A DNA stretch of 64,000 bases from Candidatus Omnitrophota bacterium (GTDB taxonomy: Bacteria; Omnitrophota; Gorgyraeia; Gygaellales; Profunditerraquicolaceae): positions 20,243 to 84,242 of the forward strand of contig JACQXK010000004.1 of the NCBI GenBank assembly GCA_016208765.1, in the 5' to 3' direction. The translations under genes were made by a program, and so were the position numbers. Of the stretch, positions 1 to 64,000 are shown piece after piece. How positions within the stretch are numbered: position 1 is the stretch's first letter; the number at the start of each line of letters is the position of its first letter. The notes under the pieces were generated by a model, which had not been told where the DNA came from, did not search any database, and saw only the letters and a program-made list of their open reading frames with translations.

Positions 1-853
1 GCGTAAAGATGCAATCAACTCCTTTGTTTAACGTAGGTTGCCAAACCCTCCTGCACTCTTCTTCCAATGACATGCCCTGCTTAGAGTTGTAATCAAATGC
101 GGCCAGACCTTTCTCAATATGCATCGGCCTTCTGCGGGAAAAATCATACAAGCGATAAGTCAAATCACTAGACTCGGTAATCTCAACTGCCATAGATCCT
201 CCTGTCCAGCAATGAAGGACCCCCGAAGGTATCCTAAATATATCTCCGGGCTTAACATAAATTTTGTGAGCCAAGCTAAGTATATTCTCTTTTTTGCTAA
301 TTGCAGTTTCAAAAACCTCGCGGCCTATCCCGTCTTTTAAACCAAGGTACAATGCACTCTCTGCGCCTTCATGCAGGCCCAAAACTATAAAAACTTCTTC
401 TTTACCGCTATCATTCTCGCCAAGGGCCTTTGCCGTTTTATGCGATGGATGAAGATGCGCCGACATATGTTTATGCACATCAACAAATTTAACCAGCATC
501 GGGAAATTATTCCCACACACATCCACCACACTATCCCCCAGAATCAATCTAGCTAATTTTTCATCTTTGAGCAACTCCGGGAAAGATAAAATTCTGCCAT
601 CCTGCATCAGGATACGGGAGGGATACTTTTTATGCCCGGAGACTTCCCAAGACTCAGCCGCAATGATGGAATTATTGTCATATGGCAAACCTTTTAAGTC
701 ATAAAGATTATGCCCACCCCAAATGTAATCGGCAAAGTTTCCTTCAATAAACTTAATCGGGAATTTCGTTAAAACATCCATGTCGTCGCTACTTAAATTT
801 TCAATATTATTGCACGAGCTTAAATTAATAAAATTAGCATTATCAATACTCAT
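1..853 (-). CDS. Type-I phosphomannose isomerase-like cupin protein. The C-terminus runs off the left window edge.
   Basis: Manual minus-strand translation from the ATG at 853 is open through to position 2 (MSIDNANF...WGGHNLYD...VKFVDVHKHMSAHLHPSH...). The WGG and HxH/HP cupin metal-site pattern matches PMI type I. Its ATGA overlaps the stop of the upstream gene. Absent from the ORF track because it lacks an in-window stop. Confidence 0.5.
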   Translation of the reverse strand, partial: MSIDNANFINLSSCNNIENLSSDDMDVLTKFPIKFIEGNFADYIWGGHNLYDLKGLPYDNNSIIAAESWEVSGHKKYPSRILMQDGRILSFPELLKDEKLARLILGDSVVDVCGNNFPMLVKFVDVHKHMSAHLHPSHKTAKALGENDSGKEEVFIVLGLHEGAESALYLGLKDGIGREVFETAISKKENILSLAHKIYVKPGDIFRIPSGVLHCWTGGSMAVEITESSDLTYRLYDFSRRRPMHIEKGLAAFDYNSKQGMSLEEECRRVWQPTLNKGVDCIFT

Positions 854-2214
854 TGCTTCCCTTGTTTTAATGCTCTCTGCTTCTTCAACAAAAAGCTGAT
901 CCCTTCACCAAACGTCCTCGGAGTATCTATGTTTACCATATGAGTATTTAACGGTTTCCCCGCACATTGCCCTTGCGCTATTCCAATAATCGGAAACAGG
1001 AAATTTGTGCCGGTTACTTCGCTGTAAACAGCCGCTATCTGCTCTGCCATCTCCTGTTTATTCAATCCTTGCTGCCCATTAACCTGAAAAACCCCTGAAA
1101 TTCTATAGTCAAGAAGCCTTAACAAAGTCCTTGCCGCATCCTCAAGCAAAATAGGATGCTTAATTTGAACGTTATCAACTTCCAATGGCTCAGTTTTACT
1201 CAAACAGGAAATAATCTTACTTACTGTTGTCTTTTTATCATTTACACCATTATAACCATAAAGCGCTCCCAAACGCAAAACCAAAACATCAGAAAAACCA
1301 CTCAAAGAAACCCTTTCTCCTTCAAGTTTGGTATGTCCATAATAATTAATTGGGCTGGCTAAAGAATCAGATGCGTAAGGCCCGGTTTTTCCGTCAAAAA
1401 CATATTCACTGGATATGTAAACAAATTTACACTTCTTCTGATATTTAGCTATAAAAGAAACCGCATCGGTATTTAAAGCATAAGCTCTTTCCTTGTTTTT
1501 TTCAGCCGCATCTGCGTCGGCTTCACCGGCAACATAAATTATAATGTCAAAATCAGGGTTGGCGGAAAAATACCGCATGACATCCTCTTCACAAGTAACA
1601 TCCAATTTATCAAAATTTAATGAAGATGCCTTGCTAAAACCAGTACCTCTGACTTTGGCATATTCGCATTTGAAAAGATTGTAAACGGAATTACCAAATA
1701 AAGAGGTAGCGCCAATAATAAGCACAGATTTATTCCGCTTAGTCTGAATTTCTTTCCTCTCAGAAAGAATAAATGCAAGGCTGCCTGAAAGAACAGTAAT
1801 TTTCTCAAGTTTCCGAAATCCTTCAATATTTGTAAAAGCAATTATAGGAATAGTTTTCTTTTTAATTATCCCACAAAGGCTGGAAATAAGGCAAAAATTT
1901 TCCGCAATTTCTTCCAAGCTATTTATAATTAAAACATTTTTCTCCTCATCTGTTTTAATGCCATTAAGAAAACTTTGAAAGCTTGCCATAGCCTTATGCT
2001 TACCTGAATTCAGCAATGCCCTGATATCCAATTTAACGGCCTGATAATCAGGCTTGATATTACCAAGATACATCAATGTTTCACTGATTAGCTTCTCCCC
2101 CTGGGCAAACGATTCTGAAATAAACACAACGTTGCCAAATGCCCTGACAAGGCTCAACGCGCGAGAAATATCATTATTTAGAATAAGGTCAGTTCTTATA
2201 GGGACGCTTTCCAT
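850..2214 (-). CDS. Two-domain protein: unknown ~160-aa N-terminal domain fused to a dTDP-4-dehydrorhamnose reductase (RmlD)-like NAD(P)-dependent sugar reductase domain
   Basis: The C-terminal 290 aa has the Rossmann motif VLIIGATSLFG and a YxxxK-like catalytic segment (YYGHTK). The overall pattern is that of RmlD substrate-binding family proteins. The N-terminal part is not recognisable. Confidence 0.6.
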   Translation of the reverse strand: MESVPIRTDLILNNDISRALSLVRAFGNVVFISESFAQGEKLISETLMYLGNIKPDYQAVKLDIRALLNSGKHKAMASFQSFLNGIKTDEEKNVLIINSLEEIAENFCLISSLCGIIKKKTIPIIAFTNIEGFRKLEKITVLSGSLAFILSERKEIQTKRNKSVLIIGATSLFGNSVYNLFKCEYAKVRGTGFSKASSLNFDKLDVTCEEDVMRYFSANPDFDIIIYVAGEADADAAEKNKERAYALNTDAVSFIAKYQKKCKFVYISSEYVFDGKTGPYASDSLASPINYYGHTKLEGERVSLSGFSDVLVLRLGALYGYNGVNDKKTTVSKIISCLSKTEPLEVDNVQIKHPILLEDAARTLLRLLDYRISGVFQVNGQQGLNKQEMAEQIAAVYSEVTGTNFLFPIIGIAQGQCAGKPLNTHMVNIDTPRTFGEGISFLLKKQRALKQGKQ

Positions 2215-2323
2215 AAAATTTTTTCTTTGCGCTAAAATGCTGAAATTAAAATGATATACTGCTTCCCGTTTGGCAAGGCCTCACTAAAAATCCCTATTGG
2301 ATAACCATTTTACAGTTATCTCT

Positions 2324-3250
2324 CTAAGGAATAAAGCTATTTAATATCTTCAGGTTTGTTTCCTCGTTAACATCATTCACAGCTAAAGAAGATAAATCCT
2401 CAGCAGTAACATCCTTTGGATGATCCAGGCGGGAAATAATTGCCTTAAGTTTTCCGGAAACAACAGCCGGAGAATATTCACCGGTAATATCAACTCCAAT
2501 GATTTCGCAATTCTTATTAATTATTCGCAAGATCAATAATAACTTATCCAATGAGAACAAACCCTGTTCCCAATTAGTCAGGGCAAATTCCTGCGTAAGG
2601 CAATCCTTATCAATTGATATATATATTTTCTTAGTCGGTAAACTATTTAAAATTGAAAGTATAAATTCTCCAATATTCTTATCTCTTAATTCTTGCCAGA
2701 GGATTTTAGTTCTCATAACCCCTTTCTTAGAAGTCAGAGAATGATTCTCTGGGACTTGGCGAAAGAAAACCGTAGTCGGTTCATGCATATATGGGTAAAT
2801 CTCCAAACGGTTATTTTTCAGGCTGGATAAATTCCCTGTTTGAATATTCCAAGTTGAAATATCATTTGAAGAAACCCCTAATAAGACACATTTTTGGATA
2901 CGTTTATTTTTCAATGCTTCAGTTACCCACGATCCGCAACCATAACGGGGAGGAAGGATGTCCCAATCAGGATGGAAATCAAAAACAATCACGCAAAAAT
3001 CTTCGTCAAACTGATTCAGTAAAACACTGCTTATGTGGTGAAAATCCCCGGAACCCAATAAATTAATACAATTCCGATCTAAACTGCCAAGCCTTGCTTC
3101 AATTTCATTCTTTGTTCTATGGTTCATCCACAATCTGGCGCGGCGAGCCAAATCTTTAAAATCAATAATTTTTGGCTGATATAAAGAAAGGAGTCTCTGC
3201 TGGCTTACAACAGAATCGTCAAAATTTAATAAATGGATAGTTTTACTCAA
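2324..3250 (-). CDS. Arginase/deacetylase-fold metal-dependent hydrolase (ureohydrolase- or HDAC-like, divergent)
   Basis: Motifs GSGDFHH, DFHPDWD and SIDKDCL correspond to the metal-binding D/H clusters of the arginase/deacetylase superfamily. A 4-bp overlap with the upstream aminotransferase implies an operon. Confidence 0.45.
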   Translation of the reverse strand: MSKTIHLLNFDDSVVSQQRLLSLYQPKIIDFKDLARRARLWMNHRTKNEIEARLGSLDRNCINLLGSGDFHHISSVLLNQFDEDFCVIVFDFHPDWDILPPRYGCGSWVTEALKNKRIQKCVLLGVSSNDISTWNIQTGNLSSLKNNRLEIYPYMHEPTTVFFRQVPENHSLTSKKGVMRTKILWQELRDKNIGEFILSILNSLPTKKIYISIDKDCLTQEFALTNWEQGLFSLDKLLLILRIINKNCEIIGVDITGEYSPAVVSGKLKAIISRLDHPKDVTAEDLSSLAVNDVNEETNLKILNSFIP

Positions 3251-4671
3251 GAAGTCTTTTTTAGTGCCTTAGAAAGTGCCTCTTCAAAAAGCTCAACCGC
3301 TAAATCTATTTCTTTTTCAGTAATATAGAATGAAGGGGCGATAGTAAAACAGTTCTTGTAATATCCTCCTATATCAAGAATCAAGCCACGCCTCTTTCCT
3401 CCAACACTTAATTTCCCATCCAGGCCTATGTTGGCAATTGTATCCGCAAGCTCTCTGTTAGGAGTATACCCGTCCTTTTGGCACATCTCTATCCTCAATG
3501 CCAAACCCAATGCATCAACATCCCCCATTTGAGGGTACTTTTTCTGAAGTTTCTTAAGACGAGAGAGAAAATAACGGCCTTTCCTGGGAATTAAATCGGC
3601 AAAGTTAGACTCCTCTATTAATTTCATCACCTCTAACCCGGCTGCCGTACCCAGAGGGTTTGAAGAAAAAGTTGAATGAGTAGAACCCGGAGGGAAAACA
3701 TCCGGTGAAATAAGTTTCTCTTTAGCCCAAATCCCAGCGATAGAATTTAAACCGTTAGTTAAGGCTTTTCCGAAAACAATAATATCAGGAGTCACGTTAA
3801 AATGTTCAATGCCCCAGAACTTTCCTGTCCGGTAAAATCCCATTTGTATCTCGTCATCAACAAGAAGAATATTATACCTATCTAAAATTTCTTTTAACCC
3901 GGAGAAATAATCTTGCGGGGGGACAATATATCCTCCGGTTCCCTGAATCGATTCAATATAAAAAGCGGCAAATTCACATTTATTGTTCTTCTTGTTAACC
4001 ACGCCATAATATTCTGTTTCAAAAAGCCTCTCAAATTGTTTTAAACAATATAAGTCGCAAAAATCTCTTTTCTTGTCATACGGGCAGCGAAAACAATAAG
4101 GAAACGGCACAAACAATGCCCTATCACCAAAATGGCCAAAGCGCTCTCTGTAACGAAAACTAGATGTAATGGCAGAAACAGCTAATGTCCTTCCATGATA
4201 GCCCCCCATGAAAGCAAACACAAGGTTTCTCCCAGAACAATTTCTTACCAACTTCAAAGAATCTTCATTTGACTGCGATCCTCCCACATTAAAATGCACC
4301 CTTCCCTTTTCCTCAAAAGTCGTTTCTGAACGATGGCATATCTTTGTGGCTAACTGCACTTTTTCTTCGTGGATATACTGACAGGCAAGCTGAGGGAGGA
4401 TATCAATCTGCTTCTTTAATGCCCTGTTAAGGCGTTTATTTTTATACCCAAAGTTGCAGGCGGAATACCACATCTGGAGATCAAGGTATTGAGTTCCTTC
4501 CCTATCATATAAATAAATACCATCTGCTGACTTAAAAACATTCGGCTTCTCTGAATAATGCACCGTATCTCCCCAGGAACAATATTTTGCTTCCAAGGCC
4601 AAAAGATCATCAGTGCCATTAATTTCTTTTGGTTTAGCTGCTGCAAGTTTTGCGGCCTGTTTTATTCCCAT
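3247..4671 (-). CDS. Class-III (fold-type I) PLP-dependent aminotransferase
   Basis: LLVDDEIQMGFYRTGKFWG...DIIVFGKALTNG contains the class-III signature with the PLP lysine. Length 474 aa. Confidence 0.8.
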   Translation of the reverse strand: MGIKQAAKLAAAKPKEINGTDDLLALEAKYCSWGDTVHYSEKPNVFKSADGIYLYDREGTQYLDLQMWYSACNFGYKNKRLNRALKKQIDILPQLACQYIHEEKVQLATKICHRSETTFEEKGRVHFNVGGSQSNEDSLKLVRNCSGRNLVFAFMGGYHGRTLAVSAITSSFRYRERFGHFGDRALFVPFPYCFRCPYDKKRDFCDLYCLKQFERLFETEYYGVVNKKNNKCEFAAFYIESIQGTGGYIVPPQDYFSGLKEILDRYNILLVDDEIQMGFYRTGKFWGIEHFNVTPDIIVFGKALTNGLNSIAGIWAKEKLISPDVFPPGSTHSTFSSNPLGTAAGLEVMKLIEESNFADLIPRKGRYFLSRLKKLQKKYPQMGDVDALGLALRIEMCQKDGYTPNRELADTIANIGLDGKLSVGGKRRGLILDIGGYYKNCFTIAPSFYITEKEIDLAVELFEEALSKALKKTS

Positions 4672-4753
4672 TTAAACTCCTTTTAATAAATTTATACACA
4701 TCGTTTAAATTTTTATAAGGCATGCAGTTAAGTTTATTATTCCTGCAATACTC

Positions 4754-5341
4754 TCACAGGCTGTCTTTGGCAAAAACAATATCAGCGTATTTTGCCGGAC
4801 AGATATCAGAACGGCCATCCCCAATGTATATAATTATAGAATTTTTAAAACTATTTGCCAAGAGATTTTTTGTCTTGCAGTGCGCGCAAATACTGCATTT
4901 TTTTGCCTGATAAGGGAACTGCGGAATGAGCCTGTTCCTGGATAACTCTAACTTATTAGAATAAACCTTTAACCCTTTAATGTAATTATGTTTTAAGATA
5001 CTCTTTAAGATATAATCAAAATTATCGCTTAGTACCGCAGACTTTATTTTCGCTTCTTTAAGGAATTTCACCAGGCGATTAAAATAAGGGTCAATTTTTA
5101 TACCGGAAAGATATTCATCAAGGTCTCTTTTTGTAATACGAATTCCCTGAAGCTGGCCGTGAAGGCACTTAAGAGAGCCGATCTTACCCTCCTGCCACTG
5201 TTTTTCCAGTTCAATCCAGCGTTTATTGCTGGAAAATAACGGGAGAATATTATCAAGGACATCACAGGAAGCTATGGTATTATCAAAATCAAAAAATACC
5301 GCACATTGGCTTGCTGAAAATTTAGGCAATTTTCTTTCCAT
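4754..5341 (-). CDS. HAD-IB family phosphatase (MtnX/PSP-like)
   Basis: DxD motif FDFDNTI near the N-terminus, a C-terminal GDGRSD motif, and a CxxC...C cluster typical of MtnX-like HADs. Confidence 0.65.
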   Translation of the reverse strand: MERKLPKFSASQCAVFFDFDNTIASCDVLDNILPLFSSNKRWIELEKQWQEGKIGSLKCLHGQLQGIRITKRDLDEYLSGIKIDPYFNRLVKFLKEAKIKSAVLSDNFDYILKSILKHNYIKGLKVYSNKLELSRNRLIPQFPYQAKKCSICAHCKTKNLLANSFKNSIIIYIGDGRSDICPAKYADIVFAKDSL

Positions 5342-5969
5342 AAATAAAAACTGGAGTGTCTTTCTTTGTTAAATATCTAAAGTATGTGCGTTTACCGGCA
5401 AACAATTGGCAAAGGCCCTGTTTAACAAAAAATTCAGCTGAATGTTCAGACATGGTCGCAAGTTGCACTGCTTTAACATTGTGCGCTTGTAAATAATCAA
5501 AATATGCCTGTATTAATTTTGAGCCTATACCAGAATGCCTGAATCCCGCGGCTAAATTAATATGTAAAGTTGCCGGATAATCTTTGGAGAAATCAGGCAT
5601 CTTAAACTCACCGTTAAAAATACTTTTTAACAAATTTAAGAAAAAAATATGGTTTTTCTTTTTAAAGAAAACACCTTTAAGAAAAGCGTAAATTAATAAA
5701 GCGGGAAAAATCCCAAACAGGAATTTCTTTGCTAAAACACGGGTATCTTTGGCACCGATAAGATAACCCACAACCTTACCGCCTGACTCAGCTACAAAAC
5801 AAGATTCCGGTTCATAATCAGTAAAATACCGTGTAAGAAAATCAGCAAGAACATCCTGCCCTTCAAAAAAAATGCCGGCAGGCTCTCCCATAAAAGCCGT
5901 ATCCCAGGAAATCTTTCTTACACTATCACGGTCAGGCTTTTGATAATGCCTGATTACAGCTTCTTCCAT
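5322..5969 (-). CDS. GNAT family N-acetyltransferase with a hydrophobic insertion
   Basis: FRHSGIGSKLI matches the R/QxxGxG/A acetyl-CoA binding motif. Overlaps the HAD gene by 20 bp. Confidence 0.6.
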   Translation of the reverse strand: MEEAVIRHYQKPDRDSVRKISWDTAFMGEPAGIFFEGQDVLADFLTRYFTDYEPESCFVAESGGKVVGYLIGAKDTRVLAKKFLFGIFPALLIYAFLKGVFFKKKNHIFFLNLLKSIFNGEFKMPDFSKDYPATLHINLAAGFRHSGIGSKLIQAYFDYLQAHNVKAVQLATMSEHSAEFFVKQGLCQLFAGKRTYFRYLTKKDTPVFIYGKKIA

Positions 5970-5986
5970 ATCATATTCGCTTTCTC

Positions 5987-6022
5987 AAAAAAAGGTGCCC
6001 CTTTAAGGGGACACCTTTTTAA
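5987..6022 (-). terminator. Intrinsic terminator hairpin after thi4 (bidirectional form: A-tract, stem, T-tract)
   Basis: aaaaaaaGGTGCCCCtttaAGGGGACACCtttttt lies immediately 3' of the thi4 stop. Confidence 0.55.
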
Positions 6023-6047
6023 TTATATCATAAAAGACTATAAGTAA

Positions 6048-6821
6048 TTATAGTTTCTTCAACAGATCATCTGCAACCTTGCGGCCGGATAACAACATCC
6101 CGCCAAAAATCGGGCCCATGCGCGGCCCGCCAAAAACAGCATTAGCGCACATACCGCAGGTGTATAAACCGGGAGCTACTTCCCTGGAATTTCTTACAAT
6201 TGTCTCTTCTCCTACCTCTGCCCACATGGAATTCTCTCCCATTACCTTGCCGGTTTTTGTATTTAACTTCAATCCGGATTTTCTTTCTGCAATACGCACT
6301 ACTTCTGCCGCATGGCCTGTGGCGTCAATAACCATTTTTGCGCGCATGGTGATAGGGTCAACATGAAGATTGGCAATTTCCACCGCCGTCCAGTTTAAAA
6401 CTAACCCTGCAATACGCCCTTTTCTAATCATCACATCTTCTGCGCTTAAAAGGTTAAAAATCTTAACCCCTTGCTTGATTGTTTTAGAGCAAATTGTAGA
6501 AACCGCCTCTACTGAATCTGCCAGATAATAGCCCTTTTCATACAAGCGGGTGCTAACATCAAACTCATTGAGGATTCGCCGGGCCTTTTCCTGCACAACA
6601 ATTTCATTAAACATAATCCCGCCGCCCCACATACCTCCTCCAACTGAAAGCTTGCGCTCAAAAATAACAACTCGCTTCCCTTTTTTTGCCAGATAATACG
6701 CGCAGCACATACCAGCCGGCCCTGCGCCTACAATAGCCACATCCACATCAAGCGCATCCAGAAGTTTTTTATTATAAGACTCAATTATTGCCCTTGAAAT
6801 TTTAATGTCATCTAATTGCAT
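6048..6821 (-). CDS. thi4: Thiazole synthase, Thi4 family
   Basis: [21 protein letters not shown]...[14 protein letters not shown]...ATGHAAEV...[15 protein letters not shown]. This is the classic Thi4 FAD/NAD-fold motif set. Confidence 0.85.
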
Positions 6822-6823
6822 GA

Positions 6824-7411
6824 TTAACCCTCCAGTTTTTTAATTGTAACTTTTTTTACGCCTTCCTTAACCATTCTCTTAATTGCATCTTCTGAATCAT
6901 TGGGTTTTAAGTTTACTCCTTTTATCGCATCCATCAGAATATTTACCTTAAAACCGTGCTTTAGCGCATCATGGGCAGTGAATTTAACACAATAATCTGT
7001 GGCAAGGCCTGCAATATAAATTTCTTTAACCTTAAAGAAATCCAACAACTTCTCTAAACTCATCCCCCGTTCATCTTCTGCCTGGAATGACGAATAACTG
7101 TCTTTCTTGGGATCAAGGCCTTTATACAAATAAATTGCTCCCTTTGGTAATTTCAGCTTCGGATGGAATGCTGCGCCCGGAGTATTCTGGACACAATGCA
7201 CAGGCCACACCCCGCCGAAATCCTTAAAATGTTTGCTTCTTAGAGGATGCCAATCACGGGTTGCGAAAACAAAGGATTCTTTTTTGGAGAAAAACTTCAG
7301 GTACCTGTTAACTACCGGAATGATTTTATCTGCCTCAGGAATACCCAAGGCCCCGCCGGGACAAAAATCATTCTGCACGTCCACAACTAACAACGCCTTT
7401 TTTGCTTTCAT
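6824..7411 (-). CDS. pncA: Nicotinamidase/pyrazinamidase (isochorismatase fold)
   Basis: [40 protein letters not shown] and GLATDYCV (catalytic Cys) align motif-for-motif with PncA. Confidence 0.8.
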
Positions 7412-7556
7412 AAAAAAACCCTATGCCTAAAAACATAGGGGAAACTTGTATCACCTCTCTTCCTACGCTGGCATTACCCAGATCAGGTTATTAGGGTAAT
7501 CTGCTTTACGCAGAACTCTCAGGCCGCTCTACGACCTCCCCTTACAATATTATTCT
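7412..7556 (-). promoter_or_regulatory. TPP riboswitch (THI element) with expression-platform hairpin abutting the pncA start
   Basis: Minus-strand read: GGGGAGGUCGUAGAGCGGCCUGAGAGUUCUGCGUAAAGCAGAUUACCCUAAUAACCUGAUCUGGGUAAUGCCAGCGUAGGAAGAGAGG. It carries the CUGAGA, ACCC and ACCUGAUCUGGnUAAUGCCAGCGUAGGAA hallmarks. It is followed by CCCUAUG-loop-CAUAGGG and U7 directly before the ATG. Confidence 0.9.
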
Positions 7557-7600
7557 ATCCTTAAAATAACTCTTGTCAATTTAAAATACGCGGTGAAATG

Positions 7601-7680
7601 AAGCTTAACAGCAATAAAAGTTTCTATTCGCACACGAGATTTCTTACCGCGTGCTCACAGAAACTTTAATTGCTTTAGGT
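7601..7680 (+). repeat. Dispersed palindromic repeat family R1, copy 1 (short variant)
   Basis: Outer inverted repeat GCAATAAAAGTTTCT...AGAAACTTTAATTGC with the inner GCACACGAGATTTCTT core. Related copies lie at 28361-28454 and 39053-39136. Confidence 0.7.
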
Positions 7681-7709
7681 ATCAGTAAAACCAGCAAGTT
7701 AGGAATTAT

Positions 7710-8720
7710 TCAGAATACACCCGATATATCCGCCTGACAAAAAGAACACTTCCCGTTTATTATATGATTTTCTAAAATATCAAAACCCTCGCGCGCTACC
7801 AGCAATTTCTTGCACTGCGGGCAAAAAGTATCATCCCCTAATCCGGAAACATTTCCGATATAAATATAATTTAATCCTGCATTTCTTCCAAGGTCTCTGG
7901 CAAACAACAAAGTTTTCTCCGGAGTTGATTTATGGCCGCTAAATTTATAATCCGGATGAAAACGCGAAATATGCCAGGGGATATTCTTATCTACACCCGC
8001 GATAAACCCGGCAACACCGCTTAATTCCTGTTCAGAATCATTTTCCCCGGGAATTACCAAAGTAGTCACCTCCACCCAAATCCCTAATTCATGCATCAGG
8101 CGGATTGAATTTAATACAGGCTCAAGGCTTGCAGCGCATATTTCTTTATAAGAGCTATCTTTAAAGAATTTTAGATCTACATTTGCAGCATCTAAATATG
8201 GCCTAAGCATTTCAAGGCACTGGCTGGTCATATAGCCGTTAGTAACAAAAATGTTCTTCAAGCCTTTTTCTTTGGCAATTTTTGCAATGTTTAAAGCGTA
8301 CTCAAAGAATATTGTCGGCTCGGTATAAGTATAAGAAATACTTTTACAGTTGTTCTCTAGCGCAAGCCTAACCACGTCTTCCGGAGTGAGTTTCTCCCCG
8401 TAATTAAATAAACCCTCCCTTGCCGAAGCCTGAGAGATCTCCCAATTCTGGCAGAAAGAACAACGAAAATTGCAACCAATAGCAGCTATGGAAAAACTGG
8501 ATGACCCAGGAAGAAAATGATACAACGGCTTCTTTTCAACAGGATCCACGTGCGCAGAAACAACCTCGCCATAAACATGGGTATAAAGCGTTCCTTGAAT
8601 ATTCTGCCTTACACCGCAAAAACCAAATTTGCCCTCGGAGATTCTGCAATTATGATTGCAAAGATAACAATGCGTTAAATTATTTGCTAATTTTTTATAA
8701 AGCAGGGCTTCTTTGCGCAT
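7710..8720 (-). CDS. Radical SAM enzyme of the AmmeMemoRadiSam-system type (PflA-like)
   Basis: N-terminal Cys cluster CYLCNHNCRISEGKFGFCGVR, DPVEKKPLYHFLPGS and the CNFRCSFCQN CxxxCxxC motif. Confidence 0.6.
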   Translation of the reverse strand: MRKEALLYKKLANNLTHCYLCNHNCRISEGKFGFCGVRQNIQGTLYTHVYGEVVSAHVDPVEKKPLYHFLPGSSSFSIAAIGCNFRCSFCQNWEISQASAREGLFNYGEKLTPEDVVRLALENNCKSISYTYTEPTIFFEYALNIAKIAKEKGLKNIFVTNGYMTSQCLEMLRPYLDAANVDLKFFKDSSYKEICAASLEPVLNSIRLMHELGIWVEVTTLVIPGENDSEQELSGVAGFIAGVDKNIPWHISRFHPDYKFSGHKSTPEKTLLFARDLGRNAGLNYIYIGNVSGLGDDTFCPQCKKLLVAREGFDILENHIINGKCSFCQADISGVF

Positions 8721-8736
8721 ATTAAATTTAGAATGG

Positions 8737-9735
8737 CTAAATCCTGAACTCAGCTAATACTTTCTCTGGCGCCGGCTCAATCGGAGAGATTGCAAACTTA
8801 TCTGCTTTTGCCTGACGATATAGAATCTTCATTTCATTATTCACGCCGCGGTCGCAATAACGAGCAACAATACCACAAGACAAACTAATCGCTGAATCAT
8901 CAAACCTACCTCTGCCCAAAGCTGTTGGCCCAGCAACATCTTCTTGGGGCAGGAACAAATAATCATCGGCCTTCAAGAATTTTCCAAGCTGAACATTTTC
9001 ATTATGATTGCGCCCTACAATCAATTTAACGCCCGGGGCAAGGCGAAAATGCCTGCCTACCTTTAGCAATTCCACATTCTCCATATTTAATTCTTGATGA
9101 TTAATCAGATCTTTGAGCCTTTTTGCAAACTCCGGATTGGTCAAAAAACATCCTCCGGCCGGTTGGGCATATTTTTCTATTTTAAATCTCTTTGCCAAAG
9201 TAAACTGCCCTTTACGAGAACGGCCATTAAGCGCCAAAAGTTTTTCTCTTCTAATCCAACCTTTAATTTCGGGGATTGTCTCAGGCAGGACCAAAGCAGA
9301 AAGAGGGCGCAAGAGTAAACCATCTAAGCCGGACTTCTTCATAATCAGATCAAGCGCCTGCCTGTGCTGCGACATCGGGCGCTGGCCAACTACTTCTCCT
9401 GTAACTACAAATTCCGCCCCAAAAACCGGCAATAATTCCCGCGCCTTAGAAAGCATAAGTATTTTGCAATCAATACACGGATTCATGTTTGACCCAAATC
9501 CATATTCAGGACTGTGTAATAAACCCAGGAAATCAGCGCTAATATCAATGCTTTCCAGTTGCAACCCAAGATATTCTTTTATCAAAGAACCTGTATTTTG
9601 TTTCTTACAAAATGGAATCTTAAAATTTAAAGGTATAACTTCTATTCCCTGCTCCTGAATTACTTTTGCGGCCAGAATGCTGTCCAGCCCTCCTGAAATC
9701 AAAGCCAGGGCGCGCATCTTAATGTAAAATACCAA
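8737..9735 (-). CDS. PP-loop ATP pyrophosphatase, ThiI/MnmA-like sulfurtransferase lacking a THUMP domain
   Basis: The SGGLDS PP-loop starts at residue ~13. NPCIDCK and TGEVVGQRPMSQ resemble the ThiI adenylation domain motif TGESLGQVASQ. Confidence 0.5.
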   Translation of the reverse strand: MVFYIKMRALALISGGLDSILAAKVIQEQGIEVIPLNFKIPFCKKQNTGSLIKEYLGLQLESIDISADFLGLLHSPEYGFGSNMNPCIDCKILMLSKARELLPVFGAEFVVTGEVVGQRPMSQHRQALDLIMKKSGLDGLLLRPLSALVLPETIPEIKGWIRREKLLALNGRSRKGQFTLAKRFKIEKYAQPAGGCFLTNPEFAKRLKDLINHQELNMENVELLKVGRHFRLAPGVKLIVGRNHNENVQLGKFLKADDYLFLPQEDVAGPTALGRGRFDDSAISLSCGIVARYCDRGVNNEMKILYRQAKADKFAISPIEPAPEKVLAEFRI

Positions 9736-11449
9736 AATTCAGGATTGTCCCGACAACAAGACTTGCCCCAATCATAATTGAGGTTGCCTTTAAAAGCTCT
9801 TTTGCCCCCAGTTCTTTCCATAAAACCACAAATGTGGCCACGCAGGGAAAAGATATCGCCAGTAATGTTGCAGCAATAAAAAGTTGTTTTGCCGATAATC
9901 CCAACGGGATCAGCATACCAACCGCAATATCTTTACGCAAAAACCCGATTACCAAAGCCACTACTGCATCCTTAGGCAAACCGAAAAGGCCCTGGATAAC
10001 AGGAGCAAATATCCCTGTTACAAAATCAAACAAATGAAAATACAATAACAGATTGATCATGGCCACGCCCAAAAGCACGATTGGAACAGCTTCAATTATA
10101 AACCCTTTGATACGAAAGAATAATTTTTGCGTAAATGCCCCAAACGGAGGAAATCTGTAAGGAGGAATTTCAAGCAATAATTCTGGGCTGTAGCCTTTTA
10201 AGAAATAATTTAATAATACTCCGGTAATAATCATAATTGAAAACAGCACCAGATAAACCCCTCCCACATAAAATCCGGAAAAACTTCCCAAAAGCCCAAA
10301 GATCATTGCCTGTAAAGGAACACATGGCACTCCTATAGAAATAAGCGTTGAGGCAATAAACCTTTCCCGTTTTGATTCAAGGGATCGTGTTGCTAAAATA
10401 CCAGGGACATTACAGCCAAAACCCAAGAGTACCGGGATGATCGCAAAACCGTGCAATCCAAGCCGGTGCAGTAGATTATCCAGCAATATGGCCAGGCGCG
10501 GCAAATAGCCGATATCTTCCAAGAGGCTTAAAACAAAATAAAAAGAGATAATATAAGGTAACACCATGGCAAATTCAATATAAGGCGCGGTTGTTAAAAC
10601 TCCCATTGACTGCTTAAAATCAATTTTTCCGTTAATCAGCTCTCCTACAACCAAATGGTGCAGAAAACTTCCCGGGGCCAAAGCAGAACTTAACTTTTCC
10701 AGGAACGGCTGGTAATGATTAAAGAAAAAAGGATCAAACACGCGGGTGATCAATCCCTCGCCTATAAAACGGACAATTTTAAAAGAAGTATAAATAACCG
10801 CGATTGATATGAATAACCCGCTTAACGGCCGGATAGAAGCGTCCTCAAGCATCTCCCTGAAACTATGATGCCTGTGAGTCAATTTCTGGGCACTGTCAAC
10901 AATCGTTCCGATTCTCTGCCAACGTGCTTCATGCGCCAATTTATTCTCAGTAAAAGGCTTTGCCTCTTTGAGCCTTTCCAACAAGAATTTAATTCCAACA
11001 CCTGTTACCGCGCAAGTAGGAACAACAGCCACGCCTAAAAGCTCCTCTAATTTCTTAAAGTCAATGTGAATACCGCGATGCTCGGTATCGTCGCACATGT
11101 TAAGGCAAACTATAACCGGGTACCCCTGTTCAATAAGCTGTAAAGTTAGAAACAGATTCCTCTCTAAATTAGTCGCATCAATAATATTAATTACGGCTGA
11201 TTCCTCCGGCAAAGATCCCTTTAAAAGGTTGACTGCCACCTCTTCTGCCTTTGAACTCGGCTCCAAAGAATAGGTTCCCGGCAAATCAATAACTTCAATT
11301 TTATCTTCTCCTAATTTCAAATACCCCTTTATTATTTCAACGGTTGTGCCGGGATAATTGGAAGAAATTACCTGCACGCCGGTTAGGCGCGAGAAAACAA
11401 CGCTTTTACCTACATTAGGATTGCCGATAAGAAACACTCTTTTGATCAT
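9719..11449 (-). CDS. feoB: Ferrous iron transporter FeoB (G-domain plus permease)
   Basis: GNPNVGKSVVFSRLTG...GTTVE G-motifs followed by a polytopic membrane domain. Confidence 0.85.
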   Translation of the reverse strand: MIKRVFLIGNPNVGKSVVFSRLTGVQVISSNYPGTTVEIIKGYLKLGEDKIEVIDLPGTYSLEPSSKAEEVAVNLLKGSLPEESAVINIIDATNLERNLFLTLQLIEQGYPVIVCLNMCDDTEHRGIHIDFKKLEELLGVAVVPTCAVTGVGIKFLLERLKEAKPFTENKLAHEARWQRIGTIVDSAQKLTHRHHSFREMLEDASIRPLSGLFISIAVIYTSFKIVRFIGEGLITRVFDPFFFNHYQPFLEKLSSALAPGSFLHHLVVGELINGKIDFKQSMGVLTTAPYIEFAMVLPYIISFYFVLSLLEDIGYLPRLAILLDNLLHRLGLHGFAIIPVLLGFGCNVPGILATRSLESKRERFIASTLISIGVPCVPLQAMIFGLLGSFSGFYVGGVYLVLFSIMIITGVLLNYFLKGYSPELLLEIPPYRFPPFGAFTQKLFFRIKGFIIEAVPIVLLGVAMINLLLYFHLFDFVTGIFAPVIQGLFGLPKDAVVALVIGFLRKDIAVGMLIPLGLSAKQLFIAATLLAISFPCVATFVVLWKELGAKELLKATSIMIGASLVVGTILNFGILH

Positions 11450-11679
11450 TCTACCTCAAGGATAATTTTTGCCGCCATCCCATGGCCCAAAGCCAAAACG
11501 CTCCTGCCTGTCTTAATGGTAACAGGGCCTTTAAGCGCAAAATGGCTTAGTTTTGTGATCTCTCTACCCGGATAAATACCCATACTCATAAATTTATTCT
11601 GTATAGAGTAGCCTCCGGTGATCTCCAAAACCCTGCCCTTCTGGTTTTCTTTCATTTTAACAAGCACTGTTTTTTTCAT
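11446..11679 (-). CDS. feoA: FeoA
   Basis: 77-aa SH3-like protein, KGRVLEITGG...GIYPGREITK. Its stop overlaps the feoB start. Confidence 0.8.
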   Translation of the reverse strand: MKKTVLVKMKENQKGRVLEITGGYSIQNKFMSMGIYPGREITKLSHFALKGPVTIKTGRSVLALGHGMAAKIILEVE

Positions 11680-11696
11680 TAGTTTGATAAAGAAAG

Positions 11697-12437
11697 TTAC
11701 TCGTGCAACAGGAGTTTTGCGACCGCCATAAATATTATTCCCAAAAGAAACGCAAAGAAAGCCATGCTTGACCGGCGCAGATCACTTTCTTTGTGTATCT
11801 CGGGGATCAAATCAGAGGCAGCAATATAAATAAACCCTCCGGCAGTCAAAGGCAGGATAAAAGTTATAAACCCCTTAGTAAAATCAGCGATAAAGTAACC
11901 GATGACAGCTCCTGCCATCGCGGTTAAAGCAGTAAGGAAATTACATATCAGGGCTTTTTTCTTTGAAAACCCGCCATAAATTAAAACCCCAAAGTCTCCT
12001 AATTCCTGTGGAATCTCGTGAAGGATGATTGCCAGGGTTGTAATTAATCCGAGTTTTATGGAAATTACAAAACTTGCCGCGATCACCATCCCGTCAATAA
12101 AATTGTGAAAGGAATCGCCGATAAGGTTTAAATAAGTAAACGCATGCACATCACACTTTTCGGCATGGCAATGCCGCCAGTGAAAATACCTTTCCAGCAT
12201 GAAAAATAGCACTATCCCGAGGATCAAATAATAAAACACTACTGTGCTGCTGGTCTTTTCAAGTGCCTCCGGCAGTAAATGCAAAAATGCACCGCCGATC
12301 AATGCCCCTGCAGAAAACCCGATAAGTAGAAAAAGGATCTTCTGCAAATAATCGCTTCTGATCGCTAAAGTAACTATGCCGATTAATGAGATAAGGCTGA
12401 CAACAAAAGTACTTGCCAAAATCCAGGCTAAAACCAT
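11697..12437 (-). CDS. zupT: ZIP family metal transporter (ZupT-like)
   Basis: HNFIDGM and HEIPQELGDFGVL signatures, with about 8 TM segments. Confidence 0.8.
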   Translation of the reverse strand: MVLAWILASTFVVSLISLIGIVTLAIRSDYLQKILFLLIGFSAGALIGGAFLHLLPEALEKTSSTVVFYYLILGIVLFFMLERYFHWRHCHAEKCDVHAFTYLNLIGDSFHNFIDGMVIAASFVISIKLGLITTLAIILHEIPQELGDFGVLIYGGFSKKKALICNFLTALTAMAGAVIGYFIADFTKGFITFILPLTAGGFIYIAASDLIPEIHKESDLRRSSMAFFAFLLGIIFMAVAKLLLHE

Positions 12438-12545
12438 AGCTAACAGCTTATCCTAAGCAGGGTTTTCTTCCTTTATTTGCTTTCTTTGAACGCCAGTTAA
12501 GTTTTCCTCTTCTTTTTCTTTTACCCATTTTAAACACCTCATTTC

Positions 12546-13301
12546 TTAATATTTGAAGTAATTTACCGGTGTCGCCTGAGAAACATAACGCACCGCTTCA
12601 ACAATACAAATACGGATTGCTTTCTCCATCGGAGTATTAGCATAACCGCCTAAACCATCCCCCAGGACACCTCCGCCAAACAAACCAATCCCCGCCATAC
12701 CGCTGATATCCGAAGCCTGCCCCTGCACGCTGGTAGCAGACAATACCTCTGAAGTAGATGCATCTACAATACGAATATCCATAGCCATATGCGCCTTATT
12801 CGTTGAACCACCCAAAAGCCCGCCTAAAGCACCACTTCCAGACCCGCCTCCACCGCCAATGCCAGCAGTTCCTCCCGACGCTTCAGGCTCAAATTCAGTA
12901 ACTGCCACAGTAATAATTAAATCAGTGGCTTTAAGATTTTCTTTTTCAGCTCCTACTGCTGTCTGTTGGCTTCCTGCAGGGCCGGCTGATTCCTGTTCCT
13001 TCATTGCTTCTGCCAAAGCCTGACGCTCAAGTACTGAAAACCGGTTACTGTTTGATAAAGCAGCGACCAACATTTCACGTAAACCCGTGCCAATCTGGCT
13101 GCTTGCCTTGGCTGCCTTTACATCAAAATCTGCAACCGCCACTCTCGCCATTGGCCCGCTATACGCAGGTAAGGGTTGAGTAGCAACACTGTTAACCACC
13201 TGCCTTTTTTGATGAAACACGGAATTTAAAGACGCGCAACCGGAAAATATAGCAGCACAACCACCTAATAACCCAATAACATACAATGTTTTTCTTAACA
13301 T
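12546..13301 (-). CDS. CsgG/LpoB-like lipoprotein with a Gly-rich insert
   Basis: Lipobox LLGGCAAIFSGC. The VAVADFD...GLREMLVAALSNSNRFSVLERQAL pattern matches the CsgG family. Confidence 0.45.
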   Translation of the reverse strand: MLRKTLYVIGLLGGCAAIFSGCASLNSVFHQKRQVVNSVATQPLPAYSGPMARVAVADFDVKAAKASSQIGTGLREMLVAALSNSNRFSVLERQALAEAMKEQESAGPAGSQQTAVGAEKENLKATDLIITVAVTEFEPEASGGTAGIGGGGGSGSGALGGLLGGSTNKAHMAMDIRIVDASTSEVLSATSVQGQASDISGMAGIGLFGGGVLGDGLGGYANTPMEKAIRICIVEAVRYVSQATPVNYFKY

Positions 13302-13389
13302 CTTGATTTACTCCATTGCTTTCTCAATGAAATTATAGCAAAGAATACCTGAATAGCAATGATAAAGTCTGGATAGCCGTAGCCGGTTA

Positions 13390-13505
13390 GTTACTGGGCG
13401 TAAGTCATTCCCGCGTAAGCGGGAATCCAGCCACGGGAACGCCTGGTTGCCTCCCCGCGAAAGCGGGGATTTCGCGAGCATGACAATACCTATCCCCCGT
13501 TTACT
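13390..13505 (+). repeat. Structured GC-rich repeat family R2, copy A (three hairpins closed by GUCAU/AUGAC)
   Basis: GTCATTCCCGCGTAAGCGGGAATCCAGCCACGGGAACGCCTGGTTGCC is 46/48 identical to the reverse complement of 51790-51838. The third hairpin co-varies between copies (CCCCGCGAAAGCGGGG versus GCCTGCATTTGCGGGC). Confidence 0.75.
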
Positions 13506-13524
13506 GACCGATTACAATTAACCA

Positions 13525-15294
13525 CTATAGAGGAATAGTAAAATAAAAAGTTGAACCCTTTCCATATTCTGATTCAACCCAAATTCTACCTTTATGTTCA
13601 TCAATAATTTTCTTACTAATCGCCAGCCCTAACCCTGTGCCGCCGGTTTTACGGTCCATGCCCTTTTTTATCTGTTCAAATTGATGGAACAGTTTGCTCA
13701 TATCTTCCTGCCTGATCCCTTCGCCGGTATCCTGCACAGAAACCTGAAAACAATCATTCATTTTCCGGCTTTTAACAACAACGCTTCCTTTTACAGTAAA
13801 TCTGATTGCATTGCTGATTAAATGCGACAGAACTTCAAACAAACCTTCCTTATCAAATTTGGCCCTGGCCAGGCCTTCTTCAAGATCCAATATAAAGTCT
13901 ATTTTCTTCTCCCGCACCAATCCAGAGATTTCCTGGACAACTTCTTTTATCAACGCATTAAGATCATTTTCTTCAAATTTATACGACATTCTGCCGGAAT
14001 CCATTCTCTGAAAAACCAAAAGGCTATTCACCAGTTTCAACAGCCTGTCCAAATTCTTCTGTGTTAATTTCAGGATCCCTTCCTGTTTTTGATTAATGCT
14101 CCCGATAGAACTTTCCAGCAACAAAGAAACACCTTCTTTTGCAACAGCAAGCGGAGTTTTTAATTCATGTGAAACAGCGCTTAAGAATTCTTTTTTGACT
14201 GTTAACGCCTCATCAAGCTGGATCCGCATTTTTGCATCAGCCAATTCCTGGTTTCGCTGGGCTAATCTCACATTTAGTTCCCTGACAATCTGCTCCTTTT
14301 GGTAACGCTCTATGGAAATACGTAATATTAAATAAACAAACGCAAAACTTAAAACTATCAACAGTAAATAAATGATAAAAATAATTAGTAATTTTCTGTT
14401 ACGCTGGCTGAAAGCATATTTAACAGGCTGAGCAACAACCACGCCCCAGCCATAGTCAGAAACCGGCGCATAAGCCTCCAGCCTTTTTTCTTTTTCAGCA
14501 GGATTATAAAATATACCGACCCCGGATTTACCTTTTAAAACCTCTTTTGTTGAACCAGACATTGAGAAATCAACAATCTCTCCTTGGACAGGAAATGAGG
14601 GGTGAAAAATAATCCGGCCTTTTCTATCCACGACATAAACAAGGGACTGCGGCCCGATATCCACTTCCTTAACCCACTCAAAAAATGTTTCAGGTAATAC
14701 TTGCAGGACCAATAATCCTAAGACATTCTCTAAACTAGCAGGCCCCTGAGATTTAATAGGAATAGCAATAGCAATAATATTTCTCTCCGGGACAATTGCC
14801 CTTTTATAAATCTCAGAAACATAAGGCTTGCGATTGTTAATCGCACCCTTGTACCAATCCCGGAAAGAAAAATTCTTCCCTGTAATCTCTGATGTCTGGG
14901 GTAAATCAGCCATAAAATTACCCTTTGCGTCAGATAAAAATATGTGATCTATAAAAGAAAAAAGCTTCGGGGCATTTTCTAAAACCAGCATGCCTTCTTG
15001 CCATTTACCCGCGCTTACATTCTCTACTAATCTTGGGCGAGTGGCCAAAACTTCCCCGATAACAACCAACTTATCAAGTTTTTCCTTTAAGATTGTTGCG
15101 GATAGGTATGCAGTAGATTTTTTTTCCTGAAACAAATGAAAGGTATCTGCCTGAAAGACCCAACAGAAACTAAAAATGCTTAAAATAACAATTGGAGTAA
15201 TTACAAGCAAGAAAATACATGCTTGCCAGAGCCATTTTCTCTTTTTTGTTTCTTCTAACAATTTCCCAAGATAACTGATGATTTTCTGAAACAT
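13525..15294 (-). CDS. Sensor histidine kinase with a periplasmic Cache-like domain
   Basis: N-terminal TM segment, an extracytoplasmic domain and a second TM segment. H-box FLSAVSHELKTPL and HATPase N/G boxes (GGTGLGLAISKKI). Confidence 0.8.
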   Translation of the reverse strand: MFQKIISYLGKLLEETKKRKWLWQACIFLLVITPIVILSIFSFCWVFQADTFHLFQEKKSTAYLSATILKEKLDKLVVIGEVLATRPRLVENVSAGKWQEGMLVLENAPKLFSFIDHIFLSDAKGNFMADLPQTSEITGKNFSFRDWYKGAINNRKPYVSEIYKRAIVPERNIIAIAIPIKSQGPASLENVLGLLVLQVLPETFFEWVKEVDIGPQSLVYVVDRKGRIIFHPSFPVQGEIVDFSMSGSTKEVLKGKSGVGIFYNPAEKEKRLEAYAPVSDYGWGVVVAQPVKYAFSQRNRKLLIIFIIYLLLIVLSFAFVYLILRISIERYQKEQIVRELNVRLAQRNQELADAKMRIQLDEALTVKKEFLSAVSHELKTPLAVAKEGVSLLLESSIGSINQKQEGILKLTQKNLDRLLKLVNSLLVFQRMDSGRMSYKFEENDLNALIKEVVQEISGLVREKKIDFILDLEEGLARAKFDKEGLFEVLSHLISNAIRFTVKGSVVVKSRKMNDCFQVSVQDTGEGIRQEDMSKLFHQFEQIKKGMDRKTGGTGLGLAISKKIIDEHKGRIWVESEYGKGSTFYFTIPL

Positions 15295-15299
15295 ATGCC

Positions 15300-15336
15300 C
15301 TCAAAATAAAAGGGCAGGAGTTAAATCCCCTGCCCA
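15300..15336 (-). terminator. Probable intrinsic terminator
   Basis: GGGCAGG-loop-CCTGCCC followed on the minus strand by UUUUAUUUU, 3' of the 15362 gene. Confidence 0.4.
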
Positions 15337-15361
15337 GATTAGCTTATGACACCAAAGAAAC

Positions 15362-15811
15362 TTATTCTGCCTTCTTTTCCTCCGTTGCTGCCGGAATCTC
15401 TGGAGCAGCTGTAACCGCAGATGGAGGCTGGACAGTAGCAGGGGGAACCTCAGGTTTTTCAAGGCTGATATTCCTTGCCACATTTCTTCCTTCAGGCGTA
15501 ACAATATAATCAATGCTTACCGCGTCCTTTGTTTTGATCTCACCAATGGCTTTGACATTTTCATAAATTGTTTTTTCGTCAACATTAACGGCAATTTCTT
15601 TCTCTTCGTCAGTTTCATAATCAAGGTATTTCACAGAGAAAATCTTATTCTGGGGATCAACGCTTACCACCTCTCCCCAAACCCACTGCACCTCAGGCTC
15701 TTCTTGTGCCTGGACAGGTTGCGCAGTCTGTTGCTGGCCAAAGGCCATGCTTAAACCGGCGAAAAATAAAAAAACCCCCGTAAGAATAATAAAAACGTTC
15801 TTTTTTGGCAT
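15362..15811 (-). CDS. Secreted hypothetical protein
   Basis: Signal peptide MPKKNVFIILTGVFLFFAGLSMAFGQ. No recognisable domain. Confidence 0.45.
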   Translation of the reverse strand: MPKKNVFIILTGVFLFFAGLSMAFGQQQTAQPVQAQEEPEVQWVWGEVVSVDPQNKIFSVKYLDYETDEEKEIAVNVDEKTIYENVKAIGEIKTKDAVSIDYIVTPEGRNVARNISLEKPEVPPATVQPPSAVTAAPEIPAATEEKKAE

Positions 15812-15883
15812 ACCTCACCTCCTTAATTTTATTTAATTTATCACAAGCCGCTAATTTTGTCCAGTAAAAAGACAAACCACTTA

Positions 15884-17269
15884 TCAATTGCTATAAAATG
15901 GTATAAATGCAAGAAAAATCCATGCCACCAATGTCGTTACCACACCTACACAAAGCCCAATTCCGAACCATCTAAAGAAATTTAAACGTATGTTTTTCTC
16001 TTTTTCCAAGATCCCCAAAGCAACAATATTTGCAGTTGAGCCGACTAAGGTAATATTCCCGCCAAGGCATCCTCCAAAAAGCAGGGCCCACCATAACGGC
16101 TGCAAATTTATCTTCATTGCCGCAAATCCCTGGATTACAGGAATAAAAGCTGCCACTAACACCACATTATCCAGGATGCTTGAGCCAATGGTTGAAATCC
16201 ATAAGACTAACCCTATTAAAAGGGGAGCGCTGTTTGCCGACCAGCCGGCAATGCCCCTTGCCAAAACATCGGTTGCTCCGGTATATTTTAAGGTACCTGC
16301 CTGCGCGAAAAGAAGCATAAAGAACAAAAGCGTCCACCATTCCACGTCTTTCTCAATAAATTCACGGGCTTTTTCTTTTTTCCAGATCATTACACAACCG
16401 CTGGAAACCAAAGGCATAATAAAAAGTATTGTATTCTGCTCAAGGTTCCAAAGCAATTCAATCCGGTGATGCAGAGCAATAAAAAAAAGTGTCAGGCCGA
16501 AGATCGCAAGGCTGATCTTCAGCTCTCTGTCCGGAGGGACAGAAATTAATTTTACTAAAATTTCATTTGCGCCCAATTCTTTAATCTTCATATCCAGCCT
16601 GTTGAGAGCGTTTCTATACCAAAAGATTACCAGTAGAATTGTCACAACCAGACAAACTATTGCTAAAGGAAAGGCCTTAACTAAAAAATCTTCAAAACTA
16701 AATCCTGCCTTTGAAGCAATAAGAATCCCAATCGGATTACCCAAGACTGTTGCAGCGCTGCCCACATTTGTAGCCAGAACAGAAATAATAATAAATGGAA
16801 CAGGGTCAACCTCAAAATAATCGCAGATCTCAAGGACCGCAGCCACCATAAAAATAATGGAAACCACTTCAGAGGTGGCTGTAGAAAGCAATGCCGAAAC
16901 TACAGATATGACTACTGTAAATTTCAGGGCATTCATATTTCTTATGCGTAAAATCAGCTGCACAACCCAGGCAAAAAAACCGGCGCTCTTTAAAAGGCCG
17001 ACTAAAACCATCATCCCCACCAAAAACAGGATGACCTCCAAAGAGGCAAATTCAATTACATGTTTTAGGTCAATTGTGCGCGTGGCAAGCAAAACAGAAA
17101 TACCCAAGAAAGCAAAGCTCAGCCTGAAATCCCAGAAAAAAAGCGTGCCTAAGATAGAAACGGAAAAAATTGAAATGGCTAAAGACTGGTGGGGAGTAAG
17201 GCCGAGATTAAGAGTTAGTAAACCAAGGCTTAACGATATAAGAAGAAGTAAGAGAAATTTTCTCAGCAT
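15884..17269 (-). CDS. ArsB/NhaD-family anion permease (IT superfamily)
   Basis: Polytopic protein with the GSSILDNVVLVAAFIPV motif, analogous to the ArsB/NhaD SAFLDNVTT motif. Confidence 0.65.
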   Translation of the reverse strand: MLRKFLLLLLISLSLGLLTLNLGLTPHQSLAISIFSVSILGTLFFWDFRLSFAFLGISVLLATRTIDLKHVIEFASLEVILFLVGMMVLVGLLKSAGFFAWVVQLILRIRNMNALKFTVVISVVSALLSTATSEVVSIIFMVAAVLEICDYFEVDPVPFIIISVLATNVGSAATVLGNPIGILIASKAGFSFEDFLVKAFPLAIVCLVVTILLVIFWYRNALNRLDMKIKELGANEILVKLISVPPDRELKISLAIFGLTLFFIALHHRIELLWNLEQNTILFIMPLVSSGCVMIWKKEKAREFIEKDVEWWTLLFFMLLFAQAGTLKYTGATDVLARGIAGWSANSAPLLIGLVLWISTIGSSILDNVVLVAAFIPVIQGFAAMKINLQPLWWALLFGGCLGGNITLVGSTANIVALGILEKEKNIRLNFFRWFGIGLCVGVVTTLVAWIFLAFIPFYSN

Positions 17270-17724
17270 TCTAAGGGAATTTCTGCATCCTTAACCAAAG
17301 CCCTGAGGATATCGCAGCGAGCAACAATCCCTAAAACTAAATTATCATCATCAACAACCGGAATACGCCGTGCTTTTTGAGTAAGCATGTCTTTTGCCAA
17401 CTCAACTAAAGTCATATCTTCTTTACCAACAACAACCTGCTTGCGCATTAACTGCGCTACTTTCATATTCTTTAATTCCTGAATCTTCTTTTTTGTAGCC
17501 TTTGGGTCCTGCATGTAGACAAACTTTCCCACCTGCTCAAGATAGCTGGGAAGAATAAAAGCAAGGACTTCTTTTTCTGTAAACATCCCCGCCAATTTAC
17601 CGTCGCTGTCAATTACCGGAAGCCCGCTGATCTTGATTTTAAACAGCAATTTAAGCGCATCTAAAGCATTATCACCGGGGCCAACGCTGACGATCTTTTT
17701 ATTCATTATTTCTTTAACCTTCAT
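17263..17724 (-). CDS. CBS-pair domain protein
   Basis: Two CBS motifs (VGPGDNALDAL...GLPVID and VGKEDMTLVELAK...RRIPVVD). Confidence 0.7.
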   Translation of the reverse strand: MKVKEIMNKKIVSVGPGDNALDALKLLFKIKISGLPVIDSDGKLAGMFTEKEVLAFILPSYLEQVGKFVYMQDPKATKKKIQELKNMKVAQLMRKQVVVGKEDMTLVELAKDMLTQKARRIPVVDDDNLVLGIVARCDILRALVKDAEIPLEC

Positions 17725-17814
17725 TGCCAGCCTCCTTCATAGGAAATTATAAAACATGAGCCTGGCTATTTTTAACAAAAAACAGCCAAAACAAAAACCA
17801 AAATTATAAAAAAA

Positions 17815-18372
17815 TTACTTTAAACGGGGCCTGAGCTTTATATAAACAACAGCAGCTGCGGCTGCTTTACATAAATCGCCTAAGACAAAGGGAATAAAAC
17901 CGATAGAAAAAAGCTTTGTGAGCGAATATCCGAAGAGAAATTTCAGCCACAATGTTCCGGATGCGAGCAACAAGAAATCCGCAACACAAAATATACCAAA
18001 AGCCTTAGAAAAATTGTTTCCGGAATATTTGATGAATTTGGCGCAAAATAAACAGGCTAAAACAAAACCGAATAAATATCCTGCGGTAGGGCCGCTTAAA
18101 TACAAAAGCCCGCTTCCTGCGCCTGTAAAGATCGGCAGGCCCAATACTCCCAATAAAATATAACTTAATTGCGCAGTGACGCCTAAACTGCCTCCCAATA
18201 AAGCGCCTGACAACAAAACAAAAAAAGTCTGCAATGTTAACGGCACCGGAGTAAAAGGCAAAGGTATGCGCACAAATGCACCCAGGGAAGTCAAAACAAC
18301 AAATACTAACACGCCTAAAGCTCGGCTTAAAGTTTTATTAATTACGATTTCCTTACTTAAAACTGCTTCCAT
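17815..18372 (-). CDS. bioY: BioY biotin transporter S-component
   Basis: PVPLTLQTFFVLLSGALLG...GPTAGYLFGF matches the BioY signature. Confidence 0.8.
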   Translation of the reverse strand: MEAVLSKEIVINKTLSRALGVLVFVVLTSLGAFVRIPLPFTPVPLTLQTFFVLLSGALLGGSLGVTAQLSYILLGVLGLPIFTGAGSGLLYLSGPTAGYLFGFVLACLFCAKFIKYSGNNFSKAFGIFCVADFLLLASGTLWLKFLFGYSLTKLFSIGFIPFVLGDLCKAAAAAVVYIKLRPRLK

Positions 18373-18449
18373 TTTAATCTCCTCTTTTTTAAGTTGATGC
18401 TGGCATAATTATACCAAAGAAAGAAACAATAGCAACAGCAAAATTCAGG

Positions 18450-18839
18450 CTAAATTGGCAGGTATTTATTCTTCTTTTTAAGTATTTCGGCAACTTTTTC
18501 ACAAATAACATTGAAATTAGAAGGCTTAGGAATATAATCAAAGGCCCCTTCTTCTAAAATCTCAGAAGCAATTGACTGGCTGTCCCAAGCGCTCACCACA
18601 AGGATATCCGTGTCAGGATACAGCTCTTTCTTTTTTTTAATGATATCCGCTCCTGAGATTCCCGGCATTTTTATATCCAAAATTACCAAATCAAATTTAT
18701 CCTTATTTAGGCTCTCTATCGCAAGCCTGCCATTCGCTGCTTCAGTTATGCCACACTCCAAAGTAAGAGCAAGAATTTCTTTTAAAGTTGACCTTAACGC
18801 GTCATTATCTTCAACAATCAGGATCTTTGGTTTGTCCAT
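18450..18839 (-). CDS. Stand-alone response-regulator receiver (CheY-like)
   Basis: KILIVEDND...DLVILDIKMPGISG...K. No output domain. Confidence 0.8.
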   Translation of the reverse strand: MDKPKILIVEDNDALRSTLKEILALTLECGITEAANGRLAIESLNKDKFDLVILDIKMPGISGADIIKKKKELYPDTDILVVSAWDSQSIASEILEEGAFDYIPKPSNFNVICEKVAEILKKKNKYLPI

Positions 18840-19203
18840 CTCTCTTCCCCCTCAGGCATTCATTTACTGTTTCTAAAAGAATACTCAAATTTACTGGTTT
18901 GACCAATATTTTTAAACTATCCTTTTTAACAAATCCCAAGCCGGCATCTGTCCGCGCGTAACCTGTAAGAATTATAGCTGGAATATCAATTTTCTTCCTG
19001 GAAAGTTCTCTTAATAATCCCTCTCCGCCGATACCCGGCATACGCATATCTAAAATCAGCAAATCAGGTTTTTCTTTAGCCAAAATTTCTAAACCGGCCT
19101 CTGCATCCTGTGCAATCTTAACCATAAAACCGGCCTGTGTAAGAAATTCATCAATGACCTTGAGTATCTCAATCTCGTCATCAACCGCAAGAATTTTATA
19201 CAT
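18811..19203 (-). CDS. Stand-alone response-regulator receiver (CheY-like)
   Basis: KILAVDDEIEIL...DLLILDMRMPGIGG. No output domain. Confidence 0.8.
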   Translation of the reverse strand: MYKILAVDDEIEILKVIDEFLTQAGFMVKIAQDAEAGLEILAKEKPDLLILDMRMPGIGGEGLLRELSRKKIDIPAIILTGYARTDAGLGFVKKDSLKILVKPVNLSILLETVNECLRGKRDGQTKDPDC

Positions 19204-20785
19204 TTGCCTTTGCCTCTATCGGCACAAACACGCTGACCGTTGTCCCTTGACCGATTTTACTGCGTATCTTTATATCTCCGCCATGCGCCCTGATTATCCC
19301 CGCGCAAACAGAGAGCCCAAGGCCCGTGCCTTTTTCTTTGGTCGTGAAAAACGGGTCAAAAATCTTTAATAAATTCTCATCAGGGATACCGCTTCCCGTA
19401 TCTGTAACATCTACCTGAATATTAGCGCCGTTAAATGAAGTGATTACCGTAACAAAGCCTCCCTCCGGCATAGCTTCGCTGGCATTATTTAAAAGATTCA
19501 TAAAAATTTCCTGCATATGTTTTTCATCAACTTTAGCGGCGGGAAGATTTTTATCGTATGAACGCATTATTTTAACATTCTTCAATTTGTATTGGTGTTC
19601 AACTAAATTAATGGTATTCTCCACCACATCATTAATATTAAGCAATGTCATTTCGCCTTTGCTTGGCTTTGAAAACATTAACAACCGGTCAATGATTGTT
19701 TTGGCTCGGTCGCATTGTTCCATTATCAATTTCAGGTTATTCTCTATGCCTTGATTATTTACCCCCAACATTAAAGAAAGCTGCGCCCTCCCGTAAATTA
19801 CCATCAAAGGGTTGTTTACTTCGTGCGCCATATCGGAGACAAGCTTGCCAAGCTGGGCCAGCCTCTGGGAATTTTCAATCTTTTTACGCTCGGTAATATC
19901 CCGGGTTACACCCAGAAATCCGAGAGCAATATTTTCTTCATTGCGGATAAAAACTGCCTTGACCTCGCCTAAGACCAAATGACCGTCTTTATGCATCAAC
20001 CCGACCTCAAGAGTTTTCATTCTCTTTAAATCTTTTTCCGGGAGATTCTCTTTTTCCACTTCCTCAAGAAAAGCCTTCTTAATACTTTCTGCCGAACCGG
20101 GAGAAAGCATCTTCTCTATGCCCATTGCCAAAGATTCTTCAATGGTATAGCCTAATAAAGAAGTAATTGCCGGGCTAATATAAGTATAATGCAATGAAAG
20201 ATCTGATGTCCAAATAACATCACTGGCATTTTCAGCAAGCAGGCGGTATTTTTTTTCACTTTCTGCAAGGGCTTGTTCGGCTTTTCTGCGCTTGATTATA
20301 CCGGCTAAAACATTTGCCACTGAATTAAGAAGATCTATTTTATACTGTTCCCGTATGCTGCCGGCTTTAATATAAAGATTGATTACCCCTAAAATCTGTC
20401 CGTCGGAAAGTATGGGCACACAATAATGCCCGTGAGGCATGATTCCGGGAGTTACATTTTCATGGCGCTCATCAACACAATCCGCAAATACAATTTCTTT
20501 TGAAGCCGCAGCTCTGCCGCAAAGGCACCTGCCAAAAGGCAGATAACAGCATACTTTCTGCAATTCATTGCTTAAACCTCTCACTGCCTTCATAACCAGG
20601 ACTTCAGGGTTTTCTTCTACGAGAAAAATTGCCCCTTTTGATTCAAGAGAGAGCCACGAAATGGAAACTATCACATCAATGGTCTTCTCAAGCATCTCTT
20701 TAAGCGTAATGTTCTCTAAGGAGATCCCGATTATTTGATAAAGGATTTCGTGGACTTGGCAAATCTGAGGATTTTCTTGTTCCAT
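19196..20785 (-). CDS. Cytoplasmic sensor histidine kinase (GAF-PAS-HisKA-HATPase)
   Basis: H-box HEVNNPL and GTGLGLSVC G2 box. N-terminal GAF-like and PAS-like regions. No TM segments. Confidence 0.8.
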   Translation of the reverse strand: MEQENPQICQVHEILYQIIGISLENITLKEMLEKTIDVIVSISWLSLESKGAIFLVEENPEVLVMKAVRGLSNELQKVCCYLPFGRCLCGRAAASKEIVFADCVDERHENVTPGIMPHGHYCVPILSDGQILGVINLYIKAGSIREQYKIDLLNSVANVLAGIIKRRKAEQALAESEKKYRLLAENASDVIWTSDLSLHYTYISPAITSLLGYTIEESLAMGIEKMLSPGSAESIKKAFLEEVEKENLPEKDLKRMKTLEVGLMHKDGHLVLGEVKAVFIRNEENIALGFLGVTRDITERKKIENSQRLAQLGKLVSDMAHEVNNPLMVIYGRAQLSLMLGVNNQGIENNLKLIMEQCDRAKTIIDRLLMFSKPSKGEMTLLNINDVVENTINLVEHQYKLKNVKIMRSYDKNLPAAKVDEKHMQEIFMNLLNNASEAMPEGGFVTVITSFNGANIQVDVTDTGSGIPDENLLKIFDPFFTTKEKGTGLGLSVCAGIIRAHGGDIKIRSKIGQGTTVSVFVPIEAKANV

Positions 20786-20917
20786 AATAGGCCCCTCTTA
20801 ATCCATTGATTTAGCTGGAATAGCGCGGCCCTAAAAACCACGTTTATAAAATACATGATTATCAGGGCCGCTAAAGAAATTCATTTCAAGAACCTTAAAG
20901 CTAACAGCAAACAAGAT

Positions 20918-21133
20918 TTATTCTTTTGCAATCGCAAATGTAATTAACGCTGCAAGAATAAGAAACGGCCCTGCGCAGGCCTTAATCATAAACCAGGTAT
21001 ACCCCCACCACATCCTGCCGATTAACAAATAGCCCCCAAGAATCAAAAGGACCAAGCCTAAAATAACTTTAAACATTCCTGAAACCCCTTTGCCACAGCA
21101 CTTCTTTTGCTCTTGCTTAATTTCTTCCGCCAT
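20918..21133 (-). CDS. Small membrane protein (hypothetical)
   Basis: The internal ATG at 21133 is preceded by AAGGAGG. It has two hydrophobic helices. The longer ORF to 21190 overlaps the upstream gene. Confidence 0.35.
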   Translation of the reverse strand: MAEEIKQEQKKCCGKGVSGMFKVILGLVLLILGGYLLIGRMWWGYTWFMIKACAGPFLILAALITFAIAKE

Positions 21134-21147
21134 TTCTTCCTCCTTGT

Positions 21148-22059
21148 TTAATGAGCTTCTGTTTTCCATCTTCTGTGCACCCAGCCCCACTCAGCCGGAT
21201 ACCTCCGGATATACTCCTCAATTACATTTGTTAAACGCTGAATATTTATCGCCACTGTTTCCTGCGCCGTGGCTGCTTCTTCTAATTTTATTTCCGGGGC
21301 AAAAATTATTTTATGCGTATCATCGGGCTGACGGACAATAAAACAAGGCAAGAGGCTTGCCTTGGTGCGCTGGGCCAAAACTACCGGCCCTGTTGCCGTG
21401 GCAGCTTTTTTGCCGAAGAAATCCACAAAGATCCCCCCTGTTCCAAAATTCTGGTCAATAGGGATAAAAACGATTTCATTATTACGCAGGGCCTCAATAG
21501 TTTTATTTACACAAGCAATGCGCGGCTGGCTATAAATGGTCCTGATCCCCAAACGATTACGCTTTCTTAAAAACATTTTTTCTACACGCTCGTCGTGCAT
21601 TGGCCGCATAATGCCGCCGGTCTTATAACCTTCAAGGCTAAGCCTTGCCATTAACAACGGAAAATTACCAAAATGAGCGCTGACTAAAATTACCCCTTTG
21701 CCTCTGTTTAATGCGTTATCAAGAATTTGCCTGTCGCAAAAACCTACCCGCTCCTTAAGCAATAGCGGCTTGTCCATTAAAAAAAGAAGTTCAATTGCTC
21801 CTTTTGCCATATAAGAAAAACAGTCCCGGGCAATTTTTTCTCTCTCTTCTTTTGTCTTCTCTTTGCCAAAAGCAATCTCAAGGCTCTCTAAGGCAATTTT
21901 ACGCTGGCGCTTGGCAAAACGATATCCCAAAGAACTAATCCCGCGGGCAAAGGCATAAAGATAACCCGAAGGAATGAATCTTACCATAAAAGAACTTAAG
22001 TTCAACCCGGCCCAGCCAAAAAAACGGCTGATATTCTTCTTAATTTTCTTGCGATCCAT
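21148..22059 (-). CDS. LpxL/HtrB-family lipid A (Kdo2-lipid IVA) acyltransferase
   Basis: N-terminal anchor. VILVSAHFGNFPLL matches the HX4D-like acyltransferase region typical of the LpxL family. Confidence 0.6.
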   Translation of the reverse strand: MDRKKIKKNISRFFGWAGLNLSSFMVRFIPSGYLYAFARGISSLGYRFAKRQRKIALESLEIAFGKEKTKEEREKIARDCFSYMAKGAIELLFLMDKPLLLKERVGFCDRQILDNALNRGKGVILVSAHFGNFPLLMARLSLEGYKTGGIMRPMHDERVEKMFLRKRNRLGIRTIYSQPRIACVNKTIEALRNNEIVFIPIDQNFGTGGIFVDFFGKKAATATGPVVLAQRTKASLLPCFIVRQPDDTHKIIFAPEIKLEEAATAQETVAINIQRLTNVIEEYIRRYPAEWGWVHRRWKTEAH

Positions 22060-22136
22060 TACAGAATTATAACAAAATAAAAATTAAAATTAAAGTGGTT
22101 TGTATTTTCATTAGTGTTTAAGTTGAGAGGCTTCAC

Positions 22137-22622
22137 TTATAATTTATAACCTATTTTGCGAAGCAACCCTTTACGCCACGAAATATCAGTTTCTTCTTCA
22201 ATCCCTTTTGGCTTTGCTCCATCCACCACGCCCAGCACCCCGCGCGCTCCGTCGGTATTCTCTGCCACAACCACCTCAACCTGATTAGCAGTTGCACAAA
22301 AGATATTGCACACCTCGGGTATATTCTTAATGGCATTTAAAACATTTATCGGATAGGCGTTGCGCAAAAAAATAATAAAGGTGTGGCCTGCGCCGATCTC
22401 TAAGGCGTTCTCCGCGGCTAGATTTTTTAATTCCAAATCAGTGCCCTCACACCTAACCTTGCATGCTCCTGATGACTCCACAAACGCTAAACCAAATTTT
22501 ATGCCAGGGACATTATTTACCAACACCTCATACAAGTCCTCAACCGTTTTAATAAAATGGCTCTGCCCGAGAATCAAATTTATTTCTTCAGGCTTTTTAA
22601 TTTTAAAAGATTTGATCTCCAT
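22137..22622 (-). CDS. Conserved small protein, possibly of the 'adenosine-specific kinase' family
   Basis: Pattern [14 protein letters not shown]...[14 protein letters not shown]...[23 protein letters not shown] recalled from that family. Identification is from memory only. Confidence 0.3.
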
Positions 22623-22648
22623 TACCGCTCCTCTTGTTCAAAATGTAA

Positions 22649-24100
22649 CTACTTTATCTCTATCTTTCTAAAGGCAGTGGCATCCACGGGAACCTTACCG
22701 CCATAGGCCCTAAGCGAAGTTAAAATAAAATCAGGATTACCCAATAATTCCAAGGGCAGCCGCAGAATAAGCGCATGCTTATTCACCTCAACGCTTACGC
22801 CCGTAGAAGGAACCACCCTACCTTTATTGATTATTTTGACTTGATTATACTGGGTAAGGATGCGGATCTTAGGCATTTTTTCAAAAGGGGTTTTGTTGCT
22901 AAACCCGAAAAGAAGAAGCGCTACCTTAAACCTGCGGCTGATATTCTCCTCTTTTTCAACACGCACCAATAAATTATTATCTACAACCGCGTAGCTAACC
23001 TGGCCCTGATCATCAACTAAATCATCCAGCCGGCCCAAAGAAGCGCTCTCTGAATCAGAATACATTTTAGAAAAACCAAGAAATGAAATCGCCTTCTCTT
23101 TCAGGCTCATCTGTCTTGACAAAGTAATCTCTGAATATTTTGAAAATAATTCATTCCTGCGCACAAATGACAGCAAATAAAAGGCGCTTGACTTTGTTTG
23201 ACTCTTATAGCAAAGCATTGCCTTATGCTTTTGTTCAACCTCATCAGGGCTAAGCCCCAGGTCATACCAAGACAAGTCTTGGCTCAAAAGATTTTCCGGA
23301 GGCGTTAAGCTCATCTCAGGATGATAATGGCGCGGAAGAGGCCATCCGGCGTGATGAACCAAATAAGGATAAACCTTTGGAACAGGAATTTTATCTTTTA
23401 ATTCCCACAGGGCAACTTCACAAAATAAATAGCATGCCTTGTGGTCACCATTTGTGTCAGCAGGATGCGAAACAAATATTTTATCAGGCTTATAATCCTG
23501 AATAATTTGCTTGAAATCCTTTAAAATACTCTCACCAGTATAAGGAGAACCATACGAATAGTTATTCTTGTACGGTACCGAAGTAACGCGGGTAAGCAAA
23601 CTTTTAAACGGTTTCAAGCTTTGCCAATATCTGTTAAAAATAGCCAATGTCCCAAAATCAGGGTAACCCAGAAAAACCAGGTTGTTTTCCTTAAGGCCCA
23701 ATAATTTCATCGCCGCAACCGCTTCTTTCCGACGCACCTCCCCCATATGCAAGAATTCGCCCTTTCTTAGCGTCAGCCTTTTTTCATAAACAATAAAAGC
23801 AAGTTGATTATGGTCGCCGTTAGTTAAATAAACAACCTTGATCTCGGCCCCGGCCTTAAGCGCATGCTGGATAACCCCTGCGCAGCCAATGGTTTCATCA
23901 TCAGGATGCGGAGCAAAAATAAGGACACGCTCGCCTTTTTTAAACGGCTCAAGCTCAAAAATCTGGGCCTTTGGGCTAATGGTATCGGCTATAATTGAGG
24001 TGGAACTCAAAATAGCTGAAAATATAAAAATTATAAAAATTATTCGTCTCAAGATTCTCCTTACTGTTCTTATTACATTTAGGTAAGTGAATTTTAACAA
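22649..24100 (-). CDS. PIG-L/LmbE-family N-acetylglucosaminyl deacetylase with an uncharacterised C-terminal domain
   Basis: Signal/TM at the N-terminus. ERVLIFAPHPDDETIGCAG...YLTNGDH is the LmbE zinc motif. Confidence 0.7.
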   Translation of the reverse strand: MLKFTYLNVIRTVRRILRRIIFIIFIFSAILSSTSIIADTISPKAQIFELEPFKKGERVLIFAPHPDDETIGCAGVIQHALKAGAEIKVVYLTNGDHNQLAFIVYEKRLTLRKGEFLHMGEVRRKEAVAAMKLLGLKENNLVFLGYPDFGTLAIFNRYWQSLKPFKSLLTRVTSVPYKNNYSYGSPYTGESILKDFKQIIQDYKPDKIFVSHPADTNGDHKACYLFCEVALWELKDKIPVPKVYPYLVHHAGWPLPRHYHPEMSLTPPENLLSQDLSWYDLGLSPDEVEQKHKAMLCYKSQTKSSAFYLLSFVRRNELFSKYSEITLSRQMSLKEKAISFLGFSKMYSDSESASLGRLDDLVDDQGQVSYAVVDNNLLVRVEKEENISRRFKVALLLFGFSNKTPFEKMPKIRILTQYNQVKIINKGRVVPSTGVSVEVNKHALILRLPLELLGNPDFILTSLRAYGGKVPVDATAFRKIEIK

Positions 24101-24179
24101 GAATGAGCCTTGGTGTCAATTATAATTCTCTAAAGCTAACTAAATCAGGAGATAAAAATGGAAGGTTATTAAGAAAAAT

Positions 24180-24258
24180 AAAAAAGGTAAAGGGAAATTT
24201 ATTTTGCTTTTTGTATTGGGCATTGCCTGCCCGCTGGTAGTTTCCCTTTACCTTTTTT
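24180..24258 (-). terminator. Long-stem hairpin terminator (18-bp perfect inverted repeat)
   Basis: AAAAAAGGTAAAGGGAAA-43 nt-TTTCCCTTTACCTTTTTT, followed on the minus strand by a U-rich tract. The loop contains an inner GGGCA/TGCCC hairpin. Confidence 0.5.
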
Positions 24259-24378
24259 GTATCAACAAACCTCAAAGAAAGTATAACATATCAGCTTGAA
24301 TTTTCAAGAGGAAGTGATAAAAAATATGTTTCATGTAACTACTTTGCTGCCAAAGAGTTATATTCTGGATAAAATCTG

Positions 24379-24792
24379 TTATTTTCCAATAATCTTAAAT
24401 GAAACAAAAGCCTTATCACTTTTCTCTCCGCCATAAGAAATCTGGCGCAGGCATATTGTATAAACCTGGCCTTGCTCAAAAGTTTCGGCCTTAATTAAAA
24501 GAAAGTTTTTGTCTGAAGGGGCATTTTCTGAAAACATCAACCCCGACTCATACATATTATAACCTTTGTACAATTTAAGTTCAAAATGATCTACTTCAGC
24601 CGGCTTTAAGCTGATCCATTTACACTCAAGGCTGTCTTTCCCCGTTAAATCAACTTCATCAGAACGCGGTATGATTATTTCCGGAGCCGGAGGCGCTTCA
24701 AAAGGAAACCTCTCAAATCCGCTTGCGAATCCGGATACCGTTACTAAAAAGAAACTAAAGAAACTAAAACATACAAACACAACCTTTTTCAT
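24379..24792 (-). CDS. Small secreted hypothetical protein
   Basis: Signal peptide MKKVVFVCFSFFSFFLVTVSGFASG. Its stop overlaps the start of the M48 protease gene. Confidence 0.4.
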   Translation of the reverse strand: MKKVVFVCFSFFSFFLVTVSGFASGFERFPFEAPPAPEIIIPRSDEVDLTGKDSLECKWISLKPAEVDHFELKLYKGYNMYESGLMFSENAPSDKNFLLIKAETFEQGQVYTICLRQISYGGEKSDKAFVSFKIIGK

Positions 24793-25883
24793 TTCATCCT
24801 CCTTGCCATTTCAATACGCTCGTCTATAGGCGGGTGGTCAAAAAAGAAGAATTTAATTATTGGGTTTGGCTTTCGGTCAGCCAAGTTCTGGGAAGCCAGC
24901 TTTTCCATCATTGAAATAAATGCTTCTTTGTTTTGGGTTACCTCAACAGCCATCTTATCGGCATTTCTTTCCATTAAGCGGCTCAGGAAGTTACCTAATG
25001 GCTCCATCACAAAACCAAAGATAACAAAATATAGAAAAACTAACGGCAAAGCCGCTATTTCCGACAAGGAAGAAAAACCAAAAAAGCCCAATACAAAATT
25101 GTTACTCCTAAAAATGATAAAAAAACAAATCAATGTCACCAAAGAATTTGCCAGGATCAGCTTAAAAAGATGCTTCATTTTGTAATGCGCAAACTCGTGA
25201 GCTAAAATCGCCTCAATTTCATCATGGGTATATTTATCTTTTAAAGTATCTGCTAAAATTACGCGCCGCGTTGACCCCCAGCCGACAAAGGCGGCATTTG
25301 CCTTTAAGGTCTTTTTGCTGAAATCTATTTCAAAACAATTTAAAATACTTATTCTCATTTTTTCTCCGAGCTTCATAATCCTTAAGCGCAAAGGCTCATC
25401 AGTAAGCTGCTTATATTTAAAAAATAGCGGTATAATAACCACCGGAAGAAGTTTTGCAAAAATAAAATTAAAACAAATCCAGAACAAAGACACCCACAAC
25501 CACCACGCCCCGGGGCTAAGGTGCAAAATAATATAAAAAGAACCAACCAGGATCAGGGAAACTAAATACGAAATAATCCCTGATTTTAGCTGATCCAGTA
25601 TCCAGTCGCTAATTTTTTGCGATGAAAGCGAGAATTTATGCTCAAGGGTAAAACTGCGGTAGAAATTTAATGGCAGGGAAACAAAATAATAGATCAGTAA
25701 AGCAAAAAAAAGATATAACGCCAAAACTAAAAAACCATTTACAGAAATTACCTCAATAGCTGAGGTTAAAGAACGTGAAAACCCTGCTTTTAGAAAAACA
25801 AAAAGAAAGATAACTAAAAGCAGGATATCCAGGATTGCGCAAGTATATTTAAGATTTGAGTACTTTTTTGCTTGGCTCAACAT
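24789..25883 (-). CDS. M48-family zinc metalloprotease (HtpX/Ste24-like), membrane-bound
   Basis: The HEFAHYKMKH HExxH motif, the downstream ERNADKMA motif and an N-terminal multi-TM region. Start chosen at the second Met (25883) because the longer ORF (to 25955) overlaps rpmA by 107 bp. Confidence 0.7.
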   Translation of the reverse strand: MLSQAKKYSNLKYTCAILDILLLVIFLFVFLKAGFSRSLTSAIEVISVNGFLVLALYLFFALLIYYFVSLPLNFYRSFTLEHKFSLSSQKISDWILDQLKSGIISYLVSLILVGSFYIILHLSPGAWWLWVSLFWICFNFIFAKLLPVVIIPLFFKYKQLTDEPLRLRIMKLGEKMRISILNCFEIDFSKKTLKANAAFVGWGSTRRVILADTLKDKYTHDEIEAILAHEFAHYKMKHLFKLILANSLVTLICFFIIFRSNNFVLGFFGFSSLSEIAALPLVFLYFVIFGFVMEPLGNFLSRLMERNADKMAVEVTQNKEAFISMMEKLASQNLADRKPNPIIKFFFFDHPPIDERIEMARRMK

Positions 25884-26097
25884 TGACAAACGTGCGGAAT
25901 TTTCCGTGACTGGTTTTTTTGCGGCTAAAATTAACTGTGCCGTCGCAAAGCGCAAATATCGTGCCTTGCCCTCTGGTATTTAAGCCAGTTTTATAAGTGT
26001 TGATGCCGCGGATAAGGATCTGCCCGGTCTTTACGGTTTGGCCGCAAGCCACTTTTACAGCTTTATCCTTTTTTGGGGTAGAAAAACCACCTGTCAT
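25849..26097 (-). CDS. rpmA: 50S ribosomal protein L27
   Basis: MTGGFSTPKKDKAVKVACGQTVKTGQILIRGINTYKTGLNTRGQGTIFALCDGTVNF aligns with the L27 core (GG.S...D...RLGVK..GG..V..G.II.RQRGT...G.NVG.G.D.T.FAL.DG.V.F). An AAGGAGG SD lies 5 nt upstream of the ATG at 26097. It forms the 3' part of the track ORF 25849..26211. Confidence 0.8.
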   Translation of the reverse strand: MTGGFSTPKKDKAVKVACGQTVKTGQILIRGINTYKTGLNTRGQGTIFALCDGTVNFSRKKTSHGKFRTFVNVEPSKKVLKS

Positions 26098-26167
26098 GAC
26101 GCCCTCCTTAAAATTATTATCGTCTGTTATTAAGTTTGCTTGAGTTGTAAATAATAGCACAAAATCA

Positions 26168-27562
26168 TCAATCAAGCAAGACTTCTTCATCCTTTTGCGG
26201 CAGGTAAACATTAAGCCCCTTTTGGGCTAAGGTCTCATATAAAGCCTGGCTCTCGTCCAAATCCCCATGCACAAGAAAAATACGCTTTAAAGGAAGGCAC
26301 GCGCCTACAAAATCCACCAGCTCATTCCTGTCCGCATGCCCGGAAAAAGAATTGATAATCACCACCTCGGCGTTTAACTCATGCTCAATACCAAAGATAC
26401 GCACCACCGGCAGGCGCTCAACAATTCTCCTGCCCAGGGTGTCCTTGGCCATATACCCAACCACCAAAATGGTATTGCGGGAATCCTCCATATTATTCTT
26501 TAAATGGTGCAGGATCCTCCCGGACTCGCACATTCCGCTTCCGGCAATAATGATCATCGGCCTCTTTTCAAGATTCAAGGCCTTGGAATCCCTTTGTTCA
26601 CGGACAAACCTGAGGTTCAATAATTCAAAGGGGCTTGCGCCTGAAGAAATCGCCAACTGGCTTTTTTCATTCAAGAAACTTGCATGATGCTTAAATAATC
26701 CCGTGATATCAATGGCCAAAGGGCTGTCCACATAAATGGGTATTGAAGGGATCGCTTTTTCTTTTAAGAGCTCATTCAGGAAATAGAGCACTTCCTGTGT
26801 GCGCTCCAAGGCAAAAGAAGGAATCAGGATTTTCCCATTGCGCTCAACCGTACGCCTTATCGCCTCTCTTAGTTTAATTTTAGCTTCCTGTATGGGCGCG
26901 TGCAGCCGCATGCCATAAGTACTTTCTAATATAAGGTAATCCAGTCCCTTTGGCACATGCGGGTCATTTAAAAACGGCAGGTTTTTTCTTCCCAGATCAA
27001 CGGCATATCCTACCCGGATCTCTTTGTTTTCACAAAGAATATCTAAAACTGCAATTCCCGAACCAAGAATATGCCCGGCGTCAAACAAAGTAACAAATAT
27101 ATCCTTAGCAATACAAAATCTCTGCCGGTAAGAAATTGAACGAAACCTGTGAGTAGCTTGGCTTGCTTCATTTTTGGTATAGAGCGGCTTACGAAGCGGC
27201 AGGCCTAATCTTTTGTTAATTTTATTTACATAGCGCACATCTTCTTCCTGAATCTTACCGGAATCCTCCAGCATCAATTTACAAAGATCCTTGGTGGCAG
27301 AAGTGGTGTAGACCTTGCAACGCAGGCCTTTTTTTATTAGGCTCGGGATGTTTCCGGAGTGGTCAATGTGCGCATGCGATAAAACCAGTGCCTTAATAAT
27401 ACGCGGATTAAAAGTAAAAGTGGTGTTACGGGCGTAAAACTCATCACGCCTGCCCTGATAAAGCCCTCCATCTAAAAGAATATCCGATTTATCCGTAGAA
27501 ATAAGGTGGCTTGAACCGGTAACCGTCCTTACTCCTCCTAAAAACTTGATCTTTGCCGGCAT
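26168..27562 (-). CDS. Metallo-beta-lactamase-fold beta-CASP ribonuclease (RNase J/CPSF-like)
   Basis: HxHxDH motif LVLSHAHIDHSG. Its 464-aa length and downstream His/Asp motifs fit the beta-CASP family. Confidence 0.65.
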   Translation of the reverse strand: MPAKIKFLGGVRTVTGSSHLISTDKSDILLDGGLYQGRRDEFYARNTTFTFNPRIIKALVLSHAHIDHSGNIPSLIKKGLRCKVYTTSATKDLCKLMLEDSGKIQEEDVRYVNKINKRLGLPLRKPLYTKNEASQATHRFRSISYRQRFCIAKDIFVTLFDAGHILGSGIAVLDILCENKEIRVGYAVDLGRKNLPFLNDPHVPKGLDYLILESTYGMRLHAPIQEAKIKLREAIRRTVERNGKILIPSFALERTQEVLYFLNELLKEKAIPSIPIYVDSPLAIDITGLFKHHASFLNEKSQLAISSGASPFELLNLRFVREQRDSKALNLEKRPMIIIAGSGMCESGRILHHLKNNMEDSRNTILVVGYMAKDTLGRRIVERLPVVRIFGIEHELNAEVVIINSFSGHADRNELVDFVGACLPLKRIFLVHGDLDESQALYETLAQKGLNVYLPQKDEEVLLD

Positions 27563-27567
27563 AGAAT

Positions 27568-28248
27568 TTAATCCCGAGAGCTGATTTTAAAAACTACCAT
27601 GATAACTAAAACCACGTAAATCAGGCTGACATACATCAAAATCCTGTTATCCTGAAAATATCCGATGATGGCCACAGGATTGGTTAAAATATTCTTACCC
27701 ACTCCGTAAAGAACCGACTGGACCCAAAACATCTTTAAAGGAGAGCCGAGGATCACCGCCAAAAAATACCGGGTAAATTTAATCCTTGTTAATCCGGCGG
27801 CTAAATCCATAAAACGGTAGGGGATTAATGGTGCGGCCCTAAAAATAAACAACCAGATAAAACTGATCCTGCCCAATTTCTCATCAAGATGGCGGTACTT
27901 TTCAGCTACCCTTTTTTCCACAAATCCTCTTCCGAAGCGCCGAGCAAGATAAAATAGAATATATGCATTTATTGCCTCGGAAATACAAATTAGAACTGTG
28001 CTATATCCGGGCCCGAAGAACAAAGCGCCGGTAAGCCAAAACACATCTTTAGAGAAAAATATAAAAAAACTGACAATAACATACAGAAAGACATAGATAA
28101 TACTGCTGTAAAACAGAGGAAATGCGCGCAGCGAGTTTATAATTGTATCCGGATCAAGGCGCAGCGACCTGCCTGCATACCAAACCCAGAATAAAACAAT
28201 TATCAAAACAAAAAACTCAATTTCATGCCGGTGTTTTCTAATATTCAT
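27568..28248 (-). CDS. DedA/TVP38/TMEM64-family membrane protein
   Basis: Polytopic protein. The YLARRFGRGFVEKR and PLIPYRFMDLAAGLTRI pattern is typical of the family. Confidence 0.5.
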   Translation of the reverse strand: MNIRKHRHEIEFFVLIIVLFWVWYAGRSLRLDPDTIINSLRAFPLFYSSIIYVFLYVIVSFFIFFSKDVFWLTGALFFGPGYSTVLICISEAINAYILFYLARRFGRGFVEKRVAEKYRHLDEKLGRISFIWLFIFRAAPLIPYRFMDLAAGLTRIKFTRYFLAVILGSPLKMFWVQSVLYGVGKNILTNPVAIIGYFQDNRILMYVSLIYVVLVIMVVFKISSRD

Positions 28249-28360
28249 AAGCGGTTTATTGGTAATCAGAGTAGAATTTTTCTTACTTCATCATATTTCA
28301 AAATCATTATAATAAAAGGGGTTGTGGTTGTAAAGACAAATAAAGCTTAATAATATATGG

Positions 28361-28454
28361 AGCTTATCAACAATAAAAGCTTCTGTTCACGCACGAGATT
28401 TCTTGCCGTTGCCAGAAAAATCTCTAATTGTGAGCTCACAGAAACTTTTATTGC
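28361..28454 (+). repeat. Dispersed palindromic repeat family R1, copy 2
   Basis: CAATAAAAGCTTCTG...CAGAAACTTTTATTG outer stem enclosing GAGATTT-TTGCCGTTGCCAG-AAATCTC. Confidence 0.7.
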
Positions 28455-28482
28455 TTTATAAATATAATTTTGAAAATAAGAT

Positions 28483-29049
28483 TTAGCGGATGTCGCTTGC
28501 TACGTCAGATTCTAACTGGGTATTGCCAGAGTGATTATTTCTTAAAACAACTTTAACTGCCTCTTTCTTAGCGGTAGCGAAAGTGATTTTTTCCCAATCC
28601 GGGAATTGTTCCTGGATTGCCCCTGCTAAAGTTGGTGAATTGGTTTGGATCAGCTGTTTATTTGATATAAAGCTAAAATACTTTCCTTCTTTAAAGATAA
28701 AAATAGCATGAGACTGATTGACCCCCTGAAATTTTATTACCACGATATCCCCTTTAATCCCTTTACGCCCAAGAAGTTCCTTGCTCAAAATAGCAAAATC
28801 TTCGCAATCACCTTTCTTGAGGCGTAATGTTTCTTCAGCAGACTGCCAGCGGTCAGGCATTTCTGTTTCATATCTGAATTCCTTGTTAAACCAAAGGGAC
28901 AAATCCTGGGCAGATTTAAGCTGGTTAGCTACGCTTTGTATAGTTTGAGAAAAAGCAGGATTAATGAAAATAAGGCCATTAAGCAAAAAACCAAGGCTTA
29001 AGATTGCTATCTTTATTACTTTTGTTATTTTTAAAGCTTTATTGTTCAT
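28483..29049 (-). CDS. Secreted transglutaminase-like cysteine-peptidase-fold protein
   Basis: The start at 29049 (MNNKALK...) is preceded by GGAGGAG. It has a signal peptide. The GDCEDFA Cys motif and downstream SHAIFIF His fit the transglutaminase-like core. Confidence 0.45.
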   Translation of the reverse strand: MNNKALKITKVIKIAILSLGFLLNGLIFINPAFSQTIQSVANQLKSAQDLSLWFNKEFRYETEMPDRWQSAEETLRLKKGDCEDFAILSKELLGRKGIKGDIVVIKFQGVNQSHAIFIFKEGKYFSFISNKQLIQTNSPTLAGAIQEQFPDWEKITFATAKKEAVKVVLRNNHSGNTQLESDVASDIR

Positions 29050-29254
29050 CTCTCCTCCTCTCAATTTAAGTATAACACAATTTCTACATATTTCAAGTAA
29101 AATAGAGAGATATGTAGAAATAGATAACAACTTATGGTCCTGTATTGTAACATGCTGCTGAATAGGCAGTTACAACACATAATTCATTGAGCTCTCATGA
29201 TAATTCTTAAGTAATTCTTCATCATTTATGAATAATTCATGAAAAATGTAGAAA

Positions 29255-29300
29255 TTTCCTTGACAGGCTTCAGTTTTTTGGGTATATTATAAGTGGGAGG
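29255..29300 (+). promoter_or_regulatory. Sigma70-like promoter and palindromic operator candidate for the XRE regulator
   Basis: TTGACA-17 nt-TATATT, then GGGAGG 9 nt before the ATG at 29309. The upstream 6-1-6 palindrome ATGAAT-A-ATTCAT and four TAATTC repeats lie at 29170-29250. Confidence 0.5.
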
Positions 29301-29308
29301 CGAATATA

Positions 29309-29884
29309 ATGCAGTTAAATAACAGAATCAAACAAATACGCAAAGAAAGGCAACTCTCCCGTAGAGAGCTTTACCAGAGGCTTTTTAATGTTTTTGGAAA
29401 AGATACGATCAAACCCAATTCTATATGGCGCATTGAAAGCGGGCTGACAAATCCCCAAGCATCATCACTGCACCAGCTTTGTATCGGGCTTGATATCAGC
29501 TTAAGGGAACTTCTGCAAAACGTATTACAAGAATCAAAGCTGGTTGATATCGTAAAAAGTTCCAAGCGCCTTGATCAGTTTGCTTATAACGAACTTGCGC
29601 ACGCTGAAGTCCTTAGCTCTTCTAAGATGCCTTTTTTAGCGCAGGAATTGATTTTACTTCCAGGCGGGAAAACAAATCTTGAAGAAGACCCTATTGAAAT
29701 TGGGAAATTCCAGAAGTGGATCCACTGCCTGCGGGGGGAACTCAACTGCTATATCGGCACAGAAAAACACACACTAAAAAAAGGCGACTCTCTTTCTTTT
29801 GAAAGCAACCTTCCGCATTATTTTGAAAATAATTCCAGCCGTAAAACCCGCTGTATTATCGTACAAAACCCAAAACATATTTAA
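29309..29884 (+). CDS. XRE-family HTH transcriptional regulator with a C-terminal cupin domain
   Basis: N-terminal IKQIRKERQLSRRELYQRL HTH. The C-terminal domain has the shape of a cupin sensor domain. Confidence 0.7.
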   Translation: MQLNNRIKQIRKERQLSRRELYQRLFNVFGKDTIKPNSIWRIESGLTNPQASSLHQLCIGLDISLRELLQNVLQESKLVDIVKSSKRLDQFAYNELAHAEVLSSSKMPFLAQELILLPGGKTNLEEDPIEIGKFQKWIHCLRGELNCYIGTEKHTLKKGDSLSFESNLPHYFENNSSRKTRCIIVQNPKHI

Positions 29885-30315
29885 TTACTCTTGGGGAAGA
29901 ATTTGTTCATGCTTTTTAAGGCTACGGATATTCTCTCAAAGATTACACTGATAGTTGATGGTTTAATAATATAATCAGCCGCTCCTTCCTTGATCGCCTC
30001 GCTGGCAACCTGCCGGCTGTCCCATGCGCTGACTATGATAGCCTGGGTTTTTGAAGAAACATCCTTTGCCTGCCTCAATACATCTACCCCGGAAATCCCC
30101 GGCATTTTAATATCCAGGATCATCAAATCAATATTTCCTGTCTTTAAAATCTCAAGCGCCTTTCTGCCGTCGGGGGCGTCAAATATTTCACACTCCATAT
30201 GCCGGTTGAGATATCTTCCCAGGGTCTCCCTTGCCTCTGATTCATCATCCACTATAAGTATTCTTGGTTTTTCCATAATTGTCTTTCCTTTCAACAATAT
30301 TGAAATTTCTTGCAC
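29881..30315 (-). CDS. Stand-alone response-regulator receiver (CheY-like)
   Basis: RILIVDDESEARE...DLMILDIKMPGISG. A paralogue of the receiver at 18450-18839. Confidence 0.8.
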   Translation of the reverse strand: MQEISILLKGKTIMEKPRILIVDDESEARETLGRYLNRHMECEIFDAPDGRKALEILKTGNIDLMILDIKMPGISGVDVLRQAKDVSSKTQAIIVSAWDSRQVASEAIKEGAADYIIKPSTISVIFERISVALKSMNKFFPKSN

Positions 30316-30378
30316 AAATATCTTTTTATTATTATACTTAAATATGAATTACCTTGCAACCAAAAACGGAGGTTGAAA

Positions 30379-30771
30379 ATGAAAGCGAAATTAACAATGT
30401 TATTTTTATTTGCGTTATCTGTCCTGATATGCGTATCAGCCCATGCAGAAAACAACCCAAAAACAGAACCGGAGCTTTATACTCGTATAGAAATTAACGC
30501 AGGCGAAGATGTGATAATCACGCTTGATGCAAATCCTACTACAGGATATACTTGGGAGATAGCCAAACCCCTGGATAAAATTATCCTTGGAAAAATCAGC
30601 TCAAGCTATGTTCCGGAAGAAACCGGCCGAGTCGGCTCAGGAGGAAAAGAAATCTGGGTGATTAAAACATTAAAACCCGGTAAAACCAAAGCAATATTCC
30701 ACTATCTCCGCTCTTGGGAGAAAAACGTTCCACCGGTAAAAACAGAAACATTTCTGATCATTGTTAAATAA
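30379..30771 (+). CDS. Chagasin-family (I42) cysteine-peptidase inhibitor, secreted
   Basis: Signal peptide, then the NPTTGYTW, VGSGGKEIW and RSW motifs, the three conserved chagasin loops. GGAGG lies 7 nt upstream of the ATG at 30379. Confidence 0.7.
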   Translation: MKAKLTMLFLFALSVLICVSAHAENNPKTEPELYTRIEINAGEDVIITLDANPTTGYTWEIAKPLDKIILGKISSSYVPEETGRVGSGGKEIWVIKTLKPGKTKAIFHYLRSWEKNVPPVKTETFLIIVK

Positions 30772-32433
30772 CTATTTATCGTAGGAAGAATAATAATACG
30801 GCGTGAAGGCCTGAAATTCAGCAGCACAGGTATCCACGAGCTTAAAGGCAGGCTCAATATTATATTTCTTTCGCAGGCTGAAAATCTCTTCTTCTTTCTT
30901 TCCCAAAATTTTTGCCAACTGACGGTCAGAGAACCCAAACTCCTTGGCTTTTTTCAATATCGTTTCGTTTAAGTTATCCTTACTCAGGCAGATCTCTTTT
31001 TCACATTCAATAATTTCTTTAATGTTATGCAAAAACCAGCGGTCAATTTTAGTTAACTCATGTATTTTCTCAATATCCATTCCTGCTCGGAAAGCATCTC
31101 CCACATAAAAAATCCTTTCGGCATTAGGAACCCTTAATTTCTGCAAGATTTCTTCCATCGTTCCATTTTGGATTTCAATATCAAGAAGCGAGTTAAAAAG
31201 CATGCTTTCCAAGCCAAACTTTTTAATCTCAAGAGAGCGCAGCCCTTTTTGCAGAGCCTCCTTAAAGGTCCTGCCGATAGACATTGCCTCTCCCACTGAC
31301 TTCATGGAAACAGTAAGGGTTGAATCTGCGGAAGCGAATTTCTCAAAAGTAAACCGGGGAATCTTAACCACGCAATAATCTATTGCCGGCTCAAAACAGG
31401 CAGGCGTTTCTTTGGTAATATCGTTAGGAATTTCATCAAGTGTGAAACCAACAGCAAGCTTTGCGGCAATTTTTGCAATTGGAAAACCTGTGGCCTTGCT
31501 CGCTAAAGCAGAGCTGCGTGAAACTCGCGGGTTCATTTCAATAATTACCATCCTGCCATTTTCAGGGTTAAGCGCAAATTGTATGTTTGAACCTCCGGTT
31601 TCAACGCCGATTTCCCTGATACAGGCAATTGCCGCGTCGCGCATCTTCTGATATTCCCTGTCAGTTAACGTCTGAACAGGCGCCACAGTAATGCTGTCTC
31701 CGGTGTGAACTCCCATTGGATCAAAATTCTCAATAGAACAGATAATTACCACATTATCCTTTAAATCACGCATGACCTCTAATTCAAATTCTTTCCATCC
31801 GACAACAGATTCCTCAATAAGAATTTCGCTGATCATGCTCGCCTCAAGCCCGCGTTTGGCCAAACCCCTGAATTCTTCCAAATTATAAGCAACACTTCCT
31901 CCTGTTCCCCCCAAAGTAAAGCTGGGACGGATTATTACAGGAAAACCGATTCGTTTTGCTACTTCAATTGCATCTTCAAGATTATATGCTTTGTCGCTTT
32001 TAGGAAGATCCAGCCCGATTTTCTCCATTGCCTGCTTAAAGAGCCTTCTATCTTCCCCCTTTTTAATTGCTTTAATATTTGCTCCGATAGTTTCCACTTT
32101 ATATTTTTTTAACACACCCGCTTTATCCAAATTCACTGCCGCATTCAAGGCAGTCTGCCCGCCTAACGTCGGAAGCAGGGCATCCGGACGCTCTTTGGCA
32201 ATTATCTTTGTGATTGCATCAACAGTAATCGGCTCAATATAAGTTTTGTCCGCCAATTCAGGATCAGTCATAATTGTAGCAGGATTTGAATTTACCAAGA
32301 CCACTTCAAAACCTTCCTGTTTTAAAACCTTGCAGGCCTGAGTGCCGGAATAATCAAACTCGCATGCTTGCCCGATGACAATCGGGCCTGAGCCGATAAT
32401 TAGGATTTTTTTGATATCTGTTCTTTTAGGCAT
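30772..32433 (-). CDS. carB: Carbamoyl-phosphate synthase large subunit, N-terminal half only (carboxyphosphate domain plus oligomerisation domain)
   Basis: [35 protein letters not shown]... The 553-aa protein ends at ...[21 protein letters not shown], exactly where the second ATP-grasp half begins in full-length CarB. Confidence 0.85.
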
Positions 32434-32445
32434 AGGAATAACATT

Positions 32446-35182
<2,737 letters not shown>

Positions 35183-35252
35183 TTGTTTAATGAAATTGCT
35201 CTCCAGTGACCACTTAAAATTATAACATACAAAAAGCATAAGTCAACCACTT

Positions 35253-36581
35253 TTACCCCAAGGCCGTGTATTGCTTGCCGTCGCCTAAAGGATTAAGCCA
35301 GCGCTTGATCTTAAGAGCAGATTTGGTTTCTTTTAAATCTATTTTTTCTTTCTTGTCCTGAGGAAAAACAACTTCAACCTTGGGAGAAAAAATATCATCT
35401 TCATTCTCTTCTCTTACTATCGCTATCCGCGAATCAGAAAGCTCAAGCAATGTGCCCACCGGCCAGACACCTATTATCCTGAAAAATTTGTCCAAAAGCT
35501 CCGGGTGAAAAAACGCCCCTTTTTCTTTCATCATAATTTCATAGATCATGTCCGGAGGATAATCATTTTTATAAGACCTTCTTTGAGAAAGGGCGTCATA
35601 AACATCACAGATACAAACGATCATAGAAGCAACATGCAATCGGTGGCTAAAAGCTAACTTTGGATACCCTGATAAATCATACCTTAAGTGATGTTCAAAA
35701 CATACCACCGCCGGCAGAATTCCAAGCGTACCTGCATACCTCAACATAATCTCTGTGCCGGCAAGGACATGGCTCCTGACATTTTGCCATTCCTCTTCGT
35801 TTAATACACCCGGTTTTCTGATAATTTTACGGGAAATGTAAATCTTTCCAATATCATGAAAAAGAGCAGCCGTGCCGATATCTATTGAATCTGCTTTTGA
35901 AAAACCAAATTTTACAGAAAAATACATTGAAAGCACTGCTGTATTTAACATGTGGGTAAAACTGCTTGTATCGTACCTTTTTACTGTGGCAAGATTTAAA
36001 AGTTCCTGGTATCGGCCAACAAGCCCTTCCATCACATCATTAATAGTATGACGCAGTAAAAGCGTATTAACCTCTTTTTGCTCAAGTATAGCCTCCAAGG
36101 GGCCGGACAATTTATCTAAAGTACCCCTGTAGTCGGCAAGGTTTAACCCCTTATCAACATCAGCGCCGGCCGCGGCTTTAATCTTTCCAACAATAATATT
36201 TTCCACACCTGAATTTTCCAGTAGCTCCTGCATCTGTGCCTTATTTTCGCCTTTAGGCATAAGCAAGCAATTGATAAATTTAACCAGCTCATCAGCTGCT
36301 ACCTGCCTGCGGATCTCTATTCTTTCAACACCCTGCTGGGCTAAAAATAAAATCATCTGTTTAAGAACCTTGCTCAATTCAAAAAATATTTCTTTCTGAA
36401 AGATCAATTCTTCGCCGACAATTCCCATAACAAGAGGATCATGTAACTTTAAGGCCTCCTGCAAACTGGCATAAGCCTTCTCAAGCGCCTTTTTAAACTG
36501 CGGGTGCCACTCCGAATAAAGCCGCGCTGTCTGCAAAACAGAAAACAAATCTTTAAATGAATTTTCAACTATTTCGTTCAT
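35253..36581 (-). CDS. HD-GYP domain protein (c-di-GMP phosphodiesterase class) with an N-terminal uncharacterised domain
   Basis: HD motif ALFHDIGK and HHLRYDLSGYP. Confidence 0.8.
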   Translation of the reverse strand: MNEIVENSFKDLFSVLQTARLYSEWHPQFKKALEKAYASLQEALKLHDPLVMGIVGEELIFQKEIFFELSKVLKQMILFLAQQGVERIEIRRQVAADELVKFINCLLMPKGENKAQMQELLENSGVENIIVGKIKAAAGADVDKGLNLADYRGTLDKLSGPLEAILEQKEVNTLLLRHTINDVMEGLVGRYQELLNLATVKRYDTSSFTHMLNTAVLSMYFSVKFGFSKADSIDIGTAALFHDIGKIYISRKIIRKPGVLNEEEWQNVRSHVLAGTEIMLRYAGTLGILPAVVCFEHHLRYDLSGYPKLAFSHRLHVASMIVCICDVYDALSQRRSYKNDYPPDMIYEIMMKEKGAFFHPELLDKFFRIIGVWPVGTLLELSDSRIAIVREENEDDIFSPKVEVVFPQDKKEKIDLKETKSALKIKRWLNPLGDGKQYTALG

Positions 36582-38499
36582 GTAAATTTTTTAAGGCCTC
36601 TTTTGCCTTCTTTCTTAATCCGCTATTCCAAAAAAACGGCCTCTTTGAAAGAATCTCTAAATATTTCTCCAGCCCGGCAAAATTCAATTTCTCTGCTATT
36701 GCCATATTTTCAAGAATAAGTTCATTCTTGGTGCCAAAGGGGCTGTTAATCAAAAGAATTTTATCTAACACAGTTTCTCTCTGGGAATCATTTCCGGATA
36801 AAACTGCTAACGCCTCTTTACGCAACGAAGCATTTTCAAGCTTTAACACCGAAAACAAAAAATCTCTATTTAAGGAAGAAACATCCTTGAGCGATTGCAG
36901 GACTTCTCTTTTTATTACATTATTGGGAAATGAAAAAATAAACCTCTTGATTTCAAAGGAAACGGAGGAATCAACATATTCAAGGCTGCTTAGGAACTTA
37001 TGCAAAAAGTCAAGATCAGTTTGCTTGCGGCCAAGCTGCTGAAAAACCAAGGATAAACTACCGGGAAACAATCCTAAAAGCAACTTTACCGAAAAATGGT
37101 TAACTTTCCCTTCTAAAAATATCTGATTTAAATAATATTCAATGTTAAAAGAGCTCTTCTCTATGCCTTTAACCAAGTATGCAAGATTTTCCGGCAAGGC
37201 CTCATCAAAAACCGCCTTCTCCGTAAAACTCGCAATTTTCCCGGCGATATCTTCAAAAGGTTTATTTAATCCGTTTTCCCGATTCTTTTTTTTGTGAACA
37301 AGCTTCAAGATAAGCCTCAAATGATCAAAGTTCTTTTCTGCGATCAGGCGGTCGCATTCCTCTGAAAGGTATTTTAAAGCCTGCGCCAATTTATCGTCGT
37401 TATCTTCCATACTAACGGTATTTAAAAGCACAAAAAAGAAATTTTCCTGCAAGGCCTTGCGGTCAAAAACAAAATCAGTGTCCTGCGCCTGTTGCCGGGA
37501 TAAAGATGAAAAAACATGCCGGTAGAATTCAGGCAAAAACACAGTTTCAGGATTATCAAAAAGCTCCCGGATTTTCTTTCTTATTTTCGGATTATCCTGC
37601 AGAATCTTTGCGCTTTTTGCTTTTTCTTCCAGGCTCATCGCAATGCCATTGTGCATTTTGACATCAACAAGCTGATAAAATACCTTGAAACTTAAAGAAT
37701 CAAATTTATCATTATTGACAATTTCTTCCCAAAGAAACCCGGAGAAATCTTCTTTACCTAAATACCCCAGGAGCTCTTTAAACTTGCCTAATTTATTTTC
37801 TTCAGAAATATCTTTATCACGGAGTATCAGCCTAAAAAGATCCTTGGTGCATTCAAGAAATTTGTCCTTGTCTTTATCTTTTAAATAAGAAAGAAAGTTG
37901 TAAACACTCTGCCTTAATTCTTCATCTTTATATAGATCCGAGATTTTAAAACGGGTGATAATAGCATTGAAGTTACCGGCAATTTCATCTATCTTGCTCC
38001 GGCTTTCTTGCTTAACCGCACTTCCAAATAAATAAGCCCAGATGTCTTTGGCTTGCTCTCCGGAGTCTTTTAAAAGCTCAGAATAATCTAATTCTTCAAT
38101 AACGATTGAACTGCCTGCAGGATTTTCTGACGGCAAACCGAGGCGCCCCTGTTTTAATGCTTCTTTTATGGGAAGAGATATTTTATTCAGAAAATCTATC
38201 AGCTGGTCTTGTGTCAGGCCGCGCCTAAACTCTACACTTTTAATCTTATGCAAATGCATTAATTGCGCCAGTTCCACATATAGAGGTGAATTTTGATAAG
38301 ATTTTACACCGATAAGAATAGACTTGGGCGTAATATTAATTTTTAAAACAGGAATTAACTGCAGCAGGTTATCTAATTGTAATTTAAAGGCTGCGGCGGA
38401 TTTAATAAAATAAGGATGGGTCTTGGGATAGGCCGAGGCGTTATTAATGACAATACGCAGGCCCTTAAAGAAATCTATCAGGGCTTGGTCTTTATCCAT
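36565..38499 (-). CDS. Large alpha-helical hypothetical protein whose N-terminus resembles the N-domain of the adjacent HD-GYP protein
   Basis: 644 aa with no known catalytic motifs. N-terminal ...AYPKTHPYFIK... compares with the HD-GYP N-terminal ...LYSEWHPQFKK... Overlaps the downstream gene by 17 bp. Confidence 0.45.
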   Translation of the reverse strand: MDKDQALIDFFKGLRIVINNASAYPKTHPYFIKSAAAFKLQLDNLLQLIPVLKINITPKSILIGVKSYQNSPLYVELAQLMHLHKIKSVEFRRGLTQDQLIDFLNKISLPIKEALKQGRLGLPSENPAGSSIVIEELDYSELLKDSGEQAKDIWAYLFGSAVKQESRSKIDEIAGNFNAIITRFKISDLYKDEELRQSVYNFLSYLKDKDKDKFLECTKDLFRLILRDKDISEENKLGKFKELLGYLGKEDFSGFLWEEIVNNDKFDSLSFKVFYQLVDVKMHNGIAMSLEEKAKSAKILQDNPKIRKKIRELFDNPETVFLPEFYRHVFSSLSRQQAQDTDFVFDRKALQENFFFVLLNTVSMEDNDDKLAQALKYLSEECDRLIAEKNFDHLRLILKLVHKKKNRENGLNKPFEDIAGKIASFTEKAVFDEALPENLAYLVKGIEKSSFNIEYYLNQIFLEGKVNHFSVKLLLGLFPGSLSLVFQQLGRKQTDLDFLHKFLSSLEYVDSSVSFEIKRFIFSFPNNVIKREVLQSLKDVSSLNRDFLFSVLKLENASLRKEALAVLSGNDSQRETVLDKILLINSPFGTKNELILENMAIAEKLNFAGLEKYLEILSKRPFFWNSGLRKKAKEALKNLHERNS

Positions 38500-38525
38500 A
38501 GGCTACTGGCACGCCTGCAAGAAAA

Positions 38526-38762
38526 TCATTTCATTTCGTTATTCTTAACAATCTGGATATTTATGCTCTTATTCTTCAGAAACTCAAATACCTTCTTCAG
38601 CTCTTCATCGCTGCCTTCAATGCCTAAGATCGCCCATCCGGAATAAGTGGAAAATGAAGCCTCAAGTATATTCAGGTTAATTTCAAATTGTTTACAAAGG
38701 CTGCAAATTACGGAATCATCTTTGAGTTGCCCGGGGAAAGTCAAACCAATAACCATTTGCAT
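38526..38762 (-). CDS. Stand-alone NIL-domain (MetN C-terminal-like) small protein
   Basis: MQMVIGLTFPGQLKDDSVICSLCKQFEINLNILEAS...GWAILGIEGSDEELKKVFEFLKNKSINIQIV fits the NIL-domain pattern. AAGGAG lies 9 nt upstream of the ATG at 38762. The longer track ORF reads through a structured element. Confidence 0.5.
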   Translation of the reverse strand: MQMVIGLTFPGQLKDDSVICSLCKQFEINLNILEASFSTYSGWAILGIEGSDEELKKVFEFLKNKSINIQIVKNNEMK

Positions 38763-38883
38763 ATTTTTATTCTCCTTTAAAAAATATTTTAGCGGATAAA
38801 CCAGCGCAGTCAAGCTATTTAACAAGAAATAATTTTTATTAATCCTGCTCGGTTTATGTTTCTTGGAACACTTTGAGTATTCG

Positions 38884-39040
38884 GGTGACAAGGCATATTT
38901 CTCGCAGCACCGCTTGATTTCTCCCTGCGTGGAAAATCTTCGCTCGGGCGAAAGCTCTTGCTCTCGCCAACTATGCAATAGCGGGCGAACCATGCCCGCA
39001 AGAGCTTTCTAACGTGCTGCTTAAAACATGCCTTGTCACC
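38884..39040 (-). repeat. Structured GC-rich element family R3, copy a (candidate ncRNA or MITE)
   Basis: Its reverse complement shares GCAGCACGTTAGAAAGCTCTTGCGGGCATGGTT, AGAGCAAGAGCTTTCGCCCGAGCG and GGTGCTGCGAGAA with 60462-60616. Nested stems GGTGACAAGGCAT/ATGCCTTGTCACC, GCAGCAC/GTGCTGC and GAAAGCTCTTGC/GCAAGAGCTTTC. Confidence 0.7.
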
Positions 39041-39052
39041 AAATTATCTAAA

Positions 39053-39136
39053 GCAACAAAAGTTTCTGTGAGCACACAATCAGAGATTTCTTGGCAACGG
39101 CAAAAAATCTCGCGTGCGAACAGAAACTTTTATTGC
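39053..39136 (-). repeat. Dispersed palindromic repeat family R1, copy 3 (interior inverted relative to copy 2)
   Basis: GCAACAAAAGTTTCTG...CAGAAACTTTTATTGC enclosing GAGATTTCTTGGCAACGGCAAAAAATCTC. The interior is the reverse complement of the copy-2 interior. Confidence 0.7.
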
Positions 39137-39248
39137 TGGATTGTTTTGTGCTGTCAGCAAAAATAGAGAAATATAAATTACCAAATTAAAAACCCAAGCT
39201 GCAAAAACAACTTGGGTTTTTAAGGTTGCATATATTAAACTAACGCGT

Positions 39249-42200
39249 TTAGATTGAATCAATAATTAGTGATACTTTCATTAAATCCTCATCACTTTCC
39301 ACGCTATTTGCTTCATCCAACTTGTAAGTCTTAACCACAGCTAAAGCCAAATCTTGAACGTGGCGCGACAACTCTTTTCTCTGAATACATGAGCTTGCCA
39401 CCATTGCAAACCTCTGGGAATTCGGCCTGATCCCTGCTTCAAGCATCTTGTTTATCTGACGCAGTTCATCATCAATATCCATATTCCTATCTGCCTGCGG
39501 CAACTGCAGGTTCAGCTTTGCAAAATTTCCCATAGGTTGGGCGATGATATTAATGGCACGAAAATCTATACCGCCTACACTGCTATTCTTTGCTTCTACC
39601 GCCGAAGAAGCAGTATCTCTAAGATAAGCCTGGAGAAAATCGCACAGCTCTGACATTGGTTCTGTAAAGGCACGAGCATCCGGATGTTTTCCTTCATTTT
39701 TAATATTGTATTTTATTTCCCGTATACAGGGAAAAAATTGAGTAGAGATTAACCAACGGAGTTTTGACTCCATATTAACTCCACCAAAATTAACTCCCCT
39801 GTCTTTTCCTAATTGAAATACAAGTGCACTCAATAAACCATCTTCTAAAAAGGAATCGAGATTATCGGGAAAATGCCGGCCAAATTGGATAGCGGCCTTT
39901 ATGAGAATAACTACATCGCGATTAGTAACTTGTTCATCTTGAGAGGGCATTTTAACAAGCCTGCTTAGCCATTGCTCAAAAATTCGTATGATACTGTCCC
40001 GGTACAACCAAGATTCTTTATTCATCATGTGCCTATCAAGAATCGTAGGCACAGCCTGAATCATCTCATCAGCAAATTCTCTACTTTGCTGCTGTGCAAA
40101 CTTATCAATTCCATCCTTAAACACTCCAGGTGTTTCATAATATTTTTTTACTCTTTGATAATATTTTTCAACTTCTCCGGGAGTAGGCGAACGGCCAAAA
40201 TCAACAAAAAACCTATGAACCAAAGGCACAAGATACAATTTCGCAAATTCAGCTCTTTGTTCCTGATTCCAATATTTTGTATCTGGATTATTAAGAGTTT
40301 GAACAAGTATTATGGACAGCTTTAATATACCATCAGGTGACTGGAAAGTTTTTTCATCGTCTACCTCCAATAACGAAGAGACTACATCCTCTCCCGCTTC
40401 CGCCGCCGAGCTGGCATATTGCTGCTCGTAAATTTGCTTAGACCGGGCAAAAACCACCATTAACCTTGCCAAATTCTTTATTTCTGTAGCATCCGGGACA
40501 AACATTGTAACTGATTCTGTGTTTACTTCGCTAAACCTGTCAGCATAAGCCATTGCATAAATTCCGTCTACTTCTGAAGGATACAAACCATGCAAATAAA
40601 CAGGGACATTGCCATCAGATTTAATCAAAATCTCAGTTTCCTTTACCTTATTCAGATCCTTTACCGAAGTCATTATTACCTCAAAAGACAAATCCACTCC
40701 GCCTGCAGTCAACTGCCGGCTCTTATGCTGTTCTCCGGGGCAAAAACCAAAACGGTCAAATCCTAAAAATGCTAAATATTTCTTGAAGATTTCTGTAAGG
40801 CTGTTCCTATCCTCATAAAGTACAACGTTAAAAGTTTTTCCTGAATTGGCCGCCTTCAGGCGTAAGGCTGCCAATTGTCTTGCAGTTTGTTCTTCAGTTT
40901 GGCTTAATCTTACTTGAGCGGAAGACTGTAAAATTAAATCTAATAAACGTTTCATTTGTTTCTCTTTATCTTCCATCTGGGAAAATTCATTTAGCGGAAC
41001 TCCCAGCGGTTCGCTTTGCCCCATTTGTTCAAGCTGCTTAAGAAACCTGTGTATATGCTCTAACCTAACCGTGCTCACATCCACAGGTGTTGACGGCTCT
41101 TTTAATAACCTTGTCAGATCGTTTAGAAGGCTACGCGTTGTATCTCCGGAAACAAAACCATCTCCATTACGTAAGCCATTGGCACGCAAAAGAGCTCCGT
41201 CAGCTACAAGCATTTCGTTTTCAACATATGTATGCTCTCTCTGCGCCTCATCTCTAACCGGAAGACCATTTACATCTTTATTTCCTTTTCTGTTAAACGC
41301 GTTAAATCCTCTTCCTTCACGCACCAATGCCTTGGCACCCTCAACATCAGGCTGGCGAAAAGGAGTTATATCATTAAAAATCTCATGCAATTTCTTTAAT
41401 GCCTCAAACTGCGCATCACCCTGTTTTGGGCCCTGCATAATTTTGACAATATTCGCTGGATTAGAAAGATCAACCTCCTGCAAAGACTTATCGGCTTTCT
41501 GTTTTTCCCTGAGTACCTCAGCAGTAGTCAACATGCCATATCTAACAGTAAGGTTTTCCACAAACTGGACGTACTTACCCAATTCTCTTTCAGAGATAGA
41601 TTTCATCTTGTATCTAATCACTAAATCATTCGGCCCTGCACCAACATCTATTGGCTCCTGGCCTTCAAGATCAATCACAAAATAAGCCTTTCTTCCAATA
41701 CCAGGAATGTTACTAAACGCCCGCTTTACATGCGCAGAGTCAAAATTGTATGTCTGCAAGCCCTGCGGCATGCCCATCTTTCTTCCCTTACCTGTACTCT
41801 CCGGTATAAGCTGCTCTAAAAGCTCAGTTGGCCGCGAAAAAACCAAACCATTGGGTGCAGTAATTACAAAATGATGAATATCTCTCCGGTAAAGCTCTTC
41901 GGCAAATTTTGCGCTCTCTGAGGTACCGGCTCTTTGCTCCTGGGCTTCTTCTCTGGCGCCTGCTAATATCTCTTCTGCGTCCATGCCTAAAAGCACAGCA
42001 TAAGTCAAAGAAGCAGGGCTTACTCCTTGAAACCTGCCTCCTAAATTATCCAACATCAAAATTGAAGCCACTTCATTTTCGTTACCGTCAAAAAGCTGCT
42101 TTAAGAAGCCTTTTCTGAATTGATCCAAACGGCTGCCTTTTTTCTGCTCTTGATCATATTTACCGGTAGTCATGATCATATTACTAAATACAGTTTTAAG

Positions 42201-44777
42201 GATACCACGTTCTTCTTCGGAAAGATTAAGCTCTGAAATATTTTTCTCTGCTAAAGGCTTTCCATCAAACATTTTATTTATCAGATTATTAGCAATTGTA
42301 ATTCCCTTTTCATCGCCATAATTAAATCTTGCCCAAATACGGATCATCATCCTTAAAACCATCTGAAAGTTAACCATGGTTTCATCGGTTTGGCCGGATT
42401 TTGAGCTAACTTTCCACAACAGTTTTGTCCGGGGATTTTTTCTTAAGGAAACTAACAGTTCCTCCTCCATAGCATTAAAATCTGTCCCCAATGAATCAGC
42501 CACTATCAGCCTTCTATTGCTGTGTTTGACGACATAACCTGCTTCAGGCAGGGCACAAGTAGTTTGGCCACCGATACCAATACCAACTATAATTACATCG
42601 CCTTTATAATTCTGGTAATCATCACCAAAATGCTTTTTGGCAAATTTATAAATAACATTAAGCGCATCTCGCATTGGCTGGCCAAAACGCGGCGCGCCCT
42701 TATAATGATTATCTTCTCCAAATGCCAGATAACCAAAACCCTCGGGATCAGATGTTAAACCTACCTGATATAATAAATTAGTAAGCGGCCTCACTGCTTC
42801 CACAGAACGCACGGCGGAGCTGGCGAGGAACTTCCTATGCCCTAATAGATCATCCTCTGGCCCGGAGAGATTCAATTTAGCGGATTTTCCCGCGGCTGTT
42901 TCCAGAGAACAACCAAGGTTTGTTATTAAACAATCCTTACTTACCATGGCAATGCCATTTTTCTCTGCCCAATCAAGCACCAGGCCACCAACACATGCTT
43001 TCTTAACTTTGGCCTGGTCCATAGAACCAGTGGAAGCAGGAGCCTCATAAGAACAAACAAAAGTAGGATCATTAGAAGATGCCCTAAACACGAATCTGCC
43101 GGCAAACTCTCCGCTCGTAGATTCAAAAACAATATCAGCAAATCTATATAGCCCTCCGTCTTCAGGATCATCCTGATAGGTATTAAACTCCTTAACCCTT
43201 AAGTCTCCGGCTGCTGTTTTATAAACTTTCCCTACTACAAATTCCTTACTCAAAGCTTTAATACTTGAATCTTTACCCAAGGCAATTATTGCCTGAGGCG
43301 GATTTTTAGTATCTTTGGAATCATATTTCCATCCTGTATTATTCCGCGGATCAAGCGATAACTTTGCCAAAAGATCAGGATGGAATGGCGGTTGAAACCT
43401 TGGTGATTGGACATAAGGAACGCTGTTCTTAACATAAACGGACAGGAAAGGATTCGCAGATTTTGGAGCATCTCCTTCGTAATTCTGCTGCTTTACCAAA
43501 ACAGAGAATAAAACCGCTATTGCCACGGGATTTTCAACTTCACCAGTAACATCAAGCCAGGAGTGGCCTGAACGCTCCCCATACACCGGGATTACCCAAC
43601 CCGCCTTAAGTTTCTCCTGCCTTTCCTTCTTTAAGAGAACATAGCCTGCGTCAGTTTGTAACGGAACTACGCCAGATCTGTTTGCGACATCATTAACCCC
43701 AAAGGTCCCTAACACGTCCCGGATCACACCAATCTTTTTTCCGGTTACTGCAGGGTCATAACCCAGATCTTTTATTAAATACGGTAACAGCACCCCAAGC
43801 ATATTATCCGGGGAGATAGAAACAAACCTGATACCAGGCATAGTTACCGGCCTATGTGGCACAATAATAGCGCCTCTGTCACCATCAAGGTCAAAGGCGA
43901 TCCCCATATCGGCATTATCGGCTTCAATGCTCTTTTTTAACTGCTCAAGGTTTTTTTCTATAGACGGGTCTGCGTTATGCTCACCTTTAATTTCCCGGAC
44001 ATCGCCGTTTATCAGGATCACTTGTGCGCCTAAATTCCTGAAGGTATCGGCAGCTAACTTACCGCTGGGAGTGTGCGAACCTTCAACCACTATCTTCATG
44101 CCTTTTAAAGGCCGAGTTTGACCAAGTTGACCTTCCCAACGGTCCAGAACATTAACAGGATTATCTGAATCCTGGATCTGCCTTGCTAAGTCAAATAAAG
44201 AACGTTTCGCAAACGCAGCCCTTCCTAACAGGATGTTAAATTTTACACAGTTTCTATCTACATTCGTTATAGAAAATGTCCCGCGCGTAGCCGAAAGCGG
44301 AAGAGACTGTCTCTTTTCGGTCATTTCCATAAGATTCTCAACTATTTGCTTTGATTCTTTCTTTATTTCTCTTGTGCTCATACTCTGCAAAGTGCCGCCT
44401 TTTTCAACAAGCATCGCTACTTTAAACCCAACTACAATTTCCTCAATAGGCCGGGAAACATGGCTTGCAGTAATAAATATACTCATCAAAGGTTTAATCT
44501 CCTGCACCGCCCAGGAATACGAGGTAACAGCATTAGGCCCGTCTTCAAAAGTGCTAATGACATTCAATCCCCTATCTCTTAAGGATTCTATTAAGGCGTC
44601 AATTATTCCGGGATCAACTTGCCTGGCGTCTTTGGCAACAACAACTGTACGGTTTTCTATACCGGCTGCTTTTGCTTTTCTTAATGCCATTTCCGACCAA
44701 GCCAACCCAAGCAAACCTACAAATTTAGGATCCAAAGGTTCTTTGCCGGTATACCTATAATCATAATCCCTAAACAT
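39249..44777 (-). CDS. 1842-aa multidomain protein: phosphohexomutase (PGM/PMM) + glucose-6-phosphate isomerase (PGI) + ~740-aa uncharacterised C-terminal region
   Basis: All four alpha-D-phosphohexomutase motifs occur in order: TASHVSRP (aa 103), DLDGDRGA (aa 296), GERSGH (aa 400) and RASSNDP (aa 565). PGI motifs follow: VGIGIGGQ (aa 731), SKSGQTDET (aa 792), LGGRFQGVSPASLT (aa 912) and PESTGKG (aa 992). Residues 1100-1842 show no recognisable motif. Single uninterrupted ORF. Confidence 0.8.
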   Translation of the reverse strand: MFRDYDYRYTGKEPLDPKFVGLLGLAWSEMALRKAKAAGIENRTVVVAKDARQVDPGIIDALIESLRDRGLNVISTFEDGPNAVTSYSWAVQEIKPLMSIFITASHVSRPIEEIVVGFKVAMLVEKGGTLQSMSTREIKKESKQIVENLMEMTEKRQSLPLSATRGTFSITNVDRNCVKFNILLGRAAFAKRSLFDLARQIQDSDNPVNVLDRWEGQLGQTRPLKGMKIVVEGSHTPSGKLAADTFRNLGAQVILINGDVREIKGEHNADPSIEKNLEQLKKSIEADNADMGIAFDLDGDRGAIIVPHRPVTMPGIRFVSISPDNMLGVLLPYLIKDLGYDPAVTGKKIGVIRDVLGTFGVNDVANRSGVVPLQTDAGYVLLKKERQEKLKAGWVIPVYGERSGHSWLDVTGEVENPVAIAVLFSVLVKQQNYEGDAPKSANPFLSVYVKNSVPYVQSPRFQPPFHPDLLAKLSLDPRNNTGWKYDSKDTKNPPQAIIALGKDSSIKALSKEFVVGKVYKTAAGDLRVKEFNTYQDDPEDGGLYRFADIVFESTSGEFAGRFVFRASSNDPTFVCSYEAPASTGSMDQAKVKKACVGGLVLDWAEKNGIAMVSKDCLITNLGCSLETAAGKSAKLNLSGPEDDLLGHRKFLASSAVRSVEAVRPLTNLLYQVGLTSDPEGFGYLAFGEDNHYKGAPRFGQPMRDALNVIYKFAKKHFGDDYQNYKGDVIIVGIGIGGQTTCALPEAGYVVKHSNRRLIVADSLGTDFNAMEEELLVSLRKNPRTKLLWKVSSKSGQTDETMVNFQMVLRMMIRIWARFNYGDEKGITIANNLINKMFDGKPLAEKNISELNLSEEERGILKTVFSNMIMTTGKYDQEQKKGSRLDQFRKGFLKQLFDGNENEVASILMLDNLGGRFQGVSPASLTYAVLLGMDAEEILAGAREEAQEQRAGTSESAKFAEELYRRDIHHFVITAPNGLVFSRPTELLEQLIPESTGKGRKMGMPQGLQTYNFDSAHVKRAFSNIPGIGRKAYFVIDLEGQEPIDVGAGPNDLVIRYKMKSISERELGKYVQFVENLTVRYGMLTTAEVLREKQKADKSLQEVDLSNPANIVKIMQGPKQGDAQFEALKKLHEIFNDITPFRQPDVEGAKALVREGRGFNAFNRKGNKDVNGLPVRDEAQREHTYVENEMLVADGALLRANGLRNGDGFVSGDTTRSLLNDLTRLLKEPSTPVDVSTVRLEHIHRFLKQLEQMGQSEPLGVPLNEFSQMEDKEKQMKRLLDLILQSSAQVRLSQTEEQTARQLAALRLKAANSGKTFNVVLYEDRNSLTEIFKKYLAFLGFDRFGFCPGEQHKSRQLTAGGVDLSFEVIMTSVKDLNKVKETEILIKSDGNVPVYLHGLYPSEVDGIYAMAYADRFSEVNTESVTMFVPDATEIKNLARLMVVFARSKQIYEQQYASSAAEAGEDVVSSLLEVDDEKTFQSPDGILKLSIILVQTLNNPDTKYWNQEQRAEFAKLYLVPLVHRFFVDFGRSPTPGEVEKYYQRVKKYYETPGVFKDGIDKFAQQQSREFADEMIQAVPTILDRHMMNKESWLYRDSIIRIFEQWLSRLVKMPSQDEQVTNRDVVILIKAAIQFGRHFPDNLDSFLEDGLLSALVFQLGKDRGVNFGGVNMESKLRWLISTQFFPCIREIKYNIKNEGKHPDARAFTEPMSELCDFLQAYLRDTASSAVEAKNSSVGGIDFRAINIIAQPMGNFAKLNLQLPQADRNMDIDDELRQINKMLEAGIRPNSQRFAMVASSCIQRKELSRHVQDLALAVVKTYKLDEANSVESDEDLMKVSLIIDSI

Positions 44778-46087
44778 ATCCCCGACCTGTCCTGAAACAG
44801 CAGAGGAGGCTGCTTCATCAGTACCACAGAAAATGTATTTATCGTAGTTATTCCATTATTTGCTATTACAGAACTTCCAGAACCCTGGATTAATACAGGG
44901 TCACTGCCTATTTGCGCTGGAGTTCCAGTTAAGAGTTCTGTGCCGGGTGTGTGTAATAAAATATTTGTAATTCCTGAACTTGCCCGCCCAACCCCGGAAA
45001 CCGGGCTTGAGCCAAACTGGATTCCACCACTAAAATAGCTTCTAATGACTTGGCCGGAAAGAGTATTTACCGGAACCTTCAAATTATATTCCCCGTCTTT
45101 AAATGACTTCTGGTAATCTTTAAAATAAGTGTTTTTTGACCAAACCTGGGCTGAGGTTAAACCTCGCAAATCAGACTTATTAATAAGGTAAGAGTACGTG
45201 CCGGATTTACCAGTAAAATTTGATTTAAACCAACGCGCCAAAACCAAAGAATAAAACACCTGCCTAAGGTTGGCGTACTTCCTGGAGGTATTCACCATTT
45301 TTGTCAGCTTAGGCAGGATAGATTGTTTGATAAGCTCGGTGGAGTATTTATTGAGTTCTTTTAACCTTGGGTCAGTAAAGGAATAATTTGTTGAACCTGG
45401 GACAGTCCCCTTCGGGGACAGTCCCTTCAAGTAATCGTCCTCCAACATCACCTTCATTGTCGCCTTATAAATATAGACGCTGTCATTGCTCTGACGGATA
45501 ATAACTTCATTCGGAGTGATCCAGGGGCGGGTTAAAGTGGGGATGGTAATTTGCTCTGACCCTAAATGCTCTTCTGCTTTCTTGTAAAGTTTATCCCAAT
45601 AGGCTTTGCCTTCCGGAGTTTCAGGGGAAGTTAATCTTGCAGTATCTTTCTTTAACTCAAGGTCAGTCTCAAGGAAGATCTTTCCTATATCAGTCTTTGC
45701 CAAATCATCGTCAATAATATTATCTGCGGCATCCGGGCGAAGATTTACCCAAAATTTGTCATCCGGTAAGGTTAAACCAACAAGAAAATAGCGCAAGAGC
45801 TCCTGGGTTGCACTAGTTTTAGAGATTGCTTCACCACCTGCGGTGGTTCGCAATGACGAACCTTCGCTTCCTTTGTCTAAAAGAACCTTGAATTCATTGC
45901 TAAGGCTATTATAGGAAAAGTAGCGTAGGTGCGCTGGGCAGAATTTGTCTGTGGAAAAAGATTGCTGCATCCCTTTAAAATACCCCGCCATATTAAGCTG
46001 AGCTGCAATTTGGGCAAAACCAGCCTGTTGAAAAATAAGTGAAATTGAGAGAATTATGGCGGCGATTCGGTTAAGTTTCTTAGACAT
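44717..46087 (-). CDS. Secreted hypothetical protein (456 aa)
   Basis: Signal peptide MSKKLNRIAAIILSISLIFQQAGFAQ. No recognisable domains. Its 3' end overlaps the start of the giant gene by 61 bp. Confidence 0.45.
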   Translation of the reverse strand: MSKKLNRIAAIILSISLIFQQAGFAQIAAQLNMAGYFKGMQQSFSTDKFCPAHLRYFSYNSLSNEFKVLLDKGSEGSSLRTTAGGEAISKTSATQELLRYFLVGLTLPDDKFWVNLRPDAADNIIDDDLAKTDIGKIFLETDLELKKDTARLTSPETPEGKAYWDKLYKKAEEHLGSEQITIPTLTRPWITPNEVIIRQSNDSVYIYKATMKVMLEDDYLKGLSPKGTVPGSTNYSFTDPRLKELNKYSTELIKQSILPKLTKMVNTSRKYANLRQVFYSLVLARWFKSNFTGKSGTYSYLINKSDLRGLTSAQVWSKNTYFKDYQKSFKDGEYNLKVPVNTLSGQVIRSYFSGGIQFGSSPVSGVGRASSGITNILLHTPGTELLTGTPAQIGSDPVLIQGSGSSVIANNGITTINTFSVVLMKQPPLLFQDRSGICLGIMIIGIPAKNLWILNL

Positions 46088-46167
46088 TTTAAAGCCTCCT
46101 TTAAATTCAAAGATTTTTTATCATATTCCTTTTACTCACTTCGCTTGTTGCGTAAATTGTGCGCTCA

Positions 46168-46212
46168 ATAAAAATAAAAAACCGGACTGACCTTTTTTTG
46201 TCAATCCGGTTT
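46168..46212 (-). terminator. Intrinsic terminator of the atp operon
   Basis: AACCGGACTGAC...GTCAATCCGGTT stem followed on the minus strand by UUUUUUAUUUUUAUU, 3' of atpC. Confidence 0.5.
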
Positions 46213-46340
46213 AAATTTACTCGTGCCAGGTTTGGTTACCTCCAATAACCAAACCATCGGAAAACCTAATTTTAATACATCTTGTATAAACTTAACACAA
46301 ATTTCTTTCTTGTCAAGAGTTTTTTAAAGTCTTTTTATTC

Positions 46341-46604
46341 CTAATCACTCACTTTTTCCAGAAGCAAAACTACCTGATTATTAAACACTTGCAGAAACCC
46401 ATTTCCCATTGATAAAAATAAGCTCTTGTTATTACTGCTGTCTTTTAAAACAATCTTCCCTTTAACCAAATTACTGATAATCGGGGCATGATTTGCTAAA
46501 ATCTCCAAATAGCCGATTTCACCGGGTGCCACCACAGAAGAAACCTGGCCGCTAAAAACTGTTCTTTCCGGAGTAATAATCTTAACCTGAAAAGGCTTGT
46601 CCAT
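46341..46604 (-). CDS. atpC: F-type ATP synthase epsilon subunit (short form, beta-sandwich domain only)
   Basis: VKIITPERTVFSGQVSSVVAPGEIGYLEILANHAPI. At 87 aa it lacks the C-terminal helical hairpin. Confidence 0.8.
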   Translation of the reverse strand: MDKPFQVKIITPERTVFSGQVSSVVAPGEIGYLEILANHAPIISNLVKGKIVLKDSSNNKSLFLSMGNGFLQVFNNQVVLLLEKVSD

Positions 46605-46616
46605 AATTTTAAGGCC

Positions 46617-48876
<2,260 letters not shown>

Positions 48877-48880
<4 letters not shown>

Positions 48881-50406
48881 TTCTTTGGGCCTTTCAAAAA
48901 TTCTTCTTTGAACAAAACTATAGCGGCATTTAAACGTTTTATCAGTTGATCGCTTAATTCTTTTTTATTTTCAATCTCCTGTACAATTTCAAGATGATTA
49001 TCATCCATAAATTTATAAAGGCCGGTTTCAAATCTTTTTATTTCAGCAGTAGGCAGATCATCTAAAATGCCGCGGGTAGCAGCATAAATAATCATTACCT
49101 GCCTTGAAACAGACAAAGGCTGATACTGGCCCTGTTTTAAAATCTCCGCCATTTTCTCGCCGCGGGAAAGCTGGGCCTGAGTCGTCTTATCAAGTTCTGT
49201 GCCAAACTGGGTAAAGGTTACAAGCTCCCTGTACTGCGCCAAATCAAGGCGCAATTTTGAAGCCACCTGGCGCATCGCCTTTACCTGCGCCTTGCCTCCG
49301 ACGCGCGAAACTGATAAGCCCACATTAATCGCAGGGCGCACACCTGCATAAAATAAATCAGCCTCCAGATAAATCTGCCCGTCGGTAATAGAGATCACAT
49401 TTGTCGGAACATAACTTGTAATATCCCCTGCCTGAGTTTCAATTATCGGAATAGCTGTAATTGAGCCGCCACCTAAATCATCGCTTAATTTTGCCGATCT
49501 TTCCAGAAGGCGCGAATGCAGATAGAAAATGTCTCCCGGATAAGCTTCTCTTCCCGGCGGCCTTCTTAAAAGCAAAGACAACTGCCTGTACGCCTGGGCG
49601 TGTTTTGACAAATCATCGTAGATAATTAAAACATCTTCCCCTTGATACATTAATTCTTCTGCCATAGCGCAACCGGAATAAGGCGCGAGGTACTGAAGAG
49701 ATGCGGAAGCCCGGCTTGAAGCGCTGACAATTGTGGTATATTCCATTGCCCCATATTTTTCTAAAGTCTCATGCACAGCCACAACACTTGAAAGTTTCCC
49801 TCCGATGGCAACATAAATACAATAAACATTCTTGCCTTTTTGATTAATGATCATATCCATGGCAATAGCGGTTTTTCCGGTCTGGCGGTCAGCAATAATA
49901 AGTTCTCTTTGCCCCCGGCCAATAGGAGTCATCGCATCAATTGCTTTAATTCCGGTTTCTAAAGGCTCACTTACCGGCTGACGCTCCACTACATTAGGCG
50001 CCTTTGCTTCTATGGGTCGGAATTTATCTGTATGGATCGGCTCTTTGCCGTCTATGGGTTTACCAAGGGCATTAACTACCCTGCCAAGAAGTTGCTTTCC
50101 CACCGGGACCTGGACAATCTTACCGGTCCTTCTTACGACATCGCCTTCTTTAATATCTTTATCGGGATTATCAGTACCGAAGATTACCACTCCGACGCTG
50201 TCCTCCTCAAGATTAAAAACCATACCCATGATCTTCTCGGAAAACTGTACAAGCTCTCCTGCCATAACATCATCTAATCCATAAACCCTGGCAATGGTAT
50301 CTCCTACCTGAATAACCGTTCCCACAGATTCCATGCGCAGGCGCGTTTTATACTGTTCCAGTTCTTTCTTAATAATTGAGGTTACTTCTTCCGGTTTTAA
50401 TGCCAT
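48877..50406 (-). CDS. atpA: F-type ATP synthase alpha subunit
   Basis: [12 protein letters not shown]-loop. 509 aa. Confidence 0.95.
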
Positions 50407-50407
50407 A

Positions 50408-50965
50408 TTACACCCTCACTGTCATTAGTTTCTCTTTAAGGTCTACTAATCTTCTTTTTACTGAACCGTCAATCACTGTGTTTCCGATAATCACCTGCAA
50501 CCCTCCCAAGAGACTTCCGTCTAAATCTATATAAAATTTAAATTTCCTGTTAAAATGCCTCTCAAGCGTATCTTCTATTTTCTTGATTGTTTCCAGCTCT
50601 AACGGAAAACTGATTTTTAATAAAACATCTTCTTCCCCTGCATGGGAAAAAGTAACCCTGATATATTCTGTAATATCAAGAAGCTTGTCAATGCGTTCCT
50701 TTTCAAGCAATAATTTCAGGAAATTTTTTGTCTCTTGAGAAAAATCCGCGCCCAAAACTTTCTCCACAAGGCTAAACTTTTCCCCAAGCCCCAGCACCAT
50801 GCCGCACAAGAGCCTGAAAAACTCAGGATTATCCCTGATAATGCTCTTTAGGTTTTTAAAATCTTCCACGGCCTTCTCCAGGCCTATGTTTTCTTTTGCA
50901 TACCCGATAAAGGCATCGGCATATCTTTTTACCACTATTTCATCTTTAATCTCACTGTACTTCAT
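50408..50965 (-). CDS. atpH: F-type ATP synthase delta (OSCP) subunit
   Basis: Position between atpF and atpA. Length and helical OSCP pattern. Confidence 0.75.
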
Positions 50966-51449
50966 CTAACCTTTCCAAGAAATCATTAACCAGCTTTTTG
51001 TCTGTCTCTTCTGTAAGCTTCTCCCTGAAAACCATTGAAGTCGCCTCAATGGTTAAATCAACAATCTCTTCTTTTAACTGCTCCTTGGCAAGAGAAAGCT
51101 CATGGCGGATGCTTGCCTTTGCATTATTAATAATATCCTGCGCCTCTTCATAAGCTTTTTTTCTTATCTGGTCATCAATCTTTCTTCCCTCTGAAATAGC
51201 CTCCTGAATCCTCTTGTGCGCTTCAGCTTCAATATTATTTAACTTTGCCTGATAATCCGCAGCAAGCTGCAAAGCTTCGGCCTTAAGCTTATCAGCATCT
51301 TTAATTTCCTGAGAAATTTTCCCTCTGCGCGCATCCAAAAAAGAGAGCGCCTTCCTCCAGAAAAATTTGCGCAAGATAAAAAACAGGATCAGGAAACTGA
51401 TTATCTGCGCGATTACCTCATTTGTGCTGATAAATTTCAGTAATTCCAT
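50952..51449 (-). CDS. atpF: F-type ATP synthase subunit b
   Basis: Single N-terminal TM then a long charged helix. Operon position. Confidence 0.8.
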   Translation of the reverse strand: MELLKFISTNEVIAQIISFLILFFILRKFFWRKALSFLDARRGKISQEIKDADKLKAEALQLAADYQAKLNNIEAEAHKRIQEAISEGRKIDDQIRKKAYEEAQDIINNAKASIRHELSLAKEQLKEEIVDLTIEATSMVFREKLTEETDKKLVNDFLERLDEVQ

Positions 51450-51469
51450 AACTCAAACCTTTCCACCTG

Positions 51470-51703
51470 TTATTGCAGTTTTCCCGAAAACATAAAAACT
51501 ACAACCAAGGCATATATGGTCAATGCTTCAATAAAAGCACAACCAACTGCCATGGTAATCAGGATCTTTCCCGAAGCTTCAGGTTGCCTGCCGGTAGCTT
51601 CCATTGCGGCGGCCACAGCCTTTCCCAATCCTATCCCCGAACCTAACGCAGCAATTCCCACTCCTATGGGAAGTGCAAATGCCAATGCTGTTCTTAAATC
51701 CAT
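51470..51703 (-). CDS. atpE: F-type ATP synthase subunit c
   Basis: Helix hairpin with GxGxGxG ([15 protein letters not shown]) and the conserved carboxylate E in AFIEAL. Confidence 0.9.
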
Positions 51704-51737
51704 AGTTTCCTCCTTGTTTAAGAATTACTTAACCGGA

Positions 51738-51838
51738 CTAAATGGGGGAGAATAGCGTCATGCCCGCAAATGCAGGCATCCAGGCGTTCCCATGGCTGGA
51801 TTCCCGCTTACGCGGGAATGACAATTTCTCCCATTGAC
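51738..51838 (-). repeat. Structured GC-rich repeat family R2, copy B (in the atpB-atpE intergenic region)
   Basis: The reverse complement reads GTCATTCCCGCGTAAGCGGGAATCCAGCCATGGGAACGCCTGGATGCCTGCATTTGCGGGCATGAC... This matches 13404-13504 and has a co-varying third hairpin. Confidence 0.75.
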
Positions 51839-51853
51839 TAACACATTACAGAA

Positions 51854-52651
51854 TTACTCCTCGTGTTTTAAAAATAAAGCAAAATATATTGTGCTTAACA
51901 AACTAAAAACAACTGCCTGCACTACTGCGGATATAATAACTATACAACTGGAAAATAGCAACAACCCCACTCCCTTTATGCCAAAACCGGCAATAGCCGC
52001 GAGCAGCATGTCGTCGGCAAAAATATTGCTTCTTAAACGAAGTGACAAACTAATCGGTTTGATTAATTCAGAAATAATATGAATAAAGAGCATAAACACA
52101 GGGAGAATTATTGTAAAAGCCAGTGCCCCCCGCGGTTTTCCCATAAGATGGTCAAAATAACCAAATAAACCTAATTCGCGGATTGCCAGATAATGTACGT
52201 AAATAAATACACAAAGAGCCAGGCCAAAGGTTGTAGACAAATTTGAAGTCGCTGATTTCATGAATGGGATCAGTCCAAAGAAATTCATGAAAAGTATGTA
52301 AATAAAAAGTGTTCCTATAAAAGGGGTCAGGCTTCTTCCTTTGGGCCCCAAGATACCGCAGACAAAATCATCTAATGACGCGGCGAGGAACTCCGCAGCT
52401 GCCTGCAGCCTGCCGGGTGTAATCTTTGGCCTGCGAAATGAGAAATAAGCAACAATAGAAAGAACGAAAACAATTATTAAAGAAAAAATTACTGTTTCCC
52501 ACCTGTGGAGAAACTTCCCCAACGCCGAGGACTCTCCTATGTGATTTACGATAATTTCAATAAAATTAGGAAATTCTAATTGCCTGGAGCTCTCTTTAAC
52601 CATTGACTTAAGGGTTATTGCGCCCTGATTTTCCTTCAACGCGCAAAGCAA
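51854..52651 (-). CDS. atpB: F-type ATP synthase subunit a
   Basis: Polytopic protein. The LSLRLRSNIFADDM segment carries the essential Arg of subunit a. Confidence 0.85.
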   Translation of the reverse strand: MLCALKENQGAITLKSMVKESSRQLEFPNFIEIIVNHIGESSALGKFLHRWETVIFSLIIVFVLSIVAYFSFRRPKITPGRLQAAAEFLAASLDDFVCGILGPKGRSLTPFIGTLFIYILFMNFFGLIPFMKSATSNLSTTFGLALCVFIYVHYLAIRELGLFGYFDHLMGKPRGALAFTIILPVFMLFIHIISELIKPISLSLRLRSNIFADDMLLAAIAGFGIKGVGLLLFSSCIVIISAVVQAVVFSLLSTIYFALFLKHEE

Positions 52652-52856
52652 GCTTTATGATCCTGATCGTTTCCATAAGCGCGGCAGCAAAACCGGCAAT
52701 TATAAAAACGAGCAACACAAATAATGGAAAATGAATTTTTTTTACCAAATAATCCCCGATAAAATATCCCGAAAGCGGCCCGGCAGCCAAAATTAAGGGA
52801 ATATACAAAAGCATCCCTGCGATTTTCACACTTTTATAGAATTCTATTCTTTTCAT
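52608..52856 (-). CDS. AtpZ/AtpI-like small membrane protein preceding atpB
   Basis: 82 aa with two TM helices. Position and size match atpZ/atpI of atp operons. Confidence 0.45.
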   Translation of the reverse strand: MKRIEFYKSVKIAGMLLYIPLILAAGPLSGYFIGDYLVKKIHFPLFVLLVFIIAGFAAALMETIRIIKLALRVEGKSGRNNP

Positions 52857-52980
52857 TCAAACGCTACTAAAGCAAAAAGCGCCTTTTGCCAAATACCGAT
52901 CAAAAGACGCCTATGTCTTATATTTATCTTCTCCTCTATACAAGTAAAAATACTGCCCCGCGGGTAACCTAAAATTACCC

Positions 52981-53502
52981 TTATGAGTATTTGCGGCACT
53001 TCAAAAAAGATAATAAAACCCTAATGATCATTAATGGGCTTGGCGGACAACCCGGTATGTGCAAAACAACCGGCAATATTTTATTAACCGCACCTTCTAC
53101 GTAGTACGAATCTTTAAAAACACCCCCGTCAAACGCGCAATCTCCGCAGGTAATCACGAATTTCGGCTCAGGCATTGCCTGATATGTTTTTTTAAGCGCA
53201 ACGAGCATATTCTTTGAAACCGGCCCAGTAACTAAGAGCGCGTCAGCATGCCGCGGAGAAGCAACAAAACTAACACCGAATCTCTGCAAATCATAAATAG
53301 GGTTATTTGCAGAAATTATCTCTGACTCGCATGCCTCGCATGAACCGGTATCTACTTCACGTATATTTAAGGACCTGCCAAAAGTACCCTGAATAATTTG
53401 CAGCAATTCCCCGCCGCACAATTCTATCTCTTGCGGCAAATCCAAATCAATATGCCGGGTCATCACTCCTTTTAAAATCCTATTTTTTAATATATGGCCC
53501 AT
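52981..53502 (-). CDS. NuoB-like / group-4 hydrogenase small-subunit-like FeS protein
   Basis: CGDCAFDGG and IPGCPPSP proximal-cluster motifs. 173 aa. Confidence 0.8.
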   Translation of the reverse strand: MGHILKNRILKGVMTRHIDLDLPQEIELCGGELLQIIQGTFGRSLNIREVDTGSCEACESEIISANNPIYDLQRFGVSFVASPRHADALLVTGPVSKNMLVALKKTYQAMPEPKFVITCGDCAFDGGVFKDSYYVEGAVNKILPVVLHIPGCPPSPLMIIRVLLSFLKCRKYS

Positions 53503-53504
53503 TT

Positions 53505-55082
53505 TTAGAGGTCGTTACCTGAATAAGATAAATCAAAACTTTTATTACAAACCGGAAAATCCGGAACAATATTCCCCAACACCGCATAAGACAACCCTTG
53601 CCAATTACAAAAAGACGCATCAACAATCTTGCATCTTTCAATTAATCCCCGGGAATCAGTTTTAAGCCAGTACAAAACCGGGCCTCTCCAGGCTTCTACA
53701 TAACCTAAGGCGCTCGCCTCTTTTAATACAGGAGAGAAATTAATCTTTTCGCCATTCTTTAATTTTGCCAGAAATTCCTCAATTAAACGGCAACTCTCTT
53801 TAAACTCAGAAACCCTCATGCGCAATCTCGCCAAAACATCCCCGGATTCCTCTATTGCCATTTTGAATCCTGCCTCTTTATAAACGCCGGGAAAATATTT
53901 TCTTAAATCAACGGGAATCCCTGAAGCACGGGCAGCAAGCCCGTTAACGCCGATATCTTTAGCAGTTTTTTTCTTCAATACTCCCGTAGAATCTACCCTG
54001 TCCATGAACGAAACACTGGAAAATAATATTTTTGTAAGTTCTGAAAAATCATATTTAATATTTTTAAGAAAAATACGGGTACTATTTTTCTTGTTTTCAT
54101 CTAAGTTTAGCGAAACCCCTCCCACAAGATTAATTTTTTTAAGATACCTGCTCCCACAGAGTTTTTCATTTAACTGCAAGATCCCCTCTTTTATTATCGC
54201 AGAGAGCGCCGCCGGAAAACTAAAGCCCACATCAGTAGCAATCCCTCCAATATCATTTACATGATTATACATCCGCTCAAGCTCTAAAAATATGGCCCTT
54301 AAATAAGCTGCCTCTCCGGAAACGGATACACCGCAAATCTTTTCACAGGCCAAGGCAAATGCGAGGCTATGAGCAAAAGCCGCATCACCGGATACGCATT
54401 CTGAGAACCTGATTGCTTCAACACAATTCCTGCCTTCAAAAAGTTTTTCCACGCCGCGATGCGTAAAACCTAATCTTTGCTCAAGATTAATAATCGGCTC
54501 TCCAGCAACGCTAAAACGGAAATGCCCCGGCCCGATAATCCCGGCATGCACCGGCCCAACCGGAATCTCAAAAATACCCTTCCCCTCTACCCTGGAAAAT
54601 TTATATTCACCAAGGCTGCCTTCCACTTTCTTTGTAAAATCCTTACGTAAAGGAAAATTTCCCTGCGGCCAAACCTCATCATGCAAACGCAGCCTTCTTA
54701 AATCCGGGTTGCCTTTAGGCTCAATGCCAAACATTTCCCAAATTTCTCTTTCAAAAAAACTGGATGAATACATATTTTGCGCCAAAGAGTCAAAATACGG
54801 AGTTTCCGAGGGAATATCTATACTCACAGTTATCCACTTGCTTTGCCTTAAATTCAGAAACACGCAATTTACAACAAATTTACCTGTTTTTTCGCGCTCA
54901 TCAAGCGCAAAAAGCATCACTACCGAAGACAAAAGAATTTTATGCAATGCTAAACATGCCTCCTTAAATATCTGCGGGGTTACCTTCATAATCAGCTCAT
55001 CAGCATAATTCTCTTCGCAGGAAATCACGCTAAACTGAGGAAACAGTTTCTTTACAGCTAAAATAATCTCTGAGCAAACCAT
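53505..55082 (-). CDS. Fused NuoC-NuoD-like 'large subunit' lacking the NiFe-ligating cysteines (Ehr-type)
   Basis: NuoC-like FFEREIWEMFGIEPKGNPDLRRL, then GPVHAGIIGPGHFRF...RLGFTHRGVEKL. Where hydrogenases have ERICGICxxAHS it reads SECVSGDAAFAHS. The C-terminal DPCxxC site is replaced by DASFCN. Confidence 0.75.
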   Translation of the reverse strand: MVCSEIILAVKKLFPQFSVISCEENYADELIMKVTPQIFKEACLALHKILLSSVVMLFALDEREKTGKFVVNCVFLNLRQSKWITVSIDIPSETPYFDSLAQNMYSSSFFEREIWEMFGIEPKGNPDLRRLRLHDEVWPQGNFPLRKDFTKKVEGSLGEYKFSRVEGKGIFEIPVGPVHAGIIGPGHFRFSVAGEPIINLEQRLGFTHRGVEKLFEGRNCVEAIRFSECVSGDAAFAHSLAFALACEKICGVSVSGEAAYLRAIFLELERMYNHVNDIGGIATDVGFSFPAALSAIIKEGILQLNEKLCGSRYLKKINLVGGVSLNLDENKKNSTRIFLKNIKYDFSELTKILFSSVSFMDRVDSTGVLKKKTAKDIGVNGLAARASGIPVDLRKYFPGVYKEAGFKMAIEESGDVLARLRMRVSEFKESCRLIEEFLAKLKNGEKINFSPVLKEASALGYVEAWRGPVLYWLKTDSRGLIERCKIVDASFCNWQGLSYAVLGNIVPDFPVCNKSFDLSYSGNDL

Positions 55083-56515
55083 ACAAGTTCCTTTTTAATA
55101 AATGGCAATACTGCGCCAAAAACGCAAACCTGAAAAAACAAAAATAAAAAACTAAGCTTAACGCTTAAAGGTTCTTTTATAACTGCCATATCCTTGGGGG
55201 TATTACCAAAAAGCATTTTACCGAAATGAAAAACAAACGCTCCAAAAATGACCGACAAGAATAAGAGCAACAAACCAGCCACCAAATACGAACCTTTAAG
55301 AAACGCCGCCGCAATAATTAAAAACTCGCTAAAGAAAATGGAAAACGGCGGAAAACCGGCAAGCGCAAACATGCCCAGAAGCACCATAATGCCGGTAAAC
55401 GGCATAACCTTAATTACCCCCCTGATCACATTCATATTATGTTTTTTATAAACGTTAATAATGTTTCCGGCGCCGAAAAACATCAATGACTTGGTAACTG
55501 CATGGCTATACACATGCAGCAATGCCCCAATCACGCCAAAAACCGGGCCCAAGCCAAATCCGACACAGATTATACCAATGTGTTCAATGCTGCTGTAAGC
55601 CAAAAGGCGTTTTAAATCTTTCTGCACAATGACAAACCCGCAGGAGATGGCCAAGGAAATCACTCCAAATAAAATCATCAGGTTGCCAAAATATGCAAAG
55701 CCAACACCTTTGACAACGATAATACCAAATCTTAAAATCGCATAAATTGCCGTCTTTAACAAAACTCCTGAAAGCAGCGCGCTTATTGGGCTGACTGCCT
55801 GGCTGTGCGCATCCGGAAGCCATGTGTGCATCGGGGCAAGGCCAGCCTTTGTGCCATATCCGACAAGAATAAATATAAATGCAATTTTAAGGATATTCTT
55901 ATCCAGAATATGCGCAACAGGGACCATCTCCTGCCAATTAAGGCTCCTTGATAACCCGGAAATAGCAAAGGCATAAGAAAAAAGTATCGTCCCTAAAAGC
56001 GCTAAAATTATTCCCAGCGAACAAATAATAATATATTTCCAGGCAGCTTCAACAGATTCTTTGGTATTGTAAAAACCCACAAGAAACGCAGATACAAGCG
56101 TGGTTATTTCAATGGAAACCCAGAGCATCCCCAGATTACTCACCGCCGGGACAAAAAACATAGCCAGGCAAAATAAATTAAAAAGCAGATAATAGATTCT
56201 TGCCTTCTTCTCGGTTATCTTTTCTTTATCTAAATCATTCCTGATATACCCGATAGAATACAGTGATGCGGCAAAGCTGACCACTGAAGTTACAAAAATA
56301 AAAAACGCGCTTAAAGAATCCAAATATATAAAACCTAAATAAGAAACAAAGCCTGCCGGGGCTAAAAAGAAAAGTTTACGCAATAAAATTATGCTAAAAA
56401 CCAGCACCATCAGATACCCTGCGGAGTTAATTATCCCGAATACCTTGGGCCTCTTAAAAACAAGCGCACACAAGATAAGTATAACCGGAATACCAAGAAT
56501 TAAAAATATCTGCAT
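55058..56515 (-). CDS. Complex-I/Mrp antiporter-like membrane subunit (NuoN/HyfF-like)
   Basis: WLPDAHSQAVSPISALLSGVLLKTAIYAILRF signature of the NuoL/M/N-MrpD family. 485 aa. Confidence 0.75.
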   Translation of the reverse strand: MQIFLILGIPVILILCALVFKRPKVFGIINSAGYLMVLVFSIILLRKLFFLAPAGFVSYLGFIYLDSLSAFFIFVTSVVSFAASLYSIGYIRNDLDKEKITEKKARIYYLLFNLFCLAMFFVPAVSNLGMLWVSIEITTLVSAFLVGFYNTKESVEAAWKYIIICSLGIILALLGTILFSYAFAISGLSRSLNWQEMVPVAHILDKNILKIAFIFILVGYGTKAGLAPMHTWLPDAHSQAVSPISALLSGVLLKTAIYAILRFGIIVVKGVGFAYFGNLMILFGVISLAISCGFVIVQKDLKRLLAYSSIEHIGIICVGFGLGPVFGVIGALLHVYSHAVTKSLMFFGAGNIINVYKKHNMNVIRGVIKVMPFTGIMVLLGMFALAGFPPFSIFFSEFLIIAAAFLKGSYLVAGLLLLFLSVIFGAFVFHFGKMLFGNTPKDMAVIKEPLSVKLSFLFLFFQVCVFGAVLPFIKKELVWFAQRLF

Positions 56516-56520
56516 GAATA

Positions 56521-57156
56521 TTATCCTTTTAAACGCGAAAGCTTATTCACATCTATATGAGTAAAAAGCTTATTGATCCTGTAAATAAAAAATCCCATAA
56601 TAACAACGCTTACAAATACGTCAAAAAATATGGCGATCTCCACAAAAAACGGCATTCCGCCGGAAACCGTGGCAGCAAGCAGGAATAATCCGTTTTCCAT
56701 CACTAAGAGCCCGATGATCTGGGATAACGCGGTAATCCTGAAGATCATCAGAAAAACACCGGTTAATATTGCAAAGAATGACACTGCCAGAACAACGACC
56801 TGGGCTTGGTTGCCGATAGAAATTATTTTCCCGGAAAGCGCCCACGACAAATAAGTGAGAAAAAAAGCGAACAACAAAGAAATTTGCACATTTAAAAGCA
56901 TCCCTACGTCCTCGCTGACCTTTATTTTCTTTATGATGCGGTATAAAAAATGCGGGATAATACATACCTTTATGAGAAACAATAACCCCGAAATAATATA
57001 CAAATCAAGCTGGCGCTCATTAACAGCAATTGAAAGCGTGGCCAGAAACAAAAAGAACGACTGAATACGAAAACTGCTGATTAACGCCGGAAGCCTTTTT
57101 GCGATAATCATCAGATAGGTTGAGACCAAAACCCCGAATAGAATTATAGCCTGCAT
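56521..57156 (-). CDS. Small polytopic membrane subunit (HyfE/NuoK-like)
   Basis: 211 aa with 6-7 TM segments. Position between antiporter-like subunits as in hyf/ehr clusters. Confidence 0.4.
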   Translation of the reverse strand: MQAIILFGVLVSTYLMIIAKRLPALISSFRIQSFFLFLATLSIAVNERQLDLYIISGLLFLIKVCIIPHFLYRIIKKIKVSEDVGMLLNVQISLLFAFFLTYLSWALSGKIISIGNQAQVVVLAVSFFAILTGVFLMIFRITALSQIIGLLVMENGLFLLAATVSGGMPFFVEIAIFFDVFVSVVIMGFFIYRINKLFTHIDVNKLSRLKG

Positions 57157-57157
57157 A

Positions 57158-58084
57158 TTAAATCCTTAAGATTGCACAGATTACAGAAATAACCGCCAAA
57201 ACAAAACCAAATCCAAGAAAATCCGCAACTCTAAATAAGCGCATCTTGGCCAAGGAAACCTCCACAATAGCAACCGCAATAACAATAATCATAATCCTTG
57301 CCAAATACCACATACCCCAGGAAATAAGCCCGGAGAAATTATTACAACAGCTAAAAGAAGCAATCGGAAAAATCAACTGAGCAATTACAAAAAACCAAAG
57401 CATTTGTTTTATATAAGCTGCCCATTCTATTAACGCCAAGCGCTTTCCTGAATATTCCAAAATCATTGCTTCATGCACCATGGTTAACTCAAGGTGCGTT
57501 TCCTGATTATCTACCGGTATACGCGAAGTCTCGGCGATTATCACCATAAATAAGGCAATCCCTGCTACCAACAAGGAAACAGGCACGGGATGCATGCCAA
57601 AAGACGCTGCAATCCCGGTTGAGCCAAATTGCAAAGATACCGAGAAAATTACCAGGCACACTGCAGGCTCAGCAAGGCTTGAAATAAACATTTCTCTTGA
57701 AGAACCCATCCCTGTGAAACTGCTTCCGGCATCAAGCGCAGCAAGTGCAAGAAAAAAACGCCCTAAAGCAAGCACAAAAATTAAAACAAAAAAGTCTCCG
57801 GCTCCGCCTAATGGGCTTTGTCCGATAAACATCGGAATCAATAACGCTGCTGTTAATACGCTGGCCATAACCACAAAAGGAGCAACGCCAAATACCCAGG
57901 AAGCTGTTTCAGAAATTACTTCCCTTTTTAAGAAAAGTTTCCTTAGGTTAAGATACGGCTGAAAAACCCCCTGGCCCTTGCGCATCCTTAATGTGTTTTT
58001 TATTTTGGTGATCAACCCGCTTAAAAAAGGAGAAAACAAAATAATAAATATTAATTGAATTATAGCCAGGGGTATTTTCATCAT
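57158..58084 (-). CDS. NuoH/HycD-like membrane subunit
   Basis: ...NTLRMRKGQGVFQPYLNLRKLFLKREV... matches the NuoH/HycD loop (R.GP....GLLQP.AD..KL..KE). 308 aa. Confidence 0.7.
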   Translation of the reverse strand: MMKIPLAIIQLIFIILFSPFLSGLITKIKNTLRMRKGQGVFQPYLNLRKLFLKREVISETASWVFGVAPFVVMASVLTAALLIPMFIGQSPLGGAGDFFVLIFVLALGRFFLALAALDAGSSFTGMGSSREMFISSLAEPAVCLVIFSVSLQFGSTGIAASFGMHPVPVSLLVAGIALFMVIIAETSRIPVDNQETHLELTMVHEAMILEYSGKRLALIEWAAYIKQMLWFFVIAQLIFPIASFSCCNNFSGLISWGMWYLARIMIIVIAVAIVEVSLAKMRLFRVADFLGFGFVLAVISVICAILRI

Positions 58085-58085
58085 C

Positions 58086-59915
58086 TTAGAACTTATTCAT
58101 GAATAAAATCAGCAAAAAAACGGTTACAAAAATATAACCCAGGTATAAATGAATACTGCCTGCCTGGATATTTCTCATTATTTTGGCAGTTTTAAAAACC
58201 GAACCTAACAATGGCTTATAAATGTATTTCTTAAAAACCATGGTTGTATGTGTTTCATAAACAAAAGATTTCACATGATAAAATGATTCCCTGATCTTCT
58301 CTGTTTTACGATAGGGCAGAAGAAAAAAACTAAATGCGATCCTAAAAGGTTTGGAAAATGCAGTCGCTGTGTATTCATTGCGCGCGTCTAATTTATAATA
58401 ACCGCAATCCCAAGTCGTATAAGTACGCGATTTATTCCTTAAGAATTTAATATAAAATATCCAGCCTATAAATAAGAAAACAACTAACGCGCATGCCAAT
58501 AAAGGCACGGAAAGATAAACCCCTTGGCCGGCCTGGGGCATTATTGTAAAATTATTCAGGCTAAACTTCATATTGCTGACATTAATTCCTGTTGCAGTTC
58601 CCGCAACCCTGGTGAGTAACTTTATAACAAAAGACGCCCCCAAGCCAAAACAGATTATCATTAAGGAAAGAAAAAACATTCCTATTCTCATAGAAACAGG
58701 CGCCTCTTTGGCGTTTTTGGCACTTTGGCTCCGAGGAAGCGCAAGAAATGTTATTCCAAAAGCCTTTACAAAACACGCCGCTGCCAAGGCGCTGGTTAAA
58801 GCAAGCATGCCCGCGCAAACAGTAAGGAATAACTTAGCGCTTACCGGCACATAAAAAGCTCCCCAGAATAACGCCTGCAAAGTCAGCCATTCGCTCACAA
58901 AACCATTTAAAGGCGGAAGAGCAGAAATAGCTATGGCGCCCAGCAGAAAACAAAATGCTGTCTGCGGCATAACCTTGATCAAGCCTCCTAATTTTTCCAT
59001 ATCTCGCGTTCCGGTTGCCTTATAAACACTGCCGCCGGATAAAAATAACAAGCCTTTAAAAATAGCGTGATTAACCAAATGATATAATCCTGCGACTAAT
59101 GAAAACACTGCCAGATATTGCAGGTTTAAACTTAAAAAAAACATCGCCGCACCTATCCCTAACAAAATAACCCCCATATTCTCAACGCTTGAATATGCCA
59201 GCATTTTCTTTATGTCGCTTTCCATCAAAGCGTAAACAATCCCCACCAAACAGGTAATTACCGCAAGGACTAAAACCAATCCTCCCCACCATAAAGAATT
59301 AACGCCCAGCAGAAATATTACAAACCTGATAATTCCATAAACCGCTGTTTTTATCATTACCCCTGACATAATGCTTGAAATATGGCTGGGCGCCTGCGGA
59401 TGCGCATAAGGCAGCCAAATGTGCATCGGCACAATACCTGCCTTGGTCCCGAATCCAATTAAGAGAAATAAGAAAACAAGGTGCTTAATTGAAGAAGGCA
59501 TAACCTGACAGGCATTTTTTATTGCCGTAAAATCAAAAGAATGCGCATGTTTATACAAAATTAAGAAAGCGGCAATCAAAAAAGCTGTACCGATATGCGT
59601 CATTACAATATAAATTGTCCCAGCCTGCACAGACTTTTCGTGTTTTGTATCAAAGACAACCAGAAAATAGGAAACCAAAGACATGATTTCCCAAGCCAAA
59701 AGAAAGATCAAGGCATTACCGGCAGTAACCACCAAAGACATGGATAATACGAAGATAGCAAGCAAAAACCAGGAAAGCTTGATTTTACCGACGGAATATT
59801 CGCCTTTTAGATAGCCAAAAGAGTAAATTGCAGAAGGCAGGGAAACAATAAAAATAACAAAAAGAAAAAACAAAGAAAGCGGATCAAATAATAAATTAAG
59901 GCTAAAATTTCCCAT
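58086..59915 (-). CDS. Complex-I/Mrp antiporter-like large membrane subunit (NuoL/HyfB-like)
   Basis: HIWLPYAHPQAPSHISSIMSGVMIKTAVYGIIRF. 609 aa. Confidence 0.8.
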   Translation of the reverse strand: MGNFSLNLLFDPLSLFFLFVIFIVSLPSAIYSFGYLKGEYSVGKIKLSWFLLAIFVLSMSLVVTAGNALIFLLAWEIMSLVSYFLVVFDTKHEKSVQAGTIYIVMTHIGTAFLIAAFLILYKHAHSFDFTAIKNACQVMPSSIKHLVFLFLLIGFGTKAGIVPMHIWLPYAHPQAPSHISSIMSGVMIKTAVYGIIRFVIFLLGVNSLWWGGLVLVLAVITCLVGIVYALMESDIKKMLAYSSVENMGVILLGIGAAMFFLSLNLQYLAVFSLVAGLYHLVNHAIFKGLLFLSGGSVYKATGTRDMEKLGGLIKVMPQTAFCFLLGAIAISALPPLNGFVSEWLTLQALFWGAFYVPVSAKLFLTVCAGMLALTSALAAACFVKAFGITFLALPRSQSAKNAKEAPVSMRIGMFFLSLMIICFGLGASFVIKLLTRVAGTATGINVSNMKFSLNNFTIMPQAGQGVYLSVPLLACALVVFLFIGWIFYIKFLRNKSRTYTTWDCGYYKLDARNEYTATAFSKPFRIAFSFFLLPYRKTEKIRESFYHVKSFVYETHTTMVFKKYIYKPLLGSVFKTAKIMRNIQAGSIHLYLGYIFVTVFLLILFMNKF

Positions 59916-59977
59916 TTTTCTTATTATCGCGGTAAGAAATGGCAGGACTTTTATCTATACCATCAAAAAGACACAGT

Positions 59978-60307
59978 CTACTTTTCTTTTCCTAAACTAG
60001 TTAAAACAGTAGCTGTCTTTTCTAATTTCTTACGTAACATTTCTGCTATTGGGCGCAAAACCCTGAATATCCCCTTATCTTCAATGGCATAATAAATAAC
60101 CGTACCCTGCTGCCTTGATTTCAATATCCCTGCTTCTCTTAGAGCCAATAAATGCCTGGAAAGGCTGGACTGGGGAATATTAAGGCCTTTGGCAATACCG
60201 CCTACTTTTTCTTCCTGTCTTTTAAGTAATTCTATAATTTGCAGCCGGAGAGGGTGAGCCAGAACTCTTAGAAAATCTGATTTTATTTTATATGCCAATT
60301 CTTCCAT
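59978..60307 (-). CDS. ArsR/SmtB-family HTH transcriptional regulator
   Basis: LAHPLRLQIIELLK...VGGIAKGLNIPQSSLSRHLLALREAGIL. Confidence 0.8.
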   Translation of the reverse strand: MEELAYKIKSDFLRVLAHPLRLQIIELLKRQEEKVGGIAKGLNIPQSSLSRHLLALREAGILKSRQQGTVIYYAIEDKGIFRVLRPIAEMLRKKLEKTATVLTSLGKEK

Positions 60308-60461
60308 TGTTAGTAAGCTGATAGCGAAGTCTAGACCTCCGCTACCGGTATTATTCCTTATTTCTCAATATTCGGATATATGGTAATTATACGAATTGTT
60401 TATAGTTTGTCAATATAATTTATACAATATTAAAAGCTTCATTACACTACATTGCATTAAC

Positions 60462-60616
60462 GGGTGGCTTGGCTTGATTCGAGCAGCACGTTAGAAAACT
60501 CTTGCGGGCATGGTTTTCCCGACTGAAAGTCGGGAAAGAGCACGAGTTTTCGCCCGAGTGCAGCCCCGACACGCCGGGGCGGGACAAACGGTGCTGCGAG
60601 AACAAGACAAGACAGG
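60462..60616 (+). repeat. Structured GC-rich element family R3, copy b
   Basis: GCAGCACGTTAGAAAACTCTTGCGGGCATGGTT-(hairpin TTCCCGACTGAAAGTCGGGAA)-AGAGCACGAGTTTTCGCCCGAGTG-(hairpin GCCCCGACACGCCGGGGC)-GGTGCTGCGAGAA. Shows G-C to A-T covariation relative to copy a. Confidence 0.7.
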
Positions 60617-60632
60617 ACCCATTACTTCATCA

Positions 60633-61058
60633 TCACTCAAGCCTGAGCTGGGCGCCTGCTTTAATCTGGTTCTTTTTGACAAAACCTGCGCTAACTTCTA
60701 AAACATACTTAGCTGGCTTGGCAGGAACAAGGCTTGGGCAAGAAGCCTGGCAAGGTTTTGCATCTTCTATTATATCAACAACTTTCTTATCTTCTGAAAT
60801 CCAAATTATATCTATAGGAATACGCATATTCCTCATCCAGAAACTATGCCTAAGCTCCTTTTCAAAAACAAAAAGCATACCTTCATTTTCTTTAAGTTCA
60901 TCCCTGAACATCAGGCCTTTTTGCCGTGTTTTATTTGTATCACAGACTTCAACCAAAACAGAGGCATTCCCTAAAGAAATTATTTTCTTTTTTTCTGCTG
61001 CTAAGCCCAAGGAAAAACAAACAAATGCCAAAATTAACAGCCACAAGATTATTCGCAT
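60633..61058 (-). CDS. DUF192-family secreted protein
   Basis: Signal peptide. GLMFRDELKENEGMLFVF...RIPIDIIWISEDKKVVDI pattern of DUF192 (COG1430). Confidence 0.7.
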   Translation of the reverse strand: MRIILWLLILAFVCFSLGLAAEKKKIISLGNASVLVEVCDTNKTRQKGLMFRDELKENEGMLFVFEKELRHSFWMRNMRIPIDIIWISEDKKVVDIIEDAKPCQASCPSLVPAKPAKYVLEVSAGFVKKNQIKAGAQLRLE

Positions 61059-61069
61059 AGATTATAAAA

Positions 61070-62491
61070 TTATTTAGACAGAAATTTATCTATATGGAAG
61101 GCGGCCTGGCGTCCTTCAGATATCGCCCAGACCACTAAAGACTGGCCCCGGCGCATATCGCCGCAGGAAAATACTTTTTTTACAGAAGTGCTGTAGTCAA
61201 GGCCGGTTTTTACGTTTCCACGAGGATCCAATTCAACAGCTAAATTTTCAAGAAGCCCTTTTTTCTCCGGATGTAAAAATCCCAAGGCAAACAGCACTAA
61301 ATCAGCCTCAAGTTCAAATTCAGTACCCGGGATCTCCTTGATCACTGGCGCGCCTTTGGCATCTTTAGAGAATTCAACACGCACGCAGGAGAGCTTCTTC
61401 ACCTCTTCGTTCTCTCCTATGAATTTTTTCGTAGAGATTGCCCATTGCCTCTGGCCTCCCTCCTCATGACTTGAGGAAACCTTAAAAATAAGCGGATACT
61501 TTGGCCAGGGCTGGTCGCAACTACGGCACTCCGGAGGCTTGGGCAGAAGCTCAATTTGCACTACACAGCTTGCTCCCTGGCGATGAGCCGTACCCACACA
61601 ATCTGAGCCGGTGTCTCCTCCGCCGATAACAACAACCTTTTTGCCGCCAGCATCAATCAATTCCTGCTGGCTGAATTTCTTTCCGGAAATTCGCTTATTT
61701 GCCTGTGTGAGATATTCCATGGCAAAATAAATCCCTTTTAAATACCTTCCTTCTACTTGCAGATCGCGCGGTCTACGCGAGCCGCCAGACAAACAAATTG
61801 CGTCAAACTCTTTTAATAATTTTGAAACCGGCAGATCTGTGCCAACATCAGTATTAACAGTAAATTTTATTCCTTCTTTTTCTAAAATAACAAGACGGCG
61901 GTCAATAATTTTCTTATCCAATTTAAAATCGGGTATGCCGTAACGTAAAATTCCACCCACCTTATCATCCCGCTCAAAAACAACTACTTTATGCCCAAGT
62001 TTATTAAGCTCATCAGCGCAAGCTAAACCTGAAGGCCCGGAACCAATCACAGCAACTTTCTTACCCGTGCGCTTCTTAGGCGGCCTTGGCTTAATATAAC
62101 CAGCCTTAAATGCATGCTCAATTATATCCAGCTCGTCTTCCCGGACAGTTACCGGATCATCGTTAATCCCTAACACACAAGCAAACTCACAGATTGCCGG
62201 GCAAATCCTGCCGGTAATCTCAGGAAAATTATTGGAAGCCTGCAATAAATCAACTGCTTTTTGCCATTGGCCGCGAAATATATAATCATTCCACTCTGGA
62301 ATATAATTAGCAACCGGGCAAGCCCAATGGCAAAATGGCGTTCCGCAATCCATACAACGCGAAGCCTGCTCCATGGATTTGTCTGCCTTGCGCAACAGAG
62401 AAACTTCAGAATAATCCTTAACACGCTCGCACACCGGGCGGTACTGCGCTTTTTCCCGCTTAACTTTTAAAAAACCCTTGATATCCCCCAT
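61070..62491 (-). CDS. gltD: Glutamate synthase small (beta) subunit-like NADPH oxidoreductase
   Basis: CMDCGTPFC...[10 protein letters not shown]...[11 protein letters not shown] FeS motifs and [25 protein letters not shown] fold. Confidence 0.85.
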
Positions 62492-62495
62492 CTTG

Positions 62496-64000
62496 TTATC
62501 CCTCTGAATCTTCCTCCAGGCCCAATTTCTGTTCTAATTTCTTCTGCTCTAAAATCCGCTTATATTCAAGCGGCATAACCTTAATGAATTTTTTGCAGTT
62601 TGACTCAAAATCATCAAGGATCTTTTTTGCGATACTGCTTTGTGTATATTTATAATGGCTATGCAATAAGCGTGAAACTATTTCCATATCTTCTAAATTA
62701 AGTTTATCAAGTTCTACCATGTTTAAGTTACACCTATCCCTGAATCTTGCATCTGAATCATAAACATAAGCAACTCCACCGGACATTCCTGCGGCAAAAT
62801 TCCTGCCGGTTACACCCAAAACCACCACATGCCCGCCGGTCATATACTCACAACCATGATCCCCTACGCCTTCAACCACTGCATTTAATCCTGAGTTACG
62901 AATACAAAACCTCTCCCCGGCCAATCCCCGGATATAAGCCTCGCCTCTAATTGCTCCATAAAAAGTGGTGTTACCGATAATAATATTCCCTTCCGGAGCA
63001 TATCTTACATTCTTATCCGGATAAATTATGATCTTTCCTCCGGAAATACCCTTGCCCACATAGTCATTGCTCATACCCTCTAACTCAAAGGTAACCCCTT
63101 TTGAAAGCCAAGCGCCAAAACTCTGCCCTGCAACACCTTTAAATTTAAAATAAACAGTATCCTCGGCTAAACCATCCTCGCCATGGCGTTTGCAAATCTC
63201 ACCGCTCAACATAGCTCCCGTAGCCCTGTCGGTATTATGAATACCTAATTCCTCTTTTACGGATTCTTTGATTTCAATTGCTTTTTTGGCAAGCTGGATC
63301 AGCCTGCGGTCTAAAACCTTATCTATCTTATGATCTTGAGTAATCATGCAATGACTTCCAACTGATGCATTTACCTGCGGCTTATAAAGCAGGCGCGATA
63401 AATCCAATCCCTTAGCCTTCCACGGTAAAATTGCTTCATTTGTTTCCAGAAAATCTGTCCGTCCGATCAAATCGTCCAACCTACGCACCCCAAGAGAGCT
63501 CATGATCTGCCGCAGCTCTTCAATCACGAAACGAAAATAATTCTCTATATATTCCGGCTTACCCTGAAATCTTTTTTCAAGAATATCATCCTGAGTAGCA
63601 ATTCCCACCGAACAGTTATTTAAATTACAGTGCCTAAGCATTACACACCCCAGGACAATTAAAACTGCGGTGCAAAAACCAAACTCCTCAGCGCCCATCA
63701 TGGCTGCAATTGCAACATCCCTGCCGGTGCGCATCTGGCCGTCTGTCTGCAGCCGCACGCGGCTCCTTAAGTCATTTAACACCAGCGTCTGATGGGTTTC
63801 AGAAATTCCAAGTTCCCAGGGAAGCCCTGCATGTTTAATTGAACTTAGAGGAGAGGCGCCCGTGCCTCCGTCTCCTCCGGAAATTAAGATCATATCCGCA
63901 TGGCCCTTGGCAACACCTGCTGCAATTGTGCCGACGCCGATTTCCGAGACCAGCTTTACGCTGATGCGCGCCAGAGGATTAGTATTTTTTAAATCAAAAA
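62496..64000 (-). CDS. gltB: Glutamate synthase large-subunit-type FMN / GXGXG (C-terminal) domains. The ORF continues past the right window edge (5'-partial).
   Basis: The reverse complement of 63894-64000 stays in frame (FDLKNTNPLARISVKLVSEIGVGTIAAGVAKGHAD-MILISGGDGGTGASP), matching the GltB FMN-domain signature. The C-terminal GXGXG domain reads GNTTFYGAIRGEAYIRGLAGERF. Confidence 0.8.
   Translation of the reverse strand, partial: FDLKNTNPLARISVKLVSEIGVGTIAAGVAKGHADMILISGGDGGTGASPLSSIKHAGLPWELGISETHQTLVLNDLRSRVRLQTDGQMRTGRDVAIAAMMGAEEFGFCTAVLIVLGCVMLRHCNLNNCSVGIATQDDILEKRFQGKPEYIENYFRFVIEELRQIMSSLGVRRLDDLIGRTDFLETNEAILPWKAKGLDLSRLLYKPQVNASVGSHCMITQDHKIDKVLDRRLIQLAKKAIEIKESVKEELGIHNTDRATGAMLSGEICKRHGEDGLAEDTVYFKFKGVAGQSFGAWLSKGVTFELEGMSNDYVGKGISGGKIIIYPDKNVRYAPEGNIIIGNTTFYGAIRGEAYIRGLAGERFCIRNSGLNAVVEGVGDHGCEYMTGGHVVVLGVTGRNFAAGMSGGVAYVYDSDARFRDRCNLNMVELDKLNLEDMEIVSRLLHSHYKYTQSSIAKKILDDFESNCKKFIKVMPLEYKRILEQKKLEQKLGLEEDSEG

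Follow-up and report, generated by a model that had tools for sequence, protein, structure and literature searches.

The window, the whole 64,000-nt stretch of DNA that was analysed, comes from an uncultured Omnitrophota bacterium and carries on its minus strand a promoter-like site, a TPP riboswitch, a hairpin with U7, pncA, thi4 and a terminator, in that order (Table 1). All elements of the original prediction were recovered at or beside their predicted positions. The gap from the pncA stop codon to the thi4 start codon is 2 nt, and the Shine-Dalgarno sequence of thi4 (GGAGGG) lies inside the 3' end of pncA. We infer that pncA and thi4 are co-transcribed as one two-gene unit. The terminator that closes the operon looks bidirectional, and the next gene after it, starting at 5969, encodes a GNAT protein. 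Promoter-like sites of the kind found upstream of the riboswitch occur at chance level in the region (5 found, 4.6 expected by chance), and locus L022 of the comparison described below has an analogous TTGACA-17-TAAAAT upstream of its aptamer. An internal thi4 promoter was considered and rejected, since promoter-like matches within genes were also at chance level and the pncA-thi4 gap is so short. Every one of the 33 window ORFs with 230 aa or more lies on the same strand, which makes adjacency on one strand a poor indicator of shared function here.

Table 1. Features of the riboswitch-pncA-thi4 locus, with positions in the window.
Feature	Coordinates	Strand	Evidence or remarks
Promoter-like sigma-70 site, TTGACA-16-TAGAAT	7579..7552	-	11/12 consensus matches; consensus match only
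TPP riboswitch aptamer (THI element)	7552..7443	-	RF00059, 68.1 bits
Putative expression platform, 9-bp hairpin CCCUAUGUU / GGCAUAGGG + U7	7440..7412	-	Sequence, folding
pncA, nicotinamidase/pyrazinamidase, 195 aa	7411..6824	-	PF00857, NF008623, 1IM5
thi4, non-Cys (His153) sulfide-dependent ADP-thiazole synthase, 257 aa	6821..6048	-	PF01946, TIGR00292
Intrinsic terminator closing the operon, AAAAAGGUGUCCCCUUAAAGGGGCACCUUUUUUU	~6020..5987	-	A5, 8-bp stem with one bulge, U7

A canonical THI-box riboswitch had been proposed on the minus strand, and an Rfam scan bore this out. The aptamer matched RF00059 well above the gathering score (68.1 against 54.3 bits, E = 3e-11), spanned model positions 1-105 of 105 without truncation, and was the sole Rfam match in the window. 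The Omnitrophota lineage covariance model R1 scored it at 97.9 bits (7548..7455). The CUGAGA and ACCUGAUCUGGGUAAUGCCAGCGUAGGAA motifs are both legible in the aptamer sequence. CUGAGA, of the pyrimidine-sensor helix, is present as CCUGAGAG, and the THI-box ACCUGAUCUGGAUAAUGCCAGCG, of the pyrophosphate-sensor helix, is present as CCUGAUCUGGGUAAUGCCAGCGUAGG with zero mismatches to the THI-box search pattern. The aptamer lies in the same-strand 5' leader of a thiamine synthesis gene, here within the pncA-thi4 unit, and is accompanied by an expression platform.

The platform hairpin (7440..7419) has 9 bp, two of them G-U pairs, and not the 7 bp originally described; the U7 tract (7418..7412) does run into the start codon as described, abutting the pncA ATG at 7411. 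The only Shine-Dalgarno-like sequence of the leader, AGGG, sits in the 3' arm of the hairpin. Homologous CCCT(T)ATG... hairpins lie 3' of the aptamers at other Omnitrophota loci. The full leader folded into aptamer plus terminator at -43.8 kcal/mol, and the terminator hairpin alone gave -11.1 kcal/mol. When folding was constrained to exclude the 3' arm, the lowest-energy fold (-39.1 kcal/mol) paired the AGGGG of the aptamer (7542..7538) with the CCCCU of the terminator 5' arm (7442..7438), a pairing that may act as an anti-terminator. When TPP is scarce, this pairing would form and RNA polymerase would read into pncA and thi4. With TPP bound, AGGGG would be locked in the aptamer, the 9-bp hairpin and U7 would form, and transcription would stop just upstream of the pncA start. 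The hairpin probably also masks the ribosome-binding site. From its sequence, the riboswitch is probably of the canonical TPP type that turns transcription off. It shares its aptamer family, a terminator-type OFF platform and the presence of thi4 in the transcript with known TPP riboswitch-thi4 and thiamine operons (RF00059), and differs from them in having a nicotinamidase gene between riboswitch and thi4.

The first gene of the unit had been described as encoding a textbook nicotinamidase with intact PncA motifs, and this description held. The protein is identical to NCBI protein P0001, annotated as 'bifunctional nicotinamidase/pyrazinamidase [Ca. Omnitrophica]'. It matched the Pfam Isochorismatase family (PF00857, 6.5e-30) and exceeded the cutoff of the NCBIfam nicotinamidase/pyrazinamidase equivalog NF008623 (196.7 against 174 bits), while falling far under the cutoffs of other isochorismatase-family equivalogs. 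The best solved structure was P. horikoshii PncA (1IM5/1ILW, 1e-55), to which close orthologues of the window protein are 47-49% identical. Catalytic residues D11, K97 and C141 and metal ligands D53, H55 and H72 are present and aligned to the P. horikoshii PncA motifs, and the motif WPxHCVQxTxGA is complete. The same residues are kept across 27 Omnitrophota orthologues, D11 being missing only in one truncated sequence. Equivalog, triad, metal site and length are shared with the PncA enzymes of P. horikoshii (1IM5), M. tuberculosis (3PL1) and A. baumannii (2WT9), and nothing detectable in the protein departs from them; what is unusual is its position by thi4, behind a TPP riboswitch. The protein appears to be a true nicotinamidase. 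Functions vary widely within the isochorismatase superfamily, and a PncA-like protein that cleaves some other amide in vivo, possibly one related to thiamine or thiazole, would explain why pncA precedes thi4 at 25 loci and heads a thiM-thiE operon at another (L169). Against this stand the equivalog score, the close match to P. horikoshii PncA and the complete D-K-C triad, D-H-H metal site and signature motif, and we consider such a substrate highly improbable.

The second gene encodes a Thi4-family thiazole synthase followed by a terminator, as predicted. It matched Pfam Thi4 (PF01946, 1.7e-83) and the sulfide-dependent ADP-thiazole synthase family TIGR00292 (329.1 bits against a cutoff of 148.3), and its best structures were 7RK0 (9e-95), 6HK1 and 4Y4N. 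Alignment at the sacrificial-Cys position, proposed earlier as the means of telling suicide from catalytic enzymes, favored the catalytic type. H153 falls opposite Met158 of T. ammonificans THI4 (TaTHI4), the residue that marks the sacrificial-Cys position (PMC8454699), and opposite the His of the LHVDP/LHIDP motif in the methanogen enzymes. The TaTHI4 metal ligands Asp160 and His175 correspond to D155 and H170. Judged by these alignments, Thi4 is a catalytic, non-suicide, sulfide-dependent enzyme of the non-Cys type, which builds thiazole from NAD, glycine and sulfide (PMC8454699). Among non-Cys THI4s (methanogen 4Y4N/6HK1; T. ammonificans 7RK0; Joshi et al. 2021, PMC8454699), it is ~58% identical to TaTHI4 and shares with the methanogen enzymes the LHVDP motif, His at the sacrificial-Cys position and the Asp and His metal ligands.

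The gene arrangement was compared across ~170 related loci in total. A contig scan with peptide patterns from the Omnitrophota-specific Thi4 N-terminus returned only Omnitrophota, and the Omnitrophota thi4 set comprised 84 non-redundant loci, 52 with a riboswitch. Another 80 Thi4 loci, more diverse than these, came from a metagenome scan with T. ammonificans THI4 as lead query, its sequence reconstructed from a PDB alignment; at least 45 of the 80 carry a TPP aptamer. In a distant subset of 62/80 loci, Thi4 is at most 67% identical to that of the window. Scans at the Rfam gathering threshold implied that almost no relatives have a TPP riboswitch, a result rejected as a false negative. Genuine aptamers in the related loci, recognized by THI-box regex, lineage covariance model and Rfam E-value mode, score 52-54 bits, just below 54.3, and a sample of the riboswitch-before-thi4 loci was confirmed independently by Rfam. 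As a practical by-product, true Omnitrophota TPP riboswitches were seen to fall just short of the gathering threshold in some cases; comparative work in this phylum calls for a lineage-specific model or E-value mode.

Most riboswitch-bearing Omnitrophota loci lack pncA. The riboswitch lies directly 5' of thi4, with no pncA, at 48/52 of them (48/84 of all non-redundant loci), and the aptamer end is in most cases 60-110 nt from the thi4 ATG. At 2/52 loci pncA is upstream of, and outside, the riboswitch unit, and at 2/52, the window and L022, it is inside. Viewed from pncA, these same two are the only ones of 27 non-redundant pncA loci with a riboswitch 5' of the gene. At 2/27 the riboswitch falls between pncA and thi4, namely L004 (53.6 bits) and L029 (54.1 bits, Rfam); an opposite-strand PagL gene also separates the two genes in L004, which form two separate transcription units. 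At the other 23/27 pncA loci an aptamer was not found within about 4-5 kb. Altogether, pncA is inside the TPP unit at 2 of ~100 riboswitch-bearing thi4 loci examined, and a PncA-family gene was found within 4 kb of thi4 at 0/62 of the more distant loci.

These counts bear directly on the regulatory claim. A riboswitch with an intrinsic-terminator platform does head a tight pncA-thi4 pair, as originally proposed. The further proposal, that TPP control of pncA serves to couple nicotinamide salvage to thiamine demand, found no support, as the placement occurs at 2/52 riboswitch-bearing Omnitrophota loci only. Absence of the linkage from other genomes with riboswitch-controlled thi4, which the original prediction had named as evidence against itself, is largely what was observed (48/52 without pncA; 0/62 distant). 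Conserved regulon membership was taken to mean a riboswitch recurring upstream of pncA orthologues in several lineages, and such recurrence was not seen among the loci compared. The thi4 gene would be the real regulatory target, with the same riboswitch directly upstream of it in most Omnitrophota.

Unlike the riboswitch, adjacency of pncA to thi4 is common, but only in one subclade. The thi4 gene is downstream of pncA at 25/27 non-redundant pncA loci, in 20 of them at a spacing of -19 to +18 nt, and this tight adjacency lasted while PncA diverged to ~60-75% identity. The two genes abut in ~25 related genomes, all of one Omnitrophota subclade, and riboswitch-less adjacency accounts for ~20 further species, again of only one subclade. 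The pair sits in a conserved block of FeoAB, a ThiI-like protein, a radical-SAM protein, in some cases ZIP, pncA and thi4. The flanks are syntenic too, with FeoB, the ThiI-like gene and the radical-SAM gene upstream and GNAT, HAD and aminotransferase genes downstream. The radical-SAM-pncA link (20/22 loci) is as tight as the pncA-thi4 link (25/27). A coupled pair was taken to be one adjacent in independent lineages and beyond the surrounding synteny, and pncA-thi4 adjacency did not extend that far.

Neither the Thi4 tree nor the PncA tree, both built by neighbour joining from short proteins and not strongly resolved, places the window and L022 as sisters. PncA of the window is 65% identical to that of L022 and 74% identical to those of the riboswitch-less loci L013 and L001. 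The window and L022 aptamers are 74% identical, no closer to each other than either is to aptamers of other arrangements, a similarity that is neutral as to a shared origin.

On balance we infer that pncA likely rides along in the riboswitch-controlled unit as a passenger and is not among the conserved members of the TPP regulon. Its syntenic association with thi4 would be old within one Omnitrophota subclade, and local rearrangement, once in the window lineage and once independently in L022, would have put pncA behind the riboswitch. PncA may hydrolyse nicotinamide released by Thi4, which would be an opportunistic benefit with no selected coupling. Thiamine flux is small relative to the NAD pool, so the gain from salvage would be small. 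NAD and thiamine biosynthesis are both encoded in more than 75% of Omnitrophota species (PMC10066038). That pncA stands behind a TPP switch in only two lineages suggests that the case is mostly ordinary.

Could PncA instead be a working Thi4 accessory in the subclade, removing or recycling nicotinamide, with co-transcription in the subclade and TPP control in two lineages both selected? The Thi4 reaction sets nicotinamide free, and a nicotinamide-releasing enzyme beside a nicotinamidase is sound biochemical logic that counts against the passenger reading. The logic is that of yeast, in which the nicotinamidase Pnc1 relieves nicotinamide inhibition of the NAD-cleaving enzyme Sir2, with the difference that the pncA-thi4 link rests on gene order alone, within one clade. 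Selection for co-expression could likewise account for an adjacency so tight and long-lasting (within 30 nt or overlapping at 20 of the 25 loci), which also counts against the passenger reading. The catalytic and metal residues are kept in all PncA orthologues, and Thi4 consumes NAD (PMC8454699). Conversely, the association is limited to one clade, with pncA nearby at 0/62 distant Thi4 loci and 0/48 riboswitch-thi4 Omnitrophota loci, and the riboswitches of L004 and L029 exclude pncA. Each gene is also kept without the other: pncA without thi4 in L171, where a GNAT gene follows it, and in L169 (pncA-thiM-thiE), and thi4 without pncA in L010, L019, L025 and L033, where the radical-SAM gene is followed directly by thi4. 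The equally conserved radical-SAM-pncA link counts against selected coupling too. Neither pncB, nadD, nadE nor other thiamine genes were found among the window ORFs of at least 230 aa, and the absence of pncB there counts against selected coupling. A published survey of non-Cys THI4 neighbourhoods contains one PncB neighbour, read as nickel-pincer cofactor supply, and no PncA (PMC8454699). We regard selected coupling as possible but rather unlikely. That PncA is a dedicated by-product scavenger for the NAD-consuming Thi4 in this one subclade, whether by recycling or by relief of product inhibition, is unlikely as well.

A broader reading makes pncA and thi4 parts of a larger metal/sulfur module with a putative role in supplying metal, and perhaps sulfur, to metal-dependent enzymes, the riboswitch being a secondary overlay on part of it. 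Its members would be FeoAB, ZIP, the ThiI-like PP-loop protein and the AmmeMemoRadiSam-type radical-SAM protein, joined at some loci by ArsP/YHS and Rrf2. The block is conserved across many species; L001 and L004 have a YHS-domain permease and an Rrf2 regulator downstream of thi4, and both occur also at L169. PncA depends on Zn, Fe or Mn and Thi4 on Fe or another metal; the activity of PncA is reported to vary with its metal loading (PMC6941528). Non-Cys THI4 genes are reported to cluster with metal-binding and metal-transport genes, including those of TRASH-family proteins (PMC8454699). The window thi4 is also set among metal-transport genes, but these are FeoAB and ZIP, of iron and zinc types, whereas that paper stresses cobalt/nickel and TRASH. 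Against this reading, the ThiI-like protein has an RNA-binding NFACT-R_2 domain, which suggests tRNA thiolation. In addition, most Omnitrophota thi4 genes lie outside the block, and long stretches of same-strand synteny are usual in this genome. Membership in such a module is improbable.

The original prediction was unaware of pncA as a described member of a TPP riboswitch regulon, and the open-access literature yielded no paper with both 'TPP riboswitch' and pncA and none linking nicotinamidase with thiazole synthase. We found no report there of pncA inside a TPP-riboswitch unit; the riboswitch, PncA and Thi4 are each of known types. If the scavenger role were true, the riboswitch-pncA-thi4 order, seen in the window and L022 and perhaps surviving as a relic in L035, would represent the first case of an NAD-salvage enzyme in the TPP regulon. 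Real coupling would mean that cells deal with the nicotinamide given off in THI4-type thiazole synthesis, which could matter to efforts to equip crops with catalytic THI4 and so reduce what the suicide enzyme costs them. The case also carries a caution. A riboswitch plus an unexpected gene in a single genome looks meaningful, and ~170 loci show a syntenic neighbour placed behind the switch in two lineages only.

Locus L035 has a promoter-like site and a terminator-like hairpin upstream of pncA. The 296-nt radical-SAM-pncA gap of this locus was searched for a degraded aptamer with filters off and none was found, the best score being 3.3 bits. The two non-sister lineages with a riboswitch ahead of both genes, together with this possible remnant, suggest that the riboswitch-pncA-thi4 order may once have been commoner and was later lost; they count against the passenger reading and are consistent with selected coupling. 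At L169 pncA stands at the head of the thiM-thiE operon with overlapping stop and start codons, indicating that some link of pncA to thiamine genes persists without thi4, an observation that also counts against the passenger reading.

The window comes from an uncultured Omnitrophota (Omnitrophica) genome. The only Rfam match across the whole 64-kb window is a TPP riboswitch aptamer on the minus strand ahead of pncA, as the original prediction held. Read on that strand from 7580 down to 5985, it is followed by a hairpin with U7, pncA, thi4 and a terminator consisting of a stem and U7. These elements were found where predicted, except that the hairpin stem has 9 bp rather than 7. The Shine-Dalgarno sequence of thi4, GGAGGG, sits within the 3′ end of pncA. 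The complete leader folds into aptamer plus terminator hairpin (−43.8 to −45.3 kcal/mol; z-score −2.6 against shuffled sequences). When the transcript was folded only to the terminator loop, AGGGG of the aptamer paired with CCCCU of the terminator 5′ arm in the lowest-energy structure (−39.1 kcal/mol), a putative anti-terminator. TPP binding would keep AGGGG in the aptamer and free the terminator 5′ arm, and the hairpin with U7 would form. A single Shine-Dalgarno-like sequence, AGGG 7 nt upstream of AUG, serves pncA, and it lies within the hairpin 3′ arm, so TPP may block translation of pncA as well as transcription. We infer both this switching mechanism and co-transcription of pncA and thi4. 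The predicted switch has the ordinary design of known TPP OFF switches, and CCCT(T)ATG hairpins akin to that of the window follow the aptamers of other Omnitrophota.

Coordinates of the riboswitch-pncA-thi4 unit, its surroundings and features of related loci
Feature	Position	Strand	Remarks
Promoter-like TTGACA-16-TAGAAT	window 7579..7552	-	11/12 consensus positions; sites like this are about as frequent in the region as expected by chance
TPP riboswitch aptamer	window 7552..7443	-	RF00059, full-length, 68.1 bits (gathering score 54.3), E = 3e-11
Hairpin, 9 bp	window 7440..7419	-	folding and sequence reading
U7	window 7418..7412	-	directly abuts ATG at 7411
First ORF (pncA), 195 aa	window 7411..6824	-	
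Second ORF (thi4), 257 aa	window 6821..6048	-	starts 2 nt past pncA stop codon
Terminator, stem + U7	window ~6020..5987	-	
Upstream block	window 7710-11449	-	also L001, L004, L007, L170, L172
ThiI-like PP-loop protein, C-terminal NFACT-R_2 RNA-binding domain	window 9735..8737	-	
AmmeMemoRadiSam-type radical-SAM enzyme	window 8720..7710	-	
Downstream cluster	window 2324-5969	-	also L007, L069, L170, L171
Sub-threshold aptamers	L004 5302-5416; L029 4847-4960; L037 4828-4940		lineage model ~95-105 bits
pncA-thiM-thiE operon	L169 4001-6002		
Promoter-like TTGACA + hairpin (CCCTAATTTGCGGCAAAGGG) + T6	L035 2085-2150		immediately before pncA
Tandem Thi4 paralogues	L042 5156-6157; L047 4155-4910; L079 5869-6615		
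c-di-GMP-I-GGC riboswitch	L037 5897-5977		RF03167, 60.9 bits (gathering score 59)
1842-aa ORF	window 39249-44777	-	
644-aa ORF	window 36565-38499	-	
456-aa ORF	window 44717-46087	-	

The first ORF matches Pfam Isochorismatase and scores 196.7 bits with the NCBIfam nicotinamidase/pyrazinamidase equivalog (cutoff 174), other equivalogs of the family falling far under their respective cutoffs. Its closest solved structure is Pyrococcus horikoshii PncA (1IM5/1ILW, E = 1e-55), and it is identical to an NCBI protein entry from Candidatus Omnitrophica. It retains the full set of catalytic (Asp11, Lys97, Cys141) and metal-binding residues (Asp53, His55, His72). The six residues are kept in all 27 Omnitrophota orthologues collected, D11 being absent only in one truncated sequence. 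Judged by equivalog score and residues, the first ORF is a genuine nicotinamidase with intact PncA motifs, as predicted; that it acts on a substrate other than nicotinamide is very improbable.

The second ORF is the expected Thi4-family thiazole synthase (Pfam Thi4, 1.7e-83; TIGR00292 'sulfide-dependent adenosine diphosphate thiazole synthase', 329 bits, cutoff 148). Among solved structures it best matches Thermovibrio ammonificans THI4 (TaTHI4; 7RK0, 9e-95) and the methanogen proteins 6HK1 and 4Y4N/4Y4M. In the alignment, TaTHI4 Met158 and the His of LHVDP/LHIDP in the methanogen sequences both fall opposite His153 (motif ANLHVDP), and the metal ligands Asp155 and His170 are counterparts of TaTHI4 Asp160 and His175. 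According to Joshi et al. (PMC8454699), Met158 marks the sacrificial-Cys position, His is the most frequent Cys substitute (171/199 non-Cys THI4s), and non-suicide THI4s use NAD, glycine and sulfide. Because His153 corresponds, by way of TaTHI4 Met158, to the sacrificial position, that of yeast Cys205, and the metal ligands are matched, the window Thi4 is by alignment of the non-suicide, catalytic type. A second, divergent Thi4 paralogue, 35–39% identical to the window Thi4, stands in tandem with the main thi4 at three related loci; that of L042 has its own TPP aptamer.

To either side of every related locus, ~4–5 kb was covered by searches. PncA-side sampling gave orthologues 67–75% identical, with thi4 adjoining pncA in 8/10 contexts. 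Thi4-side sampling, keyed on the Omnitrophota-specific N-terminus, gave 80 species-representative genomes with a close Thi4, all Omnitrophota, and pncA lay just upstream in 16/80. At the Rfam gathering threshold a TPP riboswitch was detected in 1/16 pncA-thi4 loci (L022) and 0/5 other pncA loci. This near-absence was an under-count, as shown by a THI-box pattern search combined with a covariance model built from 34 Omnitrophota aptamers. Together they placed an aptamer in 52/84 non-redundant loci, the model being trained on sequences that it recovers. A sample was cross-checked by Rfam in E-value mode, which returned 58–64 bits for the aptamers of L057, L046 and L015, and 54.1, 53.6 and 52.3 bits for those of L029, L004 and L037 (E-values near 1e-7). 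The latter three are real though just below the 54.3-bit cutoff; Rfam scans at default threshold overlook genuine Omnitrophota TPP aptamers of 52.3–54.1 bits. Six loci (L042, L047, L050, L059, L061, L088) have aptamer matches of 130–177 nt versus the usual ~96 nt, owing to long insertions that apparently lie in P3.

Among the 84 loci, the riboswitch immediately precedes thi4 without pncA in 48. pncA precedes thi4 without a riboswitch in 16, and another 16 have neither, several with the radical-SAM gene before thi4. The order is pncA-riboswitch-thi4 in two (L004, where a PagL gene on the opposite strand also intervenes, and L029), and riboswitch-pncA-thi4 in the window and L022. Another seven pncA loci, drawn from the metagenome scan and from the PncA side (L115, L123, L143, L169–L172), showed no aptamer. 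thi4 lies downstream in 25/27 non-redundant pncA loci, with a spacing of −19 to +18 nt in 20, and a riboswitch lies ahead of pncA in 2/27. The radical-SAM gene is upstream in 20/22 pncA loci with enough upstream sequence, and pncA is thus bound to its upstream neighbour as tightly as to thi4. In L171, the GNAT, HAD phosphatase and aminotransferase genes come straight after pncA, which gives the window's order minus thi4. In L169 the PncA orthologue is encoded first in a pncA-thiM-thiE operon whose stop and start codons overlap. ArsB/CitMHS and YHS-ArsP permease genes lie downstream, and neither thi4 nor a TPP aptamer was found at that locus.

A metagenome scan led by TaTHI4 yielded 80 diverse Thi4 loci, at least 45 with a TPP aptamer, in which PncA-family genes were sought with four diverse PncA queries. 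One lies within 4 kb of thi4 in 3/80, all Omnitrophota-type with Thi4 79–81% identical to the window's. L115 and L123 carry the ThiI-like/radical-SAM block as in the window; the L143 contig, at 1.9 kb, does not extend far enough to reveal the block. Among metagenome loci whose Thi4 shares no more than 67% identity with that of the window, no PncA-family gene was found within 4 kb (0/62). The riboswitch-pncA-thi4 order thus holds for the window and L022 but not as a conserved linkage, given these distant loci and the prevalence of riboswitch-thi4 without pncA.

In PncA-side sampling the conserved block comprises FeoA-FeoB, the ThiI-like PP-loop protein, the radical-SAM enzyme, sometimes ZIP, pncA and thi4. 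No AMMECR1 or Memo partner was seen near the window radical-SAM gene. A conserved cluster downstream of thi4 encodes a GNAT acetyltransferase, an MtnX-like HAD-IB phosphatase, a class-III aminotransferase and an arginase-family-like protein. That the block as a whole forms a metal and sulfur module is improbable. All 33 window ORFs that reach 230 aa lie on the minus strand; with so extreme a strand bias, neighbours share a strand by default, and such adjacency is a weak sign of shared function.

Neither the Thi4 nor the PncA neighbour-joining tree joins the window and L022 as sisters; both trees are built on short proteins and are not strongly resolved. The window groups with L013, and L022 with L009 (Thi4) or L035/L086 (PncA), all without a riboswitch. 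The window PncA is 65% identical to that of L022 and 74% to that of L013 or L001. The two aptamers are 74% identical, no nearer each other than to aptamers of other arrangements. L022 resembles the window in layout, with a promoter-like site, aptamer, hairpin plus T6, Shine-Dalgarno sequence and pncA overlapping thi4. The L035 hairpin plus T6 is similar to both expression platforms, but no aptamer was found before L035 pncA with search filters off; the promoter-like site and hairpin may be what remains of a lost riboswitch. The riboswitch-pncA-thi4 order either arose at least twice or is older, with repeated losses. Under both histories, selection keeping pncA under TPP control is evidently weak.

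The original prediction had coupled salvage of Thi4-released nicotinamide to thiamine demand. The chemistry is sensible, and close pncA-thi4 spacing has been kept through considerable divergence; however, the coupling has no independent phylogenetic replication and faces clear counter-examples, and we regard it as rather unlikely. Thiamine flux is tiny relative to the NAD pool, and recovering this nicotinamide would therefore save little. We favor, with some confidence, thi4 as the riboswitch's true target and pncA, a genuine nicotinamidase, as an old syntenic neighbour that is a passenger behind the riboswitch in this lineage. The passenger reading fits the one-strand ORFs and the small thiamine flux. 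It also fits the finding that NAD and thiamine biosynthesis are both encoded by most Omnitrophota (PMC10066038).

No paper combining pncA with a TPP riboswitch, nor a relevant nicotinamidase-thiazole synthase link, was found in the open-access literature, and pncA behind a TPP riboswitch appears undescribed, as first supposed. A TPP riboswitch ahead of thi4 is the standard arrangement. The riboswitch-pncA-thi4 order is a sporadic, lineage-restricted variant of a known operon kind and adds no new regulon principle. A survey of non-Cys THI4 neighbourhoods (PMC8454699) reports TRASH and cobalt/nickel genes, a single PncB interpreted as supplying the nickel-pincer cofactor, and no PncA.

The c-di-GMP-I-GGC riboswitch of L037 lies ~130 nt past thi4. 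Elsewhere in the window, the 644-aa and 456-aa ORFs match no Pfam family at E ≤ 1e-5. The 1842-aa ORF has no Pfam family match over ~1500 residues; its N-terminal ~300 residues carry phosphoglucomutase/phosphomannomutase domains I and II. Very long proteins are reported for Omnitrophota in a 2026 bioRxiv preprint.

What the first reader, a model, noticed from the sequence alone, without database searches (positions are those of the whole stretch)
13390..13505. R2: ~100-nt triple-hairpin element closed by GUCAU/AUGAC, in two copies (13390-13505 and 51738-51838, opposite orientation). One copy sits in the atpB-atpE spacer
Seen: the 48-nt core GTCATTCCCGCGTAAGCGGGAATCCAGCCAYGGGAACGCCTGGWTGCC is 46/48 identical between copies. 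It contains an 8-bp hairpin capped by a GNRA-type GUAA loop. The next hairpin is CUCCCCGC-GAAA-GCGGGGAU in copy A and AUGCCUGC-AUUU-GCGGGCAU in copy B. That is full compensatory replacement keeping an 8-bp stem. Both copies are then closed by ...CAUGAC pairing with the 5' GUCAU, and end in CYWTCCCCCRTTTA. Copy B lies 35 nt upstream of the atpE start codon. In E. coli the atpB-atpE spacer is a known site of translational/mRNA-stability control for the high-stoichiometry c subunit. Copy A lies in the 5' region of the csgG-like gene. Inference: a conserved structured RNA module (mRNA stabiliser, processing site or small mobile element) that works in either orientation.
Basis: partly seen in the sequence, partly recalled or inferred. 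Interest (0 to 1): 0.65.

Follow-up and report, generated by a model that had tools for sequence, protein, structure and literature searches.

The report
Mobile REP-type hairpin-pair DNA repeat
The two "triple-hairpin" copies are a small selfish DNA repeat built from a hairpin already known across bacteria (REP/dRS3/NTS type). One copy inserted recently between two ATP-synthase genes, so it is not a conserved RNA control element of that operon.

Summary
The repeat is real: 47 of 49 core bases are identical between the two copies, which lie in opposite orientation.

Hairpin 1, (A/T)GTCATTCCCGCGTAAGCGGGAATCCAG, fits the published Ssn-related motif (SRM) exactly. It has every feature of a CGTC-1 REP, the family that includes Neisseria dRS3/NTS. 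The same 27-mer occurs in many phyla.

Each copy is an inverted, tags-outward pair of such hairpins inside a longer imperfect palindrome of 120 nt (copy B) or 136 nt (copy A).

The atpB-atpE spacer is 150 nt here. It is 18, 24 and 14 nt in the three closest relatives with a gene map. An alignment with the 88%-identical relative shows a clean 120-nt insert flanked by a 9-bp direct repeat, AGTAATTCT.

All four flanking genes are on the minus strand. Copy B is therefore sense and copy A antisense to transcription.

The "compensatory" third hairpin of copy A is a 15-nt indel, an extra hairpin unit, and not paired substitutions.

No Rfam family reaches threshold, and there is no terminator-like site at either copy.

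Verdict: a new member, in Omnitrophota, of a known repeat family. Any effect on atp mRNA would be a by-product. The 9-bp duplication is the one mildly new detail.

The parts
13379..13514 (+). Copy A, full element (136 nt): an imperfect palindrome with outer inverted arms around a pair of hairpin units. It lies between the histidine-kinase stop (13525) and the csgG-like start (13301), antisense to both genes.
   Evidence: Alignments A1 and A5; boundaries and self-complementarity; terminal arms; ssDNA fold z -2.4 and -3.1.
13403..13430 (+). Copy A, forward SRM / CGTC-1 REP unit AGTCATTCCCGCGTAAGCGGGAATCCAG. It has a GTC tag, the 8-bp stem ATTCCCGC, the 4-nt loop GTAA and a CCA tail.
   Evidence: Exact match to the published SRM degenerate motif (motif from PMC11893778). 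CGTC-1 features from PMC3733652.
13427..13446 (+). It is formed by the CCAG tails of the two inverted units plus 8-10 nt.
   Evidence: The module is specific to this composite: it is absent from the 239 other loci then held.
13451..13470 (+). Copy A, extra hairpin unit CTCCCCGCGAAAGCGGGGAT. It corresponds to a 15-nt insertion relative to copy B and L241. It resembles the ATCCCCGCG...GGGGAT unit variant seen in another Omnitrophota MAG (L189).
   Evidence: 3-mismatch hit to the hairpin pattern; indel in alignment A5; L189.
13470..13484 (+). Copy A, remnant 3' half of the reverse (right-hand) unit, TTTCGCGAGCATGAC.
   Evidence: Aligns to TTTCGCGGGCATGAC of L241 and TTTGCGGGCATGAC of copy B.
13380..13400 (+). 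Copy A, left terminal arm TAGCCGGTTAGTTACTGGGCG. It is an inverted repeat of the right arm at 13494-13514.
   Evidence: 3 hits against 0.01 expected, all at element ends.
13494..13514 (-). Copy A, right terminal arm (read on the minus strand: TAATCGGTCAGTAAACGGGGG).
51730..51849 (-). Copy B, full element (120 nt), inserted in the atpB-atpE spacer. The forward unit is on the sense strand of the atp mRNA.
   Evidence: Filled-site versus empty-site alignment A2; coordinates; folds z -3.1 to -4.6.
51796..51823 (-). Copy B, forward SRM / CGTC-1 unit TGTCATTCCCGCGTAAGCGGGAATCCAG.
   Evidence: Exact SRM motif match.
51756..51783 (+). Copy B, reverse unit CGTCATGCCCGCAAATGCAGGCATCCAG, slightly decayed. 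One base (G to A) keeps it from matching the SRM motif. Its intact counterpart in L241, TGTCATGCCCGCGAAAGCGGGCATCCAG, matches.
   Evidence: Sequence; SRM scan of L241; hand comparison with the motif.
51850..51858 (-). Upstream copy of the 9-bp direct repeat AGTAATTCT (minus-strand reading). It overlaps the atpB stop codon.
51721..51729 (-). Downstream copy of the 9-bp direct repeat AGTAATTCT. It is followed by 17 nt, TAAACAAGGAGGAAACT, that carry the intact atpE Shine-Dalgarno sequence, and then the ATG.

Best explanation
The element is a non-autonomous, DNA-level repeat: an inverted pair of CGTC-tagged REP hairpins with the tags facing outward (a 'head-head' dimer). This hairpin family is known as dRS3/NTS in Neisseria and as the Ssn-related motif (SRM) elsewhere. 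The pair sits inside a 120-136-nt imperfect palindrome.

Shown:
- It belongs to that family by sequence and architecture.
- It was inserted into the atpB-atpE spacer after this lineage split from its 88%-identical relative.
- The insertion duplicated, or is bounded by, 9 bp of target.

Inferred:
- The hairpins work as single-stranded DNA structures, exposed for example during replication, and are recognised by a cognate enzyme.
- The most likely enzyme is an Ssn-type single-domain GIY-YIG ssDNA nuclease. Its genes are themselves flanked by inverted SRMs of the same polarity, so this element looks like an 'NTS-ssn-NTS' unit without the gene. A RAYT-type tyrosine transposase is the alternative.
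- The unit spreads within the genome as a REPIN or MITE does.
- When transcribed, either orientation gives a stable RNA stem-loop of about -46 kcal/mol. In the atp mRNA this could act as a 3'-exonuclease barrier or an RNase III site. That would be a side effect of the insertion and not its reason for being there.
For: - Both forward units match the published SRM motif HGTCWYN(0-2)YYVSBRHN(0-5)WNVSBRGN(0-2)RNCYNB exactly: 2 hits in the window against 0.1 in shuffles (motif from PMC11893778).
- The units have all the CGTC-1 REP features of PMC3733652: a CGTC tag (often TGTC), an 8-bp stem starting with AT, a 4-nt loop, a CCA tail, and mostly head-head dimers.
- The 27-mer, with any loop, is in more than 120 viral contigs. 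With this exact TAA loop it is in more than 119 genome stretches from Chloroflexota, Planctomycetota, Proteobacteria, CPR groups, Omnitrophota and others.
- The inverted-pair architecture is common in the family. In the fetched loci 88 dimers were formed among 518 units. It also shows in spurious ORFs of the form 'VIPAKAGIQ...LDSRLRGND' from Neisseria, Rickettsiaceae and others.
- A third copy of this composite (L241) has two intact SRM units in inverted orientation. Another Omnitrophota MAG (L189) also has a head-head dimer.
- Insertion: the spacer is 150 nt here against 18, 24 and 14 nt in relatives. Alignment A2 shows a 120-nt insert with the 9-bp direct repeat AGTAATTCT and an intact atpE Shine-Dalgarno sequence.
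- No SRM was found in the relatives' loci that were fetched.
- Polarity relative to transcription is opposite in the two copies.
- About 100-aa GIY-YIG genes are tightly flanked by inverted SRMs of the same polarity in L024, L060, L085 and L228.
- Two independent short-read assemblies break inside copy A's hairpin 1, as expected at a repeat.
- No Rfam family reaches threshold and there is no terminator-like site.
Against: - Only two copies are visible in 64 kb, plus one in the metagenome collection for the composite-specific junction. Genome-wide copy number is unknown.
- No GIY-YIG or Y1-transposase gene is in the window. The rest of the genome could not be read.
- Target-site duplications are not expected for HUH (RAYT / IS200-IS605) transposition. 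They were not enriched around dimers from other taxa.
- Copy A shows no flanking duplication.
- The hairpin fits the SRM motif but misses the strict Neisseria NTS consensus by 2 positions, the 5' C and the first loop base.
- Nothing here tests activity on ssDNA or any RNA effect.
Confidence: 0.85

Rival explanations
1. It is a dedicated cis-regulatory RNA of the atp operon, acting as a stabiliser, processing site or translational enhancer that sets the high output of subunit c.
For: Copy B is sense to the atp mRNA. It sits between the atpB stop and the atpE ribosome-binding site, and it folds stably as RNA (-46.4 kcal/mol, z -3.1). In E. coli this spacer is known to influence atpE expression (established knowledge, not tested here).
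Against: - The element is absent from the orthologous spacer in the 88%, 70% and 64% relatives, whose spacers are 18, 24 and 14 nt.
- The second copy is antisense to its neighbours and next to unrelated genes.
- The core hairpin is a pan-bacterial DNA repeat.
- No Rfam match reaches threshold.
- The supposed covariation is an indel.
Confidence: 0.04
2. It is a mobile repeat that has secondarily acquired an RNA-level effect at the atp site. The stem-loop would protect atpB mRNA from 3'-5' decay, or would be cut by RNase III and so uncouple atpB and atpE stability. REP/BIME, ERIC and Correia elements do this in other bacteria.
For: The element forms a stable stem-loop in the polycistronic mRNA. 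The insertion left the atpE Shine-Dalgarno sequence and its spacing intact. PMC3733652 reviews such effects for REPs and MITEs.
Against: There are no expression data. No terminator-like feature is present. Relatives manage with a 14-24-nt spacer, so no such effect is required.
Confidence: 0.25
3. The mobile unit is a conventional MITE, moved by a DDE transposase that recognises the outer terminal inverted repeats (TAAYCGGTYAGT...). The REP/SRM hairpin pair in its centre is only a passenger, or an earlier insertion into a palindrome.
For: A 9-bp direct repeat flanks copy B, which is typical of DDE staggered cuts and not of HUH enzymes. Outer arms are inverted repeats shared by copies A and B. 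REP dimers embedded in longer palindromes are described in PMC3733652.
Against: No transposase gene or other copy of the outer arms is in the window. Copy A has no duplication. The outer arms are poorly conserved in L241 while the hairpin pair is nearly identical, so the hairpin pair looks like the selected part.
Confidence: 0.25
4. The similarity arose by chance, or by local duplication of a GC-rich stem-loop with no family behind it.
For: None beyond the low copy number in the window.
Against: Identity is 47/49, with 0 hits expected by chance. There is a third copy on an unrelated contig. The hairpin is identical across many phyla.
Confidence: 0.01

Closest known systems
CGTC-tagged REPs, family CGTC-1 (Di Nocera, De Gregorio and Rocco 2013, PMC3733652). 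The family includes Neisseria dRS3 and Rickettsia RPE-6.
   Same: - Unpaired (C/T)GTC tag.
- 8-bp stem that begins with AT.
- 4-nt loop and CCA tail.
- Predominantly head-head dimers with the tags outside.
- Heterodimers occur, and the elements are intergenic.
   Different: - The tag is AGTC in copy A and TGTC in copy B.
- The GTAA loop is uncommon: it was absent from 60 hits in viral contigs.
- The host phylum Omnitrophota is not among the 5 phyla listed in 2013.
- The dimer is very compact, with units about 14 nt apart.
- It is embedded in shared outer palindromic arms.
NTS / Ssn-related motif (SRM) with Ssn GIY-YIG ssDNA nucleases (PMC11893778, Nat Commun 2025)
   Same: The forward units match the SRM search motif exactly. 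The polarity of the inverted pair equals that of the SRMs flanking ssn genes.
   Different: - Two mismatches to the strict Neisseria NTS consensus.
- No ssn gene in the window.
- A role in natural transformation is unknown for this organism.
- No cleavage was tested.
REPINs and RAYTs (Bertels and Rainey 2011, PMC3116915; Neisseria REPIN seed ATTCCCGCGCAGGCGGGAATC in bioRxiv 10.1101/2021.07.10.451892)
   Same: Two inverted REP hairpins with a short spacer form one long hairpin. The element is non-autonomous. The Neisseria seed has the same stem as hairpin 1.
   Different: No RAYT gene was seen in the window. REPIN/HUH transposition is not known to duplicate the target, whereas copy B has a 9-bp direct repeat.
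Bacterial MITEs transcribed within operons (Correia/NEMIS, ERIC, RUP) and E. coli REP/BIME in intercistronic spacers
   Same: A palindromic insert of about 100-150 nt between genes of an operon. It folds as RNA in either orientation, and a flanking duplication is present.
   Different: There is no sequence relation. Those elements have TA or other short duplications and known partner transposases or RNase III effects. None of that is shown here.
Rfam RF03015 Transposase-2 RNA motif
   Same: This is the best Rfam hit. It aligns to the 3' half of hairpin 1, the CCAG...CTGG spacer and the extra hairpin of copy A.
   Different: The score is 23.9 bits against a gathering score of 42.7. Copy B scores only 12.2 bits. 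The element is not a member.

Membership tests
SRM / NTS (Ssn-related motif) | Sequence fits the degenerate SRM motif HGTCWYN(0-2)YYVSBRHN(0-5)WNVSBRGN(0-2)RNCYNB | tested here: met
   Both forward units match (13403-13430 +, 51796-51823 -). Shuffles give 0.1 hits. Both units of L241 match. The right-hand unit of copy B misses by one base.
SRM / NTS (Ssn-related motif) | Strict Neisseria NTS consensus CGTCATTCCCGCGMAVGCGGGAATCYRG with at most 1 mismatch | tested here: not met
   There is no exact match. By eye there are 2 mismatches: the 5' C is A or T, and the first loop base M is T. It is an SRM but not a canonical NTS.
SRM / NTS (Ssn-related motif) | A cd10448-type single-domain GIY-YIG (ssn) gene in the genome, typically flanked by the motif | tested here: inconclusive
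   None is in the 64-kb window (tblastn; jackhmmer). The association was reproduced in other loci.
SRM / NTS (Ssn-related motif) | Cleaved by the cognate Ssn enzyme as single-stranded DNA, one strand only | not testable with these tools
   This needs a biochemical assay.
CGTC-1 REP (dRS3 type) | Terminal CGTC/TGTC tag, 8-bp stem with AT at positions 1-2, 4-nt loop, CCA tail | tested here: met
   Read directly from the sequence against the description in PMC3733652. The tag is TGTC in copy B and AGTC in copy A.
CGTC-1 REP (dRS3 type) | dRS3 core ATTCCC-N8-GGGAAT | tested here: met
   ATTCCCGCGTAAGCGGGAAT is present in both copies.
CGTC-1 REP (dRS3 type) | Multi-copy family within the genome (tens to thousands of copies) | tested here: inconclusive
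   Two copies in 64 kb. Two short-read assemblies break inside hairpin 1. A whole-genome count was not possible.
REPIN-RAYT | Two REP units in inverted orientation separated by a short spacer, forming one long hairpin | tested here: met
   Folds of copy B and L241; unit orientation.
REPIN-RAYT | A cognate RAYT (Y1 transposase, PF01797) flanked by the same REPs | tested here: inconclusive
   None is in the window. One Y1_Tnp gene lies next to an SRM in L203, against six GIY-YIG genes in about 240 loci. PMC3733652 reports that CGTC REPs lack an associated transposase.
MITE (DDE-mobilised) | Terminal inverted repeats plus a target-site duplication of fixed length | tested here: inconclusive
   Terminal inverted arms are present. 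A 9-bp direct repeat is present at copy B only and none at copy A. No parent insertion sequence was found.
Conserved cis-regulatory RNA of the atp operon | Presence at the orthologous position in related genomes | tested here: not met
   Spacers of 18, 24 and 14 nt without the element in the 88%, 70% and 64% relatives.
Conserved cis-regulatory RNA of the atp operon | Fixed polarity relative to the transcript, and covariation supporting the fold | tested here: not met
   The polarities are opposite. Hairpins 1 and 2 are invariant among the three copies. The difference in hairpin 3 is an indel plus one one-sided change.

The most novel reading that the evidence does not exclude
The filled site here and the empty site in the 88% relative show that a dimer of CGTC/SRM hairpins moves as a discrete 120-nt unit and duplicates 9 bp of target. 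If that is general, this family transposes by a staggered-cut mechanism and not by HUH 'peel-and-paste'. Its transposase was reported missing in 2013, and only an ssDNA nuclease partner has been found since. The mechanism could be a DDE enzyme acting on the outer arms, or an unexplored pathway that depends on a GIY-YIG (Ssn) nuclease.
Probability: 0.25. Interest if true: 0.5.

Novelty: new member of a known kind. Interest (0 to 1): 0.2.

Why it matters
The main value is corrective. A feature that looks like a structured riboregulator in a well-studied regulatory spacer turns out to be a selfish palindromic repeat, so it should not be annotated or pursued as an atp control element.

Two secondary points follow. 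First, it extends the CGTC-REP / SRM family to Omnitrophota, and the genome scan shows the identical 27-mer in many uncultured phyla, including CPR groups. Second, it gives a clean filled-versus-empty site with a 9-bp duplication. That is a small but concrete clue to how these repeats spread, which is still an open question.

Tried and rejected
- **Rfam.** A gathering-threshold scan of the whole window found only a TPP riboswitch elsewhere. Permissive scans of both copies gave only sub-threshold hits: Transposase-2 at 23.9 bits against 42.7, and FtrB at about 16 bits against 66.
- **Terminator scan.** Nothing at either copy.
- **Cognate enzyme genes in the window.** Searched by tblastn with E. 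coli YhbQ (sequence from memory), by jackhmmer, and with E. coli RayT. None was found.
- **Finding the source genome.** A metagenome scan with the composite-specific junction gave one extra copy only.
- **Searching for spurious ORFs encoded by the composite.** The 57-aa profile returned 1926 repeat-encoded ORFs of the general family but no further copy of this composite.
- **Extending the window.** Look-ups of genes at the window ends and of P0001 were not on record.
- **Orthologous site of copy A.** The closest CsgG relatives are only about 70% identical and have a different upstream gene, so no empty site could be aligned.
- **General test for flanking direct repeats.** 87 of the 88 dimers from other taxa were tested. 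There was no clear enrichment over mismatched flanks.
- **Whether AGTAATTCT is part of the element.** Rejected. It is absent from copy A and from L241, and its other occurrences in the window are unrelated.

Full report
**Observation**

Reading the two regions and aligning them confirms the repeat. The repeat finder reports arms 13404-13452 and 51774-51822, 49 nt long and 96% complementary (I3). These were the only hits to the central module (2 found, 0 expected).

The hairpin pattern ATTCCCGCGNNNGCGGGAAT has 5 hits at up to 3 mismatches, against 0.11 expected. All are inside the two copies, and one of them is the third hairpin of copy A.

Its energy is not unusual for its composition (z -1.8). 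Copy B folds, on either strand, as one long imperfect hairpin (z -3.1 and -4.6). The same holds with DNA parameters. The element is therefore a palindrome made of palindromes, and the cloverleaf and the long hairpin are alternative forms.

**Gene context**

All four flanking genes are on the minus strand:
- histidine kinase, 13525-15294
- csgG-like gene, 12546-13301
- atpB, 51854-52651
- atpE, 51470-51703

The forward hairpin of copy B is on the sense strand of the atp mRNA. That of copy A is antisense to its neighbours. It is also upstream of a promoter-like site for the csgG-like gene (13359-13332, 10/12 with a TG extension). It is thus probably not in that gene's leader. Neither copy has a terminator-like feature.

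**What the hairpin is**

A literature search for the sequence found two papers.

The first is PMC11893778. It defines the Neisseria Transformation Sequence, CGTCATTCCCGCGMAVGCGGGAATCYRG, which contains the classical dRS3 repeat ATTCCC-N8-GGGAAT. It also defines a broader Ssn-related motif (SRM). These hairpins flank genes for small single-domain GIY-YIG nucleases (Ssn). Those enzymes bind and cut the motif only as single-stranded DNA, and only on one strand.

I coded the SRM motif as a regular expression. It matches exactly twice in the window, at the forward hairpin of each copy, against 0.1 matches in dinucleotide shuffles. The strict NTS consensus is missed by two positions.

The second is a preprint (10.1101/2021.07.10.451892). 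It uses ATTCCCGCGCAGGCGGGAATC as the seed of the Neisseria REPIN population linked to a RAYT transposase.

A third paper, PMC3733652, classifies such repeats as CGTC-tagged REPs. Family CGTC-1 has:
- a CGTC tag, often TGTC
- an 8-bp stem beginning with AT
- a 4-nt loop
- a CCA tail
- mostly 'head-head' dimers, with the tags outside

It equals dRS3 in Neisseria and RPE-6 in Rickettsia. The paper also reports that no transposase is associated with the family. Hairpin 1 here has every one of these features.

**Distribution**

Among 60 of those hits the loop was never TAA.

The genomes include Dehalococcoidia, Planctomycetota, Alpha-, Beta- and Gammaproteobacteria, Myxococcota, Nitrospinota, Nitrospirae, Acidobacteriota, Gemmatimonadales, Poribacteria, Aminicenantes, Binatia, Omnitrophota and four CPR groups.

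In the fetched loci I found six GIY-YIG ORFs and one Y1-transposase ORF. Four of the GIY-YIG genes are tightly bracketed by inverted SRMs. One example is L060, with an SRM(+) at 7786-7812, the gene at 7823-8134 and an SRM(-) at 8138-8164. Pfam confirms the domains for the three GIY-YIG genes and the one Y1-transposase gene submitted. The polarity of those brackets, with GTCAT outward, is the polarity of the pair in the window. The element therefore looks like such a unit without its gene.

**Architecture of the composite**

A metagenome scan for the junction of hairpin 1 and the central module found one further copy (L241). Its sequence is GTCATTCCCGCGTAAGCGGGAATCCAGCCACGGGAACGCCTGGATGCCCGCTTTCGCGGGCATGAC. 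Its right half, read on the other strand, is itself an intact SRM.

- Hairpin 1 is the forward unit.
- 'Hairpin 2' is formed by the two CCAG tails plus a short spacer.
- 'Hairpin 3' is the reverse unit, a stem variant (ATGCCCGC) in which the third pair changed on both sides.

Copy B's reverse unit differs from L241's by one stem base and by its loop. Copy A carries a 15-nt insertion there, which is an extra hairpin unit. It resembles a unit variant seen in another Omnitrophota MAG (L189), and the 3' half of the original unit is still in place. So the 'full compensatory replacement' is an indel.

Inverted pairs are common in the family. Among 518 units in the fetched loci, 88 dimers were formed. 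The pairs also appear in database ORFs of the form VIPAKAGIQ...LDSRLRGND from Neisseria, Rickettsiaceae, Xanthomonadaceae and others.

Homology between copies A and B extends about 25-30 nt beyond GTCAT and ATGAC on each side. These outer arms are themselves inverted repeats (TAAYCGGTYAGT...) and are found only at the element ends.

**Insertion**

AtpB homologues identify the organism as a Candidatus Omnitrophica/Omnitrophota MAG. The atpB-atpE spacers compare as follows:

| Genome | AtpB identity | atpB-atpE spacer |
|---|---|---|
| This window | - | 150 nt |
| GCA_016214325.1 | 88% | 18 nt |
| Second relative | 70% | 24 nt |
| Third relative | 64% | 14 nt |

Aligning the window with the 88% relative gives an empty site, CACGAGGA TAATTAAC ACACAAGGAGG. 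The filled site is CACGAGG AGTAATTCT [120 nt] AGTAATTCT TAAACAAGGAGG. The 9-mer copies lie at 51850-51858 and 51721-51729, and the element lies at 51730-51849.

The 9-mer is not part of the element. It is absent from copy A and from L241, and its other occurrences in the window are unrelated. The atpE ribosome-binding site is untouched.

The relatives' loci that I fetched contain no SRM.

Copy A has no visible duplication. It sits at a break in synteny: in relatives csgG is preceded by a 189-192-aa gene that is missing from the window.

Two independent short-read assemblies end exactly inside copy A's hairpin 1. That is the usual sign of a sequence repeated in the sample.

**Mechanism**

Shown: family membership by sequence and architecture, recent insertion, and a flanking 9-bp direct repeat.

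Inferred from the cited work: the hairpins act as single-stranded DNA structures recognised by an Ssn-type nuclease or a RAYT. The dimer would propagate as a gene-less derivative of an enzyme gene bracketed by the same hairpins.

The 9-bp duplication does not fit HUH transposition and was not enriched around dimers from other taxa. A conventional transposase acting on the outer arms therefore remains a real alternative.

Any stabilising or processing effect on atp mRNA is plausible by analogy with REP, ERIC and Correia elements. It was not tested, and it is not needed in relatives.

**Limits**

The window holds neither candidate enzyme gene. The rest of the source genome could not be read. The genome-wide copy number is unknown.

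**Verdict**

This is a known kind of repeat in a new host. It is of low interest as a regulatory RNA. The target duplication is a modest lead.

Noticed in passing
window 7598-7681, 28357-28458, 39045-39140; also 38899-39040 versus 60463-60602: A second, unrelated repeat family. The segments of 40-66 nt are 73-93% identical in direct and inverted orientation, and appear mostly intergenic (D2, D7, I1, I2, I4-I7).
   Followed up: partly
window 7443-7552 (-): TPP riboswitch, 68.1 bits, above the Rfam gathering score.
   Followed up: no
window 13302-13524; L245 1632-2201; L247 2921-3499: In relatives csgG is preceded by, and directly abuts, a 189-192-aa gene. That gene has no homologue in the window, where a histidine-kinase gene and copy A take its place. 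Copy A therefore sits at a synteny break.
   Followed up: partly
L250 1-30 and L251 1-30 (window about 13400-13429): Two independent Logan assemblies (SRR12113402 and SRR12113406) both end at exactly the same base inside hairpin 1 of copy A. This suggests the hairpin is repeated in those samples.
   Followed up: partly
L122-L124, L127, L139, L145, L147, L162, L168, L175, L200 (Dehalococcoidia MAG CBDBCU01): One MAG carries at least 15 copies of the identical TAA-loop hairpin, nearly all as head-head dimers with a spacer of about 44 nt. The immediate flanks are inverted repeats that differ from copy to copy (for example ...ccccctacc / ggtaggggg...). Arrays of partial units extend on both sides as long nested palindromes.
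   Followed up: no
Loci L122-L201 (genome scan): The exact 27-mer, including its loop, is shared by more than a dozen phyla, including CPR lineages (Staskawiczbacteria, Paceibacterota, Kuenenbacteria, Saccharibacteria) and Omnitrophota.
   Followed up: partly
window 13416-13474 (+): There is a sub-threshold match to Rfam RF03015 'Transposase-2 RNA' (23.9 bits, gathering score 42.7). The consensus begins GAAGCGcGAAcCagGC...CcuGg. This suggests the Rfam motif may itself be built on a related REP-type dimer.
   Followed up: partly
L024 936-1305, L060 7786-8164, L085 3005-3377, L228 2773-3269; L203 3059-3486: GIY-YIG genes of about 100 aa are bracketed within about 65 nt, often within tens of nt, by inverted SRM hairpins, an arrangement that resembles an insertion sequence. 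Only one Y1 transposase lies next to an SRM among about 240 loci.
   Followed up: yes

Follow-up and report, generated by a model that had tools for sequence, protein, structure and literature searches.

A dispersed three-way-junction element with a covarying, strand-specific fold as a candidate structured-RNA family in Omnitrophota

The bcr1 repeat of the Bacillus cereus group reportedly goes back to Okstad 2004 and Klevan 2007. It is a ~155-bp interspersed intergenic repeat whose position is not conserved between related strains (PMC3184786). The same source covers MITE- and REP-type repeats in general (PMC3184786), and REPs are defined as simple palindromic hairpins of 20-40 nt that bear a GTAG/CGTC-type tag and reach high copy numbers (PMC3733652, PMC3184786). 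Comparative genomics of GC-rich intergenic regions has led to orphan structured ncRNAs (PMC8632094, PMC6429828). Here we describe an element that occurs twice in the window, i.e. the whole analysed stretch of 64,000 nucleotides of DNA from a Candidatus Omnitrophota bacterium. This uncultured phylum is widespread and counts among its members very small cells that may be predators or depend on a host; to our knowledge, hardly anything is known of its non-coding RNAs. A literature search for Omnitrophota or Omnitrophica ncRNAs, riboswitches, structured RNAs or MITEs returned nothing relevant. The original prediction, a novel structured ncRNA or a MITE-like element, agrees with the covarying fold, the lack of an Rfam family and the dispersed repeat behaviour reported below.

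Two copies with a common fold

Sequence, fold and the covariance model (CM) R2 delimited copy A at 38884..39040 on the minus strand and copy B at 60462..60620 on the plus strand, antisense to its flanking genes. Both lie where they had been predicted, copy B ending here at 60620. When the reverse complement of 38870-39060 was compared with 60445-60635, column identity was 80%. The two copies have three blocks in common, which are identical apart from R/M/Y positions already marked in the prediction, and they adopt the same fold, a long closing helix followed by a three-way junction. The 15-mer GCAGCACGTTAGAAA and the 14-mer CGGTGCTGCGAGAA each occur exactly twice in the window, at A and B only; for the 14-mer 0.13 matches are expected by chance, two mismatches being allowed. 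Motif searches with mismatches and CM R2 with filters off detected no further copy in the window, the next best score being 11.7 bits. As predicted, both copies are GC-rich islands (52-58% G+C in a window of ~40%). In shuffle tests, copy A reached z = -8.35 on the minus strand and copy B z = -4.72 on the plus strand, with folding energies of -82.2 and -71.6 kcal/mol, respectively, compared to -73.9 and -67.0 kcal/mol for the complements.

Throughout the family the RNA would measure ~160-200 nt. Its closing helix of ~25-30 bp consists of P0 and P1, is free to vary in sequence and leads into the three-way junction. The P0 5' strand of copy A, GGUGACAAGGCAUGUUUU (39023..39040, minus), pairs with 38884-38901 to give 18 bp including G-U pairs that are possible on the minus strand only, and the P1 5' strand GCAGCACGUU (39011..39020, minus) pairs with 38904-38914, as borne out by covariation. 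In copy B, the P0 5' strand (60462..60480, plus) includes GGGUGGC, which together with its partner GACAGGACCC within 60600-60620 makes up a conserved module in the form of an asymmetric internal loop; P1 is formed by 60483..60492 (plus) and 60587-60597. The GGGUGGC/GACAGGACCC module was also considered as a K-turn, a reading dismissed because the sequence holds no tandem G-A/A-G pairs.

The first arm of the junction is composed of P2, a conserved asymmetric internal loop (GGGCAUGG / GA) and the variable hairpin P3. In copy A, the P2 5' strand GAAAGCUCUUGC (38998..39009, minus) pairs with 38950-38961, again with covariation, and is followed by the internal loop GGGCAUGGU (38989..38997, minus) and P3 (38964..38988, minus). 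The counterparts in copy B are the P2 5' strand GAAAACUCUUGC (60494..60505, plus; partner 60540-60551), the same loop GGGCAUGGU (60506..60514, plus) and P3 (60515..60537, plus). An 11-nt conserved junction strand, GCCCGAGYG, links the two arms; this J2/4 segment reads GCCCGAGCGAA in copy A (38939..38949, minus) and GCCCGAGUGCA in copy B (60552..60562, plus). The second arm, hairpin P4, has CGC...GGG as its conserved apex and is located at 38916..38938 (minus) in copy A, where the apex follows C-(A/G)CGC-N-GGG, and at 60563..60585 (plus) in copy B. The exchange of a G-C for an A-U pair in the 12-bp stem, on which the prediction had relied, is real, and the two hairpins of unrelated sequence retain pairing in both copies.

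A pseudoknot between the loop CGGGC and the downstream GCCCG had also been proposed. Both segments are present and conserved, and CGGGC..GG of the internal loop is invariant in all 14 copies of the family described below. In cis, however, this pairing is sterically incompatible with the 12-bp P2, since both linkers across P2 are 0 nt and the two helices cannot coexist; it also lacks covariation. One family member has no 3' partner of CGGGC. The variant GCUUG of the L020 copy could still pair via G-U, so that an alternative or intermolecular CGGGC:GCCCG interaction may exist. As a bolder possibility, the invariant GGGC and GCCC, being unable to pair in cis, might join RNA copies into dimers or larger assemblies.

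Homologues, covariation and the sense strand

Pattern scans and covariance-model searches for more copies yielded 14 distinct ones in six Omnitrophota genomes with G+C contents from 38% to ~70%, at 2 to at least 6 per genome, breadth and copy numbers being lower bounds as the homologues derive from one sequence pattern. These independent, covarying homologues in other genomes refute a chance duplication. A and B are two paralogous members of an undescribed, putative structured-RNA family so far specific to Omnitrophota. Four loci (L001, L006, L007 and L012) proved to be chance pattern matches and were discarded after reading and CM search. Viral contigs gave no match to the strict pattern. The loose pattern produced more than 120 chance matches in viruses, phages and plasmids, of which 80 loci (718 kb) were screened with the CM and none scored above 20.6 bits. 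No match was found in phage and plasmid collections by blastn.

The predicted three-way junction is backed by strong covariation. RNAalifold recovered it from an unfitted MAFFT alignment, in which 23 of 43 predicted pairs were compensatory. Across the 14 copies both partners have changed in 28 of 41 pairs, including 7 of 9 in P4 and 10 of 11 in P2; 95.2% of the cells are paired, compared to at most 51.3% with partners slid, and none of 500 shuffle controls reached any covariation measure. Covariation of P0 between family members is complete. Furthermore, the ~130-nt core of the junction contains ~30 invariant positions across 38-70% G+C, the conservation of positions belonging to the search pattern being partly ascertained. 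Covariation between copies of a mobile element can come from selection on master copies alone, including selection on a single-stranded DNA fold, and is thus no proof that each copy works as an RNA.

The proposal of a palindromic, orientation-independent fold did not hold. G-U or U-G cells number 25 in the 14 copies and A-C or C-A cells only 3, and therefore the fold has been selected on one strand. In the family the CM scores 94-140 bits on the sense strand and 11-19 bits on the complement. Copy A reached 124.4 bits on the minus and 10.7 bits on the plus strand with CM R2, while copy B reached 115.2 bits on the plus and 15.9 bits on the minus strand.

Comparison with Rfam 15 gave no family match, as anticipated. 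At the gathering threshold the only hit in the whole window was a TPP riboswitch at 7443-7552, and nine homologous loci returned only FMN and tRNA. At E≤10, the only matches of copies A and B were junk-level ones to snoRNAs or miRNAs, which fell outside the element or overlapped it in part, and nothing was found at E≤1 in the L011 region with its three copies. Several other candidates were tried. A type I toxin mRNA or coding ORF is at odds with the conserved AUG in GGGCAUGG, which opens unrelated frames in A and B and is replaced by CUC or AAG in four family members. Transposon guide RNAs (TnpB/IscB omega RNA, IS110 bridge RNA) were rejected because none of the 14 copies has a gene for the matching nuclease or recombinase at its side, and because both the 5' and the 3' end are paired, leaving no free guide segment. 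Integron attC sites were dismissed since the ends are GGTGAC/GTCACC or GGGTGGC/CAGGACCC instead of RYYYAAC...GTTRRRY and the copies are scattered in both orientations.

Transcription, dispersal and competing explanations

In our judgement there is about an even chance that the element is a small-RNA gene in the form of a self-contained cassette, which spreads in the manner of a dispersed repeat and whose fold acts at the RNA level. We infer that each copy would be transcribed from its own strand, via a -10-like box that closely precedes the closing helix and independently of neighbouring genes. The closing helix would insulate the fold and probably set or process the RNA ends, and a trans factor, most probably a protein, may bind to a surface made up of the invariant junction and loop nucleotides. 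The cassette would multiply and relocate as a non-autonomous dispersed repeat, and copy number and position would therefore differ between lineages.

At least 8 of the 14 copies have a divergent gene upstream, so that read-through cannot yield the sense strand and own transcription would be needed. A promoter-like site, CTCACA-18-GATAAT (39043..39072, minus), ends 2 nt before copy A. The -10-like hexamer TACATT (60448..60453, plus) lies 8 nt before copy B, for which 60399-60428 (plus) is a second, weak promoter candidate; all three were identified as consensus matches. About 9 of the 14 copies display a -10-like hexamer at most 12 nt from the helix, these being weak consensus matches in AT-rich DNA, and the high-GC copy L013 has no such boxes. 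Canonical terminators were absent after most copies, and no terminator-like sites were seen around A or B.

Several observations show the behaviour of a dispersed repeat with insertion polymorphism, and they bear on a rival reading that we consider unlikely. This is an ordinary family of chromosomal sRNA genes, trans-acting housekeeping or regulatory RNAs that are immobile and owe their duplication to normal recombination, with gene turnover and rearrangement behind the position differences between genomes. It would be in line with the strand-specific covarying fold, with junction nucleotides that are invariant across the whole G+C range and with the promoter-like boxes. It is also favoured by the absence of a transposase from every locus examined and of a target-site duplication, no direct repeats being present at the unit boundaries set by paralogue comparison. 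In a relative whose version of the 644-aa neighbour protein is 73% identical, the contig breaks off ~130 nt upstream of the NIL gene, at the place expected for copy A, which hints at positional conservation. Four other Omnitrophota with homologues of this neighbour do not have the element at the orthologous site; one copy, L020, was found there at an unrelated site.

An immobile gene family does not readily explain, however, why near-identical copies occur at unrelated loci. In Betzabe_MAG073, copies at three unrelated loci (L004, L005 and L008) are 97-98% identical, and one ~10-kb contig of GWA2_47_8 carries three copies. Similarity between paralogues stops exactly at the helix ends. Moreover, filled and empty sites exist within a conserved operon: in L026 a gap of 363 nt, taken up by the element, separates mrp from the gene that follows, whereas this gap is 0-4 nt in relatives with Mrp 77-90% identical, and the mrp-DUF971 site is empty in L029, L021 and L024. 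Truncated derivatives also speak against ordinary genes, the L020 copy being adjoined by fragments and a short derivative, as do flanking inverted repeats that are common to other elements. Finally, ~150 kb of other Omnitrophota DNA contained one copy only, and most sampled loci are without the element. No autonomous parent element was found in the loci examined, and gene conversion could give the appearance of recent proliferation as well as that of constraint.

A less probable alternative, which we hold to be rather improbable overall, is a repeat that acts at the DNA level. A MITE or REP-like element would be mobilised as single-stranded DNA, its fold serving transposase recognition, as a cruciform or as a terminator, and it would have no RNA product of its own. 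Terminal inverted repeats, near-identical copies at unrelated loci and presence/absence polymorphism, as expected of a MITE, were all found; a target-site duplication was not. P0 forms a terminal inverted repeat of 18-20 bp in every copy, the elements of Betzabe_MAG073 and L020 possess an additional outer inverted repeat, M (GAATCTGGCGGTTTTTC), and the helix module GGGUGRC / GRCAGGACCC is common to elements with unrelated interior. A sigma-54 promoter reading of M was rejected, as its GG-GC spacing is 8-9 nt instead of 10 and not constant. The intergenic position, mostly just past gene 3' ends, is also that of such a repeat, and a single-stranded DNA intermediate would give strand asymmetry, too. 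In contrast to what transposase recognition predicts, the junction interior is better conserved than the terminal repeat, and P0 sequences are wholly different between subfamilies. A 130-nt three-way junction with so many invariant positions over a wide G+C range is atypical for a MITE or REP. In addition, both elements of a duplicated back-to-back pair are conserved (92-96% identity) relative to the far more diverged spacer between them.

At a slightly lower level of belief, and as a bolder idea, the core might represent a new RNA class with an activity of its own, either as a ribozyme that processes itself or as the RNA component of an RNP, packaged as a mobile modular 'RNA gene cassette'. 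Its modules may be the outer inverted repeat, the helix 'handle' (GGGUGRC / GRCAGGACCC) and the cargo fold. Taken by itself, a new self-cleaving or self-processing ribozyme on a mobile element, with a catalytic three-way-junction core comparable to the hammerhead and twister-sister motifs, which are likewise scattered in many copies, appears very unlikely. The combination of invariant unpaired junction nucleotides and freely covarying stems would suit it, as would multiple, context-free copies on both strands and long stems that could bring the ends together. Against it, no Rfam ribozyme family matched even at E≤10, the ~130-nt core exceeds known small self-cleavers and no cleavage site is marked.

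The gene context of the copies is heterogeneous. As described in the prediction, the flanking genes in the window are on the minus strand, with a NIL-domain ORF from 38763 and an ArsR-family ORF from 60307, and the copies have opposite orientations, A being sense and B antisense to the genes; a DUF192 ORF ends at 60633, near copy B. None of the neighbouring genes is conserved among the 14 copies. They are as unrelated as NIL, ArsR/DUF192, NadA, QueG, DAO oxidoreductase, HTH-cupin, MetF/FolD, RF2, Mrp and LpxB. Genes of the PF05635 family (23S-rRNA-IVS / bAvd-like) lie near, though not adjacent to, the L011 copies, and none adjoins copy A, copy B or the L009 copies.

That the element is a riboswitch or cis-regulatory leader of the downstream gene, as could be imagined for copy A, 120 nt upstream of the NIL-domain ORF on the same strand, and for an aptamer-sized fold that is co-directional with the next gene in 6 of 14 copies, is extremely improbable and had been doubted from the start, because about half of the copies (copy B, L004, L005, L008, L013, L009:6855 and L020) converge on the downstream gene instead of occupying its 5'-UTR on the same strand, no single functional gene class recurs (NIL, NadA, DAO oxidoreductase, HTH-cupin protein and cyclic-nucleotide-binding protein genes follow), the stretch between copy A and the NIL gene holds a promoter-like site of that gene's own, neither a terminator nor an SD-sequestering platform was seen, and a closing helix of 18-28 bp is unlike a switching P1.

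Significance and comparison with known systems

The family is missing from Rfam, and because the fold of its large core covaries very strongly, it lends itself well to structural and biochemical study. A dispersed, insertion-polymorphic repeat whose most conserved part is an interior RNA core, and not its ends, is a rare pairing. If the RNA is functional, the small-RNA gene preferred here would be a case of such a gene spreading in the way mobile elements do; should transposition be what the fold serves, an as yet undescribed mobilisation mechanism in Omnitrophota is indicated. The covariance model could also be used to annotate islands that gene callers now turn into spurious ORFs, such as the 55-aa and 92-aa 'genes' called over the elements in L020 and L022.

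Like the MITE- and REP-type repeats (Correia/nemis, ERIC, RUP/BOX, REP/BIME, REPIN), the element is short, non-coding, multi-copy and intergenic, often at gene 3' ends. Terminal inverted repeats that fold into stable hairpins, and families with common ends and differing interiors, are further shared traits. It differs in that the interior, with its covarying strand-specific fold, is most conserved, while the terminal helix is not conserved across subfamilies, and in that neither a target-site duplication nor a transposase or RAYT was identified. REP/BIME in particular would require a tagged simple palindrome of 20-40 nt instead of a branched fold of 160-200 nt.

Like the element, 6S RNA and bacterial Y RNA (YrlA) are 160-200 nt in length, have 5' and 3' ends that pair into a long helix, contain an internal module and, in some hosts, occur in one to few copies per genome. 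In kind, the conserved internal loop that interrupts the closing helix in copy B is reminiscent of a protein-binding site. Both identities were nevertheless rejected. Neither strand matched 6S or Y RNA in Rfam at E≤10, the junction is closed by the covarying P2 and has no open central bubble, at least 6 copies reside in one genome, and no TROVE (rsr) gene appears in the gene list of any locus.

Orphan ncRNA families are usually single-copy with conserved synteny. The element resembles them, for example the raiA motif, as a GC-rich island in an AT-rich genome with strong covariation, and by analogy an independent transcription unit is likely; unlike them, it is multi-copy, forms subfamilies and shows insertion polymorphism.

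With regard to behaviour, bcr1 is the best analogy. It belongs to another phylum and has no sequence similarity to the element, whose observed copy numbers are lower. According to PMC3184786, bcr1 is flanked by 5-bp direct repeats, which were not seen around the element, and consists of two independent stem-loops, whereas the element is a three-way junction set in a long closing helix with ~30 invariant positions. Both are nonetheless interspersed intergenic repeats of similar size whose position is not conserved.

Two branched elements in the window

The two predicted elements were confirmed at their positions, copy A at 38884-39040 and copy B at 60462-60620. Copy B and the reverse complement of copy A share 80% column identity (72% in the comparison of family copies), and the three shared blocks are identical in both except at the degenerate positions noted in the original prediction. 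No other site of the 64-kb window has the block sequences, which are not expected by chance. The folds of both copies are far more stable than those of dinucleotide shuffles, and in each copy one strand folds better than the other. Copy A reached -82.2 kcal/mol on the minus strand and -73.9 kcal/mol on the complement (z-score -8.35), and copy B -71.6 kcal/mol on the plus strand and -67.0 kcal/mol on the complement (z-score -4.72). The difference is due to G-U pairs, which points to the minus strand as RNA sense of copy A and to the plus strand for copy B. The flanking ORFs were located as predicted (NIL domain start, 38763; ArsR-family start, 60307; DUF192 end, 60633). Since the minus strand carries nearly all genes of the window, copy A is sense and copy B antisense to its neighbours, in agreement with the opposite orientations proposed.

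Directly upstream of copy A, in minus sense, lies an imperfect hairpin of ~80 nt (39054-39135). Beyond it, a terminator-like hairpin flanked on either side by U/A runs (39186-39216) is located just after an 1842-aa ORF (39249-44777, minus strand), of which only the N-terminus was recognisable, as phosphoglucomutase domains I and II; the remaining ~1500 residues had no Pfam match. A 644-aa protein without a Pfam domain, encoded at 36565-38499 (minus strand), is conserved across 76 or more Omnitrophota clusters. Its gene is always followed by one for an HD-domain (HD_5) protein, and this constant succession looks like a phylum-specific gene pair.

Family members and their fold

As predicted, the element matched no family in Rfam 15. 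Ordinary riboswitches were detected at window 7443-7552 (TPP, minus strand, 68.1 bits) and on a Betzabe_MAG073 contig (FMN, L005:275-415, minus strand, 101.6 bits). A search pattern of unpaired conserved positions (GTTAG N11 GGGCATGG ... CGCCCGAG) matched two contigs of Omnitrophica WOR_2 GWA2_47_8 and three of Omnitrophota Betzabe_MAG073. Metagenome matches were L013, a high-G+C relative assigned to Omnitrophota because its Mrp is ~80% identical to Omnitrophica proteins, and L014, a 295-kb contig. The remaining matches were rejected as chance. A covariance model built from nine copies detected diverged copies missed by the pattern, giving three copies on each of two GWA2_47_8 contigs, and a second model added one copy in L020, an unrelated 1.19-Mb Omnitrophota contig. 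Both window copies are real, but they are not the whole set, which comprises 14 distinct copies in six genomes. Real members scored 94-140 bits. The best score in the negative control, 718 kb of viral DNA matching a loose pattern, was 20.6 bits, and ~150 kb of other Omnitrophota loci yielded a single real copy (96.6 bits, L020), all else scoring at most 15 bits; the E-values are rough, while the bit-score gap to the controls is large. As both large scans used one sequence pattern, the taxonomic range and the copy numbers given are minimum values, and conservation at the pattern positions is partly ascertained. Another GC-rich intergenic island of the window (13302-13524; 65% G+C over 13366-13513) has a multi-branched minus-strand fold with a long closing stem (-73.3 kcal/mol, z -2.6) and matched neither Rfam nor the covariance model of the element.

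RNAalifold, applied to a plain MAFFT alignment unfitted to any model, revealed a closing helix (P0/P1) and a three-way junction with two arms, the first consisting of P2, an internal loop and P3, the second of P4. Changes on both sides maintain 23 of the 43 pairs, which bears out the proposed compensatory base changes. The alignment of 14 copies is model-fitted and leans toward structure, the unfitted nine-sequence result being similar; in it, standard pairs fill 95.2% of the cells, as opposed to 36-51% when the 3′ partners were slid by 1-3 columns, and double changes affect 28 of 41 pairs. None of 500 shuffles reached any of five measures. Paired cells contain 25 G-U or U-G but only 3 A-C or C-A combinations, and the model scored 94-140 bits on the sense strand but 11-19 bits on the complement, which indicates that the fold is selected on one strand.

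Invariant or nearly invariant residues in all 14 copies are ACGU in P1, A.CG in its 3′ strand, CGGGC..GG on one side of the internal loop above P2 and GAG on the other, (C)CCGAGYG in the junction strand and CGC...GG at the tip of P4. The sequence is free to vary in P0, P2, P3 and the P4 stem, and in one copy the P4 loop contains an inserted 32-nt hairpin. The proposed CGGGC/GCCCG pseudoknot did not hold. GGGC directly follows the 5′ strand of P2 and GCCC its 3′ strand, so that a helix of 4-5 bp would span both ends of the 12-bp P2 with zero-length linkers, which cannot happen as long as P2 is formed. Of all helices, P2 has the best support, with double changes in 10 of 11 pairs. Covariation between GGGC and GCCC was never seen; one copy lacks CCC, and in another CUU replaces it, still permitting G-U pairing to GGGC. 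The two segments may pair in an alternative conformer or between molecules.

Dispersal and shared modules

Copies of one genome group into near-identical subfamilies, between which identity is only 46-65%. Three Betzabe_MAG073 copies at unrelated loci are 97-98% identical. In GWA2_47_8, two G-type copies share 93% and three D-type copies 92-96% identity. Copy B is 72-76% identical to copies of other genomes and thereby closer to them than G-type is to D-type. A back-to-back pair in GWA2_47_8, with a D-type copy on one strand and a G-type copy on the other 14-19 nt apart, was duplicated as a unit. Similarity stops exactly at the outer ends of both closing helices; divergence is much greater in the short spacer than in the elements. 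The L020 copy is adjoined by a short derivative and a truncated 5′ part.

In L026/L013, the high-G+C locus, the gap between mrp and a DUF971-type gene measures 363 nt and contains the three-way-junction element and a second structured element inside a conserved gltB-mrp operon (Mrp 100% identical to that of L013). This gap is 1 nt in L029 (Mrp 90%) and 0-4 nt in L021 and L024 (77%). In L028 (93%) it holds an unrelated 77-nt GC-rich hairpin (2145-2221), and in L022 (78%) a different element, a GC-rich hairpin repeat (11078-11355). The presence of other such repeats in relatives marks the site as an insertion hotspot. Such elements have been misannotated by gene callers as small ORFs (92 aa in L022, 55 aa in L020). 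No target-site duplication was visible at any element boundary, and no transposase, integrase, reverse transcriptase, TnpB/IscB or rsr gene was found near any copy.

The closing helices of copy B and of the L004, L005, L008, L014 and L020 copies contain a conserved asymmetric internal loop, 5′-GGGU-G(G/A)-C ... G-(A/G)CAGG-ACCC-3′. In this helix module, GGGUG(G/A)C ... G(A/G)CAGGACCC, the 5′ G/A covaries with the 3′ A/G; in copy B it is formed by 60462-60468 with 60611-60620. The helix extends outside the module, where the flanks covary between copies. Copy A and the GWA2_47_8 copies lack the module. The same module closes five elements with interiors unrelated to the three-way junction (L022:14054-14181, L022:11210-11335, L026:11288-11442, L026:14969-15066 and L020:20887-20962). 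Moreover, an outer inverted repeat (motif M, GAATCTGGCGGTTTTTC) is located 10-20 nt outside the closing helix of the Betzabe_MAG073 copies (L004:113-137 and 327-349, with equivalents in L005 and L008) and around the short L020 derivative (20859-20875 and 20976-20991); in L014 it occurs upstream only, in opposite orientation (5684-5700). Loci with this repeat showed no target-site duplication. Judging by these common parts, Omnitrophota may have a modular set of intergenic elements, with the helix module as a common site recognised by a factor.

Gene context and possible function

The two window elements are real, not ordinary, and belong to a new Omnitrophota family of dispersed, structured RNA elements. 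Its fold is new, of RNA type, strand-specific and strongly covarying. Genomes hold several copies, which were gained and lost between lineages, and the copies show no gene association. Of the original proposal of a novel ncRNA or MITE, the novel covarying fold and the dispersed repeat were substantiated; orientation-independence was not, as the fold is selected on one strand. Competing explanations are a chromosomal sRNA family that is not mobile, a MITE or REP-like element acting at the DNA level, with a fold that would serve transposition, and a new ribozyme. Taken by itself, compensatory change cannot tell an RNA function apart from selection that acts on the active master copies of a mobile element. 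The interior is conserved more than the ends, and in the duplicated pair both elements are conserved relative to the spacer, which favours an RNA function; gene conversion could also produce the latter pattern.

A riboswitch or leader, already doubted in the original prediction, is contradicted by gene context. No conserved neighbour gene was found among the copies examined. Flanking genes encode NIL, ArsR and DUF192 proteins in the window, NadA, QueG, a DAO oxidoreductase, an HTH-cupin protein and PF05635 proteins in GWA2_47_8, and folate enzymes, RF2, Mrp, a cyclic-nucleotide-binding protein and others elsewhere. Seven copies including B converge with the gene ahead of them and point at its 3′ end. 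At least eight copies have a divergent gene on their 5′ side, so that read-through cannot yield the sense strand there. About nine copies have a -10-like hexamer at most 12 nt from the start of the closing helix. The promoter scan gave CTCACA-18-GATAAT for copy A, ending 2 nt before the helix, and a better, separate promoter-like site for the NIL gene downstream of it. No canonical terminator was found after A or B. Context and promoter-like sites favour independent transcription of the element.

The 9.4-kb L011 contig with three copies carries two PF05635 genes (23S rRNA intervening-sequence protein/bAvd-like; 2674-3102, minus, and 6486-6947, plus), not adjacent to the copies. L150, which encodes a 644-aa neighbour protein homologue of 73% identity, ends ~130 nt upstream of the NIL gene, at the expected place of copy A (L150:1-140 compared with window 38756-38915), and its first 20 nt resemble the 3′ strand of a helix. 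This may reflect positional conservation or a repeat-induced assembly break.

Each copy of the RNA element would form a cassette that carries a small-RNA gene and the gene's own promoter. The long closing helix may insulate the fold and define or process the RNA ends; a 25-30-bp helix would be an RNase III substrate. The invariant core would bind a trans factor, and the cassette would spread as a non-autonomous repeat. The family is of interest to RNA and mobile-element specialists. Its closest precedent in kind is bcr1 of the Bacillus cereus group, a mobile, transcribed repeat of ~155 bp whose branched RNA structure is kept via compensatory changes (PMC3184786). Unlike the Omnitrophota element, bcr1 has 5-bp direct repeats, and its fold is a different one.

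Follow-up and report, generated by a model that had tools for sequence, protein, structure and literature searches.

An Ehr-type gene cluster of Omnitrophota that lacks NiFe ligands and a ferredoxin-like domain and keeps predicted ion-translocation residues

Introduction

The Ehr (Ech/energy-converting-hydrogenase-related) complex was first named in Geobacter sulfurreducens (GSU0739-45), from which its subunit naming also comes (PMC7894505). In the literature, Ehr is an established class that is functionally uncharacterised (PMC6349859, PMC7894505), and the field's general view is that it links redox reactions in the cytoplasm to the movement of charge across the membrane (PMC6349859). The literature puts Ehr beside the group 4f [NiFe]-hydrogenase (Ehf). 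Marreiros et al. (2013) reportedly generalised the complex. Here, we describe a cluster of this kind in a 64-kb stretch of DNA from a Candidatus Omnitrophota MAG (hereafter, the window), on which an earlier note had been made from the sequence alone.

Results and Discussion

Identity of the gene cluster

Between 52981 and 59915, the minus strand of the window carries six intact, tightly packed ORFs at exactly the positions given in the earlier note; neighbouring ORFs overlap by up to 25 nt or are separated by at most 5 nt. We used Pfam and NCBIfam profile searches to assign the ORFs to families, and all six matched with E-values well outside the chance range. The first gene, ehrA (58086..59915), encodes a HyfB/NuoL-like antiporter-like subunit of 609 aa; it is followed by ehrB (57158..58084; NuoH/HycD-like, 308 aa), ehrC (56521..57156; a 211-aa HyfE-like small membrane subunit with a NuoK-like C-terminal half), ehrD (55058..56515; a HyfF/NuoN-like antiporter-like subunit of 485 aa), ehrL (53505..55082; a 525-aa fused NuoC-NuoD/HycE-like "large subunit") and ehrS (52981..53502; a NuoB/HycG-like small subunit of 173 aa), all on the minus strand. 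The earlier note had read the same order (NuoL-, NuoH/HycD-, HyfE-, NuoN-, NuoC-NuoD- and NuoB-like), and its likening of this order to a hyf-type operon holds: the cluster equals E. coli hyfB-C-E-F-G-I, that is, hyf minus A, D, H and J. An independent assembly, Logan contig L089, shows the same gene order over most of the cluster and into the start of the atp operon; it begins inside ehrA, which its gene caller cuts into two ORFs (314 and 254 aa).

We regard it as near certain that the six-gene module is an Ehr ("energy-converting-hydrogenase-related") complex, EhrA-B-C-D-L-S, and that it belongs to the Omnitrophota/Saganbacteria subclade of Ehr; in a neighbor-joining (NJ) tree, the Saganbacteria large subunit (L012) groups with the Omnitrophota clade. 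The cluster is an ordinary example of ehrABCDLS, an already known family whose function is not solved, which agrees with the earlier description of an Ehr-type, functionally uncharacterised module of unknown substrate.

Membrane arm

EhrA matched Proton_antipo_M in Pfam (3.9e-57), and its top NCBIfam model was HyfB (2.6e-189, model positions 73-667); its N-terminus is ~70 aa shorter than in most EhrA. Residues E76, K158, K189, H283 and E342 correspond to the TM5 Glu, TM7 Lys, TM8 Lys, TM11 His and TM12 Glu of NuoM; the TM8 Lys is present in 57/63 family members, and the other four are each present in 62/63. EhrD likewise matched Proton_antipo_M (5.1e-50), with HyfF as its top NCBIfam model (5.9e-132), and carries E136, K223, K254, H338 and E397. 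Across the EhrD family, the Glu and His occur in 73/73 members, the TM7 Lys in 72/73 and the TM12 Glu in 66/73, and the TM8 site is mostly Asn.

EhrB matched PF00146 (NADHdh; 4.8e-32), with R35, R130, E139, D192, E199, E210 and R282 at the positions of E. coli NuoH R46, R148, E157, D213, E220, E228 and R293, respectively. The NuoH E-channel residues, together with an Ehr-specific TM5-6 loop, are 94-100% conserved in the family, and the loop itself (T-H-L-E-L-T-M-x-H-E) is kept in at least 94% of members. In EhrC (NF008556 HyfE, 8e-23; PF00420, 1.5e-05), the conserved residues Q32, K63, E154, E173 and D179 align with HyfE Q37, K68, E159, E178 and D184. Based on these alignments, the membrane arm keeps every charged residue that serves ion translocation in complex I and in the Hyf subunits.

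Large subunit

EhrL matched Complex1_30kDa (6e-22) and Complex1_49kDa (1.2e-38) in Pfam, and NCBI calls P0001 and its orthologues "NADH-quinone oxidoreductase subunit C." These complex-I domains, and a predicted fold that fits E. coli NuoCD with a TM score of about 0.86, would suit a reading of the module as respiratory complex I (NADH:quinone oxidoreductase) in fragmentary or variant form. However, the AF2 model of EhrL (pLDDT 87.9, pTM 0.91) superposes better on E. coli HycE (7z0s_E; TM 0.94, rmsd 2.5 A), HycE also beats NuoCD in sequence alignment (E 3e-62 with HMMER vs 2.5e-32), and the top scores of the membrane subunits are Hyf models. In addition, NuoA, NuoJ, NuoI and NuoEFG are all absent, the CxxC of the small subunit is of the hydrogenase type and not the tandem Cys of complex I, and EhrL has G232 and I183 at the aligned positions where T. 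thermophilus Nqo4 has its quinone ligands Tyr87 and His38, respectively. The complex I reading is contradicted by these best matches, missing subunits, missing quinone ligands and CxxC type, and we find it scarcely credible.

The loss of the NiFe cysteines was checked twice, in the HMMER alignment to HycE 7z0s_E and in a 134-sequence MAFFT alignment. HycE SDRVCGICGFAHS pairs with EhrL SECVSGDAAFAHS, where the two cysteines are replaced by S231 and A234, and HycE LDPCYSCTD pairs with EhrL FDLSYSGND, where they are replaced by S519 and G522. All four NiFe cysteines are absent from EhrL, as the earlier note had stated in concluding that the protein cannot bind a NiFe centre. That note had taken DASFCN (residues 488-493) as the counterpart of DPCxxC; this segment aligns instead with HycE AATYAN, and the real counterpart is D-L-S-Y-S-G, a misregistration that does not affect the conclusion on cysteine loss. 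The former NiFe pocket is lined by family-conserved Ser-Gly-Asp ... Ser-x-x-Gly residues, and Cys229 stands in place of the motif Arg.

The beta1-beta2 loop of EhrL, VGPVHAGIIGPGHFRFS, is essentially invariant among Omnitrophota representatives, and Gly184 occupies a loop site that is Glu in other Ehr proteins and in hydrogenases; this replacement of the proton-relay Glu by Gly occurs in 119/120 orthologues. Judged from the alignments, the predicted coupling loops (EhrL beta1-beta2 and EhrB TM5-6) are essentially invariant.

Small subunit and the deleted ferredoxin-like domain

EhrS matched Oxidored_q6 (1.5e-28). As the earlier note had proposed, its FeS cluster motifs are kept: C55-x-x-C58, C122 (GDC) and C152 (GCPP) line up with the four residues that ligate the cluster in HycG/HyfI, and EhrS retains one [4Fe-4S] site. 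All four cysteines are kept in 65/75 small subunits overall, in 64/73 classified loci and in every Omnitrophota locus examined.

The same note had found no NuoI/HycF-type gene, and this also stands: ehrL directly abuts ehrS (stop at 53505, start at 53502), and no ORF of ≥50 aa across the 64-kb window contains a CxxCxxCxxxC motif. In relatives, a 2x[4Fe-4S] domain is fused onto the small subunit. The EhrS N-terminus, MGHILKNRILKGVMT, can be aligned both to HycF MFTFIKKVIKTGTAT and to the fused Fd-EhrS proteins at their own N-termini, and the 2x[4Fe-4S] domain is gone between this stub (residues 1-16 or so) and the core. The "missing" HycF/NuoI is a domain deleted from an ancestral HycF-HycG fusion, of which an N-terminal stub of ~16 residues survives.

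Conservation and nested cofactor loss

The Ehr cluster has ~70% identity across hundreds of Omnitrophota (120 representative clusters), its gene order is kept in >15 phyla, and the order ehrA-B-C-D-L-S is found in most of 80 related loci. Among the 120 Omnitrophota cluster representatives, 155/525 EhrL positions are invariant, which indicates purifying selection. A decaying relic, that is, a non-functional hydrogenase-derived pseudo-operon, would account for the loss of the catalytic ligands and of a whole FeS domain; however, it is contradicted by these conservation data, by the intactness of all six ORFs and by the invariant functional residues of the membrane arm, and Ehr protein expression has been demonstrated in Geobacter (PMC7894505). 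We give this explanation almost no weight.

All 7 loci whose large subunit has the NiFe cysteines also have a ferredoxin-like domain (both clusters in 5, degenerate in 1, a separate gene in 1). Among the 66 Cys-less loci, the domain has two clusters in 11, at most one in 15, is deleted in 37 (the class that includes the window locus) and is ambiguous in 3. Nine Cys-less loci, including CPR-like lineages and Methanosarcina, also lack the ligands of the last cluster, and 8/9 are in the domain-deleted class. An NJ tree without bootstrapping and motif counts from our own ORF calls indicate that cofactor loss over the 73 loci is nested, with NiFe going first, the ferredoxin domain second and the last cluster third. 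The nine loci keep the six genes, the loop GPxHAGIIEP and the C-terminal motif KS[FL]NLSYxGxD, so the shared conserved features are independent of electron delivery.

Regulator and genomic neighbours

A gene for an ArsR/SmtB-family HTH regulator, "EhrR" (59978..60307, minus strand; 109 aa, zero cysteines), matched HTH_5 (1.1e-13) and NF033788 (6.9e-22). Orthologues, which scored E 1e-40 to 1e-50 against an HMM made from those same orthologues, flank Ehr or 4f-type modules at 16 loci in several phyla, most often as the immediate upstream gene on the same strand. A candidate promoter at 60386..60413 (minus strand), 79 nt upstream of the regulator gene, is a 12/12 consensus match to TTGACA-16-TATAAT and the sole such match in 51300-61200; the overall number of promoter-like matches near the cluster is not above the shuffled expectation. 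The six ehr genes, the upstream regulator and its promoter (59978-60413) probably form one transcription unit. Between ehrS and an atpI-like gene, a stem-loop followed by a U-run (52877..52912, minus strand) appears in the MFE and centroid folds of 52850-52985(-), where the whole-region z-score is only -1.7; our terminator scan, which allows loops of at most 8 nt, missed it because the apical loop is longer than that when counted to the outer stem. It is a weak candidate for a terminator or attenuator.

A complete F-type atp operon, with a c subunit that lacks the Na+ motif, follows immediately downstream of the module. The sister CPR-like clade has 3 loci where atp genes adjoin the module or lie within about 5 kb of it; among Omnitrophota, the atp adjacency is not conserved. 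None of the scanned ORFs of the window carried an Fdh, NuoEFG, Hyp or Rnf domain, and the window contains neither an electron-input module nor a NuoI-like, NuoE/F-like or formate dehydrogenase gene. No redox neighbour recurs across the 80 loci.

Functional interpretation

The module descended from a hydrogen-producing enzyme and kept the ion-moving parts while losing the NiFe site and most of the electron wiring. With both the NiFe ligands and the HycF/NuoI-type 2x[4Fe-4S] domain gone, the electron-transfer chain is dismantled. We tentatively propose that EhrABCDLS is an ion translocator that has lost its redox drive and carries a vestigial or sensing cluster. The complex would no longer run a donor-to-acceptor redox reaction and would act as a proton/cation translocator in Mrp-like exchange or H+ homeostasis, with the EhrL/EhrS cap serving as a cytoplasmic gate or sensor seated on EhrB. 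The former NiFe pocket may be a polar ion- or ligand-binding site, and the remaining EhrS cluster may have a structural or redox-sensing role. The intact ion machinery, the purifying selection, the dismantled electron wire, the lack of a redox partner in the window and the 80 loci, and the position upstream of the atp operon all favour this reading, as do data on a distant member. Methylocystis "group 4f" genes rise 16-23-fold at pH 5, H2 evolution could not be demonstrated for them, and their reported motif is AARVS (bioRxiv 10.1101/2025.08.29.672306). This motif is Ehr-like, and the Methylocystis genes are a distant member.

Taken whole, this explanation of an Ehr complex with a dismantled electron wire, translocating ions without redox drive, has in our judgement just short of an even chance. 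Retention of the EhrS cysteines fits a working redox cluster equally well as a structural one. Ongoing catalysis in the pocket would likewise predict a strongly conserved cap with conserved loops, which counts against a translocator, as does the lack of conserved atp adjacency among Omnitrophota. To our knowledge, known Mrp antiporters require neither a NuoH-like subunit nor a ~700-aa soluble cap.

A serious rival, although we consider it rather unlikely, is a redox-driven ion pump in which reduced ferredoxin or another low-potential carrier docks directly on EhrS. The donor would sit at the former HycF position and reduce the single [4Fe-4S] cluster, and the remodelled EhrL/EhrS/EhrB chamber would be where an acceptor is then reduced, perhaps directly at the cluster, a mechanism also proposed for MBS; the resulting H+/Na+ export would feed the adjacent ATP synthase. 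The four cluster ligands, conserved across Omnitrophota loci, the conserved coupling loops and NuoH-like E-channel, and the adjoining atp operon are all consistent with such a pump, as is the field's view of redox-coupled charge translocation by Ehr (PMC6349859). However, EhrL has no acceptor-binding signature, given the replaced Nqo4 ligands and absent NiFe cysteines, and the proton-relay Glu is Gly. Furthermore, 8/37 domain-deleted lineages have lost the cluster as well with all else kept, and neither the window nor the 80 loci offer a ferredoxin or other redox partner in cis.

Formate data point to a possible redox link: in Geobacter, the abundance of Ehr is higher on formate (PMC7894505), and the Methylocystis genes are co-induced with formate dehydrogenases (bioRxiv 10.1101/2025.08.29.672306). 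Both observations would suit an FDH-Ehr complex, published as a proposal for Saganbacteria and Riflemargulisbacteria (PMC6349859), in which a formate dehydrogenase encoded elsewhere, equipped with NuoE/F-like subunits, supplies the electrons; the grouping of the Saganbacteria large subunit with the Omnitrophota clade also favours it. However, fdhA and nuoE/F-like genes were found neither in the window nor beside any of the 80 loci, and the window locus has lost the ferredoxin-like relay domain by which an FDH would connect to the EhrS cluster, making this arrangement improbable here.

Comparison with known systems

The window module shares all six subunit types with Geobacter Ehr (PMC7894505), and like known Ehr it combines a large subunit without NiFe cysteines, a small subunit with a [4Fe-4S] site and an absence of hyp genes. 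It differs from Geobacter-type Ehr, compared by description since the fetched loci included no Geobacter sequences, in its separate Omnitrophota/Saganbacteria subclade, the beta1-beta2 Glu-to-Gly change, Cys229 for the motif Arg, the shortened EhrA N-terminus and the fully deleted ferredoxin-like domain of EhrS. Group 4f is represented by the closest Cys-containing relatives (L042, L046, L058, L064, L075, L080 and L084), an assignment of our own. These have the same six-gene layout, large subunits 36-41% identical to EhrL, and the GPxHAGIIEP loop and KSF.L.Y..D C-terminal framework in common; unlike the window module, they retain all four NiFe cysteines and, in 7/7, a HycF-like ferredoxin domain, either as part of a fused small subunit or encoded by its own gene.

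Among solved structures, HycE of E. coli Hyc (formate hydrogenlyase; PDB 7Z0S) is the top match to EhrL (3.2e-62), ahead of Nqo4 (1.2e-39) and 6u8y_L (2.2e-22), and the gene order is that of E. coli hydrogenase-4 (Hyf). Unlike Hyf/Hyc, the window lacks HyfA/HycB, HyfD, HyfH/HycF, HyfJ and HycI, and has neither a NiFe site nor an FdhF partner. MBS/MBX of Pyrococcus furiosus and complex I are NiFe-less descendants of an ancestor common to Ehr and use chemistry at the NuoB/NuoD/NuoH junction to drive ion translocation (PMC6349859). Their sequence matches are weaker and, unlike the window module, they possess a two-cluster subunit of the NuoI type as well as a defined acceptor site; the quinone ligands are missing from the window module. 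The proposed functional analogue of Ehr is the Mrp-type multisubunit cation/proton antiporter, which resembles it in having two antiporter-like subunits with the full Glu/Lys/His set and a NuoK-like element, whereas Ehr lacks the MrpB, E, F and G types and adds a NuoH-like subunit and a soluble NuoB/C/D-like cap.

Gene content and order of the Ehr module

Based on Pfam and NCBIfam profile matches, six ORFs on the minus strand at 52981-59915 encode the subunits of an energy-converting-hydrogenase-related (Ehr) complex. In order, they are ehrA (HyfB/NuoL-like, 609 aa, 58086-59915; NCBIfam HyfB model, 2.6e-189), ehrB (NuoH/HycD-like, 308 aa, 57158-58084; PF00146, 4.8e-32), ehrC (HyfE-like, 211 aa, 56521-57156; HyfE-like match, 8e-23), ehrD (HyfF/NuoN-like, 485 aa, 55058-56515; 5.9e-132), ehrL (a NuoC-NuoD fusion, 525 aa, 53505-55082; PF00329, 6e-22, and PF00346, 1.2e-38), and ehrS (NuoB-like, 173 aa, 52981-53502; PF01058, 1.5e-28). 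Adjacent ORFs overlap by up to 25 nt or are separated by up to 5 nt. The operon comprises exactly six genes, three of them NuoH-, NuoCD-, and NuoB-like, with a Hyf-type membrane arm (NuoL-, NuoH-, HyfE-, and NuoN-like) clustered with the large and small subunit genes. A hyf-like gene order had been proposed in the earlier note, and our assignments bear this out: the order is that of Escherichia coli hyfB-C-E-F-G-I, i.e., hyf minus A, D, H, and J. A Logan contig from an independent assembly (L089) carries most of the Ehr cluster and the following atp genes in unchanged order.

Across the window (1-64000), the minus strand holds almost every non-nested ORF of ≥110 aa, and GC skew stays below zero in all 2-kb bins; together, these features suggest a single replichore for the whole window, with a strong gene-strand bias.

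The large subunit lacks the NiFe cysteines

Among solved structures, the best relative of the large subunit EhrL is E. coli HycE (7z0s_E, E 3e-62), with weaker matches to Nqo4 (1.2e-39), MbhL (1e-36), E. coli NuoCD (2.5e-32), and MbsL (2.2e-22). We found no solved structure closer to EhrL than HycE, which indicates that no Ehr complex has been solved so far. Both the pairwise alignment with HycE and a 134-sequence alignment place HycE SDRVCGICGFAHS opposite EhrL SECVSGDAAFAHS, and HycE LDPCYSCTD opposite EhrL FDLSYSGND; therefore, all four NiFe ligands are replaced, with S231, A234, S519, and G522 at their positions. These alignments confirm the previously noted absence of NiFe cysteines from the large subunit. 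The motif DASFCN, which had been equated with DPCxxC, was assigned in the wrong register because its partner is HycE AATYAN, albeit with the loss of the NiFe ligands still holding. AlphaFold2 modeled EhrL with a pLDDT of 87.9 and a pTM of 0.91, with low confidence confined to the beta1-beta2 loop (177-185) and the four C-terminal residues, and the model superposes on HycE with a TM score of 0.94 and an rmsd of 2.5 Å.

We aligned 130 full-length representatives drawn from the top 150 matches, of which 124 were classifiable; the NiFe cysteines are missing from 105 of these, and the other 19 retain all four. The Cys-less large subunits carry E-R-[IV]-S-G-D-x-[ST] at the site of RxCGxC and KSFNLSY[AS]GxD at the site of the C-terminal motif, and a 28-sequence cross-phylum alignment shows no variation at G232, D233, S519, and G522. 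Among other Ehr proteins, 97% keep the loop glutamate (HycE E193), as do 95% of the hydrogenases; in the Omnitrophota/Saganbacteria clade, it is replaced (glycine in 119/120 orthologues), and Cys229 occupies the usual position of the motif arginine.

One large-subunit subtype has S/A-G-D-E for C-G-x-C and asparagine for the next histidine, e.g., SERISGDETFSNS. It occurs in loci L029, L055, L059, L063, and L073 from Bacillota, L045, L054, and L067 from archaea, and L072 and L078. In the Bacillota members, it is accompanied by a ferredoxin domain with both clusters intact or by a standalone ferredoxin gene, and this subtype may possess a different, still redox-active pocket.

The small subunit and a deleted ferredoxin domain

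Alignment with HycG showed that the small subunit EhrS retains all four ligands of the proximal [4Fe-4S] cluster (C55-x-x-C58, C122, and C152), in agreement with the FeS site claimed for it in the earlier note. The reported lack of a NuoI/HycF gene was also upheld, as there is no space for one between ehrL and ehrS. In addition, the CxxCxxCxxxC motif is absent from every ORF of ≥50 aa across the 64-kb window.

In many relatives, EhrS is longer by 100-150 aa and begins with a HycF/NuoI-like 2x[4Fe-4S] domain. The N-terminus of the window EhrS (MGHILKNRILKGVMT) aligned as homologous to the N-termini of HycF (MFTFIKKVIKTGTAT) and of the fused proteins, and this segment then runs straight into the HycG-like core. 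The missing ferredoxin subunit is thus a domain lost from an ancestral fusion, of which the aligned residues identify a stub as the sole remnant. A BLAST-based count of group 4f hydrogenases (the Cys-containing relatives, by our own assignment) without HycF proved to be an artefact, because in these proteins the domain is fused to the small subunit.

Nested loss of cofactors across related loci

We classed 73 loci by their NiFe ligands, ferredoxin domain, and ligands of the last (proximal) small-subunit cluster, N2. The ferredoxin domain is present, fused or separate, in all loci that keep the NiFe cysteines (7/7). Among the Cys-less loci, the domain has two clusters in 11, is degenerate with at most one cluster in 15, is deleted in 37, and is ambiguous in 3. 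The domain-deleted class includes 29 loci with N2 ligands, as in the window, and 8 without them; this class therefore holds eight of the nine Cys-less loci without N2. The N2-less small subunits, which occur in CPR-like lineages, Methanosarcina, and two additional MAGs, are otherwise highly conserved.

Three to four of the four [4Fe-4S] ligands are gone from EhrS in L026, L032, L043, L049, L062, L066, L072, L078, and L086, with residues such as GSTNACE / GDDA / PGDP. These otherwise highly conserved genes lie within complete six-gene modules of MAGs labelled CPR/Patescibacteria and of two Methanosarcina genomes, one a complete chromosome (NZ_CP195119.1). These Ehr complexes appear to lack redox cofactors altogether.

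Conservation of the membrane arm

In EhrA, the TM5 glutamate, TM7 lysine, TM11 histidine, and TM12 glutamate are present in 62/63 sequences. The corresponding EhrD residues are found in 73/73 (TM5 Glu), 72/73 (TM7 Lys), 73/73 (TM11 His), and 66/73 (TM12 Glu), and both TM8 lysines are present in the window EhrA and EhrD. EhrB retains equivalents of NuoH R46, R148, E157, D213, E220, E228, and R293, and its TM5-6 loop contains an Ehr-specific motif, THLELTMxHE, kept in ≥94% of the family. The HyfE carboxylates are retained in EhrC. At the level of sequence, the ion-translocating arm and its coupling loops are intact and strongly selected.

Distribution and phylogeny

An exhaustive profile-free search identified 7580 EhrL homologues, and a pattern scan of one genome per GTDB species gave matches in at least 597 genomes. 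EhrL has a 100% identical counterpart in a Candidatus Omnitrophota MAG. Over its full length, it is ~70% identical to more than 100 cluster representatives, and nearly all of the named ones are Omnitrophota; 155 of the 525 EhrL positions are invariant among 120 Omnitrophota representatives. The best 80 loci come from Omnitrophota, Saganbacteria, Nitrospirota, Acidobacteriota, Rokubacteria/Methylomirabilota, Verrucomicrobiota, Bacillota, Actinomycetota, Chloroflexota, CPR/Patescibacteria, Methanosarcina, and ammonia-oxidising archaea. In most of these 80 loci, our own ORF and BLAST pipeline recovered the order A-B-C-D-L-S or S-A-B-C-D-L. A neighbor-joining tree of large subunits, which is unbootstrapped and built without the curated HydDB reference set, nests the window EhrL in an Omnitrophota/Saganbacteria clade among Cys-less clades, as expected for an Ehr protein; the leaf L001 in this tree is a neighbouring Ech-type large subunit and is to be disregarded.

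Two Nitrospirota loci (L030, 10001-19182, and L069, 4116-13393) contain two complete Ehr modules in tandem, with large subunits from different subclades (SGTS-type versus SGDT-type motifs). A Saganbacteria locus (L012, 614-10054) has ehrD-L-S only, and at the expected place of ehrA-B-C are two SNF2-family helicase genes and two ORFs (357 and 247 aa) lacking Pfam matches; such a layout could reflect truncation of the module, rearrangement, or chimeric assembly. Other Omnitrophota loci carry second complex-I-superfamily clusters within 10 kb of Ehr: a separate Ech-type cluster in L001 (18559-21578; ferredoxin, NuoH-, NuoB-, NuoC-like, and large-subunit genes) and a nuoN/L/M/J/K-like cluster in L002/L003 (15769-21590). 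In these loci, Ehr therefore coexists with such clusters and does not replace them.

Neighbouring genes, regulator, and ATP synthase

Among 713 clustered flanking ORFs, we found no conserved redox partner in cis; the clusters comprise generic families (histidine kinases, ABC ATPases, GGDEF proteins, efflux pumps) and an ArsR-family regulator. This cysteine-less regulator is the only specific recurrent neighbour of Ehr, occurring in 16 loci of several phyla, mostly immediately upstream of the module on the same strand. In the window, its gene (59978-60307, minus strand) is preceded by a perfect TTGACA-16-TATAAT candidate promoter. The palindromes seen there are weak and overlapping, so we do not claim an ArsR operator. 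Neither the 20 kb of the window nearest the module nor the 80 loci gave a match to HypA or HycI, and no Hyp domains were detected among the Pfam-scanned window ORFs.

The stretch 46341-52856, starting 124 nt past ehrS, is occupied by a complete atp operon (atpI-like, B, E, F, H, A, G, D, C), and the ehrS-atpI spacer contains a stem-loop and U-run that form a candidate terminator with a z-score of only -1.7. In a CPR-like sister clade, atp genes adjoin the module or lie within ~5 kb of it in three loci. Linkage to ATP synthase was rejected as a defining feature of Ehr, as atp genes occur in the fetched flanks of only 4/81 loci, and no Omnitrophota locus besides the window has them in its fetched flanks.

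The c subunit (51470-51703, minus strand) has the carboxylate E58 and Tyr63, and Leu26, Ala59, and Leu60 take the positions of the Gln, Ser, and Thr of Na+-binding c-rings; its residues thus indicate that the ATP synthase is probably H+-coupled. The 87-aa epsilon subunit (46341-46604, minus strand) consists of the beta-sandwich domain alone, without C-terminal helices. Directly downstream of the atp operon is an 1842-aa ORF (39249-44777, minus strand) with a phosphoglucomutase-like N-terminus (PF02878/PF02879) and ~1500 aa lacking a Pfam match. The ORF before it encodes 456 aa (44717-46087, minus strand), with a hydrophobic, signal-like segment at the N-terminus and likewise no Pfam match. Elsewhere in the window, a TPP riboswitch (RF00059, 68 bits; 7443-7552, minus strand) precedes two genes, one of the isochorismatase family (6824-7411) and one for a Thi4-family thiazole synthase (6048-6821).

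Possible function of the complex

The window Ehr has no catalytic metal site, no electron-relay domain, and no donor module in cis, and one cluster site is left. Family-wide features persist in lineages without any redox cofactor, and a common Ehr function driven by electron transfer is therefore unlikely. Canonical quinone chemistry is likewise not supported, because the quinone ligands of complex I (Thermus thermophilus Nqo4 His38 and Tyr87) correspond to I183 and G232 in EhrL. The reading that we favour, at somewhat below an even chance, is that Ehr translocates protons or cations and that its cap has a gating or sensing role. At pH 5, an Ehr-like cluster of Methylocystis was induced with no H2 detectable (bioRxiv 10.1101/2025.08.29.672306), which fits a role in ion homeostasis; however, the same cluster was co-induced with formate dehydrogenases (bioRxiv 10.1101/2025.08.29.672306), and the Geobacter Ehr is up on formate (PMC7894505). 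In the main rival model, a donor docking directly on EhrS drives ion pumping. The four EhrS cysteines are kept in all Omnitrophota loci examined, which keeps this model alive, albeit as a less probable one than the translocator.

Extending the translocator reading to the whole family gives a joint proposal that we regard as rather doubtful: Ehr would be a "fossil hydrogenase" turned cofactor-independent ion handler. The NiFe pocket would have been rebuilt as a conserved Ser-Gly-Asp ... Ser-x-x-Gly site that binds a proton or cation and gates the membrane arm via the still-invariant beta1-beta2 and TM5-6 loops. Electron input would be optional, with independent lineages losing the NiFe site, then the ferredoxin domain, and then the last cluster. 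The Omnitrophota complex in the window would be a late intermediate of this series, placed under a dedicated cysteine-less ArsR-type repressor and serving the adjoining H+-ATP synthase.

The nested loss yields a testable prediction, namely that ion translocation should outlast cluster removal, and it suggests Methanosarcina (no cluster), Geobacter, and Methylocystis as tractable test organisms. In evolutionary terms, a redox enzyme of the complex I superfamily can shed its redox chain yet retain the coupling machinery.

Comparison with known systems

The window module is a further clade member of the already known, functionally unsolved Ehr family. The Ehr-type identity proposed in the earlier note is supported by large-subunit homology, absent NiFe cysteines, a NuoB/HycG-like partner, and a Hyf-type arm. 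The name Ehr was introduced for Geobacter sulfurreducens GSU0739-45, together with the designations EhrA, EhrC, EhrL, and EhrS (PMC7894505); Marreiros et al. 2013, as cited in PMC6349859 and PMC4758237, generalised the class. Ehr is known from Saganbacteria and Margulisbacteria, for which an FDH-Ehr hypothesis was put forward (PMC6349859), and has also been recorded in Nitrospira, ammonia-oxidising archaea, and CPR (PMC7304191). Papers up to 2025 still give its function as unsolved, and our literature search found none that links Ehr to Omnitrophota.

Group 4f [NiFe]-hydrogenases have L1 RxCGxC and L2 DPCxxC-type motifs, whereas the window EhrL lacks both; they also have a 2x[4Fe-4S] relay domain, fused or separate (our own observation on 7 loci rather than a published definition), of which the window retains only the stub. 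Mrp antiporters share with the window the MrpA/MrpD-type TM5 Glu, TM7 and TM8 Lys, and TM12 Lys/Glu; however, they consist of seven subunits, MrpA-G, without NuoH-, NuoB-, or NuoD-like proteins, and the window module has all three types. Complex I (NDH-1) differs in its NuoA, NuoJ, and NuoI core, with or without the NuoEFG N-module: NuoA, NuoJ, NuoI, and NuoEFG had no match in the Ehr operon or its 20-kb surroundings.

The module also bears on annotation. EhrL and its orthologues are deposited as "NADH-quinone oxidoreductase subunit C," and in the main survey of Omnitrophota, PF00346 served as the marker for "respiratory complex I" (PMC10066038), a model that EhrL also matches. Therefore, some of the inferred "complex I plus F-ATPase" respiratory chains of Omnitrophota may be Ehr, without an NADH module or quinone site. 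The module is of value in correcting Omnitrophota "complex I" annotations and as one stage of a natural progression of cofactor loss, which makes the Ehr question experimentally approachable.
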